Assembly (NCBI GenBank): GCA_018970465.1
Contig: JAGWWI010000001.1
Span: 3,430-67,429, forward strand
DNA from: Patescibacteria group bacterium
GTDB lineage: Bacteria > Patescibacteriota > Minisyncoccia > Phycocordibacterales > Phycocordibacteraceae
Reading direction: 5' to 3'
DNA: 64,000 nt
Shown here: positions 1 through 64,000 of the stretch, one piece after another
How the letters are laid out: the number at the start of each line of letters is the position of its first letter
How positions within the stretch are numbered: position 1 is the first letter of the stretch
Program-made: the position numbers and the translations under genes
The notes under the pieces: model-generated
Databases searched by the model: none
What the model saw: only the letters and a program-made list of their open reading frames with translations
Told to the model about the DNA's origin: nothing

Positions 1-909
1 AAGCTGCGGCCCGATCCGGCGGGACGGGAAGCGCTTATCTATCGCATGTAGCGCGTCGTCCCAGTCCCCATCGGGGAACTGCTCCATCATCGCGACGACG
101 GCGCCGAGATGCTTGAGGAGATGTGTGCGCCCTTCTTCGGGTGTCAGTCCCTGATGAAGGCGTGTCCTGCGGTTGCCTGTGGCCGTGCGTTCACTCATTT
201 CGTCGAGCGCCTCCAATATGCCCGGCGGCAGCTTCTCGTAAACTATACGGTTGGTGATGTTCGCCACCGCCCACGGGTGGTTCTTCTTGTCCTTCGTGTA
301 GCGCTCCCACGACCACCCTTTAAGGCGATATATCTGGTAGTAGTAGTCCTCGCCGAAGGCCTTGAGCCACGACTGTAGCTCCTTGGCGATGTACCGCGCC
401 ATAAGTCGCTCGTACTCGTCGCGCTCTTTCTGGTAGCCCGTCGCCTCGTCAATAAGAGCGTTGATGCCTACCGTTGCAAAGGCGCCGAGCAAAATACGGC
501 TTTGTTCAGCCACTTTTTGCTGATTTCGGGTCAATTTATGGTCCAAAAGCGCCTTCACCCATATGTCGCAGATCAGTGGTATCACTTCAGCCTTGAGGCC
601 GACGGCCTCGGCGCCATTGAGGGCCGTGTACTCCACTGTCCCAGCCATGATCTCGGGAAGGCGTTCCTCTACATATGGCTGAATGTTTTTCGCCGAGATG
701 AACTCGGGGAGCATGTCAGCGTCTGGGTTCGCCTTCCTCTTCTTCCAGTAAGCGCCACCGCCCTTCACGCCGAGGGCGAGCGCCATACTACGGATCGAGA
801 CGACGCGCTCTTTGTCTTCGAGAACGGCGCACGCAATCTTGAGAGGGCCGAGGTGATCGCCTTGGTGAGTAGCTTTGAGGATTGGGGTCGTGTTCGTCTT
901 TCTTGCCAT
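1..909 (-). CDS. Hypothetical protein, possibly a phage-associated P63C-like domain protein. The 3' end runs off the window edge.
   Basis: Reverse-complement translation from the ATG at 909..907 is open all the way to position 1. It reads MARKTNTTPILKATHQGDHLGPLKIACAVLEDKERVVSIRSMALALGVKGG...GWSWERYTKDKKNHPWAVANITNRIVYEKLPPGILEALDEM...DDALHAIDKRFPSRRIGPQL. The ORF is absent from the supplied track because it runs off the edge. GC is lower than its surroundings, and the antisense ORFs 109..378 and 502..930 are artefacts of it. The family call is from memory and is weak. Confidence 0.6.
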   Translation of the reverse strand, partial: MARKTNTTPILKATHQGDHLGPLKIACAVLEDKERVVSIRSMALALGVKGGGAYWKKRKANPDADMLPEFISAKNIQPYVEERLPEIMAGTVEYTALNGAEAVGLKAEVIPLICDIWVKALLDHKLTRNQQKVAEQSRILLGAFATVGINALIDEATGYQKERDEYERLMARYIAKELQSWLKAFGEDYYYQIYRLKGWSWERYTKDKKNHPWAVANITNRIVYEKLPPGILEALDEMSERTATGNRRTRLHQGLTPEEGRTHLLKHLGAVVAMMEQFPDGDWDDALHAIDKRFPSRRIGPQL

Positions 910-935
910 AATAAAAGGAACTTAGGGTAATGGCC

Positions 936-967
936 CTAGTGTAGCCGAGGCGTACTTGAAGTCAAGG
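936..967 (-). promoter_or_regulatory. Sigma70-like promoter (TTGACT-16-TACACT on the minus strand) for the edge gene. A 13-nt palindrome GGGGATAATCCCC lies further upstream at about 1003..1015.
   Basis: The minus strand reads cTTGACTtcaagtacgcctcggcTACACTagg, 25-55 nt upstream of the ATG at 909. The region is AT-rich in an otherwise GC-rich window. Confidence 0.35.
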
Positions 968-1093
968 GCAAGTATCGCCGTTTTCTTTACTTACTTGATA
1001 CAAGGGGATAATCCCCAATGAGTTATTCACCTAGTGCCGTCAGGGTCTGCGCCGCGTAACCAGGGCGCCCGGCGCGGGGGTTATCGGGGGAGT

Positions 1094-1294
1094 ATGAAAA
1101 ATCTTACAGACGTCGTGCTTATCGCAGGCTTCTTGGCCGTGGACTTTCTCTTCTTCCACGACATGTTCAAGGCGGGGGAGGCGATTAGCGCGGCGCAGTA
1201 CCTTACCGGCGCCCTGAGCCTCCTCGTGATCGGCCGCTCGCTCCTCTCGCTCGCGGGCGGGCAGCAGGCGCCTGCTGCAGCGGCGCGGGCCTAG
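1094..1294 (+). CDS. Small hypothetical membrane protein (66 aa, 2 predicted TM helices).
   Basis: Internal ATG of track ORF 1034..1294, preceded by GGGGGAG. The product is MKNLTDVVLIAGFLAVDFLFFHDMFKAGEAISAAQYLTGALSLLVIGRSLLSLAG. Confidence 0.4.
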   Translation: MKNLTDVVLIAGFLAVDFLFFHDMFKAGEAISAAQYLTGALSLLVIGRSLLSLAGGQQAPAAAARA

Positions 1295-1329
1295 CCGGCG
1301 CGGCCGCGCCCTCTGCTAGACTGGGGGCG

Positions 1330-2067
1330 ATGGCCGCTATCCTCCACAGGGCAGAAGAGCGCGGGCGGGGCGACTATGGGTGGCTCAAGACGCGCTACTC
1401 GTTCAGCTTCGCGGATTGGTACGAGCCCACGAGGATGGGATTCGGCGCGTTACGGGTGATTAACGACGATACGATCGCGGCTGGGCAAGGCTTCGGGCCC
1501 CACCCGCACAGGGACATGGAGATCGTGACGATCGTCACTCGCGGCACGGTCGCGCACCAAGACAGCGCAGGCAACACAGGCGTCACGAGGGCGGGCGAGG
1601 TGCAGGTGATGAGCGCCGGCACGGGCATCGTCCACGCGGAGGCGAACGCCTCGGCCGAGGAGCCTCTCTCGCTCTTCCAAGTCTGGATCACGCCGCGCGA
1701 GGCGGGCCTCGTGCCGCGCTACGTGCAGCAGGCGTTCGACTTCGACGCGCCGGGCGCGACGCTGCTTGCCGCGCCCACCGTAGCCTCTGGCGAAGGGCGG
1801 GCGGCGCCAAGCGAGGATGGGGGAGCGCTCACTATCAACCAAGACGCGCACATCACCCTCGCGAACGTGGCGGGCGACTTCGCCTACGCGCTTCGCGACC
1901 CAGCGCACGGCGTGTACCTCTTCGTCGTCTCGGGGGCGGTCGAGATCGCGGGCGCCACGCTCCGCGAGCGCGACGCCTTGGGCGTGACGGGCGCGAGAGC
2001 GGTCGAGACGCGCGCGCCGCAGAGCGGCGCGCGCGTACTCATCTTCGAGGTGCCGATGATCGCCTAG
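1330..2067 (+). CDS. Pirin-family cupin protein (YhhW-like).
   Basis: Pirin N-terminal signatures are present: GWLKTRYSFSFADWYEP, GFGALRVINDDTI, and HPHRDMEIVTIVTRG (the metal-binding HxH...E). Length and layout are typical of the family. Confidence 0.9.
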   Translation: MAAILHRAEERGRGDYGWLKTRYSFSFADWYEPTRMGFGALRVINDDTIAAGQGFGPHPHRDMEIVTIVTRGTVAHQDSAGNTGVTRAGEVQVMSAGTGIVHAEANASAEEPLSLFQVWITPREAGLVPRYVQQAFDFDAPGATLLAAPTVASGEGRAAPSEDGGALTINQDAHITLANVAGDFAYALRDPAHGVYLFVVSGAVEIAGATLRERDALGVTGARAVETRAPQSGARVLIFEVPMIA

Positions 2068-2420
2068 AAGTGCGCGAGGAACGCCGCGAGCGTCGGGAGG
2101 TGCGAATGCGCGACCTCTTTGTTCGCCGTGAGGAGGGTCGCGCGGGTGCGTCGGCCGAGCTTCTCCGCGGCGAGCGCCCGGAGCGCCTTGCGATTCGCGG
2201 CGAGCTCGGCGCGGTAGCGTCGCGTGAACTCGGCGAAGCGCTCATCCGGCTTCGCGTGGTACCACTCCCGGAGCTCGCTCGAGGGCGCGAGCTCTTTGGC
2301 CCACCAATCTACCGCGGCGTCCGCCTTCGAGACCCCGCGCGGCCAGAGGCGGTCGGCGAGGATGCGGTACCCGTCGCTCTTCGCAGGGGCGTCGTAGACG
2401 CGCTTGGTCTTCGTAGTCAT
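2064..2420 (-). CDS. DUF488 (YeaO-like) family protein.
   Basis: Residues KRVYDAPAKSDGYRILADRLWPRGVSK...WAKELAPSSELREWYHAKPDERFAEFTRRYRAEL match the conserved DUF488 N-terminus. The gene is convergent with pirin, with a 4-nt overlap. Confidence 0.8.
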   Translation of the reverse strand: MTTKTKRVYDAPAKSDGYRILADRLWPRGVSKADAAVDWWAKELAPSSELREWYHAKPDERFAEFTRRYRAELAANRKALRALAAEKLGRRTRATLLTANKEVAHSHLPTLAAFLAHF

Positions 2421-2462
2421 GCCACTAGTATACGCCGCCTCACGGGCTCCTTATGCTCGTCC

Positions 2463-2468
2463 TGTATA
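2463..2468 (+). promoter_or_regulatory. -10 element TATAAT for the MFS gene (short or leaderless 5' UTR).
   Basis: A perfect TATAAT sits 11 nt upstream of the ATG at 2480 in a GC-rich background. The -35 element is weak. Confidence 0.35.
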
Positions 2469-2479
2469 ATCGCGTAGGT

Positions 2480-3994
2480 ATGCCAAGAGACACGGAGCAC
2501 CAGAACATCATGCTCGTGATGGGCGCCTTGATGCTAGTCCTCCTCCTCGCCGCGCTCGACCAGACGATCGTCTCGACCGCCCTGCCGCGGATCGCGAGCG
2601 ATCTCGACGCCTTGAACGAGCTCTCCTGGGTCGTGACCGCCTACCTCCTCACGACCGCAGTCACGACCCCGCTCTACGGCAAGCTCTCCGACCTCTACGG
2701 GCGGAAGCGAATGCTCTCCGCGGCGGTGATCATCTTCCTCATTGGCTCCGCGCTCTCGGGGCTCTCGCAGGGGATCGTCGAGCTCGTCATCTTCCGCGCC
2801 GTGCAGGGCCTCGGCGCGGGCGGGCTCATCTCGCTCGTCTTCGCAGCGGTCGGGGACGTGGTCGCGCCCCGCGAACGCGGGCGCTACCAGGGCTACTTCG
2901 GCGCGGTCTTCGGCCTCGCCTCGGTCGTGGGCCCCTTATTGGGCGGGGTCGCGACCGACTATTTCTCCTGGCGGTGGATCTTCTACATTAATCTCCCGAT
3001 CGGCATCCTCGCCCTCGTTGCGCTCTATCTCCGGCTCCCCGAGCACCAGTACCACCGCCGACACGCGATCGACTACCTCGGCGCGGCGCTCCTCTCTGCG
3101 GCGGTCGTCGCCGTGCTCCTCGTCGCGGTCTGGGGCGGCGTGACCTACCCCTGGGGCTCGCCCGCAATCCTCCTCCTCGCGCTCGGGGGCGCTGCTGCGG
3201 CAGTCGCGTTCGTCGTGACGGAGGCGCGGGCCCTCGAGCCAATTCTCCCGCTCGGGCTCTTCAAGAATCGCATCTTCGCCGTCTCGACGGCGCTCTCGTT
3301 CGTCACCGGTATCGCGATGTTCGCCGCGCTCGTCTACCTGCCCGAATATCAGCAGGTGGTGCGCGGCTATTCGGCGACGAAGTCCGGGCTCCTGATGCTC
3401 CCCTTGATCCTCGGCCTCGTCGGCGCCTCGATCGGCTCGGGCCGCATCATCTCGAAGACGGGGAAGTATCGCTGGTTCCCCATCATTGGGACAATCTTGA
3501 CCGGCTACGGCCTCTGGCTCCTCTCGCACGTGGGCGTCGCGACGCCGCAGACGACGCTCTCGGTCTGGATGTTCATCACGGGCCTCGGGATCGGCTCCTT
3601 CATGCAGGTCTTGACGCTCTCGGTGCAGAACGCCGTTGACCCGCGCGACCTCGGCACCGCGACCGCCTCGGTCGCGTTCTTCCGCACCATCGGCTCGACC
3701 TTGGGCACCGCGGGCCTCGGCGCCTTGCTCGCGAACCGCGTGCAGGAGTATATCGCCGCGCTCCTCCCGGGCGCTGCGGGGCAGGTGAACGTCTCGGGCG
3801 GCTTCTCGACGATCGCGCGGCTCGACCCGGCGGTCGCGCTCCGCGTCACGGAGGCATTCGCGGCGGCATTCCGCGACCTCTTCCTCTGGACCTTGCCCTT
3901 CGCCCTCGCGGCCTTCGTCATCTCCTTCTTCCTCAAAGAAATGCCCTTGCGCGAACGCTCCGAAGAGTACGCGGCAGGGCAGGGATTTGAATAG
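2480..3994 (+). CDS. MFS transporter of the DHA2 (EmrB/QacA-like, 14-TMS) drug:H+ antiporter family.
   Basis: Residues LDQTIVSTALPRIASDL...LYGKLSDLYGRKRML (the MFS motif A region), with about 14 hydrophobic segments and a length typical of DHA2. The start was chosen at the ATG preceded by AGGT and a perfect TATAAT at 2463..2468. An alternative upstream start lies at 2453. Confidence 0.88.
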   Translation: MPRDTEHQNIMLVMGALMLVLLLAALDQTIVSTALPRIASDLDALNELSWVVTAYLLTTAVTTPLYGKLSDLYGRKRMLSAAVIIFLIGSALSGLSQGIVELVIFRAVQGLGAGGLISLVFAAVGDVVAPRERGRYQGYFGAVFGLASVVGPLLGGVATDYFSWRWIFYINLPIGILALVALYLRLPEHQYHRRHAIDYLGAALLSAAVVAVLLVAVWGGVTYPWGSPAILLLALGGAAAAVAFVVTEARALEPILPLGLFKNRIFAVSTALSFVTGIAMFAALVYLPEYQQVVRGYSATKSGLLMLPLILGLVGASIGSGRIISKTGKYRWFPIIGTILTGYGLWLLSHVGVATPQTTLSVWMFITGLGIGSFMQVLTLSVQNAVDPRDLGTATASVAFFRTIGSTLGTAGLGALLANRVQEYIAALLPGAAGQVNVSGGFSTIARLDPAVALRVTEAFAAAFRDLFLWTLPFALAAFVISFFLKEMPLRERSEEYAAGQGFE

Positions 3995-4002
3995 CGCGCG
4001 AG

Positions 4003-4036
4003 AAGCCCCGGCCATAGAGGCCGGGGCTTATCTTAT
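4003..4036. terminator. Bidirectional intrinsic terminator between convergent genes.
   Basis: Perfect 11-bp stem aagccccggcc / ggccggggctt with a 5-nt loop, followed by atcttat. It lies between the MFS stop (3994) and the minus-strand gene ending at 4045. Confidence 0.7.
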
Positions 4037-4044
4037 AGGCACGA

Positions 4045-4386
4045 TCACGCACGGTGAAACCTTTTGATCGGCCCATCATAGGCGGCCAAGAAGGCTTCCA
4101 TGTCGAACGGCGGCTCCGGCCCTCCAGGCGTACTCTTGTGGTGCCGACAGAGCTTGTAGAGCAGGTCGGCATGGGTGAGGTTGGGGAACAGGTGCTCGAA
4201 GATGTGCATGAAGTTGAGCACGCCGACCATCCACACGGCCATACTAAGCTCTCCTTCGCGGTTATGGCGCTCGTAGTGCGCGCCGACGTGTTCGCGGAAG
4301 TGGGCGATAAGCTGGTCGGCCCCGCGCTGCTCGGCGATCAAGCGGCACCATTCCGCGTGAACAGCTACCGCTCTGTGTTCGTTCAT
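4045..4386 (-). CDS. Hypothetical protein (113 aa, His-rich).
   Basis: Frame-consistent ORF with GC3-rich codon usage. An SD GAAGGGA lies 8 nt upstream, and a TTGCGC-17-TATAAG promoter is on the minus strand at about 4400..4440. No family was recognised. Confidence 0.55.
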   Translation of the reverse strand: MNEHRAVAVHAEWCRLIAEQRGADQLIAHFREHVGAHYERHNREGELSMAVWMVGVLNFMHIFEHLFPNLTHADLLYKLCRHHKSTPGGPEPPFDMEAFLAAYDGPIKRFHRA

Positions 4387-4455
4387 TGATTCGGTCCCTT
4401 CAGTCGGTGATCCTCGACCCTTATACGACAGCGCATACTGGGGCGCAAGCGCAGA

Positions 4456-4485
4456 AACGGGCGGCCCGAAGGCCGCCCGTTTTTC
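4456..4485 (-). terminator. Intrinsic terminator hairpin (aacgggcggcc-cgaa-ggccgcccgtt, T-run on the plus side).
   Basis: 11-bp perfect stem with a 4-nt loop, 35 nt downstream of the minus-strand gene 4520..4720. The T5 run is on the plus side, so it may work bidirectionally. Confidence 0.6.
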
Positions 4486-4519
4486 GAAATTCCGGATCAG
4501 TTCTGCGCGTTCTCTTCGC

Positions 4520-4720
4520 TCATCGAGCTGCGGCCATGACGCTTAGGGCATGCCGGATCCGCCAGATGAAGGTACCGGCTGCGGTCATGGGCGTGCCACA
4601 GGGGCAGAAGTCCCCGTCGCGCCCCGCGTCATAGTGCATATGCGCGCAGAAGAAGGGGCCTTCATCCTCAGCTGTGCTCGCGAGGGCTGTCGTTGACAGC
4701 AGTAGCGCTCGTTGGGTCAT
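4520..4720 (-). CDS. Small hypothetical secreted protein, Cys/His-rich (66 aa), possibly metal-binding.
   Basis: Internal ATG of track ORF 4520..4867 with GGGAGG 6 nt upstream. The product is MTQRALLLSTTALASTAEDEGPFFCAHMHYDAGRDGDFCPCGTPMTAAG..., with a signal-like N-terminus and a CxHxH...CxC pattern. Confidence 0.45.
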   Translation of the reverse strand: MTQRALLLSTTALASTAEDEGPFFCAHMHYDAGRDGDFCPCGTPMTAAGTFIWRIRHALSVMAAAR

Positions 4721-4784
4721 TGTTGGCCTCCCGTTGTTCTGCAATTTGAGTATCATTTGGCGGGCGTGGTGTAAAGCAAGTAGA

Positions 4785-5531
4785 ATGGACCCAATGAGGA
4801 TTGTCTTCTTCGACACCGAGACGACCGGGGGCGCCGAGAAGGATCGGCTCATCCAGCTTGCGGCCAAAGACCGGCGCGCCCTCGCGCCGGTCGTGAATGC
4901 GCTCTACAAGCCGCCCTTGCCGATCTCGATAGAGAGCATGGCGATCCACCACATCACCGAGAAGATGGTCGCCGAGCGGCCGGCCTTCACCGAGGCGCCC
5001 GAATATGCCGAGCTCAAAGCGCTCTTCGAGCATCCGGACACGTTCGCCGTCGCGCACAATGCGGCCTTCGACCTCGCGATGCTCGCGCGGGAGGGGATTC
5101 GCCCGGCGAACGTTATCTGCACCTACAAGGTCGCGCGGGCCCTCGACCCCTCGGAGGTCGTCGAGCGCTACCAGCTCCAGTACCTGCGCTACCTCCTCGG
5201 GCTCGAAGTCGAGGCGGCGGCCCACGACGCCTGGGGCGACGTGCTCGTCCTTGAGGCGGTCTTCGAGCGCCTATTCGCCAAGGTGGTCGAGCGGGAGGGG
5301 AGCGAGGCAGCGGCGATCGAGCGGATGCGCGCCATCTCTGCCGAGCCGGTCCTCTTCACTACGCTCCGCTTCGGCAAGTATAAGGGCAAGAAGATCGCAG
5401 AGGTCGCCCGCGAGGATCGCGGCTACCTCGAATGGCTCCTCCGCGAGAAGCGCAAGGAGCCTGCGGGTGAGGAGGACTGGATCGCGACCCTGGAGCGCGC
5501 GCTTAGCGCGGCGCCCGTTGCGCGCGCCTAA
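4785..5531 (+). CDS. exoX: 3'-5' exonuclease of the DnaQ/DEDDh family with an ExoX-type C-terminal domain (exodeoxyribonuclease X-like).
   Basis: The Exo I motif MRIVFFDTETTG is at the N-terminus. The C-terminal LRFGKYKGKKIAEVAREDRGYLEWLL matches the E. coli ExoX C-terminal FTFGKYRGKAVSDVAERDPGYLRWLF. The start is an internal ATG of track ORF 4674..5531. Confidence 0.8.
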   Translation: MDPMRIVFFDTETTGGAEKDRLIQLAAKDRRALAPVVNALYKPPLPISIESMAIHHITEKMVAERPAFTEAPEYAELKALFEHPDTFAVAHNAAFDLAMLAREGIRPANVICTYKVARALDPSEVVERYQLQYLRYLLGLEVEAAAHDAWGDVLVLEAVFERLFAKVVEREGSEAAAIERMRAISAEPVLFTTLRFGKYKGKKIAEVAREDRGYLEWLLREKRKEPAGEEDWIATLERALSAAPVARA

Positions 5532-5908
5532 TTCGCACTCTCGGCGAGCCGCGGTGCCTGCCGGTACTGCCGCCAGACAAGGCCGAGCGCGAGCACGAAG
5601 AGGATCAACGCGCCGAAGTCGTCGCCCGCCGAAGACGGGTCGTCGAACTCGACGAGGAGCGCGCCGATCTTGGTTGCGAGCGCGAGCGCTACGAGCGCGA
5701 CCGGCGCGATCGAGCGCGCGAATCGGTTGCGGCCTCGGCGGTACCACCAGATCCCGGCGAGGCTGAGGAGGAAGAGGACGCCGTCGTCGATCTTGTCCGG
5801 CACGTCATTCTCGAAGAACACCTCAGGGAGGAAGGCGAAGCCCGAGAGCCCGACGATAGCGACGCCGAGGAGATTCACGCCGCAGTGTACGGATTCAGAG
5901 AGTGTCAT
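5528..5908 (-). CDS. Hypothetical integral membrane protein (about 4 TM helices).
   Basis: Hydrophobic-segment pattern. The gene is convergent with exoX and their stops overlap. Confidence 0.55.
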   Translation of the reverse strand: MTLSESVHCGVNLLGVAIVGLSGFAFLPEVFFENDVPDKIDDGVLFLLSLAGIWWYRRGRNRFARSIAPVALVALALATKIGALLVEFDDPSSAGDDFGALILFVLALGLVWRQYRQAPRLAESAN

Positions 5909-5912
5909 GTGT

Positions 5913-5940
5913 CGTAGAGTATAGCAGTCCTGCTATACTC
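5913..5940. promoter_or_regulatory. Divergent promoter/operator palindrome gtatagcag-tc-ctgctatac in the 39-nt intergenic region.
   Basis: Perfect 9+9 inverted repeat at 5919..5938. It gives a TATACT -10-like hexamer on both strands, each about 10 nt from its ATG (5908 on minus, 5948 on plus). Confidence 0.4.
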
Positions 5941-5947
5941 GCCCCAA

Positions 5948-6805
5948 ATGCCCGTACGCATTCTCGCTCTCATCGCGCTTGCCGCCTTCGCGGGCGGCTA
6001 CGGCGTCGTCCGGCTCGCGCACGGACACGTCCCGGGTGCGCGCGAGGCAGCTGTCGCGCAAGTGCTGCTTGCCGGAGCGCCGGATGTCGTCGCAGAGCCC
6101 GTCGCAACCTCCTCGGAGCCGACCGCGGGGGCGCCGGGGAATGTCCGCGTTCCCATTCTCGTCTATCACATAGTCCGGCCGAGCTACCCCTCCGACTCGG
6201 CGGCGGTGCGCGCGCTCGCGGTGACGCCCGAGACCTTCGACGCCGAGCTCGCGCACCTCGCGAGCGCGGGCTATCGCGTCGTCCCGCTCGCGGCGCTCGA
6301 GTCGAGCCTCGCCTCCTCGACCCCGCTCCCCGCGAAGCCGGTCGTGATCACGCTCGACGACGGCTGGGAGGACCAGTACCAGTACGCGTTCCCGATCCTC
6401 AGGGCGCACGGCGACCCGGCGACCTTCTTCGTCTTCACCAACGCGATCGGGCGCAAAGGGTTCTTCACCTGGAGCGAGCTCAAGGAGATGCTCGCTGTGG
6501 GGATGTCGATCGGCGACCACACGGAGTCGCACCCGTACCTCACGCGCCTCTCGCTCGCGAAGCAGCAGCAGGAGATCCTCGGCGCGCGCGCGATCCTCGA
6601 GCGCGGGCTCGGCGTCTCTATCCGGGAATTCGCGTACCCCTTCGGCCTCCACGACGCGACGACGACCGCGATCCTCTCGGCCGCAGGCTTCGCCGCCGCG
6701 CGCGACGACGGCGGGTCGCCGCTCCAGTCCCTCGCCAAGATCTACACGCTCGGCTCGATGAACGCGCCCACCACGACCGCGGCCTTCGACCGCTGGTTCC
6801 CTTGA
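5948..6805 (+). CDS. Polysaccharide deacetylase (NodB homology domain, CE4 family), membrane-anchored.
   Basis: N-terminal TM segment. NodB motifs are present: VPILVYHIV, ITLDDGWEDQY (the TFDDG-type motif 1), GDHTESHP, and FAYPFG. Confidence 0.9.
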   Translation: MPVRILALIALAAFAGGYGVVRLAHGHVPGAREAAVAQVLLAGAPDVVAEPVATSSEPTAGAPGNVRVPILVYHIVRPSYPSDSAAVRALAVTPETFDAELAHLASAGYRVVPLAALESSLASSTPLPAKPVVITLDDGWEDQYQYAFPILRAHGDPATFFVFTNAIGRKGFFTWSELKEMLAVGMSIGDHTESHPYLTRLSLAKQQQEILGARAILERGLGVSIREFAYPFGLHDATTTAILSAAGFAAARDDGGSPLQSLAKIYTLGSMNAPTTTAAFDRWFP

Positions 6806-6814
6806 CCTGCTATC

Positions 6815-7978
6815 ATGGCCGGGATGAAGCGGCTGCAGACCGAATCCGGGCCCTATTATCTTGCGGTCGCGGGGATGATCGCGCTCGCGGGCGCGGTCTA
6901 TCTCGCGGGCGTCTCGGACGCCTTCGCCACCGTCTACCGGCAGGGCGCCGCGCTCGCGACCTCGACTGCCGCGGCCGCTGCGAGCCCGGCTTGGCCGCTC
7001 GCGCTTGATACGGCTGACTACAACCGCCGGCTCCTCGCTTTGGCGCACATCCCGCTCGCCTCGACGACCCCGGACGCCGCGCGCGCCGCGGCGACCACGA
7101 CGCCGCGGCTCCTCCTCGCGACCTCGAGCGCCTCGACCTCCGTCGCGGTGGCAGGCAAGAAGTGGCCGCATTCGACCGTCTACCCAGAAGGGGGCGCGAT
7201 CTTGCCCTTCCATCGCATCGTCGCCTACTACGGCAACTTCTACTCCAAGCAGATGGGCGTCCTCGGCGAATATCCGCCCGATGTCGTCCTCGCGAAGCTT
7301 GCCTCGACGACCGCGGCCTGGGCCGCCGCCGACCCCGCGACTCCGACTATCCCCGCGATCCAGTACATCGCGGTCGTCGCGCAGGGCTCGGCCACCAAGA
7401 ACGGCAAGTGGATCGCGCGCATGCCGGACGACCAAGTCGACAAAGCGCTTGCGATGGCGAACCAGATCCACGGGCTCCTCTTCCTCGACGTGCAGGTAGG
7501 GCAGTCGAACGTCGAGACCGAGATCCCGATGCTCGAGAAGTACTTGCAGATGCCGAACGTCGAGCTCGCGATCGACCCCGAGTTCTCGATGAAGGACGGC
7601 TCGGCGCCGGGGAGGGAGATCGGCACGATGAATCAGGACGACGTGAACTGGACGGCCCAGTATCTGGCGAAGCTTGTCCGCGACAATAAGCTCCCGCCGA
7701 AGGTGCTCGTGGTGCACCGCTTCACCTACGACATGCTCCGCGGCGCAGCGCTCGTGAAGCCCCTGCCCGAGGTCGAGGTCGTCGTCGACATGGACGGGTG
7801 GGGCGGCCAGGCGAAGAAGATCGGCACCTACACCAACATCGTTGCGCCCGAGCCGATCCAGTTCACCGGCTTGAAGCTCTTCTACCACGCAGACTTGAAG
7901 CCGCCCTCGACCGGCATGCTCAGCATGAAGCAAGTGCTCTCGCTCACCCCTGCGCCGATTTATATCCAGTATCAGTAG
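6815..7978 (+). CDS. Hypothetical secreted or membrane-anchored protein. It may be a glycoside-hydrolase-like partner of the deacetylase, but this is unverified.
   Basis: N-terminal hydrophobic anchor, 387 aa, 10 nt downstream of the deacetylase gene. No motif was recognised with confidence. Confidence 0.6.
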   Translation: MAGMKRLQTESGPYYLAVAGMIALAGAVYLAGVSDAFATVYRQGAALATSTAAAAASPAWPLALDTADYNRRLLALAHIPLASTTPDAARAAATTTPRLLLATSSASTSVAVAGKKWPHSTVYPEGGAILPFHRIVAYYGNFYSKQMGVLGEYPPDVVLAKLASTTAAWAAADPATPTIPAIQYIAVVAQGSATKNGKWIARMPDDQVDKALAMANQIHGLLFLDVQVGQSNVETEIPMLEKYLQMPNVELAIDPEFSMKDGSAPGREIGTMNQDDVNWTAQYLAKLVRDNKLPPKVLVVHRFTYDMLRGAALVKPLPEVEVVVDMDGWGGQAKKIGTYTNIVAPEPIQFTGLKLFYHADLKPPSTGMLSMKQVLSLTPAPIYIQYQ

Positions 7979-8287
7979 CTAGCGCGGCTTCCAGTGCGAG
8001 AGGGGGAGCGCGACGCGCGGGCCGGCGAATTTGACGCCTTCGGCTGCGAGCTTCTCGCGCTTCGCGAGGATGCCGTCGAATGCGTAGCCCACGAGAGCGC
8101 CGCCCGCGCCGACGACGCGGTGGCAGGGGACCTTCTGCGGGTTCGTATTGCGCGACATGAGCATGCCGACGGCGCGGGCGGCCTTCGGATTCCCGGCGAG
8201 GGCTGCCACCTGGCCGTAGGTCGCGACCTTGCCCTTCGGGATCTTGGCGACGGTGTCGTATACGCGCTGCTTGAATGAATCGTCCAT
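7979..8287 (-). CDS. MGMT-family protein (methylated-DNA-protein-cysteine methyltransferase DNA-binding domain, Ogt/YbaZ-like).
   Basis: The active-site motif VPCHRVV is present, and the DNA-binding helix TYGQVAALAGNPKAARAVG is about 100 aa long. Confidence 0.85.
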   Translation of the reverse strand: MDDSFKQRVYDTVAKIPKGKVATYGQVAALAGNPKAARAVGMLMSRNTNPQKVPCHRVVGAGGALVGYAFDGILAKREKLAAEGVKFAGPRVALPLSHWKPR

Positions 8288-8312
8288 GCGTTCATGGTAT
8301 CATCGGCCGCAT

Positions 8313-9008
8313 ATGGACACCAACAAATGGCTCACGCCCGCTGCGGTCGTGCTCGCGGGCCTCTTTATCGGCGGGGCGATCGTCTGGAACAACCAGCACC
8401 CGGCGCAGGCAGGCGCGGGCGCTCCGGGCAGCGGCGCCCCTGCACCCACTGCTAACATTGCGGATGTGAACACCGCCGGCGAGCCCTACATCGGCAACGC
8501 GAACGCGCCCGTCACGATCGCCTTCTGGAGCGACTACCAGTGCCCGTTCTGCAAGCAGTTCGAAGAGCAGACGCTGCCGCAGTTGAAGAAGGGGTATGTC
8601 GATACTGGGAAGGCGAAGGTCGTCTTCCTCGACTTCGCGTTCCTCGGGAATGACTCGATCACGGGCGCGGAGTACGGCCGCGCGGTGTGGAAGCTCTACC
8701 CGAACCAGTACTTCGCCTGGCGCACCGCGATGTTCAACGCGCAGGACCAGGAGGGCGATCAGGGCTTCGGCAATGCCGCGTCGATCGACAAGCTCGACGC
8801 GACCGTCCCGGGCCTCGACGCGGCGAAGATCGCCGCGGACGTCGCCGCGAACAAGGCGACCTACGACGCGGCGATTGCCGCCGACAAGGCCGAGGCGCAG
8901 AAGGAGGGCGTGAACGCGACGCCGTCGTTCGTGATCGGCACGCAGCTCATCGCGGGCGCCGTGCCGCTCGCGCAGTTCCAGACCGCGCTCGCGGCCGTCG
9001 TCAAGTAA
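8313..9008 (+). CDS. DsbA-family thiol:disulfide oxidoreductase (thioredoxin fold), membrane-anchored.
   Basis: CPFC active site within WSDYQCPFCKQF, an N-terminal TM, and C-terminal TPSFVIG (cis-Pro loop region). The start is an internal ATG of track ORF 8229..9008, chosen to avoid overlap with the MGMT gene. Confidence 0.85.
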   Translation: MDTNKWLTPAAVVLAGLFIGGAIVWNNQHPAQAGAGAPGSGAPAPTANIADVNTAGEPYIGNANAPVTIAFWSDYQCPFCKQFEEQTLPQLKKGYVDTGKAKVVFLDFAFLGNDSITGAEYGRAVWKLYPNQYFAWRTAMFNAQDQEGDQGFGNAASIDKLDATVPGLDAAKIAADVAANKATYDAAIAADKAEAQKEGVNATPSFVIGTQLIAGAVPLAQFQTALAAVVK

Positions 9009-9022
9009 GGGCGAAGAAGGGT

Positions 9023-9056
9023 CCCGCGACCGGCTCCGCCGGTCGCGGGTTATCCT
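9023..9056 (+). terminator. Intrinsic terminator after the dsbA-like gene.
   Basis: Perfect 11-bp stem cccgcgaccgg / ccggtcgcggg with loop ctccg, followed by ttatccttatc. Confidence 0.7.
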
Positions 9057-9063
9057 TATCTAT

Positions 9064-9696
9064 ATGAAGAAACCTTCGCTCTCCCGAGCCCTCGCGCTCT
9101 GGGTTCCGTTTGTTGTCGCCTTCTCGGGCGTGTTCCTCTTCGCTGCGTGGGCGGTGCAGCAGAACTATCGCCTCGGGCTCGACGATCCGCAGATCGGCAT
9201 GGCCGAGGACGCCGCGCGCGCCTTGGCAGGCGGCGTTGCGCCCGAGGACGCCGTCGCGGACGGCAGGTCGCCTGTCGACATGGCCGCTTCGCTCGACCCC
9301 TGGCTCGCCGTCTACGACGCCTCCGGCGCGCCCGTCGCGGCGAACGGGCTCCTCGACGGCGCCCTGCCGCAGCTCCCGCCCGGCGTCTTCGACACGAGCG
9401 AGTGGCAACGCATCGTCATCGGCCACCACTTCAACCAGTCGCCTCCCGATGAATTCCGCTTCTCCTGGGAGCCGCGATACCCAGGTGCGCCAGGTGGGGA
9501 AGTGCGGCAGGCCGTCGTGCTCGTCCACTACGAGACGCCGACGGGCGGCGCGGGCTTCGTTGCCGCCGGTCGCAACATGCGCGTCGTCGAGAGCCGCGAG
9601 GCGACGCTTCGCGAGGGCGCCGCCATCCTCTGGGGCGGCACCTCGCTCGCGACCCTCGCGGCAATCATCCTCCTCCTCGCGCTCGGGTGGCTCTAG
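9064..9696 (+). CDS. Hypothetical membrane protein (N- and C-terminal TM helices).
   Basis: Clean ORF between a terminator and the ZIP gene. Hydrophobic termini and no recognisable family. Confidence 0.55.
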   Translation: MKKPSLSRALALWVPFVVAFSGVFLFAAWAVQQNYRLGLDDPQIGMAEDAARALAGGVAPEDAVADGRSPVDMAASLDPWLAVYDASGAPVAANGLLDGALPQLPPGVFDTSEWQRIVIGHHFNQSPPDEFRFSWEPRYPGAPGGEVRQAVVLVHYETPTGGAGFVAAGRNMRVVESREATLREGAAILWGGTSLATLAAIILLLALGWL

Positions 9697-9714
9697 TGCG
9701 GTATCATAGCCGGC

Positions 9715-10434
9715 ATGGTCATCTTCATCGCGCTTGCGGCTGGGCTCGCAACGCTCGCGGGCGGGGCGCTCGCGCTCACATTCCGCGACCACCTACACCT
9801 CATCCTCGGCTTCTCGGCGGGGGCGGTGGCGGGCGTCGCGCTCTTCGACCTCCTGCCCGAGGCGATCGGGCTCGGGGCGAAATATCACGCGGCTTCGGCG
9901 GTAGCGCTCTTCGTCGCGCTCGGATTCTTCGGCTATCTCATCCTCGACCGGCTCATCCTCCTGCATACGCATGACGACGAGGCGCATGCCGAGCACGCGC
10001 ACCCGCGCCGCGGGGCCTTGGGCGCGGCGACGCTCTCGGCGCATAGCTTCCTCGACGGCGTTGCGATCGGCGTGGGCTTCCAGGCCTCGGCGCTGGTGGG
10101 CGCGATCGTCGCGGCGGCGATCTTGACGCACGACTTCTCCGACGGGATCAACACGGTCAATTACATCTTGCGCAACAAGGGCGGCCGCGCGCGCGCCTTC
10201 CGCTGGCTCCTCGCCGACGCCGTGGCGCCCGTCCTTGGCGCGGCATCGACCCTGCTCTTCGCTATTCCCGCCTCCGCGATCGGGCTCGTGCTCGCGGTCT
10301 TCGTCGGCACATTCCTCTATCTCTCGGCCGCAGACCTCATTCCTGAGAGCCACCACCGGCACCCGCGAGCCTTGACTACGCTCATGACGCTTCTTGGCGC
10401 GTTCATCATCTGGGCGGTAGTATCGGTAGCATGA
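9715..10434 (+). CDS. ZIP-family divalent metal (zinc) transporter (ZupT-like).
   Basis: About 8 TM helices. A His-rich cytoplasmic loop HTHDDEAHAEHAHP is present, as are the conserved HSFLDGVAIG and HDFSDG motifs. Confidence 0.88.
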   Translation: MVIFIALAAGLATLAGGALALTFRDHLHLILGFSAGAVAGVALFDLLPEAIGLGAKYHAASAVALFVALGFFGYLILDRLILLHTHDDEAHAEHAHPRRGALGAATLSAHSFLDGVAIGVGFQASALVGAIVAAAILTHDFSDGINTVNYILRNKGGRARAFRWLLADAVAPVLGAASTLLFAIPASAIGLVLAVFVGTFLYLSAADLIPESHHRHPRALTTLMTLLGAFIIWAVVSVA

Positions 10435-11126
10435 ACGACACTACTATCGCGGTGCGAGACGGGAGCGAGATGCGCGCGTACGTCGCGCGCCCGGACGACG
10501 CGCCGGAGAAGGGGATCATCGTGCTCCAAGAAGCCTTCGGCGTCACCGACTATATCCGGCGCATGGCAGACCGCTTCGCCGAGCGCGGATTCCTCGCCGT
10601 CGCGCCCGAGCTCTTCCACCGCACGGCGCCGGCGGGCACCGAGCTCTCCTATACCGACTATCCGAGTGTTGCGCCGCATATGCAGGCCCTAACTCCCGAC
10701 GGGCTCGCGGCGGATCTCAAAGCTTGCTACGACTGGCTCCTCGCAGAGGGTGTCCCGACGGAGAAGGTTGCCGCGATCGGCTTCTGCATGGGCGGGCGGG
10801 CGGCCTTCCTCGCGAACGAGACGCTGCCACTTGCCGCGTCGGTCTCCTTTTATGGCGGCGGCATCGCCGACCAACTGTTGGATAGGGTGAGCGATCTCTC
10901 AGGGCCCCAGCTCCTCTTCTGGGGCGGGGAGGATGCGAACATTCCGCAGGAGAAGACAGATGCGGTTGCCGCCGCGCTCCGCGCGGCGGGTAAGACCTTT
11001 ACCGAAAAGACGTTCCCGGGCGCGGGCCACGCCTTCGCCCGCGACGTGGGCGACCACTACGACCCGGCTGCCGCGGCGGAGGCATGGGCCATGACCGACG
11101 CCTTCCTCGCCGAGCATCTCGGCTAG
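10431..11126 (+). CDS. Dienelactone hydrolase family protein (carboxymethylenebutenolidase-like).
   Basis: Nucleophile motif GFCMGG, and a C-terminal His in GAGHAF. The gene overlaps the ZIP gene by ATGA. Confidence 0.88.
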   Translation: MNDTTIAVRDGSEMRAYVARPDDAPEKGIIVLQEAFGVTDYIRRMADRFAERGFLAVAPELFHRTAPAGTELSYTDYPSVAPHMQALTPDGLAADLKACYDWLLAEGVPTEKVAAIGFCMGGRAAFLANETLPLAASVSFYGGGIADQLLDRVSDLSGPQLLFWGGEDANIPQEKTDAVAAALRAAGKTFTEKTFPGAGHAFARDVGDHYDPAAAAEAWAMTDAFLAEHLG

Positions 11127-11178
11127 GCTGTCCACACGGGCGCTCCGCGCCGCCCTCCCGCTTGATACAATCAAGCGC

Positions 11179-11523
11179 ATGAAACTCATTCTGCACTGGC
11201 TCATCGCCGCCGTCGCGATCGGCATCGCGGCGTACATCCTCCCGGGCGTCTCGGTCACGCTTACGGGCGCGGTCGTCCTCGCGATCGTGCTCGGCGCGCT
11301 GAATATCTTCATCCGCCCGCTCCTCATCGTCCTCACGCTCCCGATCACCTTGCTCACGCTCGGGCTCTTCACGATCGTCATTAACGCGTTCCTCGTTTGG
11401 CTTGCCGCCTTGATCGTGCCGGGCTTCTCGGTCGCGAACTTCTGGTGGGCCGCGCTCTTCGCTATCGTGCTCATGCTCGTCAATTGGGTCTTCCACTCCT
11501 GGATGCGCCGCGACCCTGCGTAG
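11179..11523 (+). CDS. Phage holin family 4 / DUF360 membrane protein.
   Basis: The sequence GALNIFIRPLLIVLTLPITLLTLGLFTIVINAFLVWLAALIVPGFSV matches the conserved core of this family. Three TM helices. Confidence 0.75.
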   Translation: MKLILHWLIAAVAIGIAAYILPGVSVTLTGAVVLAIVLGALNIFIRPLLIVLTLPITLLTLGLFTIVINAFLVWLAALIVPGFSVANFWWAALFAIVLMLVNWVFHSWMRRDPA

Positions 11524-11548
11524 CACTTGTGGTGGGCGCAGTCGAACC

Positions 11549-11779
11549 ATGATCGATCCCGAGCTCGCCGCTAAGCTCGACGAGATAGAGAAGGTCGCTC
11601 GCGCCGCCTACGAGGCGGCCGAGAAGGCGCGTAAATACCTCTTTTGGACCGGTGTCGCGACTATCGTCGTAATCGTCGTGCCGCTGATCGGCCTCGCGTT
11701 CGCGATTCCAGCATTCCTCACTAACTACGGCAATCCGCTCCAGCAGGAGACGAAGACCCTCAATTCGCTCGGCTACTAG
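11549..11779 (+). CDS. Small hypothetical membrane protein (76 aa).
   Basis: Amphipathic N-terminus plus one TM helix. The stop overlaps the dedA stop region. Confidence 0.45.
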   Translation: MIDPELAAKLDEIEKVARAAYEAAEKARKYLFWTGVATIVVIVVPLIGLAFAIPAFLTNYGNPLQQETKTLNSLGY

Positions 11780-12393
11780 AGCGCGCGGCGCCCGCGCACG
11801 ATATTGAGCGCGATAGGGAGGAACGAGACGACAATGATCCCGAGCGAGATCGGGAGTACGTAGTGCTGGATGCCCGGCACTGCCGTGCCGAGGAAGTAGC
11901 CCAAGGACACGACGCCCGCGCCCCAGATAATCCCCCCGAGCATGTTGTAGGAGAGGAATGTCGCGTAGCGCATCCGCGCGACGCCCGCCAAGACGGGCGC
12001 CAGGGTGCGCACGATCGGCACGAAGCGCGCGAGGAGCACGGCGCGCGGGCCGTACGTCGTATAGAAGCGCTCGGTGCGCTCCAAGTACTCGCGCTTGAAG
12101 AGGCGCGAGTCGGGCCGCTTGAAGAGCGCGCTGCCGACCCGCCGGCCGAACCAATAGCCGACCGTATCGCCGAGGATAGCGGCGAGCGCGACGACGGTCG
12201 CGAGCGGGAGATACCGCAAGAGCCCGCTCCCCGCGAGGAGGCCTGCAGCGAAGAGGAGCGAGTCGCCGGGGAGGAATATGCCGATCAGGAGCCCGCTCTC
12301 GGCGAAGACGAGGAGGGCGACGCCCGCGTATCCGCCCGCGCGCACGATCGCGAGGGGGTCCAAGTGCGCGCACGCGAGCAAGAAGTTCTCCAT
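11776..12393 (-). CDS. DedA/VTT-domain family membrane protein.
   Basis: The DedA core GLLIGIFLPGDSLLFAAG ... GRRVGSALFKRP ... RFVPIVRTLAPVLAG matches the family. Confidence 0.88.
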   Translation of the reverse strand: MENFLLACAHLDPLAIVRAGGYAGVALLVFAESGLLIGIFLPGDSLLFAAGLLAGSGLLRYLPLATVVALAAILGDTVGYWFGRRVGSALFKRPDSRLFKREYLERTERFYTTYGPRAVLLARFVPIVRTLAPVLAGVARMRYATFLSYNMLGGIIWGAGVVSLGYFLGTAVPGIQHYVLPISLGIIVVSFLPIALNIVRGRRAL

Positions 12394-12632
12394 GTGGCAC
12401 CCTCTATAACATCGCTTCTTCCTCCCTCGACCTCCCGAACAGCGCCCTCCAGCACTCGAGCATCACGGTCAACGGCACGCTCTTCAATCTCGGCGACTCC
12501 CACAGCATCACCGCCGCCTCCTCGACCCTGCTCGGGGACGCCAACACCTTCTCGGGCGCGAACGCCTTCACGACGGGCCTCACGGTCAACTCTTCGGGAG
12601 CAAATCCGACTATTAATAACACCACGAGCGGC

Positions 12633-15600
12633 GTGGGCGTCATTCTGCGCGGCATAAGCAGCGGCACCACCGGGCAACTGCGCATCGTCCCCAACGGTGG
12701 CGCATGGGCCGATAGCCAAGAAACGACCTATTTCCAAATCACCAACTCATCCAACAACAACGCGTCCTTCCAAGGGGGGACCTATGGCGCTGACACGCAG
12801 CTTAATCGGCTCCAATTCAATGCCTCATCGACGCAGGTTACTGACTACGCATTCGGCTCGACACCGGTCCCCAACTCGGTTTTCGGTGTCGTTTCCTCAA
12901 GTACCGTCAAGACGCTCTTCGCAGTGAAGAATACCGGCGGCTCGCCAAGCGGAGACTATCTGCAAATCTCTTCAAGCGCAGGCGCGGGCGACCTGCTTAA
13001 GGTCACGGGGGCAGGCCTCGTCGGCCTCGGCACCACCTCGCCCTCGACGACCCTCTCTGTCGGAGGAAGCGGATATATCACCGGCGGTCTTGGTGTCGGT
13101 GTCCTCAACACGGCTGCAGGAACCCTCACCACCTCAGGGAACGCGACGATCGGCGGCACGCTCGCGGCTGGCGCCGCCACCACCACCGATCTGGCGATTA
13201 CGCATCTCGCGAATGCGCTTCTTGCGGCGAACGCCGCAGGGTCCGTCGTCGCGACTACTTCGATAGGCGCCAATCTCCTGACAGGCTCTCTCGGTTCCAT
13301 CAACGGCAGCACATTCAACGCTGGTGCTTCGATCACCATCACCGCGGCCTCTTCCACGCTCCTCGCGAATAACAACACCTGGAGCGGCATCAACACGTTC
13401 ACAAACGCCTCTTCGAACTTCGCCGGCACCTGGCAGGGATACAGTCCGTCGGCCTTCGCCACCTTTAGCTATCCGTTCCCGGCGAACGCCACGACCACGC
13501 TTCTGAGCCTGAGCGGAGGGTTTACGGCGTATGCCTCCTCGACCATTGGTAAGGGAGGAGTCAATGGTCTTACTGTCAACGGGAACGCTACTACGACCGG
13601 CACCGCCTACTTTGGCGGGAATGTCGGAATCGCCTCGACCTCGCCGGAGTACCCGCTTTCGGTAGGGAACATTATCGGAATCGATGCGAGCGGAAACATC
13701 CACTTCGCGACGACCACGGAAATCAGTTATCCCGTAAGCCCGGGGAATTCGGCGCTTGATATCGTGGCGCAGAATGATACGTATCACGACAACCTCATCT
13801 CACTCGAAAACGACTCGATCCTTGCGAGCAACGGCCAGTGCGGCAATGATGCGCTCCGGTTCCGTGACAGCGTCGGGCATGTGGAGCGGGGCGCGATAGG
13901 GTATAGCAGCGTCAAGACCGGGTGCACGGCCGGATATAACCCAGACTATCTCTACGCCGAGATAGGGAATATCAACTCCGCAGATCCTGACGACACGAGC
14001 TTCGCCATCATCAACACGCACGGCCCGGGAGCGCTCAACCTTCCCGGGACCTCCTACAAAGTTCTCGACGTGCAGGGCAGCACGGGGAATTTGTCGCTCA
14101 ACGATACCAGCGGGAACTCGCACTTCTATCTCAACGCATCGAACGGTCATATCGGCATCGGAACGACGACGCCCGATGAGGCGCTCGTCGTGAACGACAC
14201 GATACAGGCCGGTAATACGACTCAGAACGGCAACCTCTACTTCGGCGGTTCCACCATCGCGCTCAAGTCGGCGTATTCGTCGAACATTCTAGCGATTTAT
14301 ACCGCCGGCAAAGAAGCCGCTCGATTCGACGGTAATGGGCGATTCGCGGTTGGGACCAGCTCGCCCTTCGCGCAACTTGCGGCATCCTCGACCTCCGTGT
14401 ACCCGACCTTTATTGCTGACCAGCATGGCTCGGCCCCGGTGGCTCTGTTCCTCGGCGGCAACGTCGGCATCGGCACCGCTTCTCCTAATACGAAACTGGA
14501 AGTGGATGGGAATGTAATCTTCAATCCGAACGCCATCGGAGGCGGCGGCCCCAACACCAACTCGGTTAACCTTATCGGCAATACGAATACAACCGCATTC
14601 CGTGCGACCTACAACAGCGTCGGCGCCCTCTTCTTGGGCCATAACTCCTCGAATGCCGTCATCGGTACCGATGGCACCGACCTGGCATTCCGAACCAACA
14701 TCGCGAGCGGCGACCTCACGAGCGGCTCCGAACTCATGCGCATCACCGCAAGCGGCAACGTCGGCATCGGGACGACGAGTCCGAGTTCGATGCTGACCGT
14801 GGGTACTGAAGGGACGACGCAAGCAATCTCCATCTCAGGCAATGCCGCGAGCCTATACACCGGTCGTCCGACCATAGATACCGCGCAGCTGAAGCTCGGT
14901 TCGGTCACTAGTTCGCAAGGCGGCGGCATCGAGTTCCAGGTGTCCTCGGCCAATAACGGCTACGGGTGGAAGATCGCCGCTCCCAACGTGACCAGCGGCA
15001 ACAGCAACCAGAGTCTGCTGTTCCTGGATCGCTCCAATTCTGCGACGTGGTCAGAAAAGATGAGGATCGACGAAAACGGCAACGTCGGCATCGGGACGAC
15101 GAGTCCGGGCTACCCGCTTGATGTTAAGGCGTCGGGCGCAATAGCGGCACGCCTATACGGCAATGCTGGCGCATCGAGCGACAACGTACAAGTGCGATTC
15201 GCGGGCCAAAAGGACGGAGAGTTGTGGGCGCTGGGATCGGATGTTACGGGAGGCGGATCAACGGGAGACTTTGAATTTTATAACTTAGGGAACGCGGGCG
15301 GGTCCATGGGTACGAAGCTGACCATTCTGGGGTCTGGCAACGTCGGTATCGGGACGACGAGTCCGGCCTACAAACTCACTGTCGACAACGCCGGATCGGC
15401 CGGCGGCGTTGCAGGCTTCGAGAATTCCTCGGGCGAGTGCGTCATAAATCCGACATCAAGCTCGATCAACTGCTCGTCCGACCAGCGGCTCAAGACCAAT
15501 TTCGTCTCCATCAGCACTACAACCGCCCTGGCCGATATCGAGGCGCTCTCCCCGACCTATTTCAACTGGAAAACGGAGGCCTCGGGCGCGCCGGAGCACG

Positions 15601-16106
15601 CGGGCTTCATCGCGCAGGAGGTGCAGCCGATCTTACCCGACCTTGTCTCGCAGGGCTCGAACGGCTACTACATGCTGGACTACACGGGCTTCGTGCCGTA
15701 CTTGACCGCGGGGATCCAGGCGCTCGCATACGAGATGCAGGGGCAAAGCGCCGATATAGCCCGTATACAGGGCCTTACGGGCCTCATGGCCACCACGACC
15801 CTCCCCGAGTCGCCCGCCTCGGGCGTCGCGGCCGAGTGCGTCGCGGGCGACACGAAGCTCCGCCGCCGGAGGAAGCGGGCGGACGGGAGCTACGCATACG
15901 ACGAGACCGACATCGCCGATATCGCGCCGGGCGACGAAGTCCTCTCGCTCGACGAGGCGACCGGCTGCGCGGTATACCGCCGCGTGAACGCGCTCCTGCC
16001 GCGCGGCGTGCAGGAGGTATACGAGCTCCGCACCAAGGGCGGCCGCGTGGTCCGAACCACCGCGAACCACCCATACCTTGTCCGCCTTTCCGATATAAGC
16101 GTATGA
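12633..16106 (+). CDS. Giant phage-tail-fibre-like protein: Gly/Thr/Ser-rich beta-helix with (G)NVGIGTTSP fibre repeats, a peptidase-S74 intramolecular-chaperone auto-processing domain, and an intein N-terminal (Hint) segment at the extreme C-terminus. The 5' end is uncertain: the track start is a GTG, and frame 0 is open and coding-like back to about 12394.
   Basis: The motif M/L-R-I-x-x-x-G-N-V-G-I-G-T-T-S-P recurs at least 5 times. S74 chaperone signatures are present: CSSDQRLKTN...HAGFIAQEVQPILPDLV...YMLDYTGFVPYLTAGIQALAYEM. Intein block A (CVAGDTKL) and block B (TANHPYLV) then follow. The stop overlaps the ATG of the next gene (ATGA). Confidence 0.85.
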   Translation: MGVILRGISSGTTGQLRIVPNGGAWADSQETTYFQITNSSNNNASFQGGTYGADTQLNRLQFNASSTQVTDYAFGSTPVPNSVFGVVSSSTVKTLFAVKNTGGSPSGDYLQISSSAGAGDLLKVTGAGLVGLGTTSPSTTLSVGGSGYITGGLGVGVLNTAAGTLTTSGNATIGGTLAAGAATTTDLAITHLANALLAANAAGSVVATTSIGANLLTGSLGSINGSTFNAGASITITAASSTLLANNNTWSGINTFTNASSNFAGTWQGYSPSAFATFSYPFPANATTTLLSLSGGFTAYASSTIGKGGVNGLTVNGNATTTGTAYFGGNVGIASTSPEYPLSVGNIIGIDASGNIHFATTTEISYPVSPGNSALDIVAQNDTYHDNLISLENDSILASNGQCGNDALRFRDSVGHVERGAIGYSSVKTGCTAGYNPDYLYAEIGNINSADPDDTSFAIINTHGPGALNLPGTSYKVLDVQGSTGNLSLNDTSGNSHFYLNASNGHIGIGTTTPDEALVVNDTIQAGNTTQNGNLYFGGSTIALKSAYSSNILAIYTAGKEAARFDGNGRFAVGTSSPFAQLAASSTSVYPTFIADQHGSAPVALFLGGNVGIGTASPNTKLEVDGNVIFNPNAIGGGGPNTNSVNLIGNTNTTAFRATYNSVGALFLGHNSSNAVIGTDGTDLAFRTNIASGDLTSGSELMRITASGNVGIGTTSPSSMLTVGTEGTTQAISISGNAASLYTGRPTIDTAQLKLGSVTSSQGGGIEFQVSSANNGYGWKIAAPNVTSGNSNQSLLFLDRSNSATWSEKMRIDENGNVGIGTTSPGYPLDVKASGAIAARLYGNAGASSDNVQVRFAGQKDGELWALGSDVTGGGSTGDFEFYNLGNAGGSMGTKLTILGSGNVGIGTTSPAYKLTVDNAGSAGGVAGFENSSGECVINPTSSSINCSSDQRLKTNFVSISTTTALADIEALSPTYFNWKTEASGAPEHAGFIAQEVQPILPDLVSQGSNGYYMLDYTGFVPYLTAGIQALAYEMQGQSADIARIQGLTGLMATTTLPESPASGVAAECVAGDTKLRRRRKRADGSYAYDETDIADIAPGDEVLSLDEATGCAVYRRVNALLPRGVQEVYELRTKGGRVVRTTANHPYLVRLSDISV
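15477..15800 (+). other. Peptidase S74 / intramolecular chaperone auto-processing domain (tail-fibre C-terminal chaperone), within the CDS.
   Basis: SDQRLK (containing the presumptive autocleavage Ser) ... GFIAQEV ... LDY ... L.AGIQAL. This is the classical endosialidase / tail-spike chaperone pattern. Confidence 0.75.
15837..16103 (+). other. Intein N-terminal splicing segment (Hint blocks A and B) at the C-terminus of the fibre protein.
   Basis: Cys1 codon at 15837 (…GVAAE|CVAGDTKL). Then ...GDEVLSLDEATG... and block B TTANHPYLV. The segment is about 89 aa and the ORF terminates right after it. Confidence 0.75.
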
Positions 16107-17425
16107 AACATACATTGACCGATGTAAAGAAGCGCGTCACTCCGAGGAATAAATCTGTCGCACAGGTGCGCGGGACGCGGGCGAAAAAGGCGGGAAGTCG
16201 TGAGATTCCAGAGCCGGGAATTCGTGATACGGCTCGCCGCATCGAATCGCGGCGAGCCGACATGTCCGCGCGGATCCGCTGCCCGTATTGCGGCTCCCCG
16301 GAATTCGTGAAGCGCGGCATCCGCAGGAAGAAGCATGAGGCCGTCCAGCTCTATCTCTGCCGCGCGGAGGCCTGCGGCCGCACCTTCACGAGCGAGCGCG
16401 TGAAGGGGAAGCGCTACCCCCTCCGGGTCATCATCGAAGGCATGAGCTACTACAATCTCGGCTGCACGCTCGAGGAGACCTGCCGGCTCTTGAAGAAAAA
16501 GTTCGCCGACGACGCGGGCGTGCTTGCGCCCACGCCCGAGACCCTCGCCGCGTGGGTAGAGCAGTACAAGCCGCTCTGCCGCTACGAGCGCATGCGCCCC
16601 TACGCGGTGAAGCTCTTGCGCCCCGCCGAGACGGTCGAGGTCGTGACCATGGCGCACCGCCAGCTCTATCGCTTCCGCTATCATCGCGCCAAGATGTTCC
16701 TCTCGCTCGAGGAGTTCGGCAACCGGCGCCTCGAACGGCTGAAGCAGTACCTCGACGCGGTGTCGAGCGAGACCCCGCACCAGTACTTCGACGAGGGCGC
16801 GCGCATGAGCGAGGTGAGGAGCCGGTTCGACGCGGCCGACATGATCGTGAAGGGGAAGCACAACTTCGCGAATGACCTCGCCGCGTTCGTCCTGCCCGCA
16901 GTCGAGCGCAACCTCGACCGCCACGAGGCGCTCCAGCGCTTCATGATCGCGAACGACAGCGTGACGGTGGCGACCGAGGTGCCGGTATATATCCGCCGCG
17001 AGGACGTCGAGCACCTCGAGAACGAGCTCAAGTTCAAGATCACGGACGACGGCCGCGTCTCGATGAAGGGGGACAAACAGCCGCGGCAGCTGCCGCAGCT
17101 CCTCACGGGCCATATCGACCTCGTGCAAGTGAGGAACGGCATGGTCCACATCCTCGACTACAAGCCCGGCGCTTCCAAAGAGCGGCCCGTCGAGCAGCTC
17201 ACTTGGTACGCGCTCGCACTCTCCCGGCTCACGGGGCTCCGGCTCTTCGAGTTCAAGTGCGCGTGGTTCGACGATCAGGATTACTACGAGTTCTATCCGC
17301 TCCATGTGGTCAAAAAGCTGCGCCCGGCTTCCGGGAAGAAGCCGCGGCGGCGCTATGTCCACTTCAGGGACGGCACGACGGCCGAGGTGCCGCGCGAGCA
17401 TGCCGCCAAGCCGGTTATCGTATGA
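16103..17425 (+). CDS. Zn-ribbon/HTH (IS1595/InsA-like N-domain) fused to a RecB/Cas4-like PD-(D/E)XK nuclease. A candidate free-standing homing endonuclease inside the split intein.
   Basis: N-terminus RCPYCGSPEFVKRG...YLCRAEACGRTFTSE (CxxC...CxxxxC) followed by an HTH-like YPLRVIIEGMSYYNLGCTLEET. C-terminal motifs are ATEVPVY (E), GHIDLVQVRNGMVHILDYKPG (motif II, D...D.K) and EQLTWYALAL (QxxxY). ATGA overlaps on both sides. Confidence 0.75.
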   Translation: MKHTLTDVKKRVTPRNKSVAQVRGTRAKKAGSREIPEPGIRDTARRIESRRADMSARIRCPYCGSPEFVKRGIRRKKHEAVQLYLCRAEACGRTFTSERVKGKRYPLRVIIEGMSYYNLGCTLEETCRLLKKKFADDAGVLAPTPETLAAWVEQYKPLCRYERMRPYAVKLLRPAETVEVVTMAHRQLYRFRYHRAKMFLSLEEFGNRRLERLKQYLDAVSSETPHQYFDEGARMSEVRSRFDAADMIVKGKHNFANDLAAFVLPAVERNLDRHEALQRFMIANDSVTVATEVPVYIRREDVEHLENELKFKITDDGRVSMKGDKQPRQLPQLLTGHIDLVQVRNGMVHILDYKPGASKERPVEQLTWYALALSRLTGLRLFEFKCAWFDDQDYYEFYPLHVVKKLRPASGKKPRRRYVHFRDGTTAEVPREHAAKPVIV

Positions 17426-17901
17426 TTATGAATTACTACAAGTCCAAGTATGAGCGGCGGCAGTTCGCGCCGAAGAAGCCGGTGAAGACCTTCCGCGACC
17501 TCGATATCTACCAGAAGACGCTCGAGTGCGCGGTCATCGTGATGAAGAACGTGCGCCCGAAGCTGGCTGCGCTCAAGTATCCGTTCCTGGACGGCATGAC
17601 CGATTGCGCCATGAACGTACCGCTTGCGATAGGCGAGGCGCATTCGATCCGCTTCGCGGACTTCGCGAAGGGACTCGGCCACCTGGAGCGCGCCATGAGC
17701 GGCTGCAACAAGATGATCATCTACCTCGAGCATGCGAAGGGGATGCACGGCGCGAAGGCCGATCCCGACAGCATCATCGACGAGCTCGTCGTGCGGTATG
17801 CCGAGAGCCGTACGAAGAGCTTCCGGCTCGAGCAGTCGTGGAAGAAGTGGCGGCAGGCGGACGCCGCGCTTCCCGCCGCTGCCCGCGCCCCGCGCCTATG
17901 A
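17422..17901 (+). CDS. Four-helix-bundle protein (TIGR02436-like; 23S rRNA intervening-sequence protein / DGR Avd family).
   Basis: The sequence FRDLDIYQKTLECAVIV...NVPLAIGEAHS...GLGHLERAMSGCNKMIIYLEHAKGM fits the FRDL..WQKA / NIAEG / GS..E four-helix pattern. About 160 aa, with ATGA overlaps on both sides. Confidence 0.75.
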   Translation: MIMNYYKSKYERRQFAPKKPVKTFRDLDIYQKTLECAVIVMKNVRPKLAALKYPFLDGMTDCAMNVPLAIGEAHSIRFADFAKGLGHLERAMSGCNKMIIYLEHAKGMHGAKADPDSIIDELVVRYAESRTKSFRLEQSWKKWRQADAALPAAARAPRL

Positions 17902-18149
17902 ACATGACCATGCCGCTCAAAAACCTTTCCGGAGATCGCGCGCGCTGGCGCAAGGTATCCGAGCTCGCGCCGGGCATGCTACTTGCCGTCGCCGCTGACG
18001 AGGTCCTCGCGCGCGCGACGGACGGCGTTGAGGACGCCGTGCTCTGGGACGACATCGTCTCGATCGCGTCGGTCGGGCGCGAGGAGGTGTTCGACATTGA
18101 GGTCGCCGGCACGCGCAACTTCGTCGGCAACGGCATCTACGCCCACAAC
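17898..18149 (+). other. Intein C-terminal splicing segment (blocks F and G), within the CDS.
   Basis: Block F VFDIEVAGTRNF, block G NGIYAHN, and a +1 Thr nucleophile. Confidence 0.7.
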
Positions 18150-19292
18150 ACGTATCTGCCGTCCGCCACCACGCTGCTCACGGTGGGCGGCGCGGCGGTG
18201 GACGCGGCCGCGTACATCGTCCCGGATGAGCCGGTCGTCGTCGAGTCCGGTGATGCGACGACGACCTTGAGTGCGCCGTCCGATGCGCTCGCGCCGGGCG
18301 GCGGCGTCGACCTCTATACGCTCGGACTCCACGACCTGGCGGCAGTCAACGCGCTCGCCGCCGAGGTCGACGCCAATGCCTCCACCACCGCTGCTCAGGG
18401 TACGAGTATCGCTACGCTCCGGTCCTCCCTCGCCGCCCTCCAGGGCGTGAACCTCGACCTCGCGGCCGTCGCGTCCTCCACCCTCGACATCGCGAGCACG
18501 ACAACGCCCTTGGACGCCGCGCAGGCGTTCGCGCAAGGGTTCTTCGGGAGCCTCTTTGCGCATATCACGAGCTGGCTCGCGAATAGCGGGAATGGGATAG
18601 GCAACCTCTTCGCCGCCGTGATCCACACAAACGAGCTCTGCGTCAAGGACGCGGCGGGCGCGGACGTCTGCATCACGGGCGACCAGCTCGCCGCGGCGGT
18701 CTCGGGCGCGGGCGCCGCCGCGCTCCCCGGCGTCACGACCGCCGACACGACCGTCACGAGCCAGAGCTCGACTGGCGCCGCGAGCACCGCCTCCTCCACC
18801 CCCTCCACCTCCACCGACGTCACTCCCCCCGTCGTCACCCTCCTCGGCTCCGCAGCGATGAACATCACCCAGGGCGCCGCCTTCACCGACCCTGGTGCGA
18901 CCGCTACAGACGACACCGACGGCGACCTGACCGCCAAGATCGTCGTCTCGGGCGCCGTCGACCCCGCAACCCCCGGCCTCTACACCCTCACCTACTCAGC
19001 GACCGACGCCGCCGGCAATACCGGCACCGCCTCCCGCGTGGTCACCGTCACCGCTGCAGGCTCCTCCACCCCAGACACCACCGCCTCCTCCACGCCTTCT
19101 GCAAGCACGAGCGGATCCGTCGCCTCCTCCAACACCGCCCCGGCCGACACCTCGACCGCTCCTCCGACGACGAGCACCACTGATACGACGACCGCACCCA
19201 CCCCGACCTCCGCAACCACCGATACCACTACGACGAGTGCAGCGGCGACGACCGATACCACCGCGAGCGCCCCGGCCGCAAGCGGCAATTAA
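17898..19292 (+). CDS. Protein beginning with an intein C-terminal splicing segment (blocks F and G, ...GIYAHN|T). It is followed by an extein with a bacterial Ig-like (DUF5011/Big-like) domain and a Thr/Ser/Pro-rich tail.
   Basis: N-terminus ...VLWDDIVSIASVGREEVFDIEVAGTRNFVGNGIYAHN then T(+1)YLPS.... Downstream, PPVVTLLGSAAMNITQGAAFTDPGATATDDTDGDLTAKIVVSGAVDPATPGLYTLTYSATDAAGNTGTASRVVTV is an Ig-like domain pattern. The gene is in the same frame as the fibre gene. The start is an internal ATG of track ORF 17526..19292. Confidence 0.8.
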   Translation: MNMTMPLKNLSGDRARWRKVSELAPGMLLAVAADEVLARATDGVEDAVLWDDIVSIASVGREEVFDIEVAGTRNFVGNGIYAHNTYLPSATTLLTVGGAAVDAAAYIVPDEPVVVESGDATTTLSAPSDALAPGGGVDLYTLGLHDLAAVNALAAEVDANASTTAAQGTSIATLRSSLAALQGVNLDLAAVASSTLDIASTTTPLDAAQAFAQGFFGSLFAHITSWLANSGNGIGNLFAAVIHTNELCVKDAAGADVCITGDQLAAAVSGAGAAALPGVTTADTTVTSQSSTGAASTASSTPSTSTDVTPPVVTLLGSAAMNITQGAAFTDPGATATDDTDGDLTAKIVVSGAVDPATPGLYTLTYSATDAAGNTGTASRVVTVTAAGSSTPDTTASSTPSASTSGSVASSNTAPADTSTAPPTTSTTDTTTAPTPTSATTDTTTTSAAATTDTTASAPAASGN

Positions 19293-19573
19293 CTAGGTTA
19301 TGCGGCGACTCTGCACAGAGGAGAAGTTCCTGGATGGGATTGAAGAAAGAAGCTGGGTTGCTAAAATGGCGATGGTTGGTGACTTGATGGGGGCGGGCGA
19401 GAGTATCCACACCATAGCTCTCGTTTGGGGTCGTGCGGTCGCGTCTTCCAAAAAAATCTGGTGTGTGCGTAGAAGACGCCAGCGGCGCGCACGCCCCTCA
19501 GCGGTTTCGTCCGTTGCCCCGTCAGTTCGTCAACCAGCCTCTGCAAGACCGTCGGTGATCCAGATTTCGCACT

Positions 19574-20116
19574 ATGCTTAGCCGGTACGACATACGAGGC
19601 AGGGTGGGCGTTTTTATCGACGCGGCGAATATTTTTTACTCGCAGCGCACGCTCGGGTGGCGTATCGACTTTGGCAGGCTCGCCGGGTATCTGAAAGGGG
19701 AGATCGATATAAAGGGCATGTACTATTACACCGGCAAAGTCGGCGCGCTCGCAAAGCAAGTATCCTTTCTCCAGAAGCTGCAATCTCTCGGCTACGAGGT
19801 AACTGCGAAAGAGGTGAAGTTCATAAAAACCGGCGGCGGTGCCCAGATCCCCAAGGGCAATCTTGATGTGGAACTCGCGCTCGATGCCTTCAGGCTCAAA
19901 GAGAATTTCGACGTATTTTTGCTGTTCTCGGGTGATTCAGACTTCGCGTATCTCATCGACCTTCTGAAACAGGCAGGGAAGCGCGTGTTCGTCCTCTCGA
20001 CGCGCGGCCATGTCTCGAAGGAACTGCTTGATCGCGCGAAGTATATAGATCTGCGGCGGCTCAGGGCCTTCGCGGAAAAGATCAAGGGGCCGGACGAGCC
20101 GGCCCCTGAGGTCTGA
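19574..20116 (+). CDS. NYN-domain (LabA/DUF88-like) putative RNase.
   Basis: GVFIDAANIFYS (N-terminal Asp), DVELALDAF, and LLFSGDSDFAYLIDLLKQAGKRVFV: the NYN/PIN-like acidic residues in the canonical order. Confidence 0.75.
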   Translation: MLSRYDIRGRVGVFIDAANIFYSQRTLGWRIDFGRLAGYLKGEIDIKGMYYYTGKVGALAKQVSFLQKLQSLGYEVTAKEVKFIKTGGGAQIPKGNLDVELALDAFRLKENFDVFLLFSGDSDFAYLIDLLKQAGKRVFVLSTRGHVSKELLDRAKYIDLRRLRAFAEKIKGPDEPAPEV

Positions 20117-20130
20117 CACAGCCACTATAT

Positions 20131-20586
20131 ATGACCCATTCTAAACGTCAAGTGAATAGCGGCCGGCTCGTGAGGCAGAGCCTCGCGGCGAAGCGTTTCT
20201 CCCTTTTTCTCCCTTTCTTCCTCTTCCTCCCGCTGCTCCCCCTTTCTACCCTTTTCCTTTTCCCCGCCGAAGCGCACGCCTCCGCCTTCACCCGCCCGCC
20301 GAACAATTTGGGCCTCGTCGGCTACTGGAATTTCGACGAAGGCTCGGGCACCGTCGCGCACGACCGCTCGGGGCAGGGCAACAACGGCACGCTCGTCAAT
20401 GCGCCGACGTGGGTGAAAGGGAAGGTGAACGGGGCGCTGTCGTTCAATGGGACGAATCAGTGTGTCGATGCGGGCAATGCCTCGTCGCTCAATGTGAGCG
20501 CCGCCACCGGCATGGCAGCCTGCGCTTGGTTATATCTGAATTCATACAGCTCCAGTACAGCTCTACAAGCTCGGGCATTGATATGA
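20131..20586 (+). pseudogene. Truncated LamG/ConA-like surface-protein gene. It keeps the N-terminal signal/TM and the first about 60% of one LamG domain, and is disrupted downstream by an AT-rich insertion carrying hicBA.
   Basis: It starts MTHSKRQVNSG..., like the intact paralog at 21840. It then reads AHASAFTRPPNNLGLVGYWNFDEGSG...ALSFNGTNQ, diverging at ...LNSY into an AT-rich sequence and a stop. The 5' DNA is nearly identical to the start of the 21840 gene. Confidence 0.6.
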
Positions 20587-20639
20587 GAAAAGTGGAAAGT
20601 AAGAAGTATAAAGAAGAAAGTATGGAGAAAAAAGAATCG

Positions 20640-20843
20640 CTACAAATCCCTCGACGAGAGTCCGCTCTGTTTCAAAATCGATCGCAGCGTGCTCTCGGGC
20701 AGATCTCCCGTGTGCATCGGGACGGTGACGCGCCGCTTGTCGTGCTCCCGATAGTAGATGCGGTGACTGCCTTTTTGCCTTTGGAATATGTATCCTTCCC
20801 GCTCAAGCGCGCGGCACAAAGTGCGGGCCGAAACGCCGGCCAT
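20640..20843 (-). CDS. hicA: HicA-family mRNA interferase toxin (type II TA).
   Basis: The 67-aa product LCRALEREGYIFQRQKGSHRIYYREHDKRRVTVPMHTGDLPESTLRSILKQSGL matches the YcfA/HicA consensus (GSH..., tvPhH...l..gtlrsIlkq). Confidence 0.8.
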   Translation of the reverse strand: MAGVSARTLCRALEREGYIFQRQKGSHRIYYREHDKRRVTVPMHTGDLPESTLRSILKQSGLSSRDL

Positions 20844-20846
20844 ATA

Positions 20847-21080
20847 CTATCGGGCAATTCCCACCTCGATGCTTCCCAGGAGCGTCGTGTCGGCTTCGGG
20901 CGCTTTTTCACCCGCTGCCTCCATGTCTTCCAAATACAGTTCGATCGCCTCGCGCGCCATCGCGCGCGCCTCGTTCATGTCGGCGCCGTAGGTGACGCAG
21001 CCAGGAAGCGCAGGCACCGTAACGGTGTACCCGCCTTGCGGATCGGATTCGAAGACAAGCTGGAAGGTCTGTTTGGTCAT
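20847..21080 (-). CDS. hicB: HicB-family antitoxin (UPF0150 fold).
   Basis: The 77-aa product FQLVFESDPQGGYTVTVPALPGCVTYGADMNEARAMAREAIELYLEDM matches the HicB N-terminal domain pattern (y.v.ie...gGy.a.vP.LpGc.t.G.t.eEa...EAi). It lies immediately upstream of hicA. Confidence 0.75.
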   Translation of the reverse strand: MTKQTFQLVFESDPQGGYTVTVPALPGCVTYGADMNEARAMAREAIELYLEDMEAAGEKAPEADTTLLGSIEVGIAR

Positions 21081-21116
21081 GGCAGCAGTATAGCAAATCG
21101 TGAGGCAGTAGAAAGT

Positions 21117-21371
21117 ATGAAGTATAAAGGGCTCAAGAGAGCGCTGCTTTGCGCGTCTCCCTTTATGCTTGCTACCTTATTCTTGCTTCCTCCGCTCGCG
21201 CACGCGAGCGTCCTCACCCGCCCGGCCAACAATTTGGGCCTCGTGGGGTACTGGCAATTCAACGAAGGCTCGGGCTCGCTCGCGCACGACACCTCTGGTG
21301 CTGGCAACACGGGTACGCTCGTCGGTTCGCCGAGCTGGGTGGCGGGGAAGGTGGGCGGAGCGATAGTATGA
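21117..21371 (+). pseudogene. N-terminal fragment of a LamG-repeat surface protein (signal peptide plus about 55 aa of LamG domain), truncated where the mazF-like gene begins.
   Basis: The product MKYKGLKRALLCASPFMLATLFLLPPLAHASVLTRPANNLGLVGYWQFNEGSGSLAHDTSGAGNTGTLVGSPSWVAGKVGGAIV reaches a stop 1 nt before the MazF-like ATG. Confidence 0.55.
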
Positions 21372-21372
21372 C

Positions 21373-21816
21373 ATGAGTATGCGAAAAGATTTCGATACAT
21401 GGAATGGAGAGAAGAAGCGCATCAACGAGCACGACACGGGCGCACTCTATTTCTACGAGCGTGAGATCTGGTGGTGTTCTCTTGGAGTGAACGTGGGCTT
21501 CGAGCAGGATGGGACGAATGAGCTATTCCAGCGCCCTGTCGTGATACTGAAAAAGTACAATCCGCAGATTTTTCTCGCTCTGCCGCTCTCGACGACATCC
21601 AAGCGCGGAAGCTATTATTGGCCGGTGGGCATCGTGGACGGTGAACAAGCCGTCGCGATACTCTCGCAGTTGCGCCTTTTGGATTCTAAACGACTGACGA
21701 ATCGCATCGGCATACTCGGCAAAAAGGAATTCGATCTTCTCGTCGGGGAAACCGTCGCCGCGAATTTCCCCACCTTAAAAAGTTCTCCCCCGCCGGGAGG
21801 CGGGGGCAAGCCGTGA
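21373..21816 (+). CDS. MazF/PemK/Kid-family toxin-like endoribonuclease with no adjacent antitoxin.
   Basis: The sequence EREIWWCSLGVNVGFEQDGTNELFQRPVVIL...LALPLSTTSKRG...AVAILSQLRLLDSKRLTNRIGIL aligns with the Kid/PemK blocks GEIW.v.l....G.EQ.G.RPvlIv / vP.Ts / R..D..R. Lower GC than the flanks. Confidence 0.7.
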   Translation: MSMRKDFDTWNGEKKRINEHDTGALYFYEREIWWCSLGVNVGFEQDGTNELFQRPVVILKKYNPQIFLALPLSTTSKRGSYYWPVGIVDGEQAVAILSQLRLLDSKRLTNRIGILGKKEFDLLVGETVAANFPTLKSSPPPGGGGKP

Positions 21817-21839
21817 GGCCGTTTGTGACTAGAGTATAT

Positions 21840-24029
21840 ATGACCCATTCTGAACGTCAAGTGAATAGCGGAAAAATCACGAGGCTAAGCCTCCTGAAAC
21901 ACCTCTTTCCCCCCGTTCTTCTCGTTGCCGCCCTTTTCTTGCTGCCTGCTTCGGCGCACGCGAGCGTCCTCACCCGCCCCGCCAACAATCTCGGCCTCGT
22001 CGGCTACTGGCAGTTCAACGAAGGCTCGGGCTCGCTCGCGCATGATGTTTCGGGTAACGGTGTTGCCGGCGTAGTCGTCAATGGCCCCGCCACCTGGACG
22101 ACGGGGAAGTTTGGCAGCGCGCTGTTACTAAGCTCGGCATCCAATCAACAGGTGCAGGCAACCTCGACTAAGGCCGTTCAATTTTCTACGACGCAGTGCG
22201 CGTGGATAAAACTCAATTCATACAATGGCGGCAATTTCGCCGGAGTGGCAGGCACCGGCGCGGGCGGAACAATCCTCACGACAAGATCATCGAATGCGAC
22301 ATTCGGCGCGTCGATACAAATCGCAAATTTTCACTTGTCGGCAAACAAAGCGGTGTTTATCTACAATACAGCCGGCACTGCGGTGGGCGCGGCGGGTAAC
22401 ACGACCATCGCCCTCAATACGTGGTATTTCATATGCGGTACATTTTCATACACCGGCGGCGGCGGAAACTTCGACGGCAATTGGCAAGTCTATGTGAATG
22501 GAGTCGAAGACGATTCGAGCGCGAATAATTACCTTGCGGCTGGCGGCAATCCCAGTTTCCCCATGAACGGCACCACCTGGAACATAGCCGGTATAGATGG
22601 CGCGATCGACGACGTCCGCATCTACAACCGCGCGCTATCGGCGGCGGACGTCCTGAAGCTCTACCAGCTCGGCACGACGCAAGTGAAGGCGACCCTCGGC
22701 ACCGCGCCCATCGTCCTCACCCCCACCGCCGGCATCGGCAGCGGGCTCGTGGGGTACTGGCCATTCAACGAAGGAACGGGCAACACCACCGCCGACATTT
22801 CCGGCAACAAGAACACCGGTACGCTCGTCAATGCGCCGAGCTGGGTGAAGGGGAAGTATGGGAATGCGCTGTCGTTCAATGGGACGAATTATATTTCTCT
22901 GGGAAATGTAGCGGCACTCAGTTTCCCGAGCACCGACTTCGGCATATGCGCATGGGCCTACCCGATCGAGAACAGCAATTACAGGGAGATAGTCAACAAG
23001 GGAGATAGCGGATCTGCCAGCGGTTCGCAGTATGAAGTACTTTTGGATAACTCGGGGAAGTACGCGTTTAATGTCATGGTGGGAGGTGTTGTTGATCGGC
23101 TGGCCGATACAGCGACCGCTTCTTTAAATAAGTGGGCTTACGTATGCGGTGTTCGCCAAGGGGCGCTCAATTCGCTTTATGTAAACGGTATTTTAAGGAA
23201 TTCGGCATCTTTTAGCGGACCGCTGAACACCACATCGAACGGTGTGAGTATAGGAGCCGCGGGCAACGGAAACACAAGCCTTGCTTTTAGGGGCACCATC
23301 GACGAAGTGCGCATCTACAACAGAGCACTTTCATCAAGCGAAGTGAAGCAGCTCTATCTCGACGAGAGCGTGCAGATCGGGCACAGCAACGCGGTCGTCT
23401 CGAACGGCCTCGTGGGCTGGTGGACCATGGACGGCAATAATTTGATCCAGAACGTGAAGGATTCGAGCGGGCAGGGGAATAACGGCTCCCTCGTCGGCTT
23501 CTCCGCCACCTCCTCGGCCGAAGTCGCGGGCAAAATCGGCGGGGCTTTGAAGTTTAATGGGACGAGTCAGTATATTACTGTCCCAGACACCACCGCGTTG
23601 CGGCTGTCGGGTAATTATTCTGTATCGGTTTGGATCAGGCCCGCAGCTCTAAAAGACTACGGAAACGTGCTTTTTAAAGAATCCCTAATAAGCAATACGG
23701 GCTATGGTCTCATCACCTTCGCAAACGGCTCGTGGGGATGGCAGATCGGCAATACGCTAGATATACAAACCTCCGCCGCGTTGCTAAAGAATACTACCTG
23801 GTCTCTTCTCATCGCGACGTATGACGGAACCAACGTACGTCTCTACCAGAACGGATCGCTCCTTTCGACCACCGTGGCTTCGGCAGTGGCGAGCGATGCG
23901 ACGGCTCTCGCCCTCGGCGCTGATACTGGCGACGGGAGATATTTTAACGGCACTATCGACGACGTCCGCGTCTACAACCGCGCCCTTTCGGCGAGCGAGA
24001 TCCAGGCGCTCTATGCGGCGGGGAGGTAA
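21840..24029 (+). CDS. Secreted surface protein with three LamG/ConA-like (Laminin_G_3-type) domains.
   Basis: Signal peptide ...LLPASAHA|SV. Three repeats run from GLVGYW.FNEG.G....D.SGN.N.G.L...P.W..GK.G.AL.FNG to ...IDDVRIYNRALSAAEV/SSEV..LY. The start is an ATG 27 nt inside track ORF 21813..24029, so that it does not overlap the mazF-like stop. Confidence 0.85.
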   Translation: MTHSERQVNSGKITRLSLLKHLFPPVLLVAALFLLPASAHASVLTRPANNLGLVGYWQFNEGSGSLAHDVSGNGVAGVVVNGPATWTTGKFGSALLLSSASNQQVQATSTKAVQFSTTQCAWIKLNSYNGGNFAGVAGTGAGGTILTTRSSNATFGASIQIANFHLSANKAVFIYNTAGTAVGAAGNTTIALNTWYFICGTFSYTGGGGNFDGNWQVYVNGVEDDSSANNYLAAGGNPSFPMNGTTWNIAGIDGAIDDVRIYNRALSAADVLKLYQLGTTQVKATLGTAPIVLTPTAGIGSGLVGYWPFNEGTGNTTADISGNKNTGTLVNAPSWVKGKYGNALSFNGTNYISLGNVAALSFPSTDFGICAWAYPIENSNYREIVNKGDSGSASGSQYEVLLDNSGKYAFNVMVGGVVDRLADTATASLNKWAYVCGVRQGALNSLYVNGILRNSASFSGPLNTTSNGVSIGAAGNGNTSLAFRGTIDEVRIYNRALSSSEVKQLYLDESVQIGHSNAVVSNGLVGWWTMDGNNLIQNVKDSSGQGNNGSLVGFSATSSAEVAGKIGGALKFNGTSQYITVPDTTALRLSGNYSVSVWIRPAALKDYGNVLFKESLISNTGYGLITFANGSWGWQIGNTLDIQTSAALLKNTTWSLLIATYDGTNVRLYQNGSLLSTTVASAVASDATALALGADTGDGRYFNGTIDDVRVYNRALSASEIQALYAAGR

Positions 24030-24044
24030 TATGAAGACTGTCGT

Positions 24045-26867
24045 ATGACGCTCAAGCAATCGCACGCTCCCGAAGGCTACAAGCAGCTGCTCGCATACCA
24101 GAAGGCGGAGCGGCTGCAGGAGGCGTGCGCGGCGTTCACGTCCCGTTTCTCCCATTTTTCCCATTCGCCCCATTTCCGCACCCTGATGGCGCTCGCGGAT
24201 CAGATGGACCGCTCCGCCCGCTCGGTGAAGCAGAACATCGTGGAGGGGTGGAAGAGGAATTCGACGAAGGAATACTACGACTTCCTCGGATTCTCGATCG
24301 GCGCGAACGCGGAGCTGCAGGAGGATTGCGACGACATCATCAAGGGCCGGTATGAAATGGGAGGAAAAGGGTTGAAAAGGGAAGAATGGGAGGAAGGGGA
24401 GAAATGGGATATCGAAAGGGTAGAAAAGCTGCCCTTTTACCCCCTTGATTCCCATTTGCCCCTTTTGATCCAGCTCCGGCTGCGCTGCAAAGAATTGAAT
24501 TTCCTGCTCGACAAACTGCAGAAATCTCTCGCCGAGAAGATGCGCGAGGATCACACCCTTTCCGGCGCCGATCGGTTCAACGCGGCTCGCCGCGCGCAAG
24601 CGGAAGAGGATAAGTGGTTTGCAAAAAGTTTGGAGGAGCAAGGGCTCACGCGGCTCTCCAACGGGCAGGTCGTAACAAAGGGAGAAAAGGGTAACAAAGG
24701 GGAGAAAGGAAGCGTCCGCCTTTCCCTTTTTCTCCTATTTTCCCCCTTCCTCCTTTTTTCCTTTTTGCTGCTTCCCGCGCCCGCAGAGGCCGCGCTCACC
24801 CGCCCGCCCAACAACCTCGGCCTCGTCGGCTACTGGCCTTTCGACGAAGGCAGCGGCTCGACTGCGTACGACCGAAGCGGCTTCGGCAACAACGGGACGC
24901 TCGTGAATTCGCCCGCGTGGACGGTGGGGAAGCTGGGCGGGGCACTGAGCTTCAATGGGACGAATCAATACACCACGACGGGAACCACGAGTTTCCCCAC
25001 AGGTTCGTCCGCGCGATCCGTCTTCGCTTGGATTTATGTAGCGGGTTCTACGGGCAACGAGCAAGACGTGTTCTCGTACGGAAACGGCGGAACCACCGTT
25101 CAAGCTTCCAATTTCGGCATGCAAGCTTCGGGGCTCAAGCTCTTTTTTTCGTCTTGGGGATCGGGAAGCGCAACTTTTAACAGCAGTCTTTCCGTGACTA
25201 CTGGCACGTGGCATTTCGTCGGGTATACCCTCACGAGCTCCGGCACCGCCACGCTCTATTTGGATGGAACCTCCGCTCAAGCTACGGGCATGAGCGTTGG
25301 TACGGTCATACCGGCGGTATCGGACGCATCCGTCATAGGATCTGGGCCGAATGGCCAGGAATCTGGCAGATACTTCGACGGTAAGATAGACGACGTCCGC
25401 ATCTACAACCGTGCGCTCTCCGCCGCAGACGTGGCCCGCCTCTACCAGCTCGGCACCGCGGTCGCGGGGCCAACGAAGATCACGAGCCCCACCACCTTCC
25501 TCACCAACGGCCTCGTCGGCTACTGGACTTTCGACGGCAAGAATATGGTCAACAACGTCGCCGACAGCTCCGGCAACGGCAATAACGGCTCGCTCGTCGG
25601 CTTCACCTCGACCACGACCGCCGAGACGCTCGGCAAGATCGGCCAGGCGCTGAATTTTAATGGGACGAATCAGTATGTGCTCGTGCCTGACGCACCAAGT
25701 ATCCGTCTCTCGAACAAGTTCAGCATTTCTTTTTGGTTCAAGACAGCGAACCTTGCTCAAACCAATACCTATATCATGTCGCGCAACAACTCCACGGGCG
25801 GTACTCAAAGTTCCATTATTTTTGGATTCGTGCCGAGTACCATTGAATTCTACGCCTCAGGCTTTAGTGGCTCGGATCCCCGGACCGGTTCTCAAATCAG
25901 CATCTCCGATACCAGATGGCATCAGGTGACCTACACCTACGATGGAACGACGTGGAGTGGCTATCGTGACGGTCAACAGATATTTTCCACCAGCCGCACA
26001 TTTTCGCTCAGTACCGCTTCGCTTGATGGGTGGTACATCGGCTCGGCCAATACATTTGCAAATTTTATCAAGGCGTCACTCGACGACGTCCGCATCTACA
26101 ACCGCGCGCTCTCGGCGAGCGAGGTGCAGGAGCTCTACAACGCCACCGGCGGCGCGCCCACCATTACGCCCGCGGCCGTCGCGGCTGCGGGCCCCGCGCC
26201 CGGGAACCTCGTCGGCTACTGGACATTCAACAACAAGGACATGAACTGGCAGACCGGCATCGCGCTCGACAAGAGCGGCCAAGGCAACAACGGCACGCTC
26301 ATCAACATGAGCACGACGACTTCGCCGGTGGAAGGCAAGGTGGGGCAGGCGCTCAAGTTCAACGGGACGAGTCAGTATGTCAAAGTTTCGAATGGCACGA
26401 TAGTGAAAACGCTTCCCAACTCGTCAATCTCAGCGTGGATAAAAGTCGCGGGAACAGTCGGATCGACCGCTCAAACTATTTACAGTGAAAATGAGCCCCT
26501 GGGAGTCGATTACGGTCTTCTTGTTGAAGGCAGCGGCAACAACGGTTGCGGCGCCAGTACCGCGGGCAGGGCTTCTTTTTATATGGCCAACGGTTCTGAC
26601 CACAACGCCTGCACGACGACGCGTGTCGACGACGGGAAATGGCATTATTTGGTTGCGACGTACTCTGGTGGTTCTGCGATGAACATATACCTCGACGGAG
26701 TATTGAGCGGCTCTGGCACGGGTAGTGCAGCTGCGAGTGCTGCGGCCTCCTACGTCGGCAGGTCCGGGCAGGGAGTCTATTTCAACGGCACCATCGACGA
26801 CGTCCGCATCTACAACACCGCGCTCACGGCCGCGCAGGTCTTGCAGCTCTACAACGCGACGAAGTGA
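24045..26867 (+). CDS. Fusion ORF: an N-terminal four-helix-bundle (TIGR02436/Avd-family) domain, a low-complexity linker and TM, then a LamG/ConA-like surface protein with about 4 LamG domains. It may instead be two genes, with the LamG part starting at an internal ATG near 24538.
   Basis: Residues 1-about 150 read LAYQKAERLQEACAAFTSRF...RSARSVKQNIVEGWKRNSTKEYYDFLGFSIGANAELQEDCDD...LIQLRLRCKELNFLLDKL, a four-helix-bundle pattern. Then comes a TM LFLLFSPFLLFSFLLLPAPAEA|ALTRPPNNLGLVGYW and repeated LamG units ending ...IDDVRIYNRALSA.EV. A 5-codon uORF (ATG 24031 ... TGA) overlaps the start as ATGA. Confidence 0.75.
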   Translation: MTLKQSHAPEGYKQLLAYQKAERLQEACAAFTSRFSHFSHSPHFRTLMALADQMDRSARSVKQNIVEGWKRNSTKEYYDFLGFSIGANAELQEDCDDIIKGRYEMGGKGLKREEWEEGEKWDIERVEKLPFYPLDSHLPLLIQLRLRCKELNFLLDKLQKSLAEKMREDHTLSGADRFNAARRAQAEEDKWFAKSLEEQGLTRLSNGQVVTKGEKGNKGEKGSVRLSLFLLFSPFLLFSFLLLPAPAEAALTRPPNNLGLVGYWPFDEGSGSTAYDRSGFGNNGTLVNSPAWTVGKLGGALSFNGTNQYTTTGTTSFPTGSSARSVFAWIYVAGSTGNEQDVFSYGNGGTTVQASNFGMQASGLKLFFSSWGSGSATFNSSLSVTTGTWHFVGYTLTSSGTATLYLDGTSAQATGMSVGTVIPAVSDASVIGSGPNGQESGRYFDGKIDDVRIYNRALSAADVARLYQLGTAVAGPTKITSPTTFLTNGLVGYWTFDGKNMVNNVADSSGNGNNGSLVGFTSTTTAETLGKIGQALNFNGTNQYVLVPDAPSIRLSNKFSISFWFKTANLAQTNTYIMSRNNSTGGTQSSIIFGFVPSTIEFYASGFSGSDPRTGSQISISDTRWHQVTYTYDGTTWSGYRDGQQIFSTSRTFSLSTASLDGWYIGSANTFANFIKASLDDVRIYNRALSASEVQELYNATGGAPTITPAAVAAAGPAPGNLVGYWTFNNKDMNWQTGIALDKSGQGNNGTLINMSTTTSPVEGKVGQALKFNGTSQYVKVSNGTIVKTLPNSSISAWIKVAGTVGSTAQTIYSENEPLGVDYGLLVEGSGNNGCGASTAGRASFYMANGSDHNACTTTRVDDGKWHYLVATYSGGSAMNIYLDGVLSGSGTGSAAASAAASYVGRSGQGVYFNGTIDDVRIYNTALTAAQVLQLYNATK

Positions 26868-26868
26868 T

Positions 26869-27327
26869 ATGGGAAAGGAGTTTGACCGATGGAATGCGGA
26901 GAAAAAGAAAGCGGATCGCGAAGCGCCGCGACTATACACTGTTCGCGAGATGTGGTGGTGTCGGCTGGGCGTCAATGTGGGTACGGAACAGGACGGCAGC
27001 GGGGAGAAGTTTCTCCGGCCGGTTGTCATCCTGCGCGGATTCGCTGCCGACGCTTGTCTGGTCGTCCCGCTCACCACTTCGCAGCGCGGGCATCGCTTGC
27101 GCGTTTCCGTAGGCATTGTCGACGGGAAGCGGACGCTGGCCAACCTTTCGCAGATTCGCGTCGTCGATACTCGACGACTGGTAGAAAAGATAGGCTTCCT
27201 CGATAATGGATATTTTCGAATTGCGAAAAGCCGCTCACAGTCTCGTGTGAGCGGCCCTGCGAACATTCTCCCCTTTGCAGGGGTGAGGCCGAAGCCAACT
27301 ATGGCTCCCATCATAGGAGCGCCATAG
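26869..27327 (+). CDS. MazF/PemK/Kid-family toxin-like protein, paralog of 21373..21816, with no adjacent antitoxin.
   Basis: MGKEFDRWNAEKKKADREAPRLYTVREMWWCRLGVNVGTEQDGSGEKFLRPVVILRG...LVVPLTTSQRG...LANLSQIRVVDTRRLVEKIGFL shows the same block structure as the first copy. Its ATG lies 1 nt after the LamG gene stop. Confidence 0.7.
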   Translation: MGKEFDRWNAEKKKADREAPRLYTVREMWWCRLGVNVGTEQDGSGEKFLRPVVILRGFAADACLVVPLTTSQRGHRLRVSVGIVDGKRTLANLSQIRVVDTRRLVEKIGFLDNGYFRIAKSRSQSRVSGPANILPFAGVRPKPTMAPIIGAP

Positions 27328-27398
27328 TAAAAGTCAAGTGAATATCACCATCCCGGTCCCCGCTACCCGGCGGGCCGGTAGCGTATCATGGAGGGCAT

Positions 27399-27932
27399 AT
27401 GAAGAACTTCCTCTGGTCGCTCGCCATTATCCTTGTCGTCGCCCTCGGCATCTGGGCCGCGCTCCGCTACGGGCGCGGCGGGGCGGTCGACCTCTGGGGC
27501 GCAGGCTCCTCTGCGAGCTCGACGCCCGCGGGCGACGCGGGCACCTACACCGAAGACTCGCTCGGCTTCTCCTTCGCCGTCCCGCCCGGCATGCACACGC
27601 AAAAATTGCTCGACGACAACGGCGAGACGATCCTCGTACAGCCCGCAGGGAGCGACGACGGATTCCAGGTCTACATCACCGCCTATGGCGACGATGCGAG
27701 TTCGATCACCAAAGCGAACATCGAGAAGCAGGCAGGTATGACGGTCGCGAATGATTCGCCGATCACTGTTGCGAATGTCGCACGAGGCCTCGAGTTCACC
27801 TCCACGGGCGACAATCCGCCCACTCTCCAGGCCTGGTTCGTCTACAACGGCAACCTCTACCAGGCGCAGACGTGGGCGAGCGATCCCGCGCTCATGCAGC
27901 AGATCTTGGGCTCGTGGAAGTTCACGCAGTGA
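27399..27932 (+). CDS. Hypothetical secreted or membrane-anchored protein (177 aa).
   Basis: N-terminal TM helix, SD GGAGGG 4 nt upstream, clean ORF. Confidence 0.6.
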   Translation: MKNFLWSLAIILVVALGIWAALRYGRGGAVDLWGAGSSASSTPAGDAGTYTEDSLGFSFAVPPGMHTQKLLDDNGETILVQPAGSDDGFQVYITAYGDDASSITKANIEKQAGMTVANDSPITVANVARGLEFTSTGDNPPTLQAWFVYNGNLYQAQTWASDPALMQQILGSWKFTQ

Positions 27933-27948
27933 CGCGCGCGGCCTGGCG

Positions 27949-28434
27949 CTAGAACTTTGCGAGGCGGCGGGCGTGGCGCGGGAGGCCCGAGAAGGGGGTC
28001 GCGACGAAGATGCGGACGGCCTCGAGCGCTTCTGCATCGGTGAGGAAGCGCGTGCCGAGGGAGAGGATGTTCGCGTCGTTGTGCGCCCGCGCGAGGCGGA
28101 CGAGGTCGTAGCCGTCACCTCCTGCGGTAGTGCCCTCGATCTCGATCGCTCCCGTCGCGCTCCGGGGGCCATAGAAGACGGCGGCGCGCGCGCCTTTGAC
28201 GCGGTTCGCCGCCATCGCCTCGCCCTCGCCCGAGCCGCCGATCGCGACGCCGAGCGCGCCCGGCTCCGCGGCGACGCGCTCGGCGAGCGGGGTGATGAAG
28301 TCCGGATAATCGTCCGCGGGGTCAAGCGCCGTCGCGCCGAGGTCGAGCGCTTCGCGCCCCTCGGCCGCGAGCGCGTCGAGGAGGGAACGCTTCAAGTCGA
28401 AGCCCGCGTGGTCGCTCGCCAAATAGAGGCGCAT
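27949..28434 (-). CDS. rpiB: Ribose-5-phosphate isomerase B (RpiB/LacAB family).
   Basis: MRLYLASDHAGFDLKRSLLDAL...GVAIGGSGEGEAMAANRVKGARAA...ANILSLGTRF matches the conserved RpiB blocks, including the Cys-less LacAB-type active region. Confidence 0.88.
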   Translation of the reverse strand: MRLYLASDHAGFDLKRSLLDALAAEGREALDLGATALDPADDYPDFITPLAERVAAEPGALGVAIGGSGEGEAMAANRVKGARAAVFYGPRSATGAIEIEGTTAGGDGYDLVRLARAHNDANILSLGTRFLTDAEALEAVRIFVATPFSGLPRHARRLAKF

Positions 28435-28435
28435 G

Positions 28436-28675
28436 CTAACGCGGGTGGGCTGCCGTCGAGCTCGCCTCGGCCGACCCGGGCGCCTTCGGGGTCGGCGCGG
28501 GCGACGCGGCGGCAGCGCCGATAACCCCGGCAGGGAAGAAGAGCTTCACGACCGGCCCGGTCGCGAGGATAAGCAGGAGAATGAGGATGATAAGCACGGC
28601 GCCGAAGGTTGCGCGCAGGCTCCGCAGCTCGCGCTCGACCGCGTTCAATTTCTTCAAGACAGGATCCGAATCCAT
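28436..28675 (-). CDS. Small hypothetical membrane protein (79 aa), directly upstream of rpiB.
   Basis: N-terminal amphipathic segment plus one TM helix. Its stop lies 1 nt from the rpiB start. Confidence 0.45.
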   Translation of the reverse strand: MDSDPVLKKLNAVERELRSLRATFGAVLIILILLLILATGPVVKLFFPAGVIGAAAASPAPTPKAPGSAEASSTAAHPR

Positions 28676-28724
28676 TGCTGCCAGTATACCAAGGCCGATA
28701 CGGGTGCGCGGCCGTTTCTCACAG

Positions 28725-29006
28725 CTACGAAGCAGGCGGCGCCCAGCCGGGCGGCGCGCCGGGCGGCGGCGTCACGTGCCCGGTAGGGAGCTTCGCGCTC
28801 CCCGCGAGGGCCGGGATGAGGAGGTAGAGCGCGATCGCACCCGCGACAAGCGCGACGCCGAGGAGCACGTAGCTCGCCTGGCGCTCGTCGGCAATCGCGC
28901 CGCCCGAGAGTTCTACGAGGAGCGCGGCGAAGGAGCGGCGCTCCTCAGCGGCGGCCGCCGCGGGAAGCGTGTCCTGCGAATCGAAGCTGATCTGCTCTTG
29001 ATCCAT
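28725..29006 (-). CDS. Pilin-associated small single-pass membrane protein, family member 1.
   Basis: The product MDQEQISFDSQD...AIADERQASYVLLGVALVAGAIALYLLIP is paralogous to 30592..30873 and 36988..37236, which share an acidic N-terminus, a KDERQA-type motif and one TM. It lies 11 nt downstream of the pilin 1 stop. Confidence 0.55.
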   Translation of the reverse strand: MDQEQISFDSQDTLPAAAAAEERRSFAALLVELSGGAIADERQASYVLLGVALVAGAIALYLLIPALAGSAKLPTGHVTPPPGAPPGWAPPAS

Positions 29007-29017
29007 ATTCGGAAAGA

Positions 29018-29509
29018 TTAATTGCTGAGCCAATACCAATTCGGGCCGCCGTTCCCGCACCCTGCTGAAGAGGGGTTCCCCTGCGCCGCGGGCGGATTAT
29101 TCTCGAGGTTGACCGCGAGCACGTAGTGCTGGCCGCCCGAGAGCTGGCAGTACTCGTAAATATGGCAATTCGGCGTCGAGCCGCAGTTGCCGAGGTCGAT
29201 GTTCTGCGGATCGACCGGCACCTGCGAGATGTAGGTCGAGGCGAGGCCGCCCGTCCAGCACGCGCCCCAGCTGCTCCAGGAGCCCGCCTGGCCGCAGAAC
29301 TGCGGATATGTGTTGTGGTCGCTGTAGTAGAGCTCGAGCGCGGTCTGGATCGATTGCAGGTCGCTCTCGCGCCGGGCGTCGCGGCTCTTCGAGCGCGCGG
29401 TGTTCAAGGAGGCGAGCACGATCGAAGACAGGAGCCCGATGATCGCGATCACGACCAAGAGCTCGATGAGCGTGAAGCCTCGATTATGCTGCGGCAGCCG
29501 CAAGGACAT
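29018..29509 (-). CDS. Type IV pilin-like protein (prepilin-type N-terminal cleavage/methylation domain, GspG/PulG-like), paralog 1.
   Basis: Leader MSLRLPQHNRG|FTLIELLVVIAIIGLLSSIVLASLNTAR..., followed by a Cys-rich C-terminal domain. Its leader overlaps the last codons of gap. Confidence 0.85.
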   Translation of the reverse strand: MSLRLPQHNRGFTLIELLVVIAIIGLLSSIVLASLNTARSKSRDARRESDLQSIQTALELYYSDHNTYPQFCGQAGSWSSWGACWTGGLASTYISQVPVDPQNIDLGNCGSTPNCHIYEYCQLSGGQHYVLAVNLENNPPAAQGNPSSAGCGNGGPNWYWLSN

Positions 29510-30497
29510 GGCGCACGAGGGATTCGGTGTAGCCCATCTCGTTGTCGTACCAGGCGAGGACCTTGACGAGGTTGCCGCCGACGACGCGCGTCATCCCGAG
29601 GTCGGCGATCGAGGCGGTCGCTTCGCCGACGATGTCGGAGGAGACGAGCTCTTCGTCGGAGGCGGCGAAGATGCCCTCCCAGCGCGCCTCCCTGGCCGCG
29701 TCGCGGAGAAAGCCGTTCACCTCCTCGGCAGAGGTGTCGCGCTTCGCGATGAAGGTGATGTCCGCGATCGACCCCGCCGGGACGGGGACGCGGAGCGATA
29801 TGCCGTCGAATTTATCCACGAGCTCGGGATACGCCTTGGTGACCGCGATCGCCGCGCCGGTCGAGGTCGGGACGATGTTCGCGGCGCCCGCGCGGCCCTC
29901 CTTCATATCCTTCTTCGATGGGCCGTCGACGATCGACTGCGAGGCGGTGTAGGCGTGGGTCGTCGAGAGGATGGCCTTCTCGATGCCGAGCTTCTCGTTC
30001 AAGATCGCGATCACGGGAGAGGCGGCGTTCGTGGTGCAGGAGGCGTTCGAGGTGACCGGGCAGGCGGCGAAGCGGTCTTCGTTCACGCCCATGAGGACGG
30101 TCGCGCCGGCGACGCCCTCGTCGCCCTTAGCAGGCGCGCTGATGACGACGCGCCGCGCGCCCGCCGTCACGTGTGCGCCTGCAGCCGCGAACTCGGTGAA
30201 GAAGCCGGTCGATTCGACGACGACGTCGACCGCGAGCTCCTTCCAGGGAAGCGCAGCCGGATCCTTCTCGCTACAGAAGCGCACGACCTGATCGCCCATC
30301 CGCAGATTGCCGCCCTCGATCGCGACCGGGAAGGGCGGGCGCTTGTAGACGGTGTCGTGCGCGAGGAGGTACGCGAGGTTCTCGAGGGAGCCGAGGTCGT
30401 TGACTGCCACGATCTCGACCCCGCGCCCCCACGACCGGCGCGCGAACGCTCTGCCAATCCGCCCGAACCCGTTTATCGCTACGCGTATGTCAGCCAT
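29484..30497 (-). CDS. gap: Glyceraldehyde-3-phosphate dehydrogenase, type I.
   Basis: NAD-binding motif INGFGRIGR, active-site ASCTTNA, and WYDNEMGY at the C-terminus. The start is an internal ATG (MADIRVAINGFGRIGR) of track ORF 29484..30614. Confidence 0.92.
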   Translation of the reverse strand: MADIRVAINGFGRIGRAFARRSWGRGVEIVAVNDLGSLENLAYLLAHDTVYKRPPFPVAIEGGNLRMGDQVVRFCSEKDPAALPWKELAVDVVVESTGFFTEFAAAGAHVTAGARRVVISAPAKGDEGVAGATVLMGVNEDRFAACPVTSNASCTTNAASPVIAILNEKLGIEKAILSTTHAYTASQSIVDGPSKKDMKEGRAGAANIVPTSTGAAIAVTKAYPELVDKFDGISLRVPVPAGSIADITFIAKRDTSAEEVNGFLRDAAREARWEGIFAASDEELVSSDIVGEATASIADLGMTRVVGGNLVKVLAWYDNEMGYTESLVRHVLAAAAA

Positions 30498-30591
30498 ATG
30501 CGCCCATGGTAGCACTGCCGCGAGGCGGTAATCCACACCCGCGAGGGGTGCCTCGGCGGGCGGCCCGGCCCCGATGCTATGCTTACCCTCG

Positions 30592-30873
30592 ATGGATGAA
30601 GGGCGGCAGCTCACGATAGATGAACAAGGGGATGCCTACGCTCGGCCAATGCCGGATACCGCGCCCCGGGGCATCACGGGCCTCGTAATCCGGTGGGGCC
30701 TCGCCAAAGACGCGCGGAGCGCCGGGTACGTACTCCTCGGGACAGCGGTCGGGGTGGCCGTGCTCGCGTTCGTCATGCCGATGGTGATCGGCGGAGGCGG
30801 GCGGAGCGCGGGCGTCCCGCAGTCGGTCATCGATGCGAAGACGCCGTCGACGGGTACCGCGCCCTCCCTCTAG
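30592..30873 (+). CDS. Pilin-associated small single-pass membrane protein, family member 2.
   Basis: The product MDEGRQLTIDEQGDAYARPMPDTAPRGITGLVIRWGLAKDARSAGYVLLGTAVGVAVLAFVMP has its stop 2 nt before the pilin 2 ATG. The alternative start at 30574 would overlap the divergent gap region. Confidence 0.55.
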   Translation: MDEGRQLTIDEQGDAYARPMPDTAPRGITGLVIRWGLAKDARSAGYVLLGTAVGVAVLAFVMPMVIGGGGRSAGVPQSVIDAKTPSTGTAPSL

Positions 30874-30875
30874 CC

Positions 30876-31385
30876 ATGCATCGCTCGCGCGGCTTCACCC
30901 TCATCGAGCTCCTGGTGGTCATCGCCATCATCGGGCTCTTGTCGAGCATCGTGCTCGCCTCGTTGAACACGGCACGGCAGAAAGGTTTCGACGCCCAACG
31001 AGTATCGAACATGCGCGCGATACAAACGGCGCTCGAGCTTTACTACAACGATCACGGTCAGTATCCGCCTGGCAACGGTTCTAATTACGGCTGGGCGAGT
31101 CAATGCCCCGCGTGGGGAGGCGTGACGGCGAGCAACGTCATCCCCGGGCTCACGCCGAGTTATATGGCCTCCTTCCCCACCGACCCGCAGATGAATACGA
31201 GTGCCAGTACCTGCTGCTACCTCTATATCGCCGGCAACGGGGACCAGGATTATAAGCTTCTCCTCCACAACTGCCCAACCTCCTACGCTTGCTATGGCAC
31301 TGGGGAGGCGACGAGCGGTTTCTATGATCCTGTTCGGCCTACCTGGGCCTGCCAAATATCGACTCCTGGCGCGCAGGGTTGGTAA
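30876..31385 (+). CDS. Type IV pilin-like protein, paralog 2.
   Basis: MHRSRG|FTLIELLVVIAIIGLLSSIVLASLNTARQKGFDAQRVSNMRAIQTALELYYNDHGQYP..., with a Cys-rich C-terminus. The N-terminal DNA is about 90% identical to pilin 3. Confidence 0.85.
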   Translation: MHRSRGFTLIELLVVIAIIGLLSSIVLASLNTARQKGFDAQRVSNMRAIQTALELYYNDHGQYPPGNGSNYGWASQCPAWGGVTASNVIPGLTPSYMASFPTDPQMNTSASTCCYLYIAGNGDQDYKLLLHNCPTSYACYGTGEATSGFYDPVRPTWACQISTPGAQGW

Positions 31386-31407
31386 GGTGCGACGCTATAC
31401 TGCGTCC

Positions 31408-33033
31408 ATGAGCGCAATCATTCCCGCTATACTGCCGCGGACGCGCGAGGAGCTTGCGGCGGCGCTTCGGAAGCTTGCGCCGATTGCGGGCGTCACGGTC
31501 GTGCAGATCGACGCGGTCGACGGGCGCTTCGTCGCATCGGCCTCCTGGCCGTATGCGGAGCCCGCGCGTCTCGGAGCAGCGGATCTGGCACGCGAGCTGC
31601 AGGACGTGCTCGCGCCCTATGCAGGGCGCTTTGTAATCGACGCGGACCTCATGGTCGCCGACCAGATCGAGGCGGCGGAGGCGTGGCTTGCCGCGGGCGC
31701 CTCGCGGGTGACGCTCCACATCGAGGCGCTCGGCGAGCCGCTCCGCGCGCTCGCCGCTCTCGAGCACCGGCTTGGCCGCCGGCAGGGCGGGAAGCCCTAC
31801 GAGCTCGGGCTCGCCGCCGGGCTCGGCACCGACCTCGCGCGCCTCGCGTCGCTCATCCCGCACGCGCGGCCCGACTACGTGCAGTTGATGGGCATCCGGA
31901 CCATCGGCCGGCAGCACGAGCCCTTTGACGCGCGCGTCCTCGCGCGCGTCAGGGCGCTCCGCGCGCGCTATCCGCGGCTCGTGATCCAGGTTGACGGCGG
32001 CGTCTCGGCGGAGACGACGCGCGCCTTGATCGACGCGGGCGCCGACCGGCTCGTCGCCGGGCACGCGATCCTCGGCGCCGCCGACTCGGCGGCCGCGTTC
32101 GCCTCGCTCGCTACGATCGCGGCGGGCGACGCGCGGTATGATGAAGCCATGCCGTTGACCGATGGAGATGTGCGAGCGATCGCCGAGAAGGCGAACGAGA
32201 TCCGCGAGACGATCGTCGAGATGCTCGTCGCCGCGGGCTCGGGGCACACTGCGGGCCCGCTTGGCTTGGCGGACATCTTCGCCGCCTTCTACTTCCACAT
32301 CCTCCGCCACGACCCGAAGAACCCGGAGTGGGAGGGGCGCGACCGCCTCATCCTCTCGAACGGCCACACTTGCCCCGTCCGCTACGCGGCGATGGCGCAC
32401 GCGGGGTACTTCCCGGCCGAGGAGTGTCTTACGCTGCGGAAGTTCGGCTCGCGCCTCCAGGGCCACCCCGAGCGCGTGCGGCTCCCCGGGCTCGAGACGA
32501 CCTCCGGCCCCTTAGGCGAAGGGCTCGCGCAGGCCGCGGGTATGGCCCTCGCCTTGCGGATGCAGGGGGAGAGAAACAGAGTGTATTGCGTCGTCTCCGA
32601 CGGCGAGCAGGACGAGGGGAATACCTGGGAGGCAGCCCTCTTCGCCGGGAAATATAAGCTCGGGAACCTCACCGCGATCATGGATCGCAATAACATACAA
32701 ATAGATGGGGTGACGGAAGACGTCATGCCGCTAGAGCCCATCAAGGATAAGTACGAGGCCTTCGGCTGGCACGTCCTCGAATGCTCGGGGCACGACATCC
32801 GCGCGTTCGTCGCGGCGGTCGAGGAGGCGAAGGCGATCTACGAGAAGCCGACGATGATCATCGCTCACACGATCCCCGGCCGCGGCGTCCCCGAGATCGA
32901 GTTCGACTACCGCTGGCATGGCGTCCCGCCTGGCGCAGGTCCCGAGGACGTCTGGAAGAAGGGCGAGCAGGGCGCCGCGATGCTGCGCGAACTCCGCACG
33001 CTCGGAGGCCGTCTCCCGCACGAATATGCTTAG
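31408..33033 (+). CDS. Fusion protein: a ribulose-phosphate 3-epimerase-like TIM barrel (N-terminal, about 235 aa) followed by the transketolase N-terminal (TPP-binding PP) section.
   Basis: The N-terminal half parallels Rpe blocks: IIPAILP..., VQIDAVDGRFV, DADLMV, AGASRVTLHIEA, VQLMGI, IQVDGGV and AGADRLVAGHAILG. The C-terminal half reads GSGHTAGPLGLADIFAAFYFHILRHDPKNPEWEGRDRLILSNGH...GPLGEGL...VSDGEQDEGNTWEA...NLTAIMDRNNIQIDG, a transketolase N-terminal pattern. The ORF is continuous with no stop. Confidence 0.75.
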   Translation: MSAIIPAILPRTREELAAALRKLAPIAGVTVVQIDAVDGRFVASASWPYAEPARLGAADLARELQDVLAPYAGRFVIDADLMVADQIEAAEAWLAAGASRVTLHIEALGEPLRALAALEHRLGRRQGGKPYELGLAAGLGTDLARLASLIPHARPDYVQLMGIRTIGRQHEPFDARVLARVRALRARYPRLVIQVDGGVSAETTRALIDAGADRLVAGHAILGAADSAAAFASLATIAAGDARYDEAMPLTDGDVRAIAEKANEIRETIVEMLVAAGSGHTAGPLGLADIFAAFYFHILRHDPKNPEWEGRDRLILSNGHTCPVRYAAMAHAGYFPAEECLTLRKFGSRLQGHPERVRLPGLETTSGPLGEGLAQAAGMALALRMQGERNRVYCVVSDGEQDEGNTWEAALFAGKYKLGNLTAIMDRNNIQIDGVTEDVMPLEPIKDKYEAFGWHVLECSGHDIRAFVAAVEEAKAIYEKPTMIIAHTIPGRGVPEIEFDYRWHGVPPGAGPEDVWKKGEQGAAMLRELRTLGGRLPHEYA

Positions 33034-34036
33034 CCCCGCTGCGAAGCTCTCGGCGAAGGTCTGCGCCGACGATATCGAAGAGAAGCCGACGCGCGACGGC
33101 TTCGGCGCGGGCGTCGTCTTCGCGGGGAAGAAGGACGAGCGCATCGTCGTCCTCACCGCCGACCTCGCGGAATCGACGCGGGCGGAGTGGTTCGAGAAGG
33201 AATTTCCCGAGCGCTTTGTAGAAATGGGCGTCGCCGAGCAGGCGATGGCCACCGTCGCGAGCGGCATGGCTGCCGTCGGGAAGATCCCGTTCATTACGAG
33301 CTACGCGGCCTTCAACCCGGGCCGCAACTACGAGCAGATCCGCACGACGATCGCCTTGAACGAGGCGAATGTGAAAGTCTGCGGCATGCACGCAGGCGTC
33401 TCGGTCGGCCCTGACGGCGCGACGCATCAGATGCTCGAGGATATCGGGATGATGCGCATGCTCCCCAACATGATCGTCCTCAATCCGGGCGACGCGATCG
33501 AAGCACAGAAGGCCGTCATCGCCGCGGCTAAGCACGCGGGGCCCGTCTATCTGCGCTTCGGCCGCGCGGCGACACCGGTCTTCACTACCGAGGCGACGCC
33601 GTTTACGCTTGGCAAAGCGCTTACGCTCTTCGATCCGGAGGCAGAGAGCAGCGCGCCCGGCACGAAGCCCCGCGTCGCGATCCTCTCGACCGGCGCCTTG
33701 TCCTACGAAGCGCTCCGGGCGGCGAAGGCGCTCGCTGCGGAGGGTATCGCCGCTTCGGTGACCCACTTCGCCACGGTGAAGCCGCTCGATATCGAAGCGC
33801 TCGAGCGCACGGCCCGCCGCGCGGGCGCAGTCGTTACCGTCGAGGAGCACCAGGCCGCGGGCGGATTCGGCTCGGCGGTCGCGGAGCTTCTTGGCGAGCG
33901 CATGCTGCTGCCGATCGCGCGCATCGGGGTGCGCGACCGCTTCGGCGAGTCGGGCGAGCCCGCGGAACTTCTCGCGGCGTTCGGGCTCGACGCCGCTGCG
34001 ATCGCGGCAGCGGCGAAGCGCCTCGTGCTAGGATAG
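33026..34036 (+). CDS. Transketolase C-terminal section (Pyr plus C-terminal domains; split transketolase subunit B).
   Basis: The sequence EFPERFVEMGVAEQAMATVASGMA...FITSYAAFNP...NVKVCGMHAGVSVGPDGATHQMLEDIGMMRMLPNM is the transketolase pyrimidine-binding pattern. It overlaps the upstream gene by 8 nt. Confidence 0.88.
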   Translation: MLSPAAKLSAKVCADDIEEKPTRDGFGAGVVFAGKKDERIVVLTADLAESTRAEWFEKEFPERFVEMGVAEQAMATVASGMAAVGKIPFITSYAAFNPGRNYEQIRTTIALNEANVKVCGMHAGVSVGPDGATHQMLEDIGMMRMLPNMIVLNPGDAIEAQKAVIAAAKHAGPVYLRFGRAATPVFTTEATPFTLGKALTLFDPEAESSAPGTKPRVAILSTGALSYEALRAAKALAAEGIAASVTHFATVKPLDIEALERTARRAGAVVTVEEHQAAGGFGSAVAELLGERMLLPIARIGVRDRFGESGEPAELLAAFGLDAAAIAAAAKRLVLG

Positions 34037-34040
34037 CCGC

Positions 34041-34214
34041 ATGCGTTTAGCGACCTTCAAGCTGAACTCCTACTTCGCCGTGCTCATCATCACGCTCGTC
34101 GGCTCGGGCGCGGCGTTCGTCATCGTGCATGTCGGCACGACCGACGTAAGCAAGGCCGCGCTCGGCAACGAGGCGCAGTTCGCGAAGCTGCAGCAGTCGA
34201 TCCTAAGCAAGTAG
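34041..34214 (+). CDS. Small hypothetical membrane protein (57 aa; below the ORF-track cutoff).
   Basis: ATG with AGGA 8 nt upstream. The GC3-rich codon usage matches the genome. The product is MRLATFKLNSYFAVLIITLVGSGAAFVIVHVGTTDVSKAALGNEAQFAKLQQSILSK. Confidence 0.4.
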   Translation: MRLATFKLNSYFAVLIITLVGSGAAFVIVHVGTTDVSKAALGNEAQFAKLQQSILSK

Positions 34215-35198
34215 TTAGAGCGGCCGCGCGGCGTAGCTCGCAGGAGCCTCGGCGAGGAGCTTCTCGAGGGCGTCGCGCGCGAGGAGGCCTTTCTGCGCGC
34301 CGATCTCCTGCACGACCGCCATCGAGTTCACCGGCCCCCAGAGGAGGGCCTCGGCGAGGGGCTTCCCGAGCGCCAAGGCCGCGACGATGGTCGAGGTGCA
34401 GGCGTCGCCCGCGCCTGTGCGCTCATACGGGGGCTTGGGGTCCGGATACATCGGGACGAACCACGCGCCCGTGCTGTCGGCGGCATAGGCGCCCTTCGGG
34501 CCGTCGGTGACGATCGCGATCTCGGGGCCTAACGCGCGAAGCTTCTCGAGGAGCGTCGCGGGTTCGCTCTCAGCGGGGAGGGCGAGGATGCGCTCGGCCT
34601 CCTCCTTGTTGCAGGCGACGAACGCAGCGGCCCGGTAGAGGGGCGCGAGCTTCTCGACCCCGAGCGCCATCTCGAAGGTGCTCGGCTGGAAAGCGAGCTT
34701 GGTCTCCGGGTGCTTCGCGCACCAGTCGGCGAGCGCGAGGTGGAACTCGAGCGAGCGCCCGGCAGAGGAGAGGTAGATCCATTTGGGCGCGGGAAGGTCC
34801 TCGGGAATCGCGTACGCGAAGTCCTCGTGCCGCACGAGGATAGTGCGCTCCGCCTCGAACCAGAGCACGTAGTCGTGGTTGGTCGCGACGCCCGCATTGA
34901 CGCGCACGAAGCGCGTGTCGACGCGTTCCCGTTCGAAGGTCGCGATGATCTCTTTGCCGTAGTCGTCGCCGCCCACGTTCGAGAGGAAGCCGGTTGCAAG
35001 GCCGAGGCGCGCGGCGGCGACTGCCGCGTTCGCTGCGTTCCCGACGCCCGCGACGCGCACCGAGAACTCGTAGGGGATCTTGTCGCCCCAGTTCATGCTG
35101 ATCGTGCAGTTCTCGTCGTTTAGGTCGCAGTTGACGCGCGCGTCCTTCAAGCGGATGAACTCATCCACCGTCGTGTCGCCTATGGCCAAGAAATCCAT
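34215..35198 (-). CDS. PfkB-family carbohydrate/nucleoside kinase (ribokinase-like).
   Basis: N-terminal Gly-rich motif VAGVGNAANAAV and C-terminal GAGDACTSTIV (the GAGD anion-hole motif). The start is an internal ATG (MDFLAIGDTTVD) of track ORF 34215..35339. Confidence 0.82.
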   Translation of the reverse strand: MDFLAIGDTTVDEFIRLKDARVNCDLNDENCTISMNWGDKIPYEFSVRVAGVGNAANAAVAAARLGLATGFLSNVGGDDYGKEIIATFERERVDTRFVRVNAGVATNHDYVLWFEAERTILVRHEDFAYAIPEDLPAPKWIYLSSAGRSLEFHLALADWCAKHPETKLAFQPSTFEMALGVEKLAPLYRAAAFVACNKEEAERILALPAESEPATLLEKLRALGPEIAIVTDGPKGAYAADSTGAWFVPMYPDPKPPYERTGAGDACTSTIVAALALGKPLAEALLWGPVNSMAVVQEIGAQKGLLARDALEKLLAEAPASYAARPL

Positions 35199-35221
35199 AC
35201 GGTCGAGTGTATCATAGGTAT

Positions 35222-36223
35222 ATGACCGACCTCTTCGCCGCCGCGCGCGCACTCGTCGAGCCCAGCAAGGGCCTCCTCGCCGCCGATGAGAGCACGCCCA
35301 CCGCAGCGAAGCGCCTCGCCGCGTACGGCATCGCCTCATCGCCCGAGCTCCGCCGGCAGTTCCGCGATCTCTTCCTCTCGATGGAGGGCGTCGAGCGCTA
35401 CCTCTCGGGCGTCATCCTCTACGAGGAGACATTCGCGCAGAAGGGGAGCGACGGGAAGCTCTTCCCCGACTCGCTCGAGGCGCGCGGGATCGCGCCGGGG
35501 ATCAAGGTCGACGAAGGGACCGAGCCCTTCCCGGGGAGCGCGGAGGAGCTCATCACCAAGGGCCTCGTCGGCCTCCCCGAGCGGCTCGCGGCTTTCAAGA
35601 AGGGCGGCGCGGTCTTCACCAAGTGGCGAGCCGTGATCCGGATCGAGGGCGACGCCCTGCCTACTGCCGCCGCCGTCCTCGAGAACGCGAAGCGCCTCGC
35701 GAGCTACGCCAAGGAGGCGCAGGTCGCGGGCCTCGTGCCCATCGTCGAGCCCGAGGTCCTCTTGGCGGGGAAGCACTCGCGCGCGCGGTCACAAGCGGTC
35801 ATCCAAGAGACGCTCGCGACGCTCTTCTCGGCGCTCGCGGCGCAAGGGGTCGACCTTGGCGGCCTCCTCCTCAAGACCGCGATGGCCCGTTCGGGCGACG
35901 CCTCGGCGCACAAAGACGCGTCCGAGGAGGTCGCGGCGGCGACTCTCGAAGCGCTCGTTGCGAGTGTTCCGCGGGAGGTGGCGGGCATCGTCTTCCTCTC
36001 GGGCGGCGAGAGCCCCGACGAAGCGACCGCTAACCTCGCGGCGATCACGCGCGAGGCGCGCCGCGTCGAGGCGCCCTGGCCCCTGACCTTCTCCTACGCG
36101 CGCGCCCTGCAGGAGGAGGCCTTGGCGCTCTGGAAGGGCAAGGCCGAGAACGTCGAGGCGGCCCGCGCCGCCTTCCGCGCCCGGCTCGAGAAGGTCCAGG
36201 CCGCGCTTGTCTCCTCCCCATAA
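35222..36223 (+). CDS. Fructose-bisphosphate aldolase, class I.
   Basis: KGLLAADESTPT, Schiff-base region GIKVDEG, and FTKWRAV...LVPIVEPEVLLAGKH: canonical class I FBA motifs. Confidence 0.9.
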   Translation: MTDLFAAARALVEPSKGLLAADESTPTAAKRLAAYGIASSPELRRQFRDLFLSMEGVERYLSGVILYEETFAQKGSDGKLFPDSLEARGIAPGIKVDEGTEPFPGSAEELITKGLVGLPERLAAFKKGGAVFTKWRAVIRIEGDALPTAAAVLENAKRLASYAKEAQVAGLVPIVEPEVLLAGKHSRARSQAVIQETLATLFSALAAQGVDLGGLLLKTAMARSGDASAHKDASEEVAAATLEALVASVPREVAGIVFLSGGESPDEATANLAAITREARRVEAPWPLTFSYARALQEEALALWKGKAENVEAARAAFRARLEKVQAALVSSP

Positions 36224-36234
36224 CCCTGCAAGAT

Positions 36235-36931
36235 GTAGGACATAGTATGTCCTACAATGGAGAGGTCATGGAACTCTGGCACGTGATATATCGGGGCGTT
36301 GACGGCCGAGATATCTTCAAGGACGACCAAGATCGCGCGCGGTTCGTACATGACCTCTACGAATTCAACGACACGGCTCCAGCCGGTGTTTATGTCGGAC
36401 ATACTATGTCCAAAGCTCGGGAGACGATTGTCGAAGTGCATGGGTGGAAACTCATGCCCAACCACGTGCATTTACTTCTTTCGGAATCTCGTGATGACGG
36501 ATTCTCGCTGTTTCTTAAGAAAATGCGCGGATATGCCCGGTACTACAACGAACGCCATAGCCGTCGCGGGATCTTATTCGACAAGATGAAGAAGGTGCAC
36601 ATCGAACGCGAAGCGCATTTCCTGTACATACTCCATTACATCCACCTGAACGGGCTCGACGATCTGCCAGGCGCAGAGCGGTGGCGGGAGCGTGACAAAG
36701 GGGCGATATCCGATGTTGGTGCGGCGCTCGCGCATCTCGGGCAGGATAAATGGAGCAGCTTCCGCGATTATTGCGGCATCGCGAATTTCCCCTCGATACT
36801 CACCACACGCTTGTTCGAAGATCGTCCGAGAGAATACGAGCGCGATCTTGAAGACTTTCTGCAAAATCGGACTGACCCTGGGCTGGCGGCTTACGATCTC
36901 GAATAAACGTAGGACATAGTATGTCCTACGT
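36235..36931 (+). mobile_element. Minimal IS200/IS605- or RAYT-like element: one HUH Y1 transposase gene bracketed by two identical hairpin palindromes GTAGGACATAGTATGTCCTAC.
   Basis: Left palindrome at 36235..36255; right palindrome at 36909..36929 (extended to ACGT...ACGT at 36907..36931). The tnpA ATG lies inside the left hairpin. The element sits in an intergenic slot between fba and a pilin pair. Confidence 0.65.
36247..36906 (+). CDS. tnpA: HUH single-tyrosine (Y1) transposase, REP-associated tyrosine transposase (TnpA_REP) / IS200-like.
   Basis: ELWHVIYRGVDGRDIFKDDQDRARFV, an HUH motif LMPNHVHLLL, and a catalytic-Tyr region RGYARYYNERHSRRGILF. Confidence 0.75.
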   Translation: MSYNGEVMELWHVIYRGVDGRDIFKDDQDRARFVHDLYEFNDTAPAGVYVGHTMSKARETIVEVHGWKLMPNHVHLLLSESRDDGFSLFLKKMRGYARYYNERHSRRGILFDKMKKVHIEREAHFLYILHYIHLNGLDDLPGAERWRERDKGAISDVGAALAHLGQDKWSSFRDYCGIANFPSILTTRLFEDRPREYERDLEDFLQNRTDPGLAAYDLE

Positions 36932-36987
36932 TCCAGGGCTGTGGATAGCGTGGGTGCGCGCGGCGCGGGAGTGTACGCTTAGCGCAT

Positions 36988-37236
36988 ATGGCGGACATGC
37001 AGTTCGAGGAGCCCTCCTACGGCGCGCCGGTCGTCGATGCGGGGCCGAAGGGCCTTGCGGGGCTCCTTATCAGGTGGGGCGTCGCGAAGGACGAGCGTCA
37101 AGCGCAAGTCGCGCTCCTCGTCATCTTGGTCGTTGCGCTCATCGGGGCGGCTAGCCTCTTCCTCTTCGGCGGGGCGGCTGGCTCGTCGCGGCCGCCGGTC
37201 CCGAATATCGACGGCACGCCGAGGACCGGCCCATGA
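36988..37236 (+). CDS. Pilin-associated small single-pass membrane protein, family member 3.
   Basis: The product MADMQFEEPSYGAPVVDAGPKGLAGLLIRWGVAKDERQAQVALLVILVVALIGAASLFLF overlaps the pilin 3 start as ATGA. Confidence 0.55.
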   Translation: MADMQFEEPSYGAPVVDAGPKGLAGLLIRWGVAKDERQAQVALLVILVVALIGAASLFLFGGAAGSSRPPVPNIDGTPRTGP

Positions 37237-37691
37237 ATTCGCCTGCTCGCGGCTTCACCTTGATCGAGCTCCTGGTCGTCATCGCGATCATCGGGCTCCT
37301 CTCCGCGATCGTGCTCGCCTCCTTGAACACCGCGCGCACGCGCGGGCAGGACGCGGCGCGCGAGTCGGACGTAAAGTCCCTCGAGACCGCGATGGAGCTC
37401 TACTACAACGACAACGGCGGCTACCCGACCTCGAACGGCAGCGGAAACGGCGACGTGCTCCTCTCTGACGCGACTTTGGTCGGGAAGCTGGTCCCCAAGT
37501 ACATCGCAAGCATGCCAGCTCTTCTCATCGCTGACGGCGACCACTATTACGGCGCGGGCGCGACCTCGGGCGTCGAGACGACCGGCTATGACATGTACAT
37601 TTACGTCGGTGCATCAAACTCCTACTGCCGCGCCGGCACGCTCCCCACTTGGACGGGTGACTGGGGCACTCCGACGGTCTGCAACTTCTAG
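37233..37691 (+). CDS. Type IV pilin-like protein, paralog 3.
   Basis: The product MNSPARG|FTLIELLVVIAIIGLLSAIVLASLNTARTRGQDAARESDVKSLETAMELYYNDNGGYP... has a C-terminal CRAG...TVCNF Cys pair. Confidence 0.85.
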   Translation: MNSPARGFTLIELLVVIAIIGLLSAIVLASLNTARTRGQDAARESDVKSLETAMELYYNDNGGYPTSNGSGNGDVLLSDATLVGKLVPKYIASMPALLIADGDHYYGAGATSGVETTGYDMYIYVGASNSYCRAGTLPTWTGDWGTPTVCNF

Positions 37692-37729
37692 TTGCCTCCC
37701 GGCCGCGGGCGGGGTATAGTGCGCCCGTT

Positions 37730-38371
37730 ATGCCGAATCTCCCGGTAGCAGCGCGCGATAGCGCCCACACGTCCCCGAAGGCGCTCCGCCGCGCGGGGAA
37801 GGTCCCGGCCGTCGTCTACGGCGCCACACAGGCGTCGACCCCGATCGCCGTCGACCTCGCCGCCTTCGCCAAAGTCCTCGCCGAGGCGGGGGAGTCGTCG
37901 ATCGTGACGCTCGAGGGCCTCGGCGCCCCGGTGCCGACCTTGATCCACGAGGTCGACCTCGACCCGGTGACGCGCACGCCCCGGCACGTCGACTTCTATG
38001 CGGTGACGCGCGGGCAGAAGGTGGAGGTCGCGATCCCGCTCGAGTTCGTCGGGGAGTCCCCGGCGGTCAAGGCCGGCGCGAACCTGGTCAAGGTCATGCA
38101 CGAGCTCACCGTCGAGGCCGACCCGATGGCGCTGCCGCACGAGCTCACCTTCGACGTTTCCGCGCTCGCGGAAGTGGGCCAGCAAGTGCGCGCGGGCGAC
38201 GTGCTCCTCCCCGCGGGCGTCACGCTCGCGGTCGACGCGGACGAGATCGTCGCCCTTATCCAGGAGGTCGCCGAAGAGCCCGAGGAGGAGGCGGCGCCCG
38301 TCGACCTCTCGACGATCGAGGTGGAGCAGAAGGGCAAGGAGGAGCCCGCGGAGGGCGAAGCGGCGGAGTAA
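37730..38371 (+). CDS. rplY: 50S ribosomal protein L25 (Ctc/general-stress form with an acidic C-terminal extension).
   Basis: RAGKVPAVVYG...HVDFYAV and an acidic tail EEPEEEAAPVD...EGEAAE, typical of long-form L25/Ctc. Confidence 0.85.
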   Translation: MPNLPVAARDSAHTSPKALRRAGKVPAVVYGATQASTPIAVDLAAFAKVLAEAGESSIVTLEGLGAPVPTLIHEVDLDPVTRTPRHVDFYAVTRGQKVEVAIPLEFVGESPAVKAGANLVKVMHELTVEADPMALPHELTFDVSALAEVGQQVRAGDVLLPAGVTLAVDADEIVALIQEVAEEPEEEAAPVDLSTIEVEQKGKEEPAEGEAAE

Positions 38372-38375
38372 GGGC

Positions 38376-39740
38376 GTGCTCGGGCGTGGTACACTCTACG
38401 CCGTGAACCGGCGTTTTTTTGTTGCAGCGTTCGCTCTGGCTGTTCTCTCTGGCGCGGGCCTCGCGGCGCTCCACGCGCCCGCCACGCGCGCCCAGGAGCT
38501 CACGGACGCCGAACGCGCGCAGCTGCAGGCTGAGTATAATCAGCTGCAGCAGGAAATCGCCGCGCAGCAGCAGATCATTGCCCAAACGCAGGGGCAGGAG
38601 CGCACGCTGAAGGGCGACGTGACCTCGCTCACCGCAGCGATCACCGCCGCGCAGAAGCAGATCGACGCCAAGAACATCCAGCTCCGGCAGCTCGCCTCGG
38701 AGATCGCGACGAAGACCGAGACGATCAGCAATCTCGAATCGCATATCGACGCGGGGAAAGAGTCGCTCGCCTCGATGCTCCGGCAGGAGGCGCAGCTCGA
38801 GGACGCCTCGCCGGTCGCGATCGCCTTCGGCGCCGAGAGCATCTCGGAGTTCTTCTCGGACGTGGACTCCTTCGCCTCGATCGAGAACGCCCTCCACGTC
38901 GTCTTCAACGACCTTGAGGCGAGCCAGGCGCAGGCCGCCAACGAGCGCGACGCCCTCGCCTCGACGCAGAACCAGGTCACGGACGCCAAGTACGCGGTGC
39001 AGGAAACCAAGGCGCAGATCGCGACCAATAAGACCGAGAAGCAGCAGCTCCTCGCCGCCGCCTCCGCGAGCGAGGCCGAGCAGCAGAAGGTCCTCGCGGC
39101 GAACCAGGCTAAGGCCGCCGCGATCCGCGCCGCGCTCTTCCCGCTCCGGGACGCGGCGGCGATCCCCTTCGGCACGGCGCTCCAGTACGCACAGGCGGCG
39201 CAGCGGGCGACCGGCGTCGACCCGGCTCTCGTCCTCGCCATCCTCACGCAGGAGTCGAATCTCGGCGCGAACGTGGGGCAGTGCTATCTCGCAAACGATC
39301 AGACCGGCGCGGGGGTAGGGAAGAATAGCGGCACCGCGTTCGCGAAGGTCATGAACCCGAATCGCGACGTGCCTATCTTCCTCGCGATGGCGAACGCGAT
39401 CGGTTTCGATCCGCACCACCAGGTCGTCTCCTGCCCGATCGCGGGCGCAGGCGGCTGGGGCGGCGCGATGGGCCCCGCGCAGTTCATCCCCTCGACCTGG
39501 AAGCTCTACATGGGCGTCTCGGCGAACCCTTGGGACCCGAGCGTCGCGATCCGCGCGATGTCGACCTACCTCGCCGACCTCGGCGCGGGCGCGGGCGGCT
39601 ACACGGCGCTCCACACCGCCGCGGCGAAGTACTACGCCGGCGGCGCCTGGGCCTCCGCCGGCCAGGCCTACGCCAACCAGGTGATGGCGAAGGTCTCCGC
39701 CATCCAGCAGAACATCACGTTCTTGGCGCAGAATTCTTAG
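38376..39740 (+). CDS. Secreted coiled-coil protein with a C-terminal lytic transglycosylase (SLT/MltB-like) domain.
   Basis: N-terminal TM, about 230 aa of Q/A/E-rich coiled coil, then LAILTQESNLG (catalytic Glu-Ser), GQCYL, and GAMGPAQFIPSTWKLY (the G..QF.PSTW motif). Confidence 0.7.
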   Translation: MLGRGTLYAVNRRFFVAAFALAVLSGAGLAALHAPATRAQELTDAERAQLQAEYNQLQQEIAAQQQIIAQTQGQERTLKGDVTSLTAAITAAQKQIDAKNIQLRQLASEIATKTETISNLESHIDAGKESLASMLRQEAQLEDASPVAIAFGAESISEFFSDVDSFASIENALHVVFNDLEASQAQAANERDALASTQNQVTDAKYAVQETKAQIATNKTEKQQLLAAASASEAEQQKVLAANQAKAAAIRAALFPLRDAAAIPFGTALQYAQAAQRATGVDPALVLAILTQESNLGANVGQCYLANDQTGAGVGKNSGTAFAKVMNPNRDVPIFLAMANAIGFDPHHQVVSCPIAGAGGWGGAMGPAQFIPSTWKLYMGVSANPWDPSVAIRAMSTYLADLGAGAGGYTALHTAAAKYYAGGAWASAGQAYANQVMAKVSAIQQNITFLAQNS

Positions 39741-39744
39741 GGCC

Positions 39745-40419
39745 ATGTTTCGGCGTAGCACTAAGCCGGCCATCGCCCCTCAGAACCGAGTTGTTCTCAT
39801 TGCGGGCGGGAGCGGCGAATTGGGGCAACTGTTGTCTGCAACAAAGCCGGATGGCGTCACGCTCGTCAACATCTCGCGTCAGCGAGACCTTGAGGGCGAA
39901 GGAGTCATCAACTACCACTTTGACCTTACGCGTGCGCCTGAGAAGTCTTTCGCACAGATTTCCTCGATTGTACCGAGAGTCGATGTCTTTGTCTACGCGG
40001 CATATTCGCGCGCATTTTCTACGTTTGAGCGCCTCGAGCGAGGAGCTTTCCTTAAGGAGTACGAGCTTGACGTTTTCGCGGCGGCTGCGTGGACACGCGC
40101 GTGCGCAGATCGCTTCTGGTTACGAACAGGGTCAAGAGATAACTCGGCGCATGCACGTAAAGCAATCTGGATCTCGAGCGTCGCTGCCTTCGCCAAGACA
40201 GCGCGGCCTGAGCTTGCGTCCTATAGCGCAGCTAAGGCTGCGCTGAATGCGCTCGGACCGTACGCGCATGACTACCTATTTGAAACTAGCGGCATACCGC
40301 TGGCCATCCTTGCGCCCGGTTCACTCTCTGATCCGCACATTCGCACCCAGACCGCGGCGCGCTTCTGGGAGCTCGTTAATGAGCCGCTCGATCGTTTCGT
40401 CCTTGAGCGACTATCTTGA
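39745..40419 (+). CDS. Short-chain dehydrogenase/reductase (SDR) family protein.
   Basis: Cofactor motif VVLIAGGSGELG and catalytic YSAAKAAL (YxxxK). Confidence 0.75.
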   Translation: MFRRSTKPAIAPQNRVVLIAGGSGELGQLLSATKPDGVTLVNISRQRDLEGEGVINYHFDLTRAPEKSFAQISSIVPRVDVFVYAAYSRAFSTFERLERGAFLKEYELDVFAAAAWTRACADRFWLRTGSRDNSAHARKAIWISSVAAFAKTARPELASYSAAKAALNALGPYAHDYLFETSGIPLAILAPGSLSDPHIRTQTAARFWELVNEPLDRFVLERLS

Positions 40420-40440
40420 CCATCCAGTATACTGACCGGG

Positions 40441-41256
40441 ATGCTCGAAGGCCTGAGGGCTTTAAAGGATACGCTTGACAAACGGCGCCTCGCGCTTGCC
40501 GAAGCTATGTCTCTTGACGACTTTCTGACCCCCCAGCCGTATACAGTCGAACGCGAGCCTTTCCCCCATGTGGTCGCCGATGATTTCTTTAAGCCAGAGC
40601 AGGCCGAACGCCTCAACCGTTTCTTCTACACTCGGCTTGCCGACGGGTGCGCAGATACGCTCGACTACTCCCGCTTCCACGCGTTCAGGAATCCGGGCGC
40701 AGGGGCGCAATCGATCGACTACGACGGCTACGTATATATGCCGCGCCCAGAGGAGGACGCGAGCGTGCGCGTTCTATTCAGCCTCGCGTGGAATTTGTTC
40801 TTTTCCGATCTCTTTGCGCAGCCGACGGGGTTCGCTACTACCGTCGCCTTCCACCATCATCCGGCCGGCGATCACACCGGCTTCGTCCACGATGATCACG
40901 CAGTCAAAGCCTTCTCTTCGCGCAACCGTCTTGCGAACGGCGTGGTGCCCTCGATCGCATCGCAGTCGGCTCCGGGGGACGCGGCGGGGTCTTTCAGCGG
41001 CATGCGCAGCATCGCTGTGTTGTATTTCTTCGGGGGTGGGTGGAAAGAGGGCGATGGGGGAGAGACGGGCCTCTATGCCGACCAGAATGCGCCGCCCGCC
41101 AAGCGAGTCGCGCCTTTGCCTAACCGCTTGCTCGCGTTCCAGATATCTCCGCGCTCGCTCCACGCATTTCAGGCGAATAAGACGCCGCGCGACTCCTTCG
41201 TGCAGTGGTTCCATACGGATCCGCGTTGGGCTCGCCGGCGCTATCGGCGCTCGTAG
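40441..41256 (+). CDS. 2OG-Fe(II) oxygenase-superfamily (cupin) protein.
   Basis: HHHPAGDHTGFVHDDH (an HxD facial-triad-like cluster) and a downstream His in SLHAFQ. About 270 aa. The family call is inferential. Confidence 0.55.
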   Translation: MLEGLRALKDTLDKRRLALAEAMSLDDFLTPQPYTVEREPFPHVVADDFFKPEQAERLNRFFYTRLADGCADTLDYSRFHAFRNPGAGAQSIDYDGYVYMPRPEEDASVRVLFSLAWNLFFSDLFAQPTGFATTVAFHHHPAGDHTGFVHDDHAVKAFSSRNRLANGVVPSIASQSAPGDAAGSFSGMRSIAVLYFFGGGWKEGDGGETGLYADQNAPPAKRVAPLPNRLLAFQISPRSLHAFQANKTPRDSFVQWFHTDPRWARRRYRRS

Positions 41257-41310
41257 AGCTGTGGATTGTGCGTTGCGCGCATACGGCCTTCGTCGGCTAT
41301 ACTGAGCATC

Positions 41311-41544
41311 ATGTCACTCCCCGTCATCCAAAAGAAGGCTACCTATGTCGCTCTTGGTCTCGCGTCCGCGCTTCTTGGCATAATCCTGGTCCCTTTCAGC
41401 ATAAACGGCTCAGCGTCGACGGCGAAGGCCGACATGACTGCCGGTCCATCACCGAGTGGCCCCACCGGATCAGAAGCTGCCGGAGGTCCGGCGCCGTGCA
41501 ATAGCGACACTGGCACTGAATGCGCTGGTACAGGCGTACAATAA
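41311..41544 (+). CDS. Small hypothetical secreted or membrane protein (77 aa).
   Basis: Internal ATG of track ORF 41266..41544 with TATACT 8 nt upstream. Signal-like N-terminus and a Cys pair near the C-terminus. Confidence 0.4.
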   Translation: MSLPVIQKKATYVALGLASALLGIILVPFSINGSASTAKADMTAGPSPSGPTGSEAAGGPAPCNSDTGTECAGTGVQ

Positions 41545-41559
41545 CTCTCGCGGATCCCC

Positions 41560-42645
41560 ATGCTTTCAAAGAAGGCGTCGGTAGTGCTAGGAGTAACGGC
41601 GATTGTCCTCGTCGGATTGCTTGGAGGCGCGTGGTGGTATGTGCATAAATTTCATACCCCCGCCGCGTCCACTGCAATACAAGACACGACCCTTGCCACG
41701 CTTGCACCGCTTGCGCAACAGGCTAACGTGCTTCTCGCACAGGGTAAGCCAGATCAGGCTGCGGCACTCTTCAAGAATCTCGATCGTTCCCGCCTCGACC
41801 CGCTTCAGCTCGCCTTTGTCGATACGGCGCTCGCCTCGATAACCTACGTGACAGACCGGCACGCCGCGGCTTCGCTTTACGCCGCTATAGGGAGCAGTAC
41901 TGCCTATCCAGCCGTCAGCCGGGCATATGCCTTCGTCGAATTTGCGCGGGACTATTACAATCAAAGCGACCTGTCGCTCGCGGATCCGTTCTTCACGGCA
42001 GGCGAACGTGCGCAGTATCCCACTGTATACACTCGGTATATCGCTCTCCTCAAGCGGAGTTACCTCATATACCCATTTAGTCTCGCGGCATCAGAGATCG
42101 CGAGCAGCGAGATACAGTCGCTCGTCGATCAGTACGGTGCCGCCACAACGACCTCGAGTGAAAAGACACAACTCGCCGCGGCAGCGCTGACTATCGCGAG
42201 CCCGTATATCGCGGCATTCAACAAGTCGATCACCGACATAACGCCGCCGCGGGCAAGCAGCATCCTGCTACCCACCTCCTACCTCTCTAAGGCGGTACTG
42301 CTCAGCAATCTGACGTATATGAAAGCGCCGGTACAGGAGACGCCGGACGCGAGCTTCCTTTCGGCGATAAGCTATGCGCAGAGCCTTGGGATGATAAGGG
42401 CGGAGGGAGGGGCGAGATTCTTTTATGCAGCGTATCTCTCGGGGGAGCCGGGGAAAGCGAGTGATGTTTTACAGCAACTCTCTGACATTGCATCCGATAC
42501 GTCACAAAAGGCCGAGGTACAAGCGTATCTAACTGCACACCCCACAGCTTTCACAACCGGGCGGATATTCGAGAACTTGGCGGCACTTGCAAAGAAAGAC
42601 GTTAAGATAGCGGCGGCGCTGAAAGGTCTCGGCGCCAAGATTTGA
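41560..42645 (+). CDS. Hypothetical membrane-anchored (N-terminal TM) extracytoplasmic protein, 361 aa.
   Basis: Clean ORF with an N-terminal TM helix and an Ala/Ser-rich ectodomain. Followed by a strong terminator. Confidence 0.65.
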   Translation: MLSKKASVVLGVTAIVLVGLLGGAWWYVHKFHTPAASTAIQDTTLATLAPLAQQANVLLAQGKPDQAAALFKNLDRSRLDPLQLAFVDTALASITYVTDRHAAASLYAAIGSSTAYPAVSRAYAFVEFARDYYNQSDLSLADPFFTAGERAQYPTVYTRYIALLKRSYLIYPFSLAASEIASSEIQSLVDQYGAATTTSSEKTQLAAAALTIASPYIAAFNKSITDITPPRASSILLPTSYLSKAVLLSNLTYMKAPVQETPDASFLSAISYAQSLGMIRAEGGARFFYAAYLSGEPGKASDVLQQLSDIASDTSQKAEVQAYLTAHPTAFTTGRIFENLAALAKKDVKIAAALKGLGAKI

Positions 42646-42662
42646 GCAGGTACTGAAATAGG

Positions 42663-42691
42663 AAGCCCCCGGATCAAGGATCCGGGGGCTT
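42663..42691. terminator. Bidirectional intrinsic terminator between convergent genes.
   Basis: Perfect 13-bp stem aagcccccggatc / gatccgggggctt with a 3-nt loop. Confidence 0.75.
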
Positions 42692-42714
42692 CTTGGGCGT
42701 CGGAGGTGCGACAG

Positions 42715-43278
42715 TTACGCGATGCCACCGGTTTCGACCGGGACCTTCGCGATCGGCCCGTTGGCGTTCATCCAAGCGGGCCACCCGCCACGGTACCAGT
42801 AGACGTTCTGGTATCCGAGTTTCAGGGCCCGCAGGGCCGCATTGTAGGAAAGCCAGCAATGCGGGCCGCCGCAGTAAAACACCACGGGCCGGTAGCGGTT
42901 GTTGCTCGTCGCTTCGCCCAGCATCTGGGCAAAGCGCTGGTCATACGCGGTGCCGTAGAGGCCGGCTTCCGGCCACCAATGGCCGCCCTGCACCACCATT
43001 CCGAAGTGGAAGGTCGTATTGGTGCGGACGTCGACAACGAGAGGCGGCTTGCTCGAGGAGAGCATCTCCCCGAGCTGGCTCGTCACGATAACGGCCCGGA
43101 TTCCGGGGATGGTCAGAGGCGTTGCCGCCTCGTAGTCGCCCGTACGGAGTTGGGACGTCGGCGGGACGCCGAAGTCCTCGGTCTCCGCCCGGGAGTTGCT
43201 CAAAGCCAGGCCCGCAATGGCGGGAACAGCAAAGAGCAGCAGCAGGGTAGCAGCTAGAACGCCTTTCATTGCACGCAT
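42715..43278 (-). CDS. Secreted rhodanese-like domain protein (sulfurtransferase fold; the YCGG-PHCW active-site region is atypical).
   Basis: Signal peptide ...AVPAIAGLA. Rhodanese-fold blocks LVVDVRT...F..GH...A and VVFYCGGPHCWLS (Cys loop). The start is the M5 ATG of the track ORF. Confidence 0.6.
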   Translation of the reverse strand: MRAMKGVLAATLLLLFAVPAIAGLALSNSRAETEDFGVPPTSQLRTGDYEAATPLTIPGIRAVIVTSQLGEMLSSSKPPLVVDVRTNTTFHFGMVVQGGHWWPEAGLYGTAYDQRFAQMLGEATSNNRYRPVVFYCGGPHCWLSYNAALRALKLGYQNVYWYRGGWPAWMNANGPIAKVPVETGGIA

Positions 43279-43436
43279 AGCTTCCTCCATAGAACTGCAG
43301 CCTAAGGGACCAGGCCGCTCCTAGCTCATCTTTTAGCACACTATTGAAATAATTGCAAGCCCCCTGTGGACAACTTGCGCGGGCCCTCTGGGTATGGCAT
43401 TCTCCTGCCAGGTCCAAACTGAACAGGAGACATGCC

Positions 43437-43721
43437 ATGAGAGGCATCAGTTTAGCGGCAGCAGCCCTGGTCTGCGGCTTCACAGCCGCAATTGCTGGGC
43501 AGCCGAGCGTCGTCGAGCTCCAGGGGTACCTGGCTCCTGGCACGCTCGTATGCAGCCAGACGCGCTGCTTCCGTACGGCGCAGGAGGCATCGGTTGCTTT
43601 CTTCGCCTTCGACGGGCGCGTTAGCCCGCAGGTGTGGTTCGCCCGGCCAGCGCGGGTGGGTCGGGACTTCCAGTGCGTCCCGCTCTATCTTGGCAATGAG
43701 ACACGGTCCGCGACGAGCTGA
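43437..43721 (+). CDS. Small hypothetical secreted protein (94 aa; signal peptide, 3 Cys).
   Basis: SD CAGGAGA 6 nt upstream of the in-frame ATG. The product is MRGISLAAAALVCGFTAAIAGQP.... Confidence 0.5.
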   Translation: MRGISLAAAALVCGFTAAIAGQPSVVELQGYLAPGTLVCSQTRCFRTAQEASVAFFAFDGRVSPQVWFARPARVGRDFQCVPLYLGNETRSATS

Positions 43722-43816
43722 ACATCGTCACCCAACAACTCCGGAAGCCCGCCTCGCGCGGGCCTCCACATTTTAGCTCAAGGGCCGCGTATCGCGAATG
43801 CTATAGTTGCGCGTAT

Positions 43817-44512
43817 ATGCATGCGGTGCGCGGCTGGATGCTCTTTGTGACAGCTTTCCTCTTTGCTGTGGTAGCTGCTTGCATCGTTCTGACGCTTTCT
43901 TTCGGGTGGATCGGGCGTTCGTCTGCGTCGATCGCCGCCACGTTGCCGCCGCAGCTTGTTGTGACGGGAACCGACCACTCCCGCGGAAGCGCGGCGGCAC
44001 CAGTAACGCTCATAGAATACGCCGATACGGAGTGCGAATTTTGTAAGCGGCTCGAGCCTGTGCTCGATACGCTGTATACTTGGTATGGCCCGACCGGGCA
44101 GGTGCGCTTCGTCTACCGCTATTTCCCGCTTGGCCTATGGAGCGACTCGACGCCGGAGGCGGAGGCGCTTGAGTGCGCTGCGCGTGCTGGAGGCGATACG
44201 GCCTTCTTCGCGTATCTCGACGCTCTTTTTACTGCGACCGCCTCGAATAACGGCCTCGATCTCGCGCGCCTGCCCTCATTGGCAAGCAGCGTTGGCCTAA
44301 ACGCCGGTGCCTTTGCTAAGTGCCAGGCTTCGGCAGGGGAGCTATCGCCGGCTATCGAACGGGACGTCGCTAGCGGCAAGGCGCTCGGCGTCTCCCAGGC
44401 CCCGGCACTCTTTATTGTTGCGGCGGGTGGGCACGTAACAAGGATTGTGGGGAGCAGGAGCTTGCCGGTCCTCGACTCGGTCATCAAGGCCGCGCTCGCT
44501 CCTGCGCCATGA
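43817..44512 (+). CDS. DsbA-family thiol:disulfide oxidoreductase, second copy.
   Basis: N-terminal TM, active-site CEFC in YADTECEFCKRL, and thioredoxin-fold spacing. Confidence 0.8.
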   Translation: MHAVRGWMLFVTAFLFAVVAACIVLTLSFGWIGRSSASIAATLPPQLVVTGTDHSRGSAAAPVTLIEYADTECEFCKRLEPVLDTLYTWYGPTGQVRFVYRYFPLGLWSDSTPEAEALECAARAGGDTAFFAYLDALFTATASNNGLDLARLPSLASSVGLNAGAFAKCQASAGELSPAIERDVASGKALGVSQAPALFIVAAGGHVTRIVGSRSLPVLDSVIKAALAPAP

Positions 44513-45039
44513 TCCGTCTCGGCCGCATCGGGTCAGTGCCTATACACGCGCGCGACGCCAGCGTCGGTGGCGTGGTCGCTATTTTATCTATCCTGTGCGT
44601 TGCGTATATGCCGAATGTGGATGCGCTCCGGCTCGTACTCATGTCCGGCTTGCCGGTGAGCGCCAAGGCCGTAGCTTTTGTACATCCCGCGTTTGGTATC
44701 CGAGCCCAATACGGCGTCGTTCAAATGTGGTTCATAATCTTGAACGCGCTTCTTCTGGGCGTCAATGCTGCATTGATTTCGAGTTTTATCGCCGCTCGAT
44801 TCTTCGTCCCTGGCAGGCAGATCGCCTCAAGTTTTGGGGCATTCGTCGCGGCGACAGTCGGTCTCGGCTGCGCGTCTTGCGGGGCAGCGCTCGGCTCATT
44901 CTTGGTTGCTTTATTCGGGAGCGGTTCGTCGGTACTCGTGCCGGATATCGGGTTGTTGCTTAACATGTGCGCCTCTCTCGCATATGTCGGATCAATCGCG
45001 CTTATCATCGCGCAGATGCGCAAGCCGGCCGTGTGTTAG
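44509..45039 (+). CDS. Integral membrane protein with a CxxC motif. It is translationally coupled to the dsbA-like gene, and may be a DsbB/VKOR-like redox partner.
   Basis: ATGA overlap with the DsbA-like gene. About 5 TM helices, and GLGCASCGAALG in a loop. Confidence 0.5.
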   Translation: MIRLGRIGSVPIHARDASVGGVVAILSILCVAYMPNVDALRLVLMSGLPVSAKAVAFVHPAFGIRAQYGVVQMWFIILNALLLGVNAALISSFIAARFFVPGRQIASSFGAFVAATVGLGCASCGAALGSFLVALFGSGSSVLVPDIGLLLNMCASLAYVGSIALIIAQMRKPAVC

Positions 45040-45043
45040 ATGT

Positions 45044-45859
45044 ATGCTGAAGCCTATGCGGATCCGCAAGAAGGGAATAGCGCTAGCGCTTGTTTGTGGT
45101 ATGTTCGCGATCTCTCTCGGCGCATACCCTTTCTGGTCTGCCGTTCCTGCTCGCTTCGCCTGGGCGCACGGCTACCACGCCGCCGCCTATTATTTGAACC
45201 ACACGGATGCGAATCTTGCGCTCGAAGAAGGACATTATTACTTTGGCGTTGGCGCGTACGATCTTGGAAAGGCGGCAGGAGCGTTCAAGCTCGCGCTCCG
45301 GCTCGACCCCGCTGCGCTCCTTGCGCATTATGAGCTTGGCCGCATCTACTACGTCGAGGGCAACCTCGCCGCGGCCTATCGGGAAATGAATGCGGAGCTC
45401 ACTGCGAATCCGGGCGACTTCCGCGCCTTTTATGAGCGCGGACTCATAGATGCCAGCCAAGGCGACCTCTCAAGTGCCGAAGCGGACTTCAAAATCTTTA
45501 TCCCGCATGCGCCTGCGGAGTGGGGTGGCTACAACGATCTGGCGTTCGTGCTTGCACAAGAAGGCAGGTATGCCGAATCGGAGGCTGTGGCCAGGGAGGG
45601 AATGCAGAAGGTCCCCGGTGGCGCAGATATCCCCTGGTTGTGGAATTCTCTCGGCCTTGCGCAGCTGAATGCGCTACAGTACGAGGGAGCGCGGGCATCC
45701 TTCGAGCAGGCACTCGCGCTCGCCAATCACCTCACGACCGCAGAGTGGCAGCGTGCCTATTCAGCTAATGACCCCACCGCCGCCAAGCAAAGCATAGCCA
45801 ATTTTCAAAACGCGATACGAGCTAATCTCTCCATGGCACAAGCAGGCAGCACTCCATGA
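45044..45859 (+). CDS. Tetratricopeptide-repeat (TPR) protein with an N-terminal membrane anchor.
   Basis: Repeated W/L-G-Y-A-F-P helical-pair pattern (AAAYREMNAELTANPGDFRAFYERGLIDASQGDLSSAEADF..., YNDLAFVLAQEGRYAESEAV..., WNSLGLAQLNALQYEGARASFEQAL). Confidence 0.7.
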   Translation: MLKPMRIRKKGIALALVCGMFAISLGAYPFWSAVPARFAWAHGYHAAAYYLNHTDANLALEEGHYYFGVGAYDLGKAAGAFKLALRLDPAALLAHYELGRIYYVEGNLAAAYREMNAELTANPGDFRAFYERGLIDASQGDLSSAEADFKIFIPHAPAEWGGYNDLAFVLAQEGRYAESEAVAREGMQKVPGGADIPWLWNSLGLAQLNALQYEGARASFEQALALANHLTTAEWQRAYSANDPTAAKQSIANFQNAIRANLSMAQAGSTP

Positions 45860-45863
45860 TCAC

Positions 45864-47948
45864 ATGATTACGCACCGCGCTCATTTCGCGCACCAACTAG
45901 TTAGATTTTCGAAGAGATACCCCGTATCCCTATCGGCGGCTGGTATCGCCGTACTCGTGCTAGTCGGAAGCCTTGTTTTTACTGGACGTGCTCCCGCACG
46001 CGCACCTCTCACGCTCGCTCCCACCCGGGTCGGCCTCGGCGAGGGCGTCCCCGCCTGCTATAGCAGCACCGGACCAACTTGCGACGGCAGCGGCAATACG
46101 GCTATACCATTTAACTGGGATGAGTGCGGCGGACAGTCGTTCAATGTCGAAGTCGATTTCTATCACTACGACAACAACACTTTCGGCAGCGCGATATTTC
46201 AGCAAACCGAGCCATGTTCGGGAGGTTTTAATCTCATTCAACCCACTACTCCCGGGCAGCAATATATCGCGACAGTAAGCTATCCGGCGGGCCAGCCGGG
46301 GAGTCAGGTGTGCCCGGTAGGGCGCTCGGCCGCCTGCCTTGACTCCTACGTGTTCAGCGCGCCGAACCCCGCGTGCCCCGCGTCCGCGCCGCCGAGCTGT
46401 TCGATGTCCTTCAGCCCCTCGACGACGGGAGTGAACGAGAACAGCACATTCTCCTGGTCGACCGCGAACGCCACTTACTTTACGACCGACGTGTATGGAA
46501 ATCTTCCACTCTCAGGCTCCTTCGCGGGTGCCCACAGCGGCCAAACCCTCACGATCCACGGCACGGTGACTGGCGCCGGCGGGTCGAGCACCTGTAGCGC
46601 GACACTCACGGTTGTGCCGCCTGCGGCCATTTCCGGCACCATCACCGCGACCTCCTGTACCATCCCGGCTGGGCAAGGGAGCTGCGGCATAGCCGACAGC
46701 TGGGCCGCGCAGAACACGCAGTACACCGACGGGCAGCCTCTGACCCAGGTCAATGTCTACCAGAACGGCAGTCTCTACGGCGGCGCAGCGCAGCAGGGCT
46801 ACAACTGGACCAATACGCGCTCGAACAGCGGCTCCTATACCTTCACCCTCCCGCCCGGCACCTACGATATGGCGCTCTACGGCTATAGCGGCTCGACCGC
46901 CGTCGAGCTCGACGACAAGACCGCGACTGCCGCCTGTGCCGCCGGCACCAACTGGGACCCAGGAAGCAGCACCTGCAAGGCGCAACAACAAGTGCCGAAT
47001 GGCGGGAACGTCACCGGGAACTTCGAATCGGCCAATTGCTCCGCGCTCACTGGATGGGCGTTCGACGGCAACAGTTCGAGCGCCTCGATCGACGTACAGG
47101 TTTATACGCAGGGCAGCTGCGGCGTCGGCTGCAGCTGCATCGGGGCCTGCAACTACATCGGCCAATATTCGACTGACGTCTACCGTGGCGACGTCAACAG
47201 CGCCTTCGGCATTAGCGGCAACCACGGCTTCTCGATCCCGCTCCCGGACGCGTTCAAGGATGGGGGGACGTATCAGGTGAACGTCTACGGCGTCGCCGCC
47301 GATAACTCGGGCAGGCGCTCGATCGGTAACGATCCGCTCACGGTAAGCGGCTGCACCGTGCCGCCGACCGTATCGCTCACGGCCGATGGACAGAGCTCTC
47401 TCGCGCTCACCTCGCCGGGCCAGAATTACACGCTCGCGTGGAGCTCGGCCCACGCGACCTCCTGCACCATGACCGACAACCGGACCGACGGCTACCCGGA
47501 CGACGCGCCCTGGAACGCCGGCCTCTCGGGCTCCGCGCAGTCCGGCCTCCTCGGGAGCTACACCTATACGTGCACCGGCCCGGGCGGGAGCGCATCGGCG
47601 ACGGCAACGATAACCGGGAGCAGCAACTCTCCGAACGGCGGCGGAGGCGGCAATAGCTGCGGCGCGCCCTCGGCGACCATTAGCGCGACGCCGAGCCGCA
47701 TCTCGGGCTCCTCGGGCCAGGCGCAGATCTCCTGGAGCGGCTCCGGCGTCTCGAGCTCCTGCGTGGTCACGGCGAACGGCGCAACTATCAAGACGGATAC
47801 GGCCTCGAGCTGCGCTGTGGCGCCTGACCAGCTCACGGAGACCGTGAGCCAGCAGACCAAGTACTGCATCTCCTGCGACGGCGCGACCTCGGGCGACGGC
47901 TACAAGTGCGTCCTCGTGAACGTCGGCAACCAGTTCATCCACTTCTAG
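45864..47948 (+). CDS. Large secreted Cys/Gly/Ser/Thr-rich repeat protein, paralogous in part to 62927..>64000.
   Basis: N-terminal TM/signal. About 50 Cys. A domain [75 protein letters not shown] is shared with the edge gene, as is a C-terminal ...[24 protein letters not shown] block. Confidence 0.7.
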
Positions 47949-47992
47949 CTCCCGTTTGCGCCGCGCCTTCGCGCGTGGTATCCTCCGGCCTA

Positions 47993-48241
47993 ATGAAGAA
48001 GGACATCCATCCGGCAGGCTACCGCCCGGTCGTCTTCGAAGATCTCGCCTCCGGCGAGCGCTTCGTGATCGGCTCCACGATCCGCGCCGCCGAGACGGTC
48101 ACCGAGGGCGGCGTCGAATACCCGAAGGTCGCGGTCGAAATCTCTTCCAAGAGCCACCCCTTCTACACGGGCGAGGACCGCGTCCTCGACAAGGCCGGCC
48201 GCGTCGAGAAGTTCAAGGCGCGCGCCGCTAAGAAGAAGTAA
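47993..48241 (+). CDS. rpmE: 50S ribosomal protein L31.
   Basis: [32 protein letters not shown]...[13 protein letters not shown]: the L31 signature (DIHP, SHPFYTG). This is the non-Zn-ribbon (B-type-like) form. Confidence 0.9.
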
Positions 48242-48302
48242 ACAGTAGACAGAAACCAGTACACAGGACAGTGCCAATGAGCAGCTGTCTGCTGTAGACT
48301 GT

Positions 48303-49271
<969 letters not shown>

Positions 49272-49313
49272 CGGCTTGCCGAGCGCGGCCCGCTAAGGTA
49301 CAGTACGCCAATC

Positions 49314-50012
49314 ATGGCAGCAGCCACCGGAGCAGACGTCGAGCGCCTCTTCAACGCGGGGGCGCATTTCGCGCAGGCCAAGAGCCGCCGCCACCCCTCG
49401 ATGAAGCCCTACCTCGCGGGCGCCAAGGGCCGCCAGGGGATCATCGACCTCGCGCAGACCGAGGCGCAGCTCGAGGCCGCGAAGGGCGCGCTCGCGACCC
49501 TCGCGCGGGAGGGGAAGACCGCGCTCTTCGTCGGCGGCAAGACGGAGATCGCGGGCGAAGTGTCCGCTATCGCGAAGCGCCTCGGCGCTCCGTACGTCGC
49601 CGGCCGCTGGCTCGGCGGCACGATCAGTAATTGGCCCGAGATCAAGAAGCGCGTCGACCGACTCGCGACCCTCGCCGAGGAGCGCGCCTCGGGCGCCGCG
49701 AGCCGCGCCGGCCGGACGAAGCTCGAGCTCGTCCTCCTCGAGCGCGAGGAGAAGCGGCTCGCCGAGCGCCTCGGCGGCCTCGTCTCGCTCGCGAAGCGCC
49801 CCGACGCGCTCGTCGTCGTCGACACGCGCCACGAGAAGCACGCGGTCAAGGAGGCGAAGGACGCGGGCATCCCGATCGTCGCCATCATGAGCTCGGACTG
49901 CAATATCGCCGACGCGGCGTATCCGATCGTCGCGAACGACGCCTCCCGCGAGACGGTGCGCCTCATCCTCGGCGAGCTCGCCGCCGCCTTCGAGGAGGGC
50001 CGGCGCGGCTAG
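49314..50012 (+). CDS. rpsB: 30S ribosomal protein S2.
   Basis: LFNAGAHFAQAKSRRHPSMKPYLAGAKGRQGIIDLAQT: the conserved S2 N-terminus. Followed by tsf. Confidence 0.9.
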   Translation: MAAATGADVERLFNAGAHFAQAKSRRHPSMKPYLAGAKGRQGIIDLAQTEAQLEAAKGALATLAREGKTALFVGGKTEIAGEVSAIAKRLGAPYVAGRWLGGTISNWPEIKKRVDRLATLAEERASGAASRAGRTKLELVLLEREEKRLAERLGGLVSLAKRPDALVVVDTRHEKHAVKEAKDAGIPIVAIMSSDCNIADAAYPIVANDASRETVRLILGELAAAFEEGRRG

Positions 50013-50133
50013 TCGGCCTCGACAGGAGCGGCGATTTTGCGCTCCTTCGGTTCCGGTCACCAGTCGCAGCAAAACCGCCGCTCCTGCCTCGGCTCTCGCC
50101 CCCAGATTTTAGTGGTACAATAGATTTCGTCAC

Positions 50134-50715
50134 ATGGAACTCACGACCGATCTCATAAAAGAATTGCGCGATAAGACCGGCGTCTCGGTCATGCAGTGCA
50201 AGAAGGCTCTGGAGGAGGCGGGCGGCGACCTCGCGCAGGCCGAGGTCATCCTCCGCAAGCGTTCTGCCGCCTCGGCGGAGAAGAAGGCCGATCGGGTCCT
50301 CGCCGCCGGCGTGATCGGCACCTACGTCCACGACGGCGCCATCGGCGCGATGGTCGTCCTCTCCTCGGAGACGGACTTCGTCGCGAAGAATCCGGAGTTC
50401 GCTGTCCTTGCGCGCGAAGTCGCGATGCAGGTGGCGGCGACCGCGCCCCTCTATGCGCGTACGGAGGACATCCCGGAGGATAAGCGCGAAGCGGCGCTCG
50501 CCGTCTTCGCCAAGGAGGTCGAGGGGAAGCCGGAGGCGATGAAGGAGCAGATCCTCGCGGGCAAGATGGCGAGCTTCTTCCGCGACCAGGTGCTCCTCGA
50601 GAGCCCGTATATCAAGGACGAAGCGAAGACGGTGCGCGACCTCTTGAACGAAGCGACGCAGAAGTTCGGCGAGCGGGTCGAAGTCTCGGCCTTCTCCCGA
50701 CTCTCCGTCCGCTAA
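50134..50715 (+). CDS. tsf: Elongation factor Ts (short form).
   Basis: N-terminal UBA-like region LIKELRDKTGVSVMQCKKALEEAGGDLAQAEVILRK, and the EF-Ts core DFVAKNPEF. Confidence 0.9.
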   Translation: MELTTDLIKELRDKTGVSVMQCKKALEEAGGDLAQAEVILRKRSAASAEKKADRVLAAGVIGTYVHDGAIGAMVVLSSETDFVAKNPEFAVLAREVAMQVAATAPLYARTEDIPEDKREAALAVFAKEVEGKPEAMKEQILAGKMASFFRDQVLLESPYIKDEAKTVRDLLNEATQKFGERVEVSAFSRLSVR

Positions 50716-50718
50716 GCC

Positions 50719-51120
50719 ATGTACTTCATCGCCTTCGCGCTTCTCCTCCTCGTTGCCTACGGCGCAGTGCTCGTGGTCGAGGCGCGCCGGGGCGCGCGCT
50801 TCTTCGCGCCCTACCGCGAGGCGCTCGACCGAGCTGCTTCGCAGGCGCGATTCGTCGTGCTGCATATCGACTTCGCCTCATTCGCCCGCGAGGAGTCGGC
50901 GCGTGCCGCGCGGTATCTCATGCACGAATCCGCGCACCTCGCGCTGCAGGCCGTGCGCGCGATCGAGCGCTTCCTGACCCGGATCGTGAAGCGCCTCCGG
51001 CTCCACCCGGAGGCGCCCGTCTCGCCCGCGGGCGAATCCGCGCGCCAGTTCGTCCGCGCGCTCTCCGACCTCAAGGTGGAGCTCTCGACATCCCGGCGGG
51101 AGATGCGTGAGGTTCGCTAG
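50719..51120 (+). CDS. Hypothetical membrane-anchored protein (133 aa).
   Basis: N-terminal TM followed by an Arg/Ala-rich helical region. The stop is 1 nt from the tRNA. Confidence 0.45.
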   Translation: MYFIAFALLLLVAYGAVLVVEARRGARFFAPYREALDRAASQARFVVLHIDFASFAREESARAARYLMHESAHLALQAVRAIERFLTRIVKRLRLHPEAPVSPAGESARQFVRALSDLKVELSTSRREMREVR

Positions 51121-51121
51121 C

Positions 51122-51195
51122 GCCGCCTTAGCTCAGCTGGTTAGAGCAGCCGATTTGTAATCGGCAGGTCCTCGGTTCGAATCCGAGAGGCGGCT
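51122..51195 (+). tRNA. tRNA-Thr (anticodon UGU).
   Basis: Cloverleaf: acceptor GCCGCCT/AGGCGGC, D-arm GCTC-AGCTGGTTA-GAGC, anticodon stem GCCGA/TCGGC with loop TTTGTAA, short variable loop AGGTC, T-arm CTCGG-TTCGAAT-CCGAG, discriminator T. CCA is not encoded. Confidence 0.85.
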
Positions 51196-51866
51196 CAAGA
51201 GCCTTTCGAGGTGCTCGTCGCGAGCGCGCTCTTCGGGAAGCGCTTCTCGAGGTCGGCGAGGGTGGTGAAGCCGTAGCTCGCCTTGCCGTTAATCACGATC
51301 GCGGGGAAAGAGGGTTGAATTTTCTCGATCCCGATCAGGGTCGACAGGGCGCCCAAAGAGAGGTGATAGTCGAAGGAGTAGACCCGGAGCGCGGGGTAGG
51401 TATCGCGCAGATACGAGAGCGCGTAGCCGGCCTTGTCGCAGTCGGGGCACTCGCCCGGGGTGTTGCTGTAGAAGTAGAGCACGGTGACCGGCTTCTCGTC
51501 GCACTCCTTCGCGAGCTCCTCGGTCGCGAGGTAGTCGCGTATCTCGAGGAGGGAGTACTGCTGCTTGAGGCGGACCACCTGCGCATTCTCCGAGCCGAGC
51601 TGGTTCTCGGTGTAGGCGAGGCGGTTGCCGAGGTCGGTCAATTCGCCCGTGAGGTCGGTCGAGGATGCGGTCGACTCGCAAGGCGCGTTCGCGAGGAGGG
51701 AGAACTGCGTATCGAGGGAGAGCGTGTCAATCGAGAGCTGGTCCTCGATCGCCTGGAGGTCCGCGACGCGCTCTCGGTTGAGGTAGTCGACCGCGTAGAC
51801 GACCGTGCCGACGATGGCGCCGGTGATCGCGAGCGCGATGAGGGCGTTCCGTACGAAGAGCGGCAT
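51195..51866 (-). CDS. Membrane-anchored thioredoxin-like protein (CxxC), hypothetical.
   Basis: N-terminal TM and a coiled-coil-like segment. The C-terminal region VLYFYSNTPGECPDCDKAGYAL has a CPDC motif with thioredoxin-fold-like spacing. Confidence 0.5.
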   Translation of the reverse strand: MPLFVRNALIALAITGAIVGTVVYAVDYLNRERVADLQAIEDQLSIDTLSLDTQFSLLANAPCESTASSTDLTGELTDLGNRLAYTENQLGSENAQVVRLKQQYSLLEIRDYLATEELAKECDEKPVTVLYFYSNTPGECPDCDKAGYALSYLRDTYPALRVYSFDYHLSLGALSTLIGIEKIQPSFPAIVINGKASYGFTTLADLEKRFPKSALATSTSKGS

Positions 51867-51870
51867 ACGC

Positions 51871-53133
51871 TTAGCGCCACGCGCGCTTCTTGCCGAGCGC
51901 GATATCGGCCAGAGAGCGCATCACCCAGAGGGGCGCAATGAAGCCATAGGCGATCAGGTAGGCGAGGAGGCCCTGTACGAGCGAGCCGGGCGTCTCGGAG
52001 ACGCGCTTGCCGATCGCGATCATCGTCAGCGAGCCGATGATGGTCGCGACGCCGAGCAGGATGTAGAGCGAGGAGGGGAGGTAGAACCAGTCGAAGGTGC
52101 GGGAGAGCGCCGAGGCGTGCGGGAGCCAGGCGTAGGAGGCGGGGATGCCGCTCCGGATCTCGATCGCGGCGAAGGCCCGCCGCCCGAGGAGGAAGAGCGC
52201 AAGGAGGAACATCAAGGTGCCGCTCACGTAGGTCGTGAGGTTCAGCGGGAGGACGAGCATGCCGAGGGCGCCGTAGCGGCGATTCCCCACGAGGTCGCGG
52301 TATTCGCCGCCGACGTTCCGCATGAAGCCCGTCGTCCAGCGTACGCGCTGCTTGAGGAGCTTGCGCAAGGTCGGCGGGCCCTTGGTGTAGACCTTGGCGC
52401 GCGGGGCGTTCTCGAGCCAGTAGCCCGCGCGCTGGAGGCGGAGCGCCATCTCGAGGTCTTCGCCCTTGTGCGCCTCGCGGAATCCGCCAAGAGCGACGAT
52501 GATCTCCCGGCGGAAGAAGGAGAACGGGCCCGGCGTCACATAGAGCCCGTTCACCGAAGCGAGCGTGTGCCGGAGCGTGATGCCGAAGATGTACTCGGCG
52601 TTCTGCATGTGCCGCAGCAGATTGTCCGGCTTGTGGACCGACATCGCGGCCGTCACCGCCGCCACCTGCTCGCTCGTGAAGCCGCTCATCACCTCGAGGA
52701 GGGCGCTCGGCTCGACGAAGGAGTCGGCGTCGAGGTACCCGACGATCTCTGCCGAGGTCAGCGCCGTGCCGGCATTCATCGCGGTGTGTTTGCCGCCGTT
52801 CTCTTTGCGGACGATCTGCACCTGCGCATTGTCCGCGAAGCGCGCCATCGCGGCGGGGGTGCCGTCGGTCGAGCCGTCGTCGACGAGGATGATCTCGAGC
52901 TTCTCCTTGGGATACTTGAGCGCGAGGAGCGACTCGACGGTGCCGGCGACCGTCGTCTCTTCGTTCCAGCAGGGGACGACGATCGCGACCGTGGGGAGGC
53001 TCGGGTCCTCGATCGAGGCAGCCTGCCGGGCGCGCGCGGAGCGCGCTGGCTTCGAGAGGAAGGTCACGAGGACGAAGCTCTCGAAGAAGAGCGCGATGAA
53101 GAGGAAGGGGTAGGCGAGGGCCTCCGGATTCAT
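51871..53133 (-). CDS. Family 2 glycosyltransferase (processive beta-glycan/PNAG-type synthase, PgaC/NodC/cellulose-synthase-like).
   Basis: VVPCWNEE, DXD region ILVDDGSTDGT, YLDADS, and the Q(R/Q)xRW motif KQRVRWTTG. Several C-terminal TM helices. Confidence 0.88.
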   Translation of the reverse strand: MNPEALAYPFLFIALFFESFVLVTFLSKPARSARARQAASIEDPSLPTVAIVVPCWNEETTVAGTVESLLALKYPKEKLEIILVDDGSTDGTPAAMARFADNAQVQIVRKENGGKHTAMNAGTALTSAEIVGYLDADSFVEPSALLEVMSGFTSEQVAAVTAAMSVHKPDNLLRHMQNAEYIFGITLRHTLASVNGLYVTPGPFSFFRREIIVALGGFREAHKGEDLEMALRLQRAGYWLENAPRAKVYTKGPPTLRKLLKQRVRWTTGFMRNVGGEYRDLVGNRRYGALGMLVLPLNLTTYVSGTLMFLLALFLLGRRAFAAIEIRSGIPASYAWLPHASALSRTFDWFYLPSSLYILLGVATIIGSLTMIAIGKRVSETPGSLVQGLLAYLIAYGFIAPLWVMRSLADIALGKKRAWR

Positions 53134-53170
53134 GGCGCAGACTATACCATTTTGCTATGCTGAATGCGAC

Positions 53171-53935
53171 ATGAACGAGGCGGCCAAACCGACAGGGCGT
53201 CTGCACCCGATGACGGTCGCGATCCGCGACATTGCCGCCATCTTCGGCCGCATGGGCTTCGGCGTCGCCTATGGCCCTGAGCTCGAGGACGACTGGCACA
53301 ACTTCACCGCGCTCAATGTCCCCGAGGATCACCCCGCGCGCGACATGCAAGACACCTTCTGGACGGACGAGCGGCCGCCCCGGGTGCCGCGTACGCATAT
53401 GACCGCGGTCACCGCGCGCGAGCTCGAGCGTATGGCGCGCGAAGGGCTCGAGGAGCTCCGCATGATCGCGCCGGGCAAGGTCTTCCGCAACGAGGCGACC
53501 GACGTGACGCACGAGGCGCAGTTCTTCCAGCTCGACGGGTTCGCGGTCGGCCCCACGGGCGCGGTGACGCTCGCGCACCTCAAAGACACGCTCGAGCGCT
53601 TCTATCGCGAATATCTCGGGCCGCAGTCGAAGGTGCGCTTCCGGCCCTCCTTCTTCGGCTTCACCGAGCCCTCGGTCGAGGTGGATGCGTGGTACGAGGC
53701 GCCGGGCAAGGAGGGCCGCTGGCTCGAGATGAATGGCGGCGGCATGCTCCACCCGAAGGTGATCGCCGACGCCGGGCTCGACCCGGAGCAGGTTGCCGGG
53801 TTCGCCTTCGGCGGCGGCATCGAGCGGATGATCATGGTGAAGTACGGCATCCCGGACGTGCGGCTCTTCCACAACGGCGATGCGCGGTTCGTCTATGCCT
53901 TCGACGCCCAATCTATGGATGTCGGACGTCCATAA
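53171..53935 (+). CDS. pheS: Phenylalanine--tRNA ligase alpha subunit (short form lacking the N-terminal extension).
   Basis: Class II motifs: FRNEATDVTHEAQFFQLDG (motif 2) and GFAFGGGIERMIMVKYGIPDVRLF (motif 3). The start is an internal ATG of track ORF 53132..53935, avoiding 5' overlap with the divergent GT2 gene. Confidence 0.88.
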   Translation: MNEAAKPTGRLHPMTVAIRDIAAIFGRMGFGVAYGPELEDDWHNFTALNVPEDHPARDMQDTFWTDERPPRVPRTHMTAVTARELERMAREGLEELRMIAPGKVFRNEATDVTHEAQFFQLDGFAVGPTGAVTLAHLKDTLERFYREYLGPQSKVRFRPSFFGFTEPSVEVDAWYEAPGKEGRWLEMNGGGMLHPKVIADAGLDPEQVAGFAFGGGIERMIMVKYGIPDVRLFHNGDARFVYAFDAQSMDVGRP

Positions 53936-53938
53936 TCT

Positions 53939-55750
53939 ATGAAAGCTTCGCGCAAATGGCTGCAGAAATATTTTGACGATGCGCTGCCGGAGGGGCAGGC
54001 ACTCGCCGACGCGTTCACCTTCCACTCGTTCGAGGTGGAGGAGATGGTGGGCGACCTTATCGACCTCAAGGTCTTGCCCGACCGCGCGGGCTACGCGCTC
54101 TCGCATCGCGGCGTCGCCTCGGAGCTCGCAGCCGCACTCGATCGGCCCCTGCGGCACGACCCCTTGCGCGAGCCGCTCCCAAGTCGGGACGTCGTACGTC
54201 CCGACATGCTTGCGGTCGAGATCGAGGAGCCGGAGAAGTGCGCGCGGTACATGGCCGCCCTCGTGAAGGGTGTGAAGGTCGGACCTTCACCAGACTGGCT
54301 TCGTGCGGCGCTCGAGAGTGTCGGCCAGCGCTCGATCAACAACGTCGTCGACGCGACCAACTACGTGATGCTCGACATCGGGCAACCCTTGCACGCGTTT
54401 GACGCGAAGAAACTGGTAGAGAAAGACGGGAAGTATGCGATCGGCGTGCGTGCCGCGAAGGCGGGCGAGCAGATCACGACTCTTACCGGCGACGAATACG
54501 CGCTCACGCCCGAGCGCACGGTCATCGCGGACATGCACGCCGGCCGGGCGCTCGCGATCGCGGGGGTGAAGGGCGGCAAGGCTGCGGAGGTCGATGCGGA
54601 GACGACGGACATCATCGTCGAATCGGCGAACTTCGACGGCACCTCGGTGCGCTGGACGGCGCAGGCGCTCCGACTCCACACCGAGGCCTCCGCGCGCTTC
54701 CAGAATCATCCGTCGCCCGAGCTCGCGGCGTATGGCATGCACGACGTGCTGAAACTGATTGCCGAGGTTGCGGGCGGCGAAGTCGCGGGCGTGGTCGATG
54801 CATACCCCGGCAAGCCCGCGCCGCGACAGGTATCGACCACACTCGCGCGCGTGAGCGGCCTTCTCGGCTCGCGGTTCGCGGCGGCGCAAGTCGAAGACGT
54901 CTGGCGGCGGCTCGCGCTCCCGTATGAGCGCGCGGGCGAAGGCGGCTGGACGATCACGCCGCCCTTCGAGCGCACCGACCTCGTGATCCCGGAGGACCTC
55001 GCCGAGGAGGTCGGGCGCGTGCTGGGCTACGACACAATCGACCCCGTCGAGCTCCCGCCGCCTGCGGGCGAGCCGGATCAGAATCGCTTCAGGGGCATCG
55101 AACGGATGAAGGATCAGCTCGTCGAACAGGGCTTCACCGAGGTCTCGACGCAGTCGTTCGTCAAGAAGGGCGACATCAGGCTCGCGAACCCGCTCGACAA
55201 GACGCGCCCCGTGCTCCGCATCTCGCTCGAAGAGACGCTCGGTGAAGCGCTGAAGAAGGCGAAGCAGTATGCACCTCTCTTCCTCCCGCCAGGCGAGAAG
55301 CCGAGGCTCTTCGAGGTCGGCTCCGTCTTCCCGATGCTTGGCGAATACCTCGAGCTCCGCATGACCGAAGCGGCACGGGAAGGGGTCCCGACGCACGACA
55401 ACCTCACCGTCGCGAAGCTCGAGGACTACGGCGCAGGTTACGACCCGAAGCGGTACGAGCTTTCCGAATATCACCCATTTTCGCAGTATCCCTTCGTCCT
55501 GCGCGACATCGCTGCCTGGAGCCCGGCAGGGCAGGACGCCGATTCGACGATCGCGTTGATCCAAAAAGAAGCGGGCGAACTCCTCCGTCGCATCGACCTC
55601 TTCGATTCTTTCACGAAAGGCGAGCGCACCTCCTACGCCTTCCGCCTCGTGTTCGAATCCATGGACCGCACCCTCACCGACGAAGAGGTGAACGGCGTCA
55701 TGGAGCGCGTCGCAATAGCCCTCGGGGCCAAGGGCTACGAGATCCGCTAA
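53939..55750 (+). CDS. pheT: Phenylalanine--tRNA ligase beta subunit (short, about 600 aa form without the N-terminal tRNA-binding domain).
   Basis: B3/4 region NNVVDATNYVMLDIGQPLHAFDAKKL, B5 region and C-terminal FDX-ACB-like LFDSFTKGERTSYAFRLVFESMDRTLTDEEVN. Directly follows pheS. Confidence 0.88.
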   Translation: MKASRKWLQKYFDDALPEGQALADAFTFHSFEVEEMVGDLIDLKVLPDRAGYALSHRGVASELAAALDRPLRHDPLREPLPSRDVVRPDMLAVEIEEPEKCARYMAALVKGVKVGPSPDWLRAALESVGQRSINNVVDATNYVMLDIGQPLHAFDAKKLVEKDGKYAIGVRAAKAGEQITTLTGDEYALTPERTVIADMHAGRALAIAGVKGGKAAEVDAETTDIIVESANFDGTSVRWTAQALRLHTEASARFQNHPSPELAAYGMHDVLKLIAEVAGGEVAGVVDAYPGKPAPRQVSTTLARVSGLLGSRFAAAQVEDVWRRLALPYERAGEGGWTITPPFERTDLVIPEDLAEEVGRVLGYDTIDPVELPPPAGEPDQNRFRGIERMKDQLVEQGFTEVSTQSFVKKGDIRLANPLDKTRPVLRISLEETLGEALKKAKQYAPLFLPPGEKPRLFEVGSVFPMLGEYLELRMTEAAREGVPTHDNLTVAKLEDYGAGYDPKRYELSEYHPFSQYPFVLRDIAAWSPAGQDADSTIALIQKEAGELLRRIDLFDSFTKGERTSYAFRLVFESMDRTLTDEEVNGVMERVAIALGAKGYEIR

Positions 55751-55767
55751 GTAGGGGCCGCGGCCGC

Positions 55768-56295
55768 CTACCGCTCGGAAAATTCCCAGCGGTCACCCGC
55801 CCGGGCGAGGCGTGCTATAGCGCTGCCTCCCGAGCCCTGCTCGAGGGACTCGATCACGTCCGCGCGCGCGGCGTCGACGCCGGCGAGGATGAGGTGCCAG
55901 TCGGCCTGCCCGGCGAGCGCCGCGGCGGACGCAGGGCTCGCGAGATCCGGGACGACGAGCGCATACGGGTCCTGGCGGATGGCGAGGCGGAGCGCGGCAG
56001 AGAGGGCCTCATCTCCCGCACTCGGGTCAACCGGATACAAGAGCGCGCCCGCGACCGGCTCGCGCTCCGCGGCGTCGAGGATACAGACCGGGACCGCGGC
56101 CGCGTGCAGAGCGCCCTGGCCCGAGCGAGGCCCGACCCGCTCGACGAGCGCGCGGGCGAGCGCGTACATGAGGCTCGTGCGCTCCTCGGGCACCGCGCTC
56201 GTCACGATCACGACCCCGGTGCCGGTGTCGAGGCGGCGGAGCACCGCTCCGGCTGCCTCCGGGCCCATGAATGTCGCGAGCGTTTCGTCCGTCAT
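55768..56295 (-). CDS. Hypothetical protein (175 aa from an internal ATG).
   Basis: Genome-typical codon usage; no recognisable motif. The N-terminal extent is uncertain (track ORF 55768..56346). Confidence 0.4.
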   Translation of the reverse strand: MTDETLATFMGPEAAGAVLRRLDTGTGVVIVTSAVPEERTSLMYALARALVERVGPRSGQGALHAAAVPVCILDAAEREPVAGALLYPVDPSAGDEALSAALRLAIRQDPYALVVPDLASPASAAALAGQADWHLILAGVDAARADVIESLEQGSGGSAIARLARAGDRWEFSER

Positions 56296-56385
56296 GGGGC
56301 CAGCATACCATGGCGGAGCATCGCTCGATCTGTTGCTGACGGACAAGAAACGGAACCGGCGCGCCAGAGGCGCGCCGGGTGCGGG

Positions 56386-56865
56386 CTAGGGCGGAACATG
56401 TGTGGGTGGGACCTGCCGGACGGCCTTGAGAAGCTCGCCGACTTTGCCGGCCCGCTTGGCATCCCAGTCGAACCCGGGCTGACGACCAGCGATGAGCATC
56501 ATCTGCTCGACCTTCACAAAGACCCTGGGGTTCCGCAGGTGTCGGTTCGCCATCGCGATCAGCTGCGGTACGGCTTCTGGCGATGCGTCGAAATCTATGG
56601 CCGCGAGCGTGTCGTTCAGTGCGGAACGAGCGCTCCAAATGAGCTGGATATCCGCCTTGAGTTTGGGGAACGGATATTCCTCTTCGGAGCGGAGCATTTC
56701 GCTCCCCCAGCTCGGTTGAAGATACATATCGTGACTAAACCCGCGGCCGATCCTCACTAGGCGGCCTCTGTATGCGTACGAGTACGATCGCGAGCCGTCG
56801 GCGTGCTTGACGGTGATGATGGCCCGCTTGAGCTGCGGACTTACTTCCGCGATGACCTGCGCCAT
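56386..56865 (-). CDS. Hypothetical protein (159 aa).
   Basis: Clean ORF upstream of the divergent gyrB promoter region; no recognised motif. Confidence 0.4.
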   Translation of the reverse strand: MAQVIAEVSPQLKRAIITVKHADGSRSYSYAYRGRLVRIGRGFSHDMYLQPSWGSEMLRSEEEYPFPKLKADIQLIWSARSALNDTLAAIDFDASPEAVPQLIAMANRHLRNPRVFVKVEQMMLIAGRQPGFDWDAKRAGKVGELLKAVRQVPPTHVPP

Positions 56866-56930
56866 GGCTTTCTCCTGGTTGCGTCTAGAGACAGTATGAC
56901 CCATTTTGCGAGAAATACAACCGTCTCTGC

Positions 56931-56959
56931 TTCAGAATTGCCTCGATCCGTGCTATACT
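56931..56959 (+). promoter_or_regulatory. Sigma70-like promoter for gyrB (TTCAGA-17-TATACT).
   Basis: AT-rich divergent intergenic region. The -10 TATACT is at 56954..56959, 14 nt upstream of the gyrB ATG. Confidence 0.4.
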
Positions 56960-56972
56960 TTTTGTATCGAAT

Positions 56973-59051
56973 ATGGCCAAAGCAGCTGAAAAAGAGCCCA
57001 AGAAAAGCGCCTACGACGCCTCCTCGATCACCGTTCTTGAGGGCCTCGAGCCGGTCCGGAAGCGTCCGGGGATGTACATCGGGACCACGGGCCCCGAGGG
57101 ATTGCATCACCTCATCTGGGAAATTTTCGACAACGCGCGCGACGAGGCGATGGCTGGCCGCTGCGACGATATCGAGGTCGCTCTGCTCCCCGGCGGTTGG
57201 GTGCGCGTCGCCGATAACGGCAACGGCATCCCGGTCGGCATCCACCCCAAGACGAAGGTCTCTGCGCTCGAGACGATCATGACCACGCTCCATGCGGGCG
57301 GCAAGTTCGACAACAATGCGTACAAAGTCTCGGGCGGCCTCCACGGCGTGGGCGCCTCGGTCGTGAACGCCTTGTCGGAGGAGGCGAAGGTCGTCGTCCA
57401 TCAGGACGGCGGCATGCACCTCCAGGAGTACAAGATCGGCGTCCCGAGGGCGAAGGTGAAGAAGATCGGCACGACGAAGGAGCACGGCACGATCGTCCTC
57501 TTCAAGCCTGACGTGACGATCTTCAAGGAGGGGATCGAATGGGAGTGGGGGAAGATCGTCGCGCACCTCCGGCAGCAGGCCTACCTCGTGAAGGCGGTGC
57601 GGATCGCGGTCGTCGACGCGCGGGAGCAGGAGGACGCGTTCGAGACGGAGACCTTGTTCCTCCGCGATATGCAGGTCGAAGCGCCCTCGATGACCTTCTA
57701 TTTCGAAGGCGGGCTCGCTTCGCTTATCGCCTTCTACAACGCGCATCAGGAGCCGGTCCACAAGAATATCTTTTATGTAGACAAAGAGCAGGACGGGGTG
57801 ATGGTCGAAGTGGCGCTCCAGTATGTCGACGACATCACCTCCCGCATCACCGCCTTCGCGAACAATACCTACAACAGCGACGGCGGCACGCACGTGACCG
57901 GATTCAAGACGGCGCTCACGCGTACGCTGAACAGCTACGGCCGCGCGGCGAACCTGCTCAAAGAGAAGGACGAGAACTTCACGGGCGACGATGTGCTCGA
58001 GGGCCTGACGGCGGTCGTCTCGGTGAAGCTGCCCGAGATCCAGTTCGAGGGCCAGACGAAGGCGAAGCTCGGGTCGACGGAGGCGACCGGCGCGGTCGCG
58101 AGCGTATTCGGCGAGGCGTTCAGCGCGTTCCTCGAGGAGCACCCTGACGACGCACGCGCGATCATCAACAAAGTCACCCTCGCCTTGAAGGCGCGCAAGG
58201 CCGCGAAGGCCGCGAAGGATTCCGTGCTGCGCAAGGGGGCGCTCGAGGGTATGACCTTGCCCGGCAAGCTCGCGGACTGCCAGGTCAAGAGCGCGGAGGA
58301 GGCCGAGCTCTTCATCGTCGAGGGCGAGTCGGCCGGCGGCTCCTCGAAGCAGGGCCGCGACCGCCGCACGCAGGCGATCCTCCCGTTGAAGGGCAAGATC
58401 CTGAACGTTGAGCGCGCGCGCATCGACCGAATGCTCGCCTCGGTCGAGATCCGCGCGCTGGTCGTCGCGATGGGTACCGCCATAGGCGACGTCTTCGACC
58501 TCGCCAAACTCCGCTACCACAAGATCATCATCGCGACCGACGCCGACGTCGACGGCGCGCATATCCGCACGCTCCTCCTCACCTTGCTCTATCGCCACTT
58601 CCGCCCCGTGATCGAAGGCGGGTTCGTCTATATCGCGCAGCCGCCCTTGTACAAGATTTCGAAGGGCAAGCAGGTCGCCTACGCCTACTCCGAACCGGAG
58701 AAGGATGCGACCTTGAAGGCGATGGGCGTCGCGCCCGAGGAGATCGCGGAGGTGACGGAGGCCGAAGGCGAAGCCGAAGGTCCCGAGCAGAGCGAGGGAG
58801 AAGAGGAGGCGACCGCCAAGAGCAAGAAGAGCCCCCGCGCGAACGTCCAGCGCTACAAGGGCTTGGGCGAGATGAACCCGACCGAGCTCTGGGAGACGAC
58901 CATGGACCCCGCTCGCCGCGTCTTGAAGCGCGTGCGGATCGAGGACGCCGAGTCGGCTGATCGCATCTTCGACATCCTCATGGGCACCGACGTTGCCTCG
59001 CGCAAGAGCTTTATCCAGTCGAACGCGAAATTGGCGACACTCGACGTATAA
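56973..59051 (+). CDS. gyrB: DNA gyrase subunit B.
   Basis: GHKL ATPase motifs EIFDNARDEA, DNGNGIPVG, GLHGVGASVVNALS. Toprim LFIVEGESAGGS and PLKGKILNVE. C-terminal QRYKGLGEMNP. Confidence 0.92.
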   Translation: MAKAAEKEPKKSAYDASSITVLEGLEPVRKRPGMYIGTTGPEGLHHLIWEIFDNARDEAMAGRCDDIEVALLPGGWVRVADNGNGIPVGIHPKTKVSALETIMTTLHAGGKFDNNAYKVSGGLHGVGASVVNALSEEAKVVVHQDGGMHLQEYKIGVPRAKVKKIGTTKEHGTIVLFKPDVTIFKEGIEWEWGKIVAHLRQQAYLVKAVRIAVVDAREQEDAFETETLFLRDMQVEAPSMTFYFEGGLASLIAFYNAHQEPVHKNIFYVDKEQDGVMVEVALQYVDDITSRITAFANNTYNSDGGTHVTGFKTALTRTLNSYGRAANLLKEKDENFTGDDVLEGLTAVVSVKLPEIQFEGQTKAKLGSTEATGAVASVFGEAFSAFLEEHPDDARAIINKVTLALKARKAAKAAKDSVLRKGALEGMTLPGKLADCQVKSAEEAELFIVEGESAGGSSKQGRDRRTQAILPLKGKILNVERARIDRMLASVEIRALVVAMGTAIGDVFDLAKLRYHKIIIATDADVDGAHIRTLLLTLLYRHFRPVIEGGFVYIAQPPLYKISKGKQVAYAYSEPEKDATLKAMGVAPEEIAEVTEAEGEAEGPEQSEGEEEATAKSKKSPRANVQRYKGLGEMNPTELWETTMDPARRVLKRVRIEDAESADRIFDILMGTDVASRKSFIQSNAKLATLDV

Positions 59052-59057
59052 ACGAGT

Positions 59058-59083
59058 GCGTCGCCGCCCGAAGGCGGCGACGC
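59058..59083. terminator. Bidirectional terminator hairpin between gyrB and the convergent protease gene.
   Basis: Perfect 11-bp stem gcgtcgccgcc / ggcggcgacgc with loop cgaa. Confidence 0.65.
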
Positions 59084-59091
59084 GAGGAATC

Positions 59092-59907
59092 TTACCTCAG
59101 TCTTGAGAGCTGATCCGTAATCTGAGGATGCACTCGCCGGCGAGCGCGGTACAGCTCGCTGGTCGGGATGCATACGGCCACGGACCCTTGGAGACCGGTG
59201 ACATGGCCTGTATTCATCCCGACAAGCCGCGCCTTGTCATCGATGATGGGGCTTCCAGAGTAACCCTCATCGCTCAGCATACGGAGAAGCCAACAGGGAA
59301 GCCATCCTTCGGCCCGGAGCGCCGTGAGGCGCTGGAAGTCTGGTTCAGGGAACTGCTTGATGGGCTCCCCGTTCTTATACAGGGCGCCCCATACGGCCTT
59401 CCGAACATTCGGGTGTTGCGCGCACAGGGTCGAGAGATGGCCGGTATCCGCATCCATGCGGTGCTGAAAACTGTAGAGCGTCTCATTGCGCACCTCCCGA
59501 TCGCGGTCGACGAGTCGCAACCTCGTGAACTGCGTCGCATCTGGGAGCCGAACGAATTGGAACGCCACATCACTTCCCTCGATCGGATCGTAGATGGGCG
59601 AGCCAAGCACCTCTCCGGGTATCGGTTCGGGAGGTGCCGGGAAGTTCACGAATGCGGAGGCACCCACACGCTTGCCCACTTCGAGCGTGTGGCGGCAGGC
59701 GATGAGGAGGGTAATGTTCGATTCGTATATCTCGATCAGGCTGCCCATGCCGAGCGAAATGTCTGTCGGGTTCTCTCTCTCACACCATCGGACCGATGGC
59801 GGACGGCCAGGGCGGCGACCGGCTGTGGCCGCTCGCGGAAGGCAGTTATCTCCGGTGACACCCCTCGAGGGTTCCCAAAGCGTGACGCATTCTGGGTAGA
59901 CAAGCAT
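59092..59907 (-). CDS. Trypsin-like (chymotrypsin-fold) serine peptidase-domain protein with no signal peptide, in a lower-GC island.
   Basis: GYSGSPIIDDKARLVGMNTGHV (GxSGSP catalytic Ser motif), and upstream His in ACRHTLEVGK. A strong SD AAAGGAGAAC lies immediately before the chosen ATG, which is internal to track ORF 59092..59955. Codon usage and GC differ from neighbours. Confidence 0.6.
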   Translation of the reverse strand: MLVYPECVTLWEPSRGVTGDNCLPRAATAGRRPGRPPSVRWCERENPTDISLGMGSLIEIYESNITLLIACRHTLEVGKRVGASAFVNFPAPPEPIPGEVLGSPIYDPIEGSDVAFQFVRLPDATQFTRLRLVDRDREVRNETLYSFQHRMDADTGHLSTLCAQHPNVRKAVWGALYKNGEPIKQFPEPDFQRLTALRAEGWLPCWLLRMLSDEGYSGSPIIDDKARLVGMNTGHVTGLQGSVAVCIPTSELYRARRRVHPQITDQLSRLR

Positions 59908-60018
59908 GTTCTCCTTTCGGAACGGTTCTACTCTGCAAGCACCGTACGACAACAACAGAGCAAAAGCTAGCGCGCCGCGGCCCGGAGGGCCGCGGCGCTT
60001 TTCTCTTATTCTTTGAAA

Positions 60019-60786
60019 TTACTGCACCGTAATCGTCGCCGAGGCGCTATTGTTCGACTCGTTCGACTCCCGGACCTTGTTGTCCGGGTCGGCAGTGACG
60101 GTGATCGCGTTGGTGCCTGTGCGCGGACGGCCCGTCGAGAGCCGGAGGTCGATCATGACCGGCTGATTCGGGTCGAGGGAGGCCATCGTCTCGGTGTCGG
60201 TCAGGTTCGCGTTCGATGCGGCCGGGACGCTCGCCTCGAGGCTCCAGGGGCCGGTCTGGTTGGTGCCGATATTCGTCACGAGGATCTCGGCGGCGAGCTC
60301 GTTCGAGCGGGAGATCGTCGAGGCGGGGACGAAGTTCCCGCTCGAGTCGACGTAGCCCACGTCGACGATCTTCACGATGAGATCGGGGAGGCCGGAGTAG
60401 CTCGCGCTCCCGGAGGGGTTCGGGATCTTGACTGCGCCCGGGACGGGATACGAGGTCGTCACGGTGCGGTAGTAGACGGGCGCTGGGCCGGCAGCCTTCT
60501 GCGGCGTCGAGGACGCAGCCGGGGTCGAGGAGGCCGCGGCGGGCGTCGACGTGGCCTCGGGGAAGGGGAGCGTGGTCGAGGCGGTCGGGACGACCGCGAG
60601 CCGCGAGGCCGGGCCTGGCGCGAAGAGGGAGCCCACGTAGTCGGCGGCCGCGCCGAGGCCGCCCGTGCCCGTCAGGGAGCGGGCGAGCCAGAGCGCGAGC
60701 CAGAGGCCCACGACGACAAGCGCCACGAAGCCGACGACAGCGAGCGCGGTGATGGATGCGTTCTTGGCGGGGGTATCGGGGTTCAT
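60019..60786 (-). CDS. Membrane-anchored CARDB-domain protein.
   Basis: N-terminal TM and a Pro/Ala/Thr linker. CARDB pattern LPDLIVKIVDVGYVDSSGNF...ILVTNIGTNQTGPWSLEASVP...DPDNKVRESNESNNSASATITV. Confidence 0.7.
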   Translation of the reverse strand: MNPDTPAKNASITALAVVGFVALVVVGLWLALWLARSLTGTGGLGAAADYVGSLFAPGPASRLAVVPTASTTLPFPEATSTPAAASSTPAASSTPQKAAGPAPVYYRTVTTSYPVPGAVKIPNPSGSASYSGLPDLIVKIVDVGYVDSSGNFVPASTISRSNELAAEILVTNIGTNQTGPWSLEASVPAASNANLTDTETMASLDPNQPVMIDLRLSTGRPRTGTNAITVTADPDNKVRESNESNNSASATITVQ

Positions 60787-60880
60787 GGGATGCGCTTCTG
60801 TTACCACTTGAGAAGATATCTGTCAAGCCTCGGCGCACTTGACATAAGGCTCTCTATGCTGTACTGATTGGTAAGACGAT

Positions 60881-61549
60881 ATGGGTGTCCTCGTGAACGG
60901 TATCCGCGCCAGTCGGCGCGCCTGGGGCCGGAAGTGGAGCTTCTCGGGGCTTTTCCTCGTGATCTTCGCCCTCATGGTGCTCCTCCTCGCGCGGCTCGAC
61001 CTCCTGCCCGACCCTCCGGCCGCTGCAGCCGATGGCGGAGCGGCGGCCGGGAGCGCCGCAGCGACCATCGCCGCGACCACGACCGCAGTCTCGCCGGCTG
61101 TGCCTGAAGCGCCGGTTAAGATCGAGATCGCGAAGATCGGCCTCTCGGCGACCATCGCCGACCCGGCGACGACCGACACGAACGTCCTCGACGCACTCCT
61201 CCTCAAAGGGGCGGTGCGGTACCCGACGTCGGCCAAGCTGAACGAGGACGGCAACGTGGTCATCTTCGGCCACTCGAGCTATCTGCCGATCGTCAAGAAC
61301 CAGGCGTACAAGACCTTTGACGGGATCCAGAAACTTTCGGCGGGCGACCTCATCACCGTGTATTCATCCGACGCCGCGTACACCTATGCGGTGCGCACCG
61401 TGGCCAAGGAGAAGGCGAGCAACGCGGCGATCCCGCTCGCGGTTGCCGGGCGTGTGCTCACGCTCTCGACCTGCAACTCCTTCGCGACGACGGACGACCG
61501 GTTCGTCGTGACCGCCGACTTTGTTGAAAGCCATCCGATCGGGGAGTAA
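60881..61549 (+). CDS. Sortase-family transpeptidase.
   Basis: N-terminal TM. Catalytic His in VIFGHSSY, TLxTC motif LTLSTCNSF, and a downstream conserved Arg (DRFVVTADF). Confidence 0.82.
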   Translation: MGVLVNGIRASRRAWGRKWSFSGLFLVIFALMVLLLARLDLLPDPPAAAADGGAAAGSAAATIAATTTAVSPAVPEAPVKIEIAKIGLSATIADPATTDTNVLDALLLKGAVRYPTSAKLNEDGNVVIFGHSSYLPIVKNQAYKTFDGIQKLSAGDLITVYSSDAAYTYAVRTVAKEKASNAAIPLAVAGRVLTLSTCNSFATTDDRFVVTADFVESHPIGE

Positions 61550-61691
61550 GCTCCCCGGCAGATGGCTCTCCGCAAGGGGATCTTGATGAAGATCTTCATG
61601 GAAGCCCGGGCCCCTGGTAGGCGCCGGTAAAGCTCGTTTCCTGCAACAATTCAACCCAAACCGCCCCGGACGGGGCTGAAAGGAGGGCGCT

Positions 61692-62822
61692 ATGCGCCTC
61701 CACACGATCCTGGCCGCCATGGTGGCGGCTCTCGGGCTGGCTGGCTGCGCGAGCAGCCCGCCAGTTAGCTACATCTCGCCGGGTTCGGCGGGGCAATACT
61801 CGTCGGTCGCAACGCCAGGCGTGAGTCCGCAAGAGGACCCGCCCAAGCTGGCGTCCCTCGAGCCTTTCCGAGCTTTCGGGCTCGGACAGGGGCACGGTTA
61901 CGCTCGCACTTACCGCAACCGGTCCATCCCGGAGCTTGTGGGATTGCTGCGCAGCCCAGCCGAGTTCTCGCGGCAGATGCGCGTCTCGTGCAGCATCTGG
62001 GTCCGGCAGGTCGCGGAAGCGCACCCGGGTACCCCGTGGGAGAGCTGCGAGGGCGCTGCGGCCGCGCTCGAACGCGGTGGCTATGCCTCCGTCGCCTGCA
62101 CCGACCAGATGCTGGCGCAGAACTGGCTCGCGGTAACCGATGCTGAAGGCCACGCCTTCGGCGTCTGGCACCGGCGCTGCCTCCCGGGCGAGCAATTGCT
62201 CGTGCAGGGCGACCAACTGCTCGCGTCGCTTCTCTGCATCAACCCGGGGGTTCCGGCTGGTGCTCCCCCGGCACCCCCGCCTATGATGCCGGTGGCGACA
62301 GGCGGCTGCCCTGCTGTTGATATCCTCAAAATCAACATCTGGGGACATGAGGCGCTTGCCTTGCCGGGAGTCGAGCGCACAGATGCGAACGAGCAGCTCG
62401 CGAACCGCTTCGATGTGTACAACCGCATCGCGCACGTCTCGTATGACAACGGCGCGCAGTTCCGTCAGGCATACGCCGCGGGTCAGATCGGCCGGAGTCG
62501 CCAGCCGCACATGATGCAACTCTCGTTCATCATGACGAGCCAGGCGCATGGCGGCGCTCCCGACATCCTGCGCGAGCAGATCGTCGGCGTCGTCCCGGTG
62601 ACTGGGCTCTACGAATGGCGAATTCCGGCAGCCGTGCGTCGCGTCTGGGATGCCGAACGCGTTGTGCCGGTCAATAGCGACGTGTCCTCGCCGCCGGCGT
62701 CCGGTCAAACGGGGTATCACGAGCTCAGATTCTTCAACCACTTGCCCGAGAATCCGACCGAGGGCGAGTGGGCGCGGAACCCGGTTCCTGATTGCGTCAT
62801 GAACGAGCACTTCATCGAGTGA
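61692..62822 (+). CDS. Hypothetical lipoprotein (lipobox LAGC), 376 aa, Cys-rich.
   Basis: MRLHTILAAMVAALGLAGCASS... with SD AAAGGAGGG 6 nt upstream. Confidence 0.65.
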   Translation: MRLHTILAAMVAALGLAGCASSPPVSYISPGSAGQYSSVATPGVSPQEDPPKLASLEPFRAFGLGQGHGYARTYRNRSIPELVGLLRSPAEFSRQMRVSCSIWVRQVAEAHPGTPWESCEGAAAALERGGYASVACTDQMLAQNWLAVTDAEGHAFGVWHRRCLPGEQLLVQGDQLLASLLCINPGVPAGAPPAPPPMMPVATGGCPAVDILKINIWGHEALALPGVERTDANEQLANRFDVYNRIAHVSYDNGAQFRQAYAAGQIGRSRQPHMMQLSFIMTSQAHGGAPDILREQIVGVVPVTGLYEWRIPAAVRRVWDAERVVPVNSDVSSPPASGQTGYHELRFFNHLPENPTEGEWARNPVPDCVMNEHFIE

Positions 62823-62926
62823 GCGCGCTCGTTTCGATCTCGGAGGGGCGCTACGCGCCCCGATGAGGTCCCTTTTCGGGCTCGTCTCCTTTCGAGAGGC
62901 GAGTCGGAAATAGGACCATCACCATC

Positions 62927-64000
62927 ATGTCACTCACTTTTAATCGCTATACCATACTAGTTCCCCTTTTCGTCGTTATCGCTTCGGCGACGGTTTTTGC
63001 GGCGCACTTCAACTGGATTTCCTACGGAGTTCACGGTTTTTCCGTGCATATTCTTCATGCCTACGCCGAAGGTGATGGAGGTGGCGGCGATGGAGGTGGC
63101 AGTGATGGTGGTGGCGGAGACGGTGGTGGTAACGATGGGGGCGGTGGCGACAGTGGCGGCACGAGCACGAGCGGCGGGAACAACGGCGGAGGCGGCGAAA
63201 GCACGCCCACGCCGCCTCCGCCTGCGGTGCCCAGCTGCACCATGTCCTTCAGTCCGACGGCGACCGGGGTCAACGAGGACAGCACGTTCTCGTGGTCGAC
63301 CACGGACGCAACTTCCTTTTCTACGGACGTATACGGCGCGCTCGATCTCTCGGGCTCGATCCCGGGCGCTCACAGCGGCCAGACGATCACGGTGAATGGC
63401 ACGGTGACGGGGCCGGGGGGCACCAACTCCTGCAGCGCGACTCTCACGGTGAATCAGCCCCCGGCTCCGCCGCCTCCGTCGGCGACGCCGACCTGCACCA
63501 TGTCCTTCAGCCCCTCGACGGTCGGGGTCAACGAGAACTCGACGCTCACCTGGTCGACCTCGAACGCGACCTCCTTCTCGACCGACATCTACGGCAGCCT
63601 TGCGCTCTCGGGCTCGATCCCGGGCGCTCACAGCGGCCAGACGATCACGGTGAACGGCACCGTCCAGGGCGCAAGCGGCACCGCGACCTGCAGCGCCACG
63701 CTGACGGTGAACCAGCCGCCGCCCGCTACCAATCACCCGGCCGGCGGCTATTTCGATACCGCGACGTGTACCAGCCTCGATGGCTGGGTCGTCGACCCGG
63801 ACGATCCGAACGATCCGGCCAATGTCCGCATATTCGAAGACGGTCCGTCGGCGAGCGGGACGCTGCTTGGCACCTTCCTCACGAGCGTCTTCCGCGGCGA
63901 TGTGACGGAGAGCACGACCGGCATCCCGGGTCTCGTTGCCGGTAATCACGGCTTCTCCGTCCCCACGCCCGCAAGCGCGAAGGATGGCGCTACGCACACC
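62927..64000 (+). CDS. Secreted Gly-rich repeat protein, partial (runs off the window). It carries a tandem duplicated about 85-aa Cys-containing domain paralogous to 45864..47948.
   Basis: ATG at 62927 in frame 2, with no stop to the window end, so it is absent from the ORF track. N-terminal TM, a (GGD/GGG)n run, then two near-identical units C(T)MSFSP(S/T)..GVNE(D/N)ST..WST.(D/N)[44 protein letters not shown]. The C-terminal block ...VFRGDV...NHGFSVP matches the end of the 45864 protein. Confidence 0.75.
   Translation, partial: MSLTFNRYTILVPLFVVIASATVFAAHFNWISYGVHGFSVHILHAYAEGDGGGGDGGGSDGGGGDGGGNDGGGGDSGGTSTSGGNNGGGGESTPTPPPPAVPSCTMSFSPTATGVNEDSTFSWSTTDATSFSTDVYGALDLSGSIPGAHSGQTITVNGTVTGPGGTNSCSATLTVNQPPAPPPPSATPTCTMSFSPSTVGVNENSTLTWSTSNATSFSTDIYGSLALSGSIPGAHSGQTITVNGTVQGASGTATCSATLTVNQPPPATNHPAGGYFDTATCTSLDGWVVDPDDPNDPANVRIFEDGPSASGTLLGTFLTSVFRGDVTESTTGIPGLVAGNHGFSVPTPASAKDGATHT
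63232..63725 (+). repeat. Tandem direct repeat (2 copies, period about 255 nt) inside the edge CDS.
   Basis: Stretches such as ggctcgatcccgggcgctcacagcggccagacgatcacggtgaa(t/c)ggcac and tgcaccatgtccttcag recur with about 255-nt spacing. Confidence 0.7.

Follow-up and report, generated by a model that had tools for sequence, protein, structure and literature searches.

In 5'-truncated pseudogenes the coding sequence begins at a rearrangement endpoint instead of at its own start. The locus described here, within a 64-kb stretch of Patescibacteria DNA (the window), resembles them in that homology of a long fibre-like open reading frame (ORF) runs to an abrupt junction beside the divergent gene dedA, no start codon, promoter or signal peptide is left, and the first internal GTG has been called as the start. 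It differs from them in having so far kept 3.7 kb without stops or frameshifts, in the unusual tightness of its endpoint (2 nt from a divergent ATG), and in that ex-coding sequence apparently gives the neighbouring gene its -10 box. The closest proteins are CPR surface fibres (P0016, P0011, P0028, L005-L010 and L016-L020, some of them giant), with which the ORF shares repeats of the GNVGIGTTSP type, a C-terminal S74 chaperone and, at 52–68% identity, a "GVGVILRG…YFQITN…NRLQFNASSTQ" domain; those fibres open with either a Sec-type signal peptide or an HTH plus TM anchor, whereas the window ORF lacks both. S74-containing tail fibres and endosialidases of phages (e.g., the tail fibres of cyanophages S-B28 and P-SSP2) are about 25% identical over the repeats plus S74, but the N-terminal half of the ORF has no phage match, and its context is cellular (dedA, rpiB, GAPDH, transketolase) with no prophage. 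Startless 3' fibre segments are also contained in the Mu Gin, P1 Cin and R64 shufflon switches. The 3' end of the locus resembles the fractured genes with split inteins described in 2009 (PMC2677866) in having an IntN half, intervening nuclease ORFs, and an IntC half plus C-extein on one strand; unlike those, it interrupts a surface-fibre gene instead of one for a DNA-metabolism enzyme, it has two ORFs between the halves, and the predicted nuclease combines a Zn-ribbon with a PD-(D/E)XK domain.

Results

Table 1. Features of the dedA–fibre locus (window coordinates)
Feature	Position	Strand	Evidence or remark
dedA, VTT-domain membrane protein, intact	11776..12393	-	Pfam VTT_dom 3.7e-22
Junction	12394..12395	.	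2 nt between dedA start codon and first fibre-homologous codon
Startless fibre coding sequence, probable remnant	12396..12632	+	Homology to P0016, P0011, P0028, L020; GC3 0.86
-10-like box TATAGA	12403..12408	-	9 nt upstream of dedA ATG; fibre codons CTC-TAT (Leu-Tyr)
Antisense shadow ORF, 79-aa gene in MAG records, probably spurious	12404..12694	-	No Pfam match; called in L001-L003
Called start GTG, read as internal Val of GVGVILRG	12633..12635	+	Motif aligned in P0001, P0002, L016
Fibre ORF body: N-terminal conserved domain, GNVGIGTTSP-type repeats, Peptidase_S74 chaperone	12636..15836	+	
149-nt segment where other assemblies break	15217..15365	+	Identical to the beginning of another contig in the same MAGs
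Split intein N-half (CVAGDTKL…TTANHPYLV, 89 aa)	15837..16106	+	End of fibre ORF
Free-standing ORF, Zn-ribbon plus PD-(D/E)XK nuclease domain	16103..17425	+	PDDEXK_1 1.6e-5, 25.4 bits (cut-off 22)
Second intervening ORF, 159 aa	17422..17901	+	ATGA overlaps both sides; no family match
Split intein C-half (84 aa, …VFDIEVAGTRNFVGNGIYAHN/T, HN at 18144-18149) plus C-extein	17898..19292	+	

The fibre frame comprises 1237 codons (~3.7 kb) with no stop and no frameshift. The frame of the gene model 12633..16106 is open from 12180, the preceding stop being TAG, and not one of the 151 codons before 12633 is ATG, GTG or TTG (12180-12632), which agrees with the initial annotation that no canonical start lies upstream of this GTG. 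The 12180-12393 part of the open frame is just the Arg-rich antisense shadow of dedA. Between dedA and 12633 the only near-cognate codons are ATC (12411, 12462 and 12507), CTG (12528) and ATT (12612); the first in-frame ATG of the ORF is at 14736, leaving 2.1 kb without one. Start-type codons make up 2.5% of fibre codons, giving a probability of 0.13 that 79 codons contain none, and startlessness alone is statistically unremarkable.

The stretch before the GTG had been described as coding-like and GC3-rich, and formal scoring and homology both upheld this. GC by codon position was 0.44/0.55/0.86 for 12402-12632 versus 0.54/0.53/0.75 for the gene body; GC3 is blind to strand because the antisense shadow ORF over the same region also scores 0.85, a value inherited from the fibre frame by a probably spurious ORF. 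It is homology, rather than GC3, that makes 12396-12632 clearly coding. These codons specify a conserved module, GTLYNIASSSLDLPNSALQHSSITVNGTLFNLGDSHSITAASSTLLGDANTFSGANAF, and after it the first part of the "NPTINN..GVGVILRG" domain, and the module (…IASSSLDLPNSALQNSSITVNGT.FNLGD…) is found also in other Patescibacteria surface proteins at 75–79% protein identity. The 74 residues of 12411-12632 matched P0016 at 77% over 53 aa (E 2e-21, 36-sequence database), P0011 at 75% and P0028 at 65%; the match to L020 was 79% over 58 aa, with 15 codons identical, 31 synonymous and 12 non-synonymous. The module reads NNGTIQSIASSSLDLPNSALQNSSITVNGTLFNLGD in L020 and AGNLYQIASSSLDLPN in P0016, and the window copy deviates from the family consensus at only ~2 unique positions. 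Between otherwise different fibre proteins the module is far better conserved than its flanks, and in all four named homologues the homology extends to codon GGC 12396. By these comparisons 12396-12632 is surviving fibre coding sequence.

None of the aligned fibre homologues begins where the gene model does. In P0016, P0011, P0028 and L020 the IASSSLDLPN module is internal and a Sec-type signal peptide start (assigned by eye) lies 120–300 aa upstream; in L005, L006, L008, L010, L016, L017 and L018 an HTH plus TM start lies 660–2500 aa upstream; and in P0001, P0002, L005-L010 and L016 homologous sequence continues upstream of GVGVILRG. Alignment thus identifies GTG 12633 as an internal Val codon of this conserved motif, which ORF callers took because it is the first canonical start in the frame; it is also the start called in the public MAG annotation. 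Of the explanations offered initially, 5' truncation is the one that these homologues support. Two other fibre-rich contigs (L014 and L015) are both broken into many short ORFs, and L015 is nanopore-labelled (contig_197350_np1212); both look like error-laden assemblies and were set aside as uninformative about natural fragmentation or module-first starts.

Initiation signals were sought around the candidate codons. GTG 12633 has no SD sequence (GGAG occurs no closer than 33 nt upstream), nor is there a TAnnnT box at the spacing of a leaderless start; a GGGAG lies 11 nt before ATT 12612, and the other near-cognate candidates have no such signal. A sigma-70 consensus scan of 12394-12633 found nothing, and Rfam gave no match at E<=1 over 11700-13000. 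The lack of a signal peptide, noted at the outset, was confirmed: neither a signal peptide nor an HTH plus TM anchor is present in the fibre ORF or in the whole 64-kb window, and tblastn searches of the window, using full-length L005, L006, L008 and L010 as well as the signal-peptide regions from L020, P0016, P0011 and P0028, found no N-terminal fibre part. The accompanying suggestion that this fits a phage-derived structural protein did not hold, as phage similarity is limited to residues ~534-1115 (GNVGIGT repeats plus S74 chaperone); the signal peptide would be missing because the gene was beheaded.

At the junction, dedA homology starts from residue 1 with the ATG at 12393, and fibre homology from 12396. 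The same junction, base for base, is present in three other MAG assemblies (L001-L003), among which L001 can be told apart as a strain by its differing 11112-11178 segment; this makes a frameshift or a chimera very unlikely, and the sequencing or assembly frameshift proposed earlier is rejected. All available copies of the fibre ORF are 99.9–100% identical. An N-terminus displaced into another frame was also looked for and discarded, frame +2 reading MWHPL followed by a stop and frame +1 being a Pro/Ser/Arg-rich shadow without N-terminal features; an IntC ahead of the ORF, which could supply an N-terminus by trans-splicing, was discarded likewise, since the upstream frame is antisense shadow of dedA and lacks an HN motif. 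A search of the window for repeats of 12360-12640, inverted or direct, gave chance 12-19-mers only, Pfam scans of ~30 ORFs of the window showed no recombinase or transposase, and the junction has neither a tRNA nor an att site nearby, the window's single tRNA lying at 51122.

The dedA gene is 73–77% identical to its syntenic orthologues. In four relatives it adjoins purC or DUF8128, with synteny to the window kept on the holin/DLH/Zip side; the MAGs of the window itself have a fibre 3' part ahead of the DUF8128 operon. Since dedA adjoins the DUF8128/TraG-like operon in relatives, the fibre appears to be the intruder at this locus. The initial annotation was correct that the junction leaves essentially no intergenic promoter space, though this is no problem for dedA, as about half of the window genes have a -10 box 5–10 nt upstream. 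TAnnnT occurred at that distance in 17 of 39 ATG genes (~0.9 expected), and an SD core in only 6 of 39, which suggests that the roughly half of genes here with TAnnnT ~7 nt before the ATG give leaderless mRNAs; a gene of this type needs little promoter space. A literature search found no direct statement on leaderless mRNAs in Patescibacteria. The orthologues of dedA have TATACT 7–8 nt upstream of the ATG, and the window box, TATAGA, does not have the conserved final T, so that a leaderless promoter is something we infer for this gene; its transcript is probably leaderless or near-leaderless.

Peptidase_S74 (PF13884) was matched near the C-terminus (residues 1029-1085, 9.8e-16, 58.2 bits, cut-off 22), and its SDQRLK motif is intact. 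Other assemblies break within the body: L001 ends at 15365, L002 and L003 end at 15223, and positions 1-149 of L036/L038 are identical to 15217-15365, diverge right after and are 78–84% identical further on. Past this tract the L036/L038 contig carries a different fibre 3' part, after which come a 178-aa gene and the DUF8128 operon. The gene model 12633..16106 may therefore join two different fibre genes at this segment. Continuation of the ORF 3' of 15365 is seen in the window assembly and is unconfirmed by the others; a look-up by the nuclease ORF did not locate the contig that carries 15366-18592 in the other MAGs, and GC3 comparison of the two candidate 3' continuations of the dedA-adjacent fibre was ambiguous.

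Discussion

We favour the interpretation, at a probability of roughly 0.72, that the fibre ORF is a 5'-truncated gene whose remnant starts at the junction beside dedA. A fibre gene or fragment would have come between dedA and its ancestral neighbour, the DUF8128/TraG-like operon, and an insertion or deletion endpoint would then have fallen 2 nt from the dedA start codon. This would have cost the fibre its promoter and start codon, its signal peptide or anchor and no fewer than ~120 N-terminal residues, and dedA would have lost its original upstream region as well. The -10-like box TATAGA of dedA would now be provided by former fibre codons, which would explain how so tight a junction is tolerated. 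As the remnant appears to have no credible initiation site, and any product no export signal, it is most likely a recent, undecayed pseudogene or a non-secreted leftover. The open frame and intact S74 motif show no sign of decay; this may reflect a recent truncation, or the ORF could still be under selection, and with copies 99.9–100% identical the two are indistinguishable and constraint is unmeasurable. The locus would then be an ordinary beheaded gene, and no new translation-initiation biology is indicated.

That the ORF is still a working gene with a weak or non-canonical start (GTG 12633, ATT 12612, CTG 12528 or an ATC), its signal-less product being set free when cells lyse, using another export route or assembling with a partner, seems unlikely to us. 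Several features do speak for continued function, namely the intact 3.7-kb ORF and chaperone motif, the GGGAG before ATT 12612, the rare A/T-ending codons ACT-ATT-AAT, whose TATTAAT makes an unusual AT-rich patch 16 nt ahead of the GTG, and the coupling of the downstream ORFs via ATGA overlaps. Every candidate codon, however, falls within a module or domain that all complete homologues carry internally, GTG 12633 has no suitably spaced SD, and the product would be without the signal peptide or anchor found in all complete relatives. Leaderless initiation normally requires AUG; the dominant initiation mode here is apparently leaderless ATG, and no in-frame ATG occurs for 2.1 kb. The CTG and ATT put forward initially as possible starts, which lie inside the conserved module in a genome of mostly leaderless ATG genes, gained no positive support. 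Less probable again is that the beheaded ORF serves as a silent cassette, donating sequence by recombination to an expressed fibre paralogue (gene conversion, modular variation). The second fibre 3' part (L036/L038) in the same MAGs, identical over 15217-15365, points to fibre segments, paralogous or allelic, that have recently shared a tract, but these 149 nt may be no more than an assembly-graph overlap between strain variants; conservation of the N-terminal module (75–79%, far above its surroundings) and an ORF intact despite having no start are consistent with a donor, but no full-length fibre that could be the expressed partner turned up (the first 400 aa are only 56% identical to their best database match), nor did any junction repeat, recombinase or inverted repeat in 64 kb.

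The remaining explanations have little left to recommend them. For the junction at 12394 to be an assembly chimera or a hidden indel, with a normal 5' end in the true gene, one could point to the repetitive nature of fibre genes and to the breaks of other assemblies at 15223 and 15365; this is very improbable given base-for-base agreement of four assemblies (the window and L001-L003), one of them from a distinguishable strain, and the absence of a plausible N-terminus in either alternative frame. Moreover, the dedA and fibre homologies abut within 2 nt, so that there is no shared k-mer to cause a false join. Slighter still is the chance of an invertible or shufflon-type fibre switch, with the stretch as its promoterless arm and the constant 5' part located elsewhere: such systems do contain startless 3' segments of fibre genes, but with the chance 12-19-mers as the only repeats, no recombinase among the ORFs scanned and no 5' fibre part in the window, a switch is essentially refuted within 64 kb.

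If the ORF is a 5'-truncated gene, the value of the locus is mainly for annotation. The GTG 12633 call and the 79-aa antisense gene in public MAG records would both be artefacts, arising because a beheaded gene lies in a GC-rich genome with apparently leaderless mRNAs. The locus would also illustrate how close to a leaderless gene a tolerated rearrangement can lie. Were the silent cassette real instead, a reduced-genome Patescibacterium would possess pilS/MgPa-like variation of a surface fibre, and the junction would in addition have converted fibre codons into a dedA promoter.

The 3' end of the ORF carries half of a predicted split intein. The concatenated IntN and IntC sequences matched Intein_splicing (PF14890) with 54.4 bits (cut-off 35.8) over 10-155 of 155 positions, and the intein residues are present (C1, at 15837; TxxH, as TTANH; and HN with the +1 nucleophile, as AHN/T at 18141-18152). 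The C-extein holds a Bact_surface_Ig-like domain (PF16403, 1.8e-24). The ORF 16103-17425 lies between the intein halves, overlaps the fibre stop by ATGA, and is a predicted free-standing endonuclease gene of PD-(D/E)XK type. This orderly arrangement of four ORFs with ATGA overlaps looks like that of a unit expressed now or recently.

Homology of the frame upstream of GTG 12633

We examined the fibre frame (12633..16106) upstream of its called start. The frame is open from 12180 and contains no ATG, GTG or TTG before 12633, as the initial annotation described, which taken alone is not improbable (at a frequency of 2.5% for start-type codons in the fibre, P = 0.13 for none in 79 codons). Its 12180-12393 part is the antisense shadow of dedA (VTT_dom), confirmed to start at 12393 on the opposite strand. 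GC at codon positions 1/2/3 of 12402-12632 was 0.44/0.55/0.86 in this 65% GC relative of Paceibacteria/Kaiserbacteria; the upstream codons are thus GC3-rich as claimed, but the high GC3 is common to an antisense shadow ORF too. Public MAG records (L001-L003, contigs of three other assemblies) call the fibre gene from GTG 12633 and annotate this antisense ORF, for which no family match was found.

Homology, rather than GC3 or the absence of a start, settled that the stretch before GTG 12633 is fibre coding sequence, bearing out its coding-like appearance. The 74 residues encoded from 12411 matched a conserved module in the homologues P0016 (77%), P0011 (75%), P0028 (65%) and P0026 (82%), and the module of the related contig L020 was 79% identical over 58 aa, with 15 codons identical, 31 synonymous and 12 non-synonymous. 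Alignment of NNGTIQSIASSSLDLPN (L020) and AGNLYQIASSSLDLPN (P0016) to CGTLYNIASSSLDLPN showed homology from codon 12396 onwards, which leaves 2 nt between it and the dedA ATG. The domain NPTINN..GVGVILRG…QLRIVPNGGAW…YFQITN…NRLQFNASSTQ, shared with seven GTDB genomes at 52-68% identity, starts 14 or more residues before Val-12633, and GTG 12633 is therefore an internal codon. Fibre homologues were found in Saccharibacteria, Kaiserbacteria, Paceibacterota and Peribacteria MAGs.

Probable truncation of the fibre ORF

The open frame of complete relatives runs 660-2500 aa farther upstream, and the aligned homologue N-termini lie far upstream of the equivalent of GTG 12633, with homologous sequence. 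Those of contigs L005, L006, L008, L010 and L016-L018 consist of an excisionase-like HTH and then a TM segment; smaller relatives with the IASSSLDLPN module (P0016, P0011, P0028, L020) have, by eye, classical signal peptides 120-300 aa upstream. Neither kind of N-terminus was found anywhere in the 64-kb window, so the fibre ORF appears to be beheaded, and of the explanations first offered we favour a 5'-truncated gene (probability about 0.7). The missing signal peptide, which had been taken to fit a phage-derived structural protein, would then follow from the beheading and does not speak for a virion protein; similarity to phage proteins is limited to residues ~534-1115 at ~25% identity. The 3.7 kb frame is still intact, which argues that the event may be recent or that some selection persists, and the available copies are near-identical.

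Giant fibres (1200 to >4200 aa) of several CPR lineages all open with an excisionase/MerR-like helix-turn-helix (…A..LSGY..DYL.RLCR.GK…G….WYV….L..F…), then a transmembrane segment, which is unexpected at the N-terminus of an extracellular fibre.

Features of the fibre region and of related contigs
Feature	Position	Strand	Remark
Genes with TAnnnT box (examples)	5908, 5948, 9715, 10431, 11179, 37730, 40441, 51871
dedA -10-like box TATAGA	12403-12408	-	9 nt upstream of ATG; fibre codons CTC-TAT
Antisense shadow ORF	12404-12694	-	79-aa gene in MAG records; codon bias inherited from fibre frame
IntN (89 aa)	15837-16103	+	split intein; ends fibre ORF
Zn-ribbon + PD-(D/E)XK nuclease ORF	16103-17425	+	between intein halves
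159-aa ORF	17422-17901	+	after nuclease ORF, before IntC
IntC (84 aa, …AHN|T)	17898-18149	+	fused to C-extein with Bact_surface_Ig-like domain; region ends 19292
HTH+TM giant fibre starts	L005 6230-, L006 7529-, L008 2396-, L010 7124-, L016 1899-, L017 7433-, L018 7733-

The dedA-fibre junction and initiation signals

A sequencing or assembly frameshift, also proposed initially, or an artefactual junction is unlikely. The junction is 99.9-100% identical in GCA_028866105.1, GCA_028865925.1 and GCA_028864825.1 (L001-L003), and L001, which relative to the window has three SNPs and one intergenic segment replaced, is therefore a separate strain; the dedA and fibre homologies abut within 2 nt, so no shared k-mer could have misled the assembly. 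A MAG protein of a Patescibacteria group bacterium, present on four contigs, matches the dedA protein at 100% identity. Alternative reading frames for the fibre 5' end were rejected, none being usable. The replaced segment (11112-11178, between the DLH and holin genes) corresponds in L001 to an unrelated 144-nt sequence (4188-4331) in a MAG otherwise 99.9% identical, and appears to be a strain-level replacement.

Among 39 confident ATG genes of the whole window, 17 had TAnnnT 5-10 nt before the ATG (peak 7 nt; ~0.9 expected by chance) and just 6 an SD core, which suggests that leaderless mRNAs are widespread in this Patescibacterium; we found no paper stating this for Patescibacteria. The dedA orthologues have TATACT 7-8 nt before the ATG, and the window's dedA has TATAGA, which was probably once fibre coding DNA. 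Given this box and the leaderless pattern, the lack of intergenic space noted initially, though real, should be no obstacle for dedA.

It is improbable that a weak or non-canonical start still drives translation of the fibre. A GGGAG 11 nt upstream of ATT 12612 and an AT-rich patch of rare codons (ACT ATT AAT) preceding GTG 12633 offer weak leads to residual expression, but GTG 12633 lacks both an SD (nearest GGAG 33 nt away) and a box at the spacing of a leaderless start, no in-frame ATG occurs before 14736, and truncation is favoured. A scan of the junction region gave no consensus sigma-70 promoter. A silent recombination cassette, slightly supported by a 149-nt tract shared with other contigs, is speculative and less probable still, and an invertible fibre switch is unlikely; the junction is repeated neither directly nor in inverted form, the ORFs scanned include no recombinase, no tRNA lies near the junction, and its region matched no Rfam family.

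Neighbourhood of dedA and the two continuations

Four relatives with dedA 73-77% identical are syntenic with the window on the holin/DLH/Zip/thioredoxin side; divergently upstream of dedA, across gaps of 24-107 nt, they carry purC and then a DUF8128/TraG-like, DnaJ, DUF5663, FKBP, TGT operon, or the operon directly. Neither purC nor the operon genes occur within the window. In the window's own MAGs the operon lies on other contigs (L036-L038), where an 867-aa fibre 3' part and a 178-aa ORF come before it.

Over their first 149 nt, L036 and L038 match window 15217-15365 exactly, and they diverge beyond; L001 ends at exactly 15365, and L002 and L003 nearby at 15223. Two continuations thus exist right of 15365, the S74/intein part of the window versus the fibre part of L036, which has a related C-terminal region without intein; their GC3 was ambiguous. 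The join at 15217-15365 may be real, representing two paralogues sharing the tract or a recombinant, or it may be chimeric, in which case the gene model 12633..16106 fuses two fibre genes. Synteny favours the order dedA, beheaded fibre, L036 part, 178-aa ORF and DUF8128, which would put a fibre-bearing segment of ~6 kb between genes that were ancestrally adjacent. The 5' junction at dedA is the same under either continuation. Contig 1 of the same MAG is collinear with window 18593-30116.

The split-intein 3' end and adjacent island

IntN and IntC, concatenated, scored above the Pfam Intein_splicing threshold (54.4 bits), and ATGA overlaps join all four ORFs of the region (15837-19292). By these predicted parts the fibre 3' end qualifies as a split-intein "fractured gene" as Dassa et al. 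2009 (PMC2677866) use the term; the hosts described there were DNA-metabolism enzymes, unlike the surface fibre here. In a lower-GC island (19574-27300) lie a gene with an NYN domain, PemK-like toxins and, on the minus strand, a HicA/HicB pair (20640-21080). The island also encodes two large LamG_3/sialidase-like surface proteins, paralogues whose 5' regions are duplicated (repeats 20126/21835 and 20243/21169/21925). ORF 24045-26867 has an N-terminal 23S_rRNA_IVP four-helix-bundle match fused to LamG repeats.

Follow-up and report, generated by a model that had tools for sequence, protein, structure and literature searches.

A class-1 intein split by a nuclease and four-helix-bundle gene pair in a fibre-like gene of a CPR bacterium

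What is a gene pair for a nuclease and a four-helix-bundle protein doing between the two halves of an intein, in the gene of a giant fibre-like surface protein, and can the two parts of that protein still be joined?

Layout of the locus

The ORF list and the sequence of the window (the whole 64-kb stretch of DNA analysed) placed four ORFs at 12633-19292, in the order gene 1, nuclease gene, four-helix-bundle gene and gene 4. The features of the locus are as follows.

12633..16106, plus strand: gene 1, N-extein and intein N-half (ORF list, Pfam, upstream translation)
15477..15647, plus strand: Peptidase_S74 intramolecular-chaperone domain, aa 949-1005 of gene 1 (Pfam 58.4 bits, cut-off 22)
15837..16103, plus strand: intein N-half, 89 aa, with Cys1 at 15837-15839 and the stop TGA at 16104-16106
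16103..17425, plus strand: gene 2, nuclease (Pfam PDDEXK_1, NCBIfam NF050000, alignment A1, PADLOC, PHROG)
17422..17901, plus strand: gene 3, 159-aa four-helix-bundle protein (AF2, Foldseek, pairing with the nuclease)
17898-19292, plus strand: gene 4, intein C-half and C-extein
17898..18149, plus strand: intein C-half, 84 aa (TIGR01443 27.8 bits, cut-off 15.6)
18150..19292, plus strand: C-extein, 380 aa, with +1 Thr (18150-18152), linker, Ig-like domain and Thr/Ser/Pro-rich tail
19574..20116, plus strand: NYN-domain gene (Pfam NYN 91.6 bits)

Re-reading of the sequence found the ORFs, coordinates, motifs, ATGA overlaps and common frame of genes 1 and 4 as the original prediction had described them. 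The stop/start overlaps at 16103, 17422 and 17898 each shift the frame by -1, so that gene 4 is read in the same frame as gene 1 (the starts 12633 and 17898 are each 0 mod 3). The true 5' end of gene 1 is uncertain, because its frame is open back to 12180 with no ATG, GTG or TTG before 12633, and a fibre-like reading begins at about 12400. On a second assembly the NCBI starts lie at 16262 for gene 2, 17428 for gene 3 and 17910 for gene 4. The ATG codons within the ATGA overlaps are candidate starts; the N-terminus of gene 2 is aligned by homologues (100% query coverage for P0002) and the ATGA-overlapped start of gene 4 is common to L009. No plus-strand terminator-like site, nor any promoter-like site inside the four genes, was found, and the genes may be co-transcribed and translationally coupled. 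The NYN-domain gene downstream is probably associated with the locus. Relatives place NYN in one of three positions: downstream of the intein N-half and ahead of the nuclease, immediately behind the C-extein gene (the arrangement seen here), or in-frame within inteins of this family.

Intein halves and the rejoined fibre product

The N-extein is a Gly-rich fibre protein with GNVGIGTTSP repeats and an S74 chaperone domain. The SDQRLK Ser/Lys autocleavage motif is present in this domain and cleavage is predicted. The intein is inserted about 60 residues past the S74 domain, in a poorly conserved linker. Its N-half begins at GVAAE/CVAGDTKL and continues with an Arg-rich loop, block B TTANHPYLV (16056-16082) and a tail of 7 aa. 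The C-half consists of a leader MNMTMPLKNLSGDRA, the N4 strand RWRKVSELAPGMLLAV, a linker at the canonical endonuclease site and blocks F and G, ending in GIYAHN/TYLPS with Asn at 18147-18149 and Thr at 18150-18152. The window intein thus holds the full class-1 set of C1, TTANH, HN and +1 T. In the C-extein, a Bact_surface_Ig-like domain lies at 18837-19049 (Pfam PF16403, 86 bits).

The profile searches that the original prediction had proposed returned Peptidase_S74 and intein splicing models above cut-off, and its assignment of the two Hint/intein halves was borne out. The joined halves scored 60.1 bits on Pfam Intein_splicing (PF14890; cut-off 35.8), within the 53-69 bits of unbroken relatives, and matched the DnaB mini-inteins of the PDB with E=1.8e-12. 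The C-half exceeded the NCBIfam TIGR01443 cut-off (27.8 vs 15.6 bits), and the N-half alone lay slightly under that of TIGR01445 (22.5 vs 24.5). Conservation of the splicing residues was counted over roughly 80-100 copies of the family. C1 was conserved in 93/93 copies, terminal HN in 78/78 and +1 Thr in 76 of 78, the two exceptions being probably pattern artefacts. Block-B TxxH was found by pattern in 103/106; two of the three misses still hold TxxH and the third is an artefact of the HMM extent. Judged from their sequences, genes 1 and 4 together encode a true class-1 intein divided over two ORFs, with both halves intact and every splicing residue kept. The halves carry charges of about +1 to +2 (N-half) and about -5 to -6 (C-half); unbroken members show the same pattern as split ones, so it did not arise as an adaptation to splitting.

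The intein is broken after block B and before the N4 strand, at a point about 20 residues upstream of where endonucleases are canonically inserted. Because the break precedes N4, the halves measure 89 and 84 aa. According to Beyer et al. (2019; PMC6801210), every known nested endonuclease domain is found after N4, at a single conserved site called 'C35'. In this family the cassette, and most of the in-frame domains of relatives (NYN, DUF3800 and others), sit between block B and N4. The off-canonical break is a formal difference and no argument against the mechanism. It does argue, together with the fusion of the nuclease to the N-half only (see below) and the invariably separate ORF of the four-helix-bundle gene, against the proposal in the original prediction that an in-frame homing endonuclease had been replaced by free-standing ORFs. 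The shared frame of genes 1 and 4, which had been read as the trace of such a replacement, is due to chance: the halves are in the same frame in 11/41 fractured relatives, where one third is expected by chance.

The search for empty sites in related genomes, also suggested at the outset, yielded both uninterrupted homologues and the same layout in many relatives. The virtual spliced product is collinear with the single ORFs of intein-less L004, L036, L006, L053, L045 and L035, and single HSPs cross the splice junction for L004 and L036. The spliced product is therefore the normal architecture of the family. Its order of S74 domain, linker, Ig-like domain and Thr/Ser/Pro-rich tail occurs as a single ORF in L006, L024, L036 and L004, so that the product is not the biologically odd one that had been supposed. 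In all, about 45 complete fractured loci were found, and further partial ones: about 20 among 80 nuclease-centred genome loci, and about 26 complete loci plus further partial ones among 80 intein-centred metagenome loci, the latter taken from at least 457 confirmed matches. Five relatives (L089, L109, L132, L137 and L169) carry the S74 domain in the C-extein itself, for which reason rejoining is needed there. Other relatives have unbroken inteins with NYN or other domains, or genes with several inteins.

The nuclease and four-helix-bundle cassette

Gene 2 combines a Zn ribbon of the IS1/IS1595 type (aa 60-97, 16280-16393) with a PD-(D/E)XK core (aa 305-376, 17015-17230), in which D339, D352 and K354 are invariant in alignment A1. 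It scored 25.4 bits on Pfam PDDEXK_1 (PF12705; cut-off 22) and 30.9 bits on NCBIfam NF050000 (cut-off 28), and matched a Cas4-like family in PADLOC (E=3e-5) and the PHROG exonuclease phrog_69 (E=2e-5). Sequence search of the PDB found no relative of the nuclease, and its AF2 model has a pLDDT of 47.7, too low to use. About 150 residues are invariant in alignment A1, which is unusually conserved for a selfish endonuclease. This nuclease family is new to inteins.

The AF2 model of gene 3 (pLDDT 84.4) consists of four long helices. Its best Foldseek match was 2RLD_B (TMt 0.87, rmsd 1.9 A, probability 1.0, with an E-value of only 8e-3), followed by 2GSC and then by Avd (8UB7/4DWL). The window protein gave no match to the family profile PF05635 at E<0.1; among its homologues, 6/21 matched PF05635 (23S_rRNA_IVP) weakly, with a best E of 5e-4. 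On the basis of the model, gene 3 appears structurally related to the 23S-rRNA-IVS ('S23') and DGR Avd family, and it is not filed here as a member.

The nuclease and four-helix-bundle genes are adjacent in nearly all loci and co-diverge (rho=0.95), whereas nuclease and intein co-diverge with a rho of only 0.29. These results demonstrate that the cassette is one evolutionary unit. It was confirmed in at least 126 places among 185,579 species genomes, a pattern-limited lower bound, and its distribution is sporadic. It is not specific to inteins: in most nuclease-centred loci the same pair immediately follows, on the 3' side, an intact fibre gene that lacks an intein. In the tree, nucleases embedded in inteins are intermingled with those outside inteins in at least four clades. 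In about 14 loci the nuclease is fused in-frame to the intein N-half. The stop and start motifs at the junctions are conserved among relatives. Among close relatives no pair of filled and empty alleles was found, nor any cleavage target site.

Our observations are best explained, with a probability of roughly 0.7, by a fractured gene of CPR bacteria: a class-1 split intein in a fibre gene that trans-splices and that carries a homing-type nuclease/four-helix-bundle cassette. In this explanation, the gene of a giant fibre-like surface protein hosts the intein, and the two-gene cassette interrupts the intein coding sequence. The intein halves would bring the products of genes 1 and 4 together, and trans-splicing would yield a protein of S74 domain, linker, Ig-like domain and tail. 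The nuclease/four-helix-bundle pair would be a selfish element of the homing-endonuclease type that targets the DNA of fibre genes, and would be tolerated within the gene only where the intein can rejoin the protein. Both trans-splicing and homing are what we infer from sequence. The cost of imperfect splicing should be low at this site, because splicing touches only the C-terminal fragment released by S74 autocleavage, and the tail is missing altogether from some relatives. A constant four-helix-bundle partner is unprecedented among homing endonucleases.

An unlikely alternative is that the pair is a module serving the host, for example in recombination or variation of the fibre-gene repeats or in regulation, and that it came to lie in the intein incidentally; genes 1 and 4 would be a split intein in that case too. 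In most loci where the contig extends upstream, the pair sits within a giant gene of the fibre type or on its 3' side, whether or not an intein is there; the nuclease is very highly conserved, and the viral collections searched did not contain the cassette. Moreover, Avd/IVS proteins are the nearest structural relatives of the partner, and one of them operates in a diversity-generating system. A host-serving role fits less well with the sporadic distribution, the repeated switches of context across the tree, the occurrence of two copies per genome and the nesting in inteins or in-frame fusion to them, like that of homing endonucleases; nor was a reverse transcriptase or a template repeat noticed in passing beside the pair. 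A further possibility, which we consider speculative, is that the split inteins serve modular assembly. Middle pieces of the form IntC-extein-IntN, with a short fibre repeat as the extein (encoded by P0241, P0242, P0244 and L126), and multi-intein genes (up to four inteins of one family in L127) might ligate fibre segments in trans in variable order and number, while the nuclease/Avd-like pair would drive exchange of modules at the DNA level. If so, organisms that live attached to host cells would possess variable surface fibres.

The remaining explanations concern the intein itself. That a mobile cassette destroyed the intein, leaving genes 1 and 4 as remnants that no longer join, is distinctly improbable. 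Folding of the fibre would remain possible, since the break falls downstream of the S74 domain; at this site the damage would be confined to the released C-terminal fragment, the tail is absent in L022 and L078, and no natural split intein has been described with a break at this position. A dead gene is, however, difficult to reconcile with some 45 diverged loci in which halves and exteins form unbroken ORFs and all splicing residues are conserved, with the need for rejoining where the C-extein bears the S74 domain, or with the leader motif ..LKK.RGD..W conserved among C-halves. Between loci, intein, nuclease and four-helix-bundle protein are 62-67% identical, the exteins only 19-37%; the intein halves are thus more conserved than the parts they would join. 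It is more improbable still that the Hint halves act as BIL or pre-toxin HINT domains that cleave and release segments of the surface protein with no ligation. The fast-evolving surface host and the insertion in a poorly conserved linker are as for BIL domains, and PT-HINT reached 26.2 bits on the joined sequence, just under its threshold of 27.7. The best-scoring model is nevertheless Intein_splicing, above its threshold, C1, TxxH, terminal HN and +1 Thr are essentially invariant, and joining the exteins restores a protein that relatives encode without interruption. The same intein family also occupies the P-loop of an SMC-like ATPase in P0304, a classic intein site. Finally, the return of gene 4 to the frame of gene 1 through three ATGA overlaps could suggest an intron or three programmed -1 frameshifts that join the four ORFs into one precursor of a cis-splicing intein. 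We give this hardly any credence: an Rfam scan of 15500-18500 gave no group I/II intron or frameshift element above threshold and only two sub-threshold matches, both outside the junctions, reading of the sequence found no slippery heptamer at the junctions, the same-frame rate is at chance level, and the junction geometry varies among relatives (gaps, an extra NYN gene, TAA stops).

Comparison with known systems

Like the cyanobacterial DnaE and gp41-1 inteins, the window intein has two separately translated halves that are expected to trans-splice and the class-1 catalytic set. It differs from natural split inteins in that its halves are adjacent and co-oriented, not dispersed, and in that its break is neither canonical nor at the early atypical position after N1 (Terminase intein; Dassa et al., 2009). 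As in canonical inteins with a nested LAGLIDADG or HNH domain, the nuclease lies inside the Hint fold, and in about 14 relatives it is in-frame with the N-terminal splicing region; here, the cassette sits between block B and N4 instead of 'C35' and the nuclease is of another type. With BIL and pre-toxin HINT domains the locus shares a Hint domain at a poorly conserved site of a variable secreted or surface protein. Unlike in those domains, the full set of intein residues is conserved with the +1 nucleophile, and the exteins correspond to homologues that are uninterrupted.

The predicted fold of gene 3 resembles S23 proteins and DGR Avd, superposing best on 2RLD and 2GSC and then on Avd. In contrast to S23 and Avd, gene 3 has a PD-(D/E)XK nuclease as its partner, in place of a reverse transcriptase or an rRNA insertion. 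Free-standing homing endonuclease genes located beside their target gene, such as seg and mob of phage T4, are mobilized by 'intronless homing'. In the intein-less loci the nuclease cassette likewise consistently abuts one gene family; unlike in T4, the hosts are cellular, the cassette has two genes and cleavage is putative.

The closest parallel is provided by the fractured genes of Dassa, London, Stoddard, Schueler-Furman and Pietrokovski (2009; PMC2677866), whose hosts are enzymes of DNA synthesis and repair, mainly of phages, and about half of whose loci contain a Vsr-like nuclease. Their C-parts comprise 33-54 aa, and in their model an invading element brings the stop and start codons. 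In both systems the nuclease gene overlaps the start of the downstream gene and the nuclease family also occurs stand-alone, apart from inteins, and the conserved junctions found here fit the model of a stop- and start-supplying element. The CPR locus differs from them in its host, which is a surface fibre protein of cellular bacteria, fast-evolving and without enzymatic function; the host is unusual, as the original prediction had held. It also differs in its nuclease, a Zn ribbon with a Cas4/RecB-like PD-(D/E)XK core, which in relatives is fused to the N-half, in the second, nearly constant four-helix-bundle gene, in the size of its halves (89 and 84 aa) and in the absence of viral copies from the viral collections searched. 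[quoted passage not shown] (2009) use the term, with a new kind of host, a nuclease family new to inteins that is nearly always paired with a helical Avd/IVS-like protein, and a new break position.

Intein halves in a four-gene locus

The ORF list and the sequence gave four ORFs, the second and third of which are referred to as the cassette:

12633-16106, co-oriented with genes 2-4: gene 1, fibre N-extein followed by the intein N-half (IntN)
16103-17425, co-oriented with genes 1, 3 and 4: gene 2, Zn-ribbon/PD-(D/E)XK nuclease
17422-17901, co-oriented with genes 1, 2 and 4: gene 3, four-helix-bundle protein (4HB)
17898-19292, co-oriented with genes 1-3: gene 4, intein C-half (IntC) followed by the C-extein

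The ORFs are linked by ATGA stop/start overlaps and genes 1 and 4 share one frame, as the original prediction had stated. In a second assembly of this organism (GCA_028866105.1), NCBI places the starts of genes 2, 3 and 4 at ATGs further downstream (16262, 17428 and 17910 in window coordinates, respectively), so that the overlaps are real in the DNA and unproven as start sites. Homologue alignments cover the gene 2 N-terminus over its full length, and the ATGA-overlapped start of gene 4 also occurs in the related locus L009. The frame of gene 1 is open upstream to 12180 (12180-12632, 150 codons; fibre-like from about 12400) with no ATG, GTG or TTG before 12633; gene 1 either starts at a rare codon or is 5'-truncated beside a divergent VTT/DedA gene (11776-12393). 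A tblastn search found no second copy of any of the four proteins in the window. No plus-strand terminator-like site was found, nor any promoter-like site inside the four genes; the lack of such internal sites suggests that the genes may be co-transcribed, and they may also be translationally coupled.

Gene 1 carries a Peptidase_S74 intramolecular-chaperone domain (S74) at aa 949-1005 (58.4 bits, cut-off 22), followed about 60 residues later by ...GVAAE/CVAGDTKL...TTANHPYLV (slash, splice junction) and a stop seven codons further on. The first 84 residues of gene 4 end ...NFVGNGIYAHN/TYLPS, and the remainder contains a Bact_surface_Ig-like domain (86 bits) and then a tail rich in Thr, Ser and Pro. 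IntN thus spans 15837-16103 and IntC 17898-18149 of the window. IntC alone passes TIGR01443 (27.8 vs 15.6) and IntN alone falls slightly under the TIGR01445 cut-off (22.5 vs 24.5). Joined, the halves reach 60.1 bits on Pfam Intein_splicing (cut-off 35.8), which bears out the claim that genes 1 and 4 contain intein halves; unbroken relatives of the same intein family score 53-69 bits. The joined halves also match solved DnaB mini-inteins (E=1.8e-12).

Splicing residues were counted in about 80-100 intein copies gathered from other genomes. Cys1 was present in 93/93 copies, the terminal His-Asn in 78/78 and the +1 Thr in 76/78, where pattern artefacts probably account for the other two; the block-B T-x-x-H was kept in essentially all copies, and Tyr was the +2 residue in 65/78. 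The halves in the window are intact and retain these residues. Together with the profile scores, this conservation speaks against both decay and a Hint domain of the BIL or pre-toxin kind. A dead gene is improbable given that the splicing residues are conserved across the gathered copies, and a Hint domain that only cleaves is more improbable still, since Cys1, His-Asn and +1 Thr are near-invariant. We infer that the two halves would associate and splice in trans.

Joining of the ORFs at the RNA or translation level would draw on the shared frame of genes 1 and 4, which had been taken as a meaningful restoration of frame. In relatives, genes 1 and 4 lie in the same frame in 11/41 cases, which is chance level; the frame therefore loses its value as a signal, and joining at this level is hardly credible. 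An RNA intron or frameshift element was rejected: an Rfam E-value scan of 15500-18500 gave nothing relevant and a gathering scan of the whole window gave one tRNA only. A different alternative concerns the cassette, whose nuclease/4HB pair might serve the host; we consider this unlikely, and the split-intein reading would be unaffected by it.

Three further observations concern the same coding regions. A weak, sub-threshold Rfam match to weev_FSE at 18303-18374 (27 vs 40 bits) occurs on both strands, which indicates a palindromic stretch within the C-extein coding region; the match is probably due to chance. Directly past block A lies a strongly basic, then acidic loop (15837-15900, aa CVAGDTKLRRRRKRADGSYAYDE), conserved family-wide as L-R-R-R-R-K-R followed by a D/E-rich stretch of variable length. 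Charge complementarity of the halves as an adaptation to the split state was rejected, as it is present but equal in unbroken relatives.

Exteins and break point

The exteins correspond to one protein in relatives. A virtual spliced product, consisting of the last 230 aa of the N-extein and the C-extein, is collinear with single ORFs of intein-less loci, with single HSPs across the splice junction for L004 and L036. The original prediction had regarded this product as odd; it is the ordinary architecture of the family, because intact intein-less relatives (e.g., L006 and L024) show the same order of S74, linker, Ig-like domain and Thr/Ser/Pro-rich tail. Insertion sites of the intein in the extein are of at least two kinds: after S74, as in the window, and before a GNxGIGT repeat. 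In five loci (L089, L109, L132, L137, and L169) S74 is borne by the C-extein itself, so that rejoining would be needed for chaperone action on the fibre. S74 chaperone domains autocleave and release a C-terminal fragment, and in L022 and L078 this released tail is absent altogether. As the intein of the window lies in the S74-released fragment and some relatives have no such tail, the expected cost of imperfect splicing is low, which may explain why a fractured intein is tolerated at this site.

Alignment with the DnaB mini-intein and unbroken relatives showed that block B normally runs straight into the N4 strand, the intein strand that follows it, as in the related protein P0254 (TTANHPYLTKQGWQKVANLDQGVEIAV) and in L100 (HPYLTESGWRKVVELAPGDRIAVP). 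In the window, a tail of seven residues separates block B (…HPYLV) from the stop, and the N4 strand (RWRKVSELAPGMLLAV) opens IntC behind a 15-aa leader. The variable linker, where the endonuclease domain usually resides, sits further along inside IntC. Since both N4 and the variable linker belong to IntC, the break precedes the canonical site by about 20 residues. Beyer et al. (2019; PMC6801210) described all nested endonuclease domains as lying at one conserved site, which they deemed puzzling, and predicted exceptions if free-standing nucleases invade at random. The family described here supplies natural exceptions between block B and N4: the gene cassette, a nuclease fused in frame, and several further domains inserted in frame. 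They make the steric explanation of a single insertion site testable. For protein engineering, the family offers an abundant and diverse set of putative natural split inteins broken at a new position (about 85 aa per half).

The cassette and its relatives

Gene 2 combines an IS1/IS1595-type Zn ribbon (30.9 bits vs 28) with a PD-(D/E)XK core (25.4 bits vs 22) in which D339, D352, and K354 are invariant. Among labelled profiles it comes closest to those of a Cas4-like nuclease and a phage exonuclease, and the source names of distant relatives ('transposase-like protein', 'PD-(D/E)XK nuclease superfamily', 'RpoP') are generic and say nothing about function. A profile search of PDB sequences returned Zn-ribbon noise only and no solved relative, and an AF2 model from a 17-sequence alignment was unusable (pLDDT 48). 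The gene 3 protein gave no significant Pfam, NCBIfam, PHROG, PADLOC or PDB match; its structure prediction, a four-helix bundle, is confident (pLDDT 84). The predicted fold best matches S23/23S-rRNA-IVS proteins (2RLD, TMt 0.87; 2GSC) and then DGR Avd, and 6/21 homologues weakly match PF05635; the tie to PF05635/Avd thus comes from the predicted structure and a few homologues only.

With more than 2,300 close homologues (60-75% identity) and 1,938 representatives after clustering at 50%, the nuclease family is large and, among the members examined, confined to Patescibacteria (CPR), the label also of a database entry identical to the nuclease of the window. Relatives were found by exact peptide patterns in a nuclease-centred scan (80 genome loci kept) and an intein-centred metagenome scan (at least 457 confirmed matches, 80 loci kept), with samples limited to 80 loci per scan and ORFs taken as stop-to-stop translations under code 11. 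Groundwater metagenomes, namely data sets of the Hainich and Rifle type, were the source of loci. The 4HB gene follows the nuclease in nearly all 80 nuclease-centred loci. Where the contig extends far enough upstream, most loci show a giant fibre-type gene, with the pair in the same orientation and either immediately 3' of this gene or within it. About 20/80 of these loci have the fractured-intein layout, this and the other state counts being approximate because many contigs are short. The arrangement recurs over deep divergence.

Table. States of the intein in the 80 intein-centred metagenome loci (approximate counts).
State: loci
Unbroken intein, without recognised inserted domain: ~21
Unbroken intein with in-frame NYN domain: ~11
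Fractured, free-standing nuclease and 4HB (window type): ~17 complete, ~12 partial
Fractured, nuclease fused in frame to the N-half: ~9

DUF3800 and an LPD3-like segment are among the other sequences inserted in frame, and L110, L127 and L004 are examples of unbroken relatives whose in-frame domain precedes N4. Some giant fibre genes contain several inteins of the family (L127, L133, L101, L138, L152, and L159); L127:3357-13190 has four in one ORF, each with an in-frame insert of about 190-255 aa between block B and N4. Single ORFs consisting of IntC, a short fibre-repeat extein (30-150 aa) and IntN were also seen (P0241, P0242, P0244, and L126:1258-2439). Such middle pieces would imply fibre genes in at least three parts, cut by two split inteins of one family, and make a natural three-piece ligation possible. 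The same order is used artificially for cyclisation or polymerisation. In L088, four IntN/IntC pairs extend over many small ORFs without a cassette; the locus may be degraded, or it may be a multi-intein gene of a TGA-sense lineage to which code 11 was applied.

The cassette evolves as one unit, and its context changes repeatedly. Comparison of 12 complete fractured loci gave 62-67% identity for intein, nuclease and 4HB and 19-37% for the exteins; nuclease and 4HB co-diverge tightly (Spearman 0.95), nuclease and intein weakly (0.29). In a neighbour-joining tree, nucleases from within inteins and nucleases from outside them are intermixed in at least four clades, and some genomes have two copies. 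We further infer a homing-type role for the nuclease. In the clade of the window, the N-half ORF ends ...GTA TGA AA... and a conserved, partly palindromic stretch follows (…GTA TGA AAn nnT TTn TTGACAaTGTCAA AnT TTT C…, including a TTGACA hexamer), found in L001:4301-4340, L023, L016, L091, L097 and others and degenerate at 16107-16130 of the window. This stretch might encode the N-terminus of the first cassette ORF, act as a promoter/operator or serve as a nuclease site. The C-half gene of this clade starts 0-20 nt from the 4HB stop. The conserved junctions at the N-half stop and the C-half start fit the model of Dassa et al. (PMC2677866), which has the stop and start codons arrive with the invading element.

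Two relatives carry additional bundle genes. L089 (Zambryskibacteria) has a nuclease/4HB cassette, with a Bro-N gene between N-half and nuclease, and after its S74 gene a second four-helix-bundle gene (L089:7130-7717) that is a clear PF05635 (23S_rRNA_IVP) member. In L103:4135-6180 the C-extein ORF continues in frame into a second nuclease copy, followed by a second 4HB gene, which could be a tandem duplication or an assembly artefact.

NYN domains (PIN-like, LabA-type) replace the classical homing endonuclease in frame in L004:216-1271, L034:1025-2299, and L096:8001-9113, and further inteins with in-frame NYN are those of L100, L152, P0259, P0326, and P0304, the last placed in the Walker-A loop of an SMC-like ATPase. 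The supposition that NYN always occupies the cassette site was wrong: it lies before N4 in L004 and after N4, at the canonical site, in L096, L100, and L152. A free-standing NYN gene (19574-20116) directly follows the C-extein gene of the window and the same gene lies between intein N-half and nuclease in L001, L009, L021, and L023; from these differing positions it looks like a third, movable cassette member. No paper on inteins together with NYN domains was found in the literature searched, which is not proof that they are undescribed.

A phage origin was rejected, as searches of IMG/VR and INPHARED returned no relative of the nuclease. The neighbours in the window are cellular (VTT/DedA, dienelactone hydrolase, HicAB, a PemK-like gene and LamG giants). 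The N-terminus of a LamG (Laminin_G_3) giant occurs there in three copies (20131-20586, about 21140-21371, and the full gene from 21813; region 20131-24029), interleaved with a HicA/HicB pair (20640-21080, minus strand) and the PemK-like gene (21373-21816); its 5' end looks repeatedly disrupted or duplicated through toxin-antitoxin insertions. GC content is 0.54-0.59 over 19-27 kb against about 0.65-0.70 elsewhere.

Comparison with known fractured genes

In the literature searched, neither a paper on inteins in CPR fibre proteins nor a description of their fractured-intein arrangement was found, which does not prove that none exists. The new, highly conserved pair of nuclease and Avd-like protein marks giant surface-fibre genes of CPR, whose products are plausible candidates for host attachment.

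With intein halves on separate ORFs and a nuclease gene between them, the locus belongs to the fractured genes in the sense of Dassa et al. (2009; PMC2677866). It differs from those in host class, type of organism and nuclease family; the window type adds a constant second gene, is broken at another position and has its own range of related states. The published halves measure 88-105 and 33-54 aa, whereas IntN of the window has 89 aa and IntC 84 aa, well above the 33-54 aa of theirs. The range of fractured genes is thereby widened from phage DNA enzymes to cellular structural proteins.

What the first reader, a model, noticed from the sequence alone, without database searches (positions are those of the whole stretch)
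16103..17425. Free-standing Zn-ribbon plus RecB-family PD-(D/E)XK nuclease in the intein's endonuclease slot: candidate new homing-endonuclease architecture
The N-terminus RCPYCGSPEFVKRG...YLCRAEACGRTF plus an HTH-like segment resembles the IS1595/InsA transposase zinc-ribbon DNA-binding module. The C-terminus has the three RecB/Cas4 nuclease motifs (E in ATEVPVY; GHIDLVQVRNGMVHILDYKPG; QLTWYALAL). This is seen directly in the sequence. It is neither LAGLIDADG, HNH nor GIY-YIG. Its position between split-intein halves, with translational coupling, implies a homing function, which is my inference. The fractured-gene endonucleases described previously were Vsr-like, which is also a PD-(D/E)XK fold. 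This Zn-ribbon fusion may be a distinct lineage.
Basis: partly seen in the sequence, partly recalled or inferred. Interest (0 to 1): 0.75.

Follow-up and report, generated by a model that had tools for sequence, protein, structure and literature searches.

The report
Nuclease gene pair splitting a fibre intein
A zinc-ribbon DNA nuclease gene and a small four-helix-bundle partner gene sit inside a self-splicing protein element (intein) of a Patescibacteria surface-fibre gene and break it in two; this is probably a new kind of intein-mobilising endonuclease, but the same gene pair is found more often just outside such genes and is unusually strongly conserved.

Summary
ORF 16103-17425 encodes a 440-aa protein with an IS1/IS1595-type zinc ribbon and a RecB/Cas4-like PD-(D/E)XK nuclease domain. 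It lies between the two halves of a Cys1...HN|Thr intein in an S74 fibre gene, and every junction is an ATGA start/stop overlap.

C follows B in 84 of 87 loci that have enough downstream sequence.

The homing interpretation is partly supported.
- For: in a sample chosen by the intein alone, 29 of 82 complete inteins carry B-C. B is fused in frame to the N-intein in 10 of those 29. The post-S74 insertion site is used only by B-C-bearing inteins. No intein of this family carries a canonical endonuclease.
- Against: in 80 species loci chosen by B, the pair is intein-embedded in only 15-18. Elsewhere it mostly lies just downstream of an uninterrupted fibre gene. B and C are inherited vertically under stronger purifying selection (dN/dS about 0.06) than GAPDH (0.26). 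No empty site was found for a B-C intein.

Verdict: a new variant of the "fractured gene" arrangement, with a putative two-gene homing nuclease. Homing is plausible but unproven.

The parts
12633..15836 (+). N-extein: fibre-like protein with GNVGIGTT repeats and a Peptidase_S74 chaperone domain (about 15477-15647; catalytic SDQRLK at aa 949). The start codon is uncertain.
   Evidence: ORF list; Pfam Peptidase_S74 E 1.3e-16; GNVGIGTT-coding direct repeats
15837..16106 (+). N-terminal half of the split intein (Cys1 CVAGDTK ... block B TTANHPYLV). It ends in a TGA that overlaps the ATG of B.
   Evidence: Sequence; Pfam Hint/PT-HINT/Intein_splicing, profile positions 11-71; alignment A4 with invariant C1, G4, D5, T6, T74, T75, H78, P79
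16103..17425 (+). B: the finding. 440-aa basic protein (pI 9.8) with these parts: variable N-terminal extension carrying the motif GSREI..P..RDT (aa 34-46); zinc ribbon (aa 58-97, nt 16274-16393); HTH-like helices (aa 104-155); helical middle region (aa 160-285); PD-(D/E)XK nuclease with E292, D339, D352-x-K354 and Q365xxxY369 (aa 286-405, nt 16958-17317).
   Evidence: N-terminal motif conserved in fused and free-standing relatives
17422..17901 (+). C: 159-aa basic (pI 9.7) four-helix-bundle protein of the 23S-rRNA-IVS/Avd superfamily. Its start overlaps the B stop (ATGA), and its stop overlaps the start of the C-intein half.
   Evidence: AF2 pLDDT 87; Foldseek top hits 2rld, 2gsc and DGR Avd 8ub7/4dwl, target-normalised TM up to 0.87; NF008912 in 15 of 47 members and TIGR02436 in 3 of 47; follows B in 84 of 90 loci
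17898..18149 (+). C-terminal half of the split intein (...VFDIEVAGTRNFVGNGIYAHN). Asn is at 18147-18149.
   Evidence: Sequence; Pfam Intein_splicing, profile positions 115-155, E 5e-7
18150..19292 (+). C-extein. It starts with Thr+1 (TYLPSATT...). It contains the conserved FF.SLF..I..WL...NGIGNLF...LCV motif, an Ig-like domain (about 18837-19049) and a Thr/Ser/Ala-rich tail.
   Evidence: Pfam Bact_surface_Ig-like E 1.8e-24; alignment with intein-free relatives
19574..20116 (+). NYN-domain gene just downstream of the fibre gene. In related loci the same gene lies inside the split intein beside B-C, or is nested in frame in a contiguous intein.
   Evidence: Pfam NYN E 8.5e-26; loci L001, L011, L005, L035

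Best explanation
B is a sequence-directed DNA endonuclease. A zinc ribbon plus HTH-like module binds DNA, and a RecB/Cas4-like PD-(D/E)XK domain cuts it. B is made together with C, a basic Avd-like four-helix-bundle protein. The two genes form a cassette that behaves like a free-standing homing-endonuclease gene specialised on the 3' part of Patescibacteria S74 fibre genes.

In this window the cassette sits in the canonical endonuclease slot of a Cys1/Thr+1 Hint intein, inserted just after the S74 chaperone domain. The cassette brings its own starts and stops, so the intein and the fibre gene are split into two cistrons.

All four cistrons are read from one transcript by termination-reinitiation at ATGA overlaps. 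The two intein halves then rejoin the fibre by protein trans-splicing.

The nuclease is proposed to cut fibre alleles or paralogous sites that lack the element, so that break repair copies intein plus cassette into them.

Shown here:
- the domain identities
- the split-intein anatomy
- the obligatory B-C pairing
- in-frame IntN-B fusions in relatives
- the correlation between cargo and insertion site

Inferred:
- DNA cleavage
- target specificity
- a B-C complex
- homing itself
For: Anatomy:
- ATGA overlaps at all three junctions, and no plus-strand promoter- or terminator-like site between 12633 and 19292.
- The intein halves are complementary and carry Cys1, TxxH and HN|T.

Nuclease identity:

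Link to the intein:
- In the B-blind intein sample, 29 of 82 complete inteins carry B-C and all 29 are split.
- IntN-B is one reading frame in 10 of those 29, and in L034, L039, L052 and L053.
- The post-S74 site is occupied in 18 of 25 distinct B-C inteins and in 0 of 41 others.
- No LAGLIDADG, HNH or GIY-YIG domain was found in any intein of the family. The slot instead holds NYN, DUF3800 or unknown inserts.

Mobility of the intein family:
- Up to four copies occur per fibre gene.
- An intein-free paralogous repeat in L168 matches the spliced junctions of two inteins in the same gene.

B-C relative to the intein:
- Embedded and free-standing B are interleaved in at least four clades.

Wider family:
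- Patchy distribution and stand-alone genes, two of four sampled beside mobile-element genes (a group II intron reverse transcriptase, a relaxase). One of four sampled has a C-like partner.
- Occasional decay: B or C is broken in 3 of 80 species loci, and B in 3 of 29 inteins.

Precedent: fractured genes with free-standing endonuclease genes and overlapping frames (PMC2677866).
Against: - Among 80 species loci chosen by B, only 15-18 are intein-embedded. In 24, B-C lies after the stop codon of an uninterrupted fibre gene, sometimes only 5-13 nt away.
- B and C are the most conserved parts of the locus. dN/dS is about 0.06 against 0.26 for GAPDH at equal dS of about 1.0 (L007 vs L026). Their dN is below that of the intein halves. 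This is unusual for a selfish endonuclease and points to vertical inheritance.
- Synteny with GAPDH and transketolase is conserved.
- No empty homing site was found for any B-C-bearing intein, and no close intein-free allele of this fibre was found.
- No known homing endonuclease needs a separately encoded four-helix-bundle partner (my own knowledge of the field).
- The intein slot also holds NYN and Bro-N genes, so it may simply be a permissive parking place.
- The structure model of B is poor (pLDDT 54.7).
Confidence: 0.5

Rival explanations
1. B-C is a conserved, host-beneficial accessory of the fibre locus. One form of this idea is a domesticated site-specific nuclease with an Avd-like nucleic-acid-binding partner. 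It would nick or break the 3' part of the fast-evolving fibre gene to promote recombination or gene conversion (as HO endonuclease does for yeast mating type), or it would regulate the operon. On this view its presence inside inteins is secondary.
For: - B and C show equal dS but about four-fold lower dN/dS than GAPDH.
- They are more conserved than the flanking intein halves and far more than the S74 region (dN/dS 0.5-0.7 in some pairs).
- B-C is always co-oriented with and immediately 3' of a fibre gene, in a conserved chromosomal neighbourhood.
- The partner resembles the accessory protein of diversity-generating retroelements, which also sit at the 3' end of variable surface-protein genes.
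- L026 has an Ig-like fibre fragment downstream of B-C that is 88.6% identical in DNA to the L007 fibre 3' end.
Against: - S74 fibre genes without B-C exist.
- Only 118 of 185,579 species gave a confirmed match (the pattern pre-filter detects close relatives only).
- Distant relatives occur with no fibre nearby.
- The idea does not explain in-frame fusion of B to the N-intein half.
- No reverse transcriptase was found among the locus ORFs scanned, and no donor cassettes were recognised there.
Confidence: 0.2
2. B-C is unrelated selfish or defence cargo, such as an addiction or toxin-antitoxin-like pair (toxic nuclease plus inhibitor) or an anti-phage module. It is merely tolerated in the intein's permissive slot and in the accessory-gene hot spot downstream of fibre genes. 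The intein moves, if at all, by other means.
For: - The same slot and the same downstream region also hold NYN and Bro-N genes. The downstream region additionally holds PemK/MazF, HicAB, GIY-YIG and IS200-like genes.
- B and C are tightly coupled, as are two-gene toxin systems.
- There is a weak PADLOC hit to an Argonaute-associated Cas4-like nuclease, E 3e-5.
Against: - No PADLOC or toxin-antitoxin family match for C, and only a generic fold match for B.
- The pair is strongly tied to one gene type rather than to defence islands in general.
- The correlation between cargo and insertion site and the in-frame IntN-B fusions are not expected for passive cargo.
Confidence: 0.15
3. B is the transposase of an IS-like element, as the names 'transposase-like protein' and 'IS1 family transposase' in some records suggest.
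For: An IS1/IS1595-type N-terminal zinc-binding domain scores above the NCBIfam cut-off. Sources use such names.
Against: - No DDE domain.
- No terminal inverted repeats or target duplications around B-C.
- One copy per genome in all but two of the sampled genomes. In the one two-copy genome checked in the tree, the copies fall in different clades.
- In the window the coding sequences abut the intein halves with no non-coding ends.
Confidence: 0.03

Closest known systems
Fractured genes: free-standing homing-endonuclease genes between split-intein halves (Dassa et al. 2009, PMC2677866)
   Same: - The host gene is broken by a split intein.
- Nuclease gene(s) lie on the same strand in the intein's endonuclease slot.
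- Coding frames overlap at the junction with the downstream half.
- The same nuclease family also occurs as stand-alone inserts outside intervening sequences.
- In-frame fusion is a predicted evolutionary step, and it is seen here in relatives.
   Different: - The host is a cellular Patescibacteria surface-fibre gene, not a phage DNA-metabolism enzyme.
- The nuclease is a zinc-ribbon RecB/Cas4-like PD-(D/E)XK protein, not GIY-YIG or Vsr-like.
- Two genes (nuclease plus four-helix bundle), and sometimes NYN or Bro-N genes as well, occupy the gap.
- There is no 27-51-nt non-coding spacer or hairpin. All junctions are ATGA overlaps.
PD-(D/E)XK homing endonuclease I-Ssp6803I (intron-encoded; from my own knowledge, and listed among the six known families in PMC3384342)
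   Same: Same nuclease superfamily, and the same proposed role of mobilising an intervening element.
   Different: - I-Ssp6803I is a small single-domain protein encoded in a group I intron. It has no zinc ribbon, no HTH and no partner gene (my own knowledge).
- Sequence and profile searches of all PDB chains with B gave no nuclease hit, so no relationship is detectable beyond the fold class.
Cas4 / AddA-AddB / RecB nuclease domains (Pfam PDDEXK_1)
   Same: - The E...D...DxK and QxxxY motifs.
- Pfam hit above the gathering score.
   Different: - No four-cysteine iron-sulphur cluster around the nuclease core. Within the nuclease domain (aa 286-405) the only invariant cysteine is C386.
- No helicase or CRISPR context.
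- Fused instead to an N-terminal transposase-type zinc ribbon and a helical region.
Avd / 23S rRNA intervening-sequence protein family (four-helix bundle; applies to partner protein C)
   Same: - The fold (TM up to 0.87), the size of the core and the basic charge.
- The family is known from intervening sequences of rRNA genes, including in CPR (PMC11270868), and from diversity-generating retroelements at the 3' end of variable genes.
   Different: - The window protein gets no Pfam 23S_rRNA_IVP hit and only weak NCBIfam hits.
- It has a conserved N-terminal extension (aa 1-24).
- It is paired with a nuclease, not a reverse transcriptase.
IS1 InsA / IS1595 N-terminal zinc-ribbon plus HTH DNA-binding module
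   Same: A four-cysteine ribbon matching NF050000 above its cut-off, followed by short helices.
   Different: No DDE transposase domain, no inverted repeats and no multi-copy behaviour.

Membership tests
PD-(D/E)XK nuclease superfamily, RecB/Cas4-like branch (Pfam PF12705) | Profile match above the curated threshold | tested here: met
   PDDEXK_1 scores 25.4 bits against a gathering score of 22, E 1.6e-5, aa 305-376. PHROG 'exonuclease' E 2.1e-5.
PD-(D/E)XK nuclease superfamily, RecB/Cas4-like branch (Pfam PF12705) | Catalytic E ... D ... (D/E)xK residues and the RecB-type QxxxY motif are conserved | tested here: met
   E292, D339, D352, K354, Q365 and Y369 are invariant in 83 of 83 family members.
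PD-(D/E)XK nuclease superfamily, RecB/Cas4-like branch (Pfam PF12705) | Restriction-endonuclease-like fold | tested here: inconclusive
PD-(D/E)XK nuclease superfamily, RecB/Cas4-like branch (Pfam PF12705) | Cas4/AddB-type four-cysteine iron-sulphur cluster | tested here: not met
   Within the nuclease domain (aa 286-405) C386 is the only invariant cysteine in alignment A1.
PD-(D/E)XK nuclease superfamily, RecB/Cas4-like branch (Pfam PF12705) | Metal-dependent DNA cleavage | not testable with these tools
   Needs purified protein.
IS1/IS1595 transposases | N-terminal four-cysteine zinc-binding domain | tested here: met
   NF050000 scores 30.9 bits against a cut-off of 28. C86 and C91 are invariant; C60 and C63 are conserved in 82 of 83.
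IS1/IS1595 transposases | DDE catalytic domain, terminal inverted repeats, multiple copies | tested here: not met
   No DDE family hit. No flanking inverted repeats. Essentially one copy per genome.
Homing endonuclease (functional class) | Encoded in the endonuclease slot of a self-splicing intein or intron | tested here: met
   In the window, B lies between intein blocks B and F. The same holds in 29 of 82 inteins of the family.
Homing endonuclease (functional class) | Part of the intein polypeptide (in-frame nested domain) | tested here: not met
   In the window B is a separate cistron (ATGA overlap). In relatives it is fused to the N-intein half in 10 of 29 cases, but never to the C-intein half, because C is always a separate ORF.
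Homing endonuclease (functional class) | Member of a characterised homing-endonuclease family (LAGLIDADG, HNH, His-Cys box, GIY-YIG, I-Ssp6803I-type PD-(D/E)XK, EDxHD) | tested here: not met
   No such Pfam or NCBIfam hit. No PDB sequence or profile hit to any of them. Only the broad PD-(D/E)XK fold class is shared.
Homing endonuclease (functional class) | Occupied and empty alleles of the same site (presence/absence polymorphism) | tested here: inconclusive
   An empty paralogous site was found for cargo-less and NYN inteins in L168. None was found for B-C-bearing inteins among 175 loci. Only distant intein-free fibre alleles were found.
Homing endonuclease (functional class) | Cleaves the element-free target site | not testable with these tools
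   Needs a cleavage assay.
Fractured gene / natural split intein (Dassa et al. 2009) | N-extein plus N-intein, nuclease gene(s), and C-intein plus C-extein all on one strand. The intein halves carry the splicing residues. | tested here: met
   Cys1, TANH (block B) and AHN|T are present. The Pfam halves are complementary (profile positions 11-71 and 115-155).
Fractured gene / natural split intein (Dassa et al. 2009) | Trans-splicing restores the host protein | not testable with these tools
   Needs co-expression of the two halves.
23S rRNA IVS protein / Avd four-helix-bundle family (for partner C) | Profile match (PF05635 / TIGR02436) | tested here: inconclusive
   No Pfam hit for the window protein. 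NF008912 gives E 0.034. Among 47 homologues, NF008912 hits 15 and TIGR02436 hits 3. NCBI names one homologue 'four helix bundle protein'.
23S rRNA IVS protein / Avd four-helix-bundle family (for partner C) | Four-helix-bundle fold matching solved family members | tested here: met
   The model has pLDDT 87. The best PDB matches are 2rld, 2gsc, 8ub7 and 4dwl, probability about 1.0, target-normalised TM 0.6-0.87.
Diversity-generating retroelement | Reverse transcriptase and template/variable repeat pair next to the Avd-like gene | tested here: not met
   No reverse-transcriptase domain in the locus ORFs scanned between 12633 and 26867. No long direct repeat pair in 12000-20500.

The most novel reading that the evidence does not exclude
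Patescibacteria fibre genes host a highly invasive intein family that uses no canonical homing endonuclease. Instead it has recruited at least three unconventional nuclease-type cargos: an in-frame NYN domain, an in-frame DUF3800 domain, and the B-C pair. B-C would be the first two-component homing nuclease, a zinc-ribbon RecB/Cas4-like cutter working with an Avd-like four-helix-bundle partner. It is caught in every stage from free-standing gene pair, through fractured gene, to N-intein fusion. It may be partly domesticated to drive recombination at the fast-evolving 3' end of the fibre gene.
Probability: 0.3. Interest if true: 0.8.

Novelty: new variant of a known kind. Interest (0 to 1): 0.65.

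Why it matters
If B, with C, is a working homing nuclease, three things follow.
- It adds a new architecture to the six characterised homing-endonuclease families.
- It gives a first functional lead for the widespread but unexplained 23S-rRNA-IVS/Avd-like four-helix-bundle proteins outside retroelements.
- It supplies living intermediates for the long-standing model of how free-standing nuclease genes become intein domains and how split inteins arise.

The finding also shows that inteins can be abundant in rapidly evolving surface-fibre genes of cellular Candidate Phyla Radiation bacteria, with up to four per gene. Previously they were known mainly from conserved replication enzymes.

It also yields many new natural Cys1/Thr+1 split inteins that could be tried as protein-ligation tools.

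If instead the pair is a conserved accessory of the fibre locus, it points to an unknown nuclease-based mechanism acting on adhesin genes of these episymbiotic bacteria.

Tried and rejected
- PDB sequence and profile searches with B found only zinc-ribbon noise.
- No relative of B was found in IMG/VR viral contigs, in 50,697 phage genomes or in 72,556 plasmids. A phage or plasmid origin is therefore not supported.
- No Rfam family lies in 12000-20500, so no hidden intron or riboswitch.
- No terminal inverted repeats or target duplications flank B-C. The IS-transposase reading was rejected.
- No plus-strand promoter or terminator lies inside the four-gene unit.
- I first read the 93-95% protein identity of B and C between L007 and L026 (GAPDH 72%) as recent horizontal transfer. 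I rejected this after codon analysis showed equal dS (about 1.0) and only lower dN.
- A search for an empty homing site of B-C-bearing inteins, using spliced junction DNA against all 175 loci, found none.
- A search for a close intein-free allele of this particular fibre found only distant ones.
- PADLOC gave only a generic Cas4-like match.
- Literature searches found no paper on inteins in CPR bacteria, on NYN-containing inteins, or on a nuclease paired with a four-helix-bundle protein.


Full report
**1. What is at the coordinates**

Four plus-strand ORFs are chained by ATGA start/stop overlaps.
- A (12633-16106) is a 1157-aa fibre-like protein. It has GNVGIGTT repeats and a Peptidase_S74 chaperone domain (Pfam E 1.3e-16). 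It ends in an N-terminal intein half (CVAGDTK...TTANHPYLV).
- B (16103-17425) is the finding.
- C (17422-17901) encodes 159 aa.
- D (17898-19292) starts with a C-terminal intein half (...VFDIEVAGTRNFVGNGIYAHN). This is followed by Thr+1 and a C-extein with an Ig-like domain (E 1.8e-24).

The two intein halves match complementary parts of the Pfam Intein_splicing profile (positions 11-71 and 115-155). No plus-strand promoter- or terminator-like site lies inside the unit. No Rfam family is present.

The window is a 64% G+C cellular chromosome, with ORFs whose N-termini look like gyrB and ribosomal-protein genes (by eye, not scanned) and Pfam-confirmed GAPDH and transketolase genes. NCBI holds the same protein from a Patescibacteria genome (P0001). 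That annotation starts at Met54.

**2. The protein B**

- The zinc ribbon matches NCBIfam IS1_IS1595_Zn above its cut-off.
- The C-terminal domain matches Pfam PDDEXK_1 above its gathering score.
- In 83 family members E292, D339, D352, K354, Q365, Y369, C86 and C91 never vary. C60 and C63 are kept in 82 of 83.
- Sequence and profile searches of the PDB find nothing related.
- The protein is basic, pI 9.8.
- The variable N-terminal extension carries a short motif, (I)SESREI..P..RD(T/M), that recurs in relatives. The upstream ATG at 16103 is therefore probably the true start.

Only the HTH assignment remains weak.

**3. The overlooked partner C**

- C follows B in 84 of 90 loci. Three of the six exceptions are cut off by a contig end.
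- Its model is confident (pLDDT 87).
- Its best structural matches are the 'S23 ribosomal protein family' four-helix bundles 2rld and 2gsc, and the Avd protein of diversity-generating retroelements (TM up to 0.87).
- Profile evidence is weak but recurrent: NF008912 in 15 of 47 homologues and TIGR02436 in 3 of 47. NCBI names one homologue 'four helix bundle protein'.
- C is basic, pI 9.7.
- Proteins of this family are known from intervening sequences of rRNA genes, including in CPR bacteria, with unknown function (PMC11270868).

**4. Where the gene family lives**

B has more than 2,300 detectable homologues. The top 120 are 60-75% identical, and those that carry a source name are Patescibacteria or unclassified 'bacterium'. 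At 50% clustering there are 279 representatives with E <= 1e-30. A scan of one genome per species found 118 confirmed copies among 185,579 species. The 80 loci fetched carry Patescibacteria-type or unclassified 'bacterium' record titles, apart from one contig binned as Desulfobacterales.

In the 80 species loci fetched, I located the parts with HMMs built from the window.
- In 15 loci both intein halves flank B-C, as in the window. Three more show one half.
- In 24 loci B-C lies downstream of an uninterrupted S74-plus-tail fibre gene, sometimes 5-13 nt after its stop.
- In 12 loci only an S74 domain is recognised upstream.
- In 15 loci nothing was recognised by the HMMs. Of the 11 inspected by eye, most have a repeat-rich fibre-like ORF upstream.
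- In 11 loci there is too little upstream sequence.

NYN, Bro-N, PemK/MazF, GIY-YIG and IS200-like genes often lie between or beside these genes.

B is absent from IMG/VR viral contigs, phage genomes and plasmids. S74 fibre genes without B-C also exist.

Four distant 330-390-aa relatives were sampled. All are stand-alone genes with no fibre gene nearby.
- One lies in Croceibacterium soli, with D352 replaced by Ala.
- One lies beside a group II intron reverse transcriptase and has a C-like partner.
- One lies beside a relaxase gene.
- One lies in a locus with an Spt5-NGN/KOW gene.

**5. Evidence that ties B to the intein**

- In L034, L039, L052 and L053 the N-intein half and B are one reading frame.
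- To avoid choosing loci by B, I searched metagenome contigs with an alignment of N-intein halves. This gave 356 confirmed matches, of which 80 loci were fetched.
- Among 82 complete inteins there:
  - 24 carry B+C and 5 carry NYN+B+C. All 29 are split.
  - 18 carry an in-frame NYN domain. All 18 are contiguous.
  - 35 carry no recognised cargo. All 35 are contiguous. Seven are mini-inteins. The rest have inserts of about 170-510 aa, two of which match DUF3800.
  - No insert that was Pfam-scanned (10 of the 35, plus NYN- and B-bearing examples) has a LAGLIDADG, HNH or GIY-YIG domain.
- Of the 29 B-C inteins, 10 have IntN-B fused. C is always its own ORF. B is broken in 3.
- All 80 inteins with clean boundaries run from Cys1 to HN|Thr.
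- One fibre gene can hold up to four inteins (L111, L132).
- In L168 the spliced junctions of two inteins match an intein-free paralogous repeat of the same gene at 84% and 76% DNA identity. That repeat is an empty site.
- Insertion site and cargo are correlated.
  - The site just after the S74 domain (for example ...GVLSV.PGVNAQ|C...N|TYLLRAD; in the window ...GVAAE|C...N|TYLPSATT) is used by 18 of 25 distinct B-C inteins and by none of 41 others.
  - The GIGTT-repeat site is used by all cargo types.
- In a neighbour-joining tree of B, embedded and free-standing copies are interleaved in at least four clades.

**6. Evidence that does not fit a simple selfish endonuclease**

- Between L007 and L026, B and GAPDH have the same dS (1.00 and 0.98), so they diverged together.
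- dN/dS is 0.06 for B and for C, against 0.26 for GAPDH.
- In pairs of split loci, B and C have lower dN (0.04-0.15) than the intein halves (0.07-0.28) or the S74 region (0.12-0.63).
- The chromosomal neighbourhood (GAPDH, transketolase) is conserved.
- Decay is rare: B or C is broken in 3 of 80 species loci.
- No empty site was found for a B-C intein. Only distant intein-free alleles of the fibre 3' region were found.

**7. Most likely mechanism**

B-C is best read as a two-gene, homing-type nuclease cassette specialised on the 3' part of Patescibacteria S74 fibre genes. It exists in three states: free-standing just after the gene, nested in the endonuclease slot of a Hint intein (which it thereby splits), and with B fused to the N-intein half.

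In the window the four cistrons are co-transcribed and translationally coupled, and the fibre is restored by trans-splicing.

Cleavage of element-free sites, followed by repair, would copy the element. The strong purifying selection would then reflect continuing selection for activity. Alternatively it could reflect a second, host-beneficial role.

This matches the gene-breaking model of Dassa et al. (PMC2677866). It supplies that model's predicted intermediates, but with a different nuclease, an extra partner gene and a cellular, fast-evolving host gene.

I put the homing role at about 0.5. The rivals are:
- a conserved or domesticated accessory of the fibre locus (0.2)
- passive selfish or defence cargo in a permissive slot (0.15)
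- an IS transposase (0.03)

**8. Novelty**

The kind of arrangement is known: a free-standing endonuclease gene in a split intein. PD-(D/E)XK homing endonucleases are also known; six homing-endonuclease families are reviewed in PMC3384342.

Four things appear undescribed in the searched literature:
- this nuclease architecture in an intein
- the obligatory Avd-like partner
- the host gene type and lineage
- the wider picture of an intein family that lacks canonical endonucleases and carries NYN, DUF3800 or B-C

I rate it a new variant of a known kind, interest 0.65.

Noticed in passing
L005:216-1271, L035:1025-2299; also 18 inteins in L096-L175 (e.g. L118:5001-6125, L169:5001-6047): These are contiguous, single-ORF inteins of the same family with an NYN (PIN-like nuclease) domain nested in the endonuclease slot. 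Pfam Intein_splicing and NYN both score above their gathering thresholds. No paper linking inteins and NYN domains was found.
   Followed up: partly
L132:6624-7916, L153:5001-6116; other inserts e.g. L113:947-1936, L166:5001-5978, L103:402-2312: These are contiguous inteins of the family with in-frame inserts of 170-510 aa. Two match DUF3800 and the rest match nothing in Pfam. None is LAGLIDADG, HNH or GIY-YIG.
   Followed up: partly
L111 (four inteins), L132 (four), L163 (three), L168 (two, plus an empty paralogous site at 593-815): Single fibre genes carry several inteins of one family, inserted at the repeated ...GTT.P..L.V.GQ|...|TY..GN.GIGT motif. In L168 an intein-free repeat matches the spliced junctions of two occupied repeats (84% and 76% DNA identity).
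   Followed up: partly
window 24045-26867 (+): This 940-aa ORF starts with a canonical 23S_rRNA_IVP four-helix-bundle domain (aa 14-93, E 9.8e-12) in frame with three Laminin_G_3 domains. It is either a fusion or a four-helix-bundle gene that has lost its stop codon upstream of a LamG surface-protein gene.
   Followed up: no
window 20640-21080 (-) and 21373-21816 (+): A HicA/HicB toxin-antitoxin pair and a PemK/MazF-like toxin gene lie just downstream of the fibre locus. PemK-like genes recur directly upstream of B in several related loci (L012, L040, L061, L072, L077, L082).
   Followed up: partly
window 12633-16106 compared with related loci (e.g. L001 vs L018, window vs L011): The S74 region of the fibre evolves fast (dN/dS 0.5-0.7, 38-43% amino-acid identity). 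Meanwhile the embedded intein, B and C stay 69-91% identical.
   Followed up: partly
L026:10965-11096 vs L007:1657-1788: An Ig-like fibre fragment lies downstream of B-C in L026. It is 88.6% identical in DNA to the 3' end of the L007 fibre gene, well above the identity of the rest of the two loci (77-80%). It may be a recombination remnant or a spare cassette.
   Followed up: no
window 36247-36906 (+); L007:4711-5409, L026:11380-12078, L041:4950-5687: An IS200/Y1-transposase-like ORF lies between the fibre/B-C region and GAPDH in L007, L026 and L041. Pfam Y1_Tnp hits the L007 copy; the window copy gave no Pfam hit at E 0.001. In the window a similar ORF lies about 5.6 kb beyond GAPDH.
   Followed up: no
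L090:2694-3713 (Croceibacterium soli WP_160747441.1): This distant stand-alone relative of B is in an alphaproteobacterium and is annotated 'IS1 family transposase'. It has the second catalytic Asp replaced by Ala (ILAYK) and no C-like partner. It is possibly an inactive relic.
   Followed up: partly
L094:5001-6197: This S74 protein's best local alignment to the window fibre query (covering about a third of it, mainly the S74 region) is 67% identical. It sits in a contig with PhyR-type sigma factor and H-NS genes, which looks non-Patescibacterial, and has no B-C. This hints at lateral transfer of the S74 module.
   Followed up: no
window 16190-16310: There are three copies of a 14-nt direct repeat (CCGGGAATTCGTGA-like) inside the 5' coding part of B. 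It may be chance.
   Followed up: no
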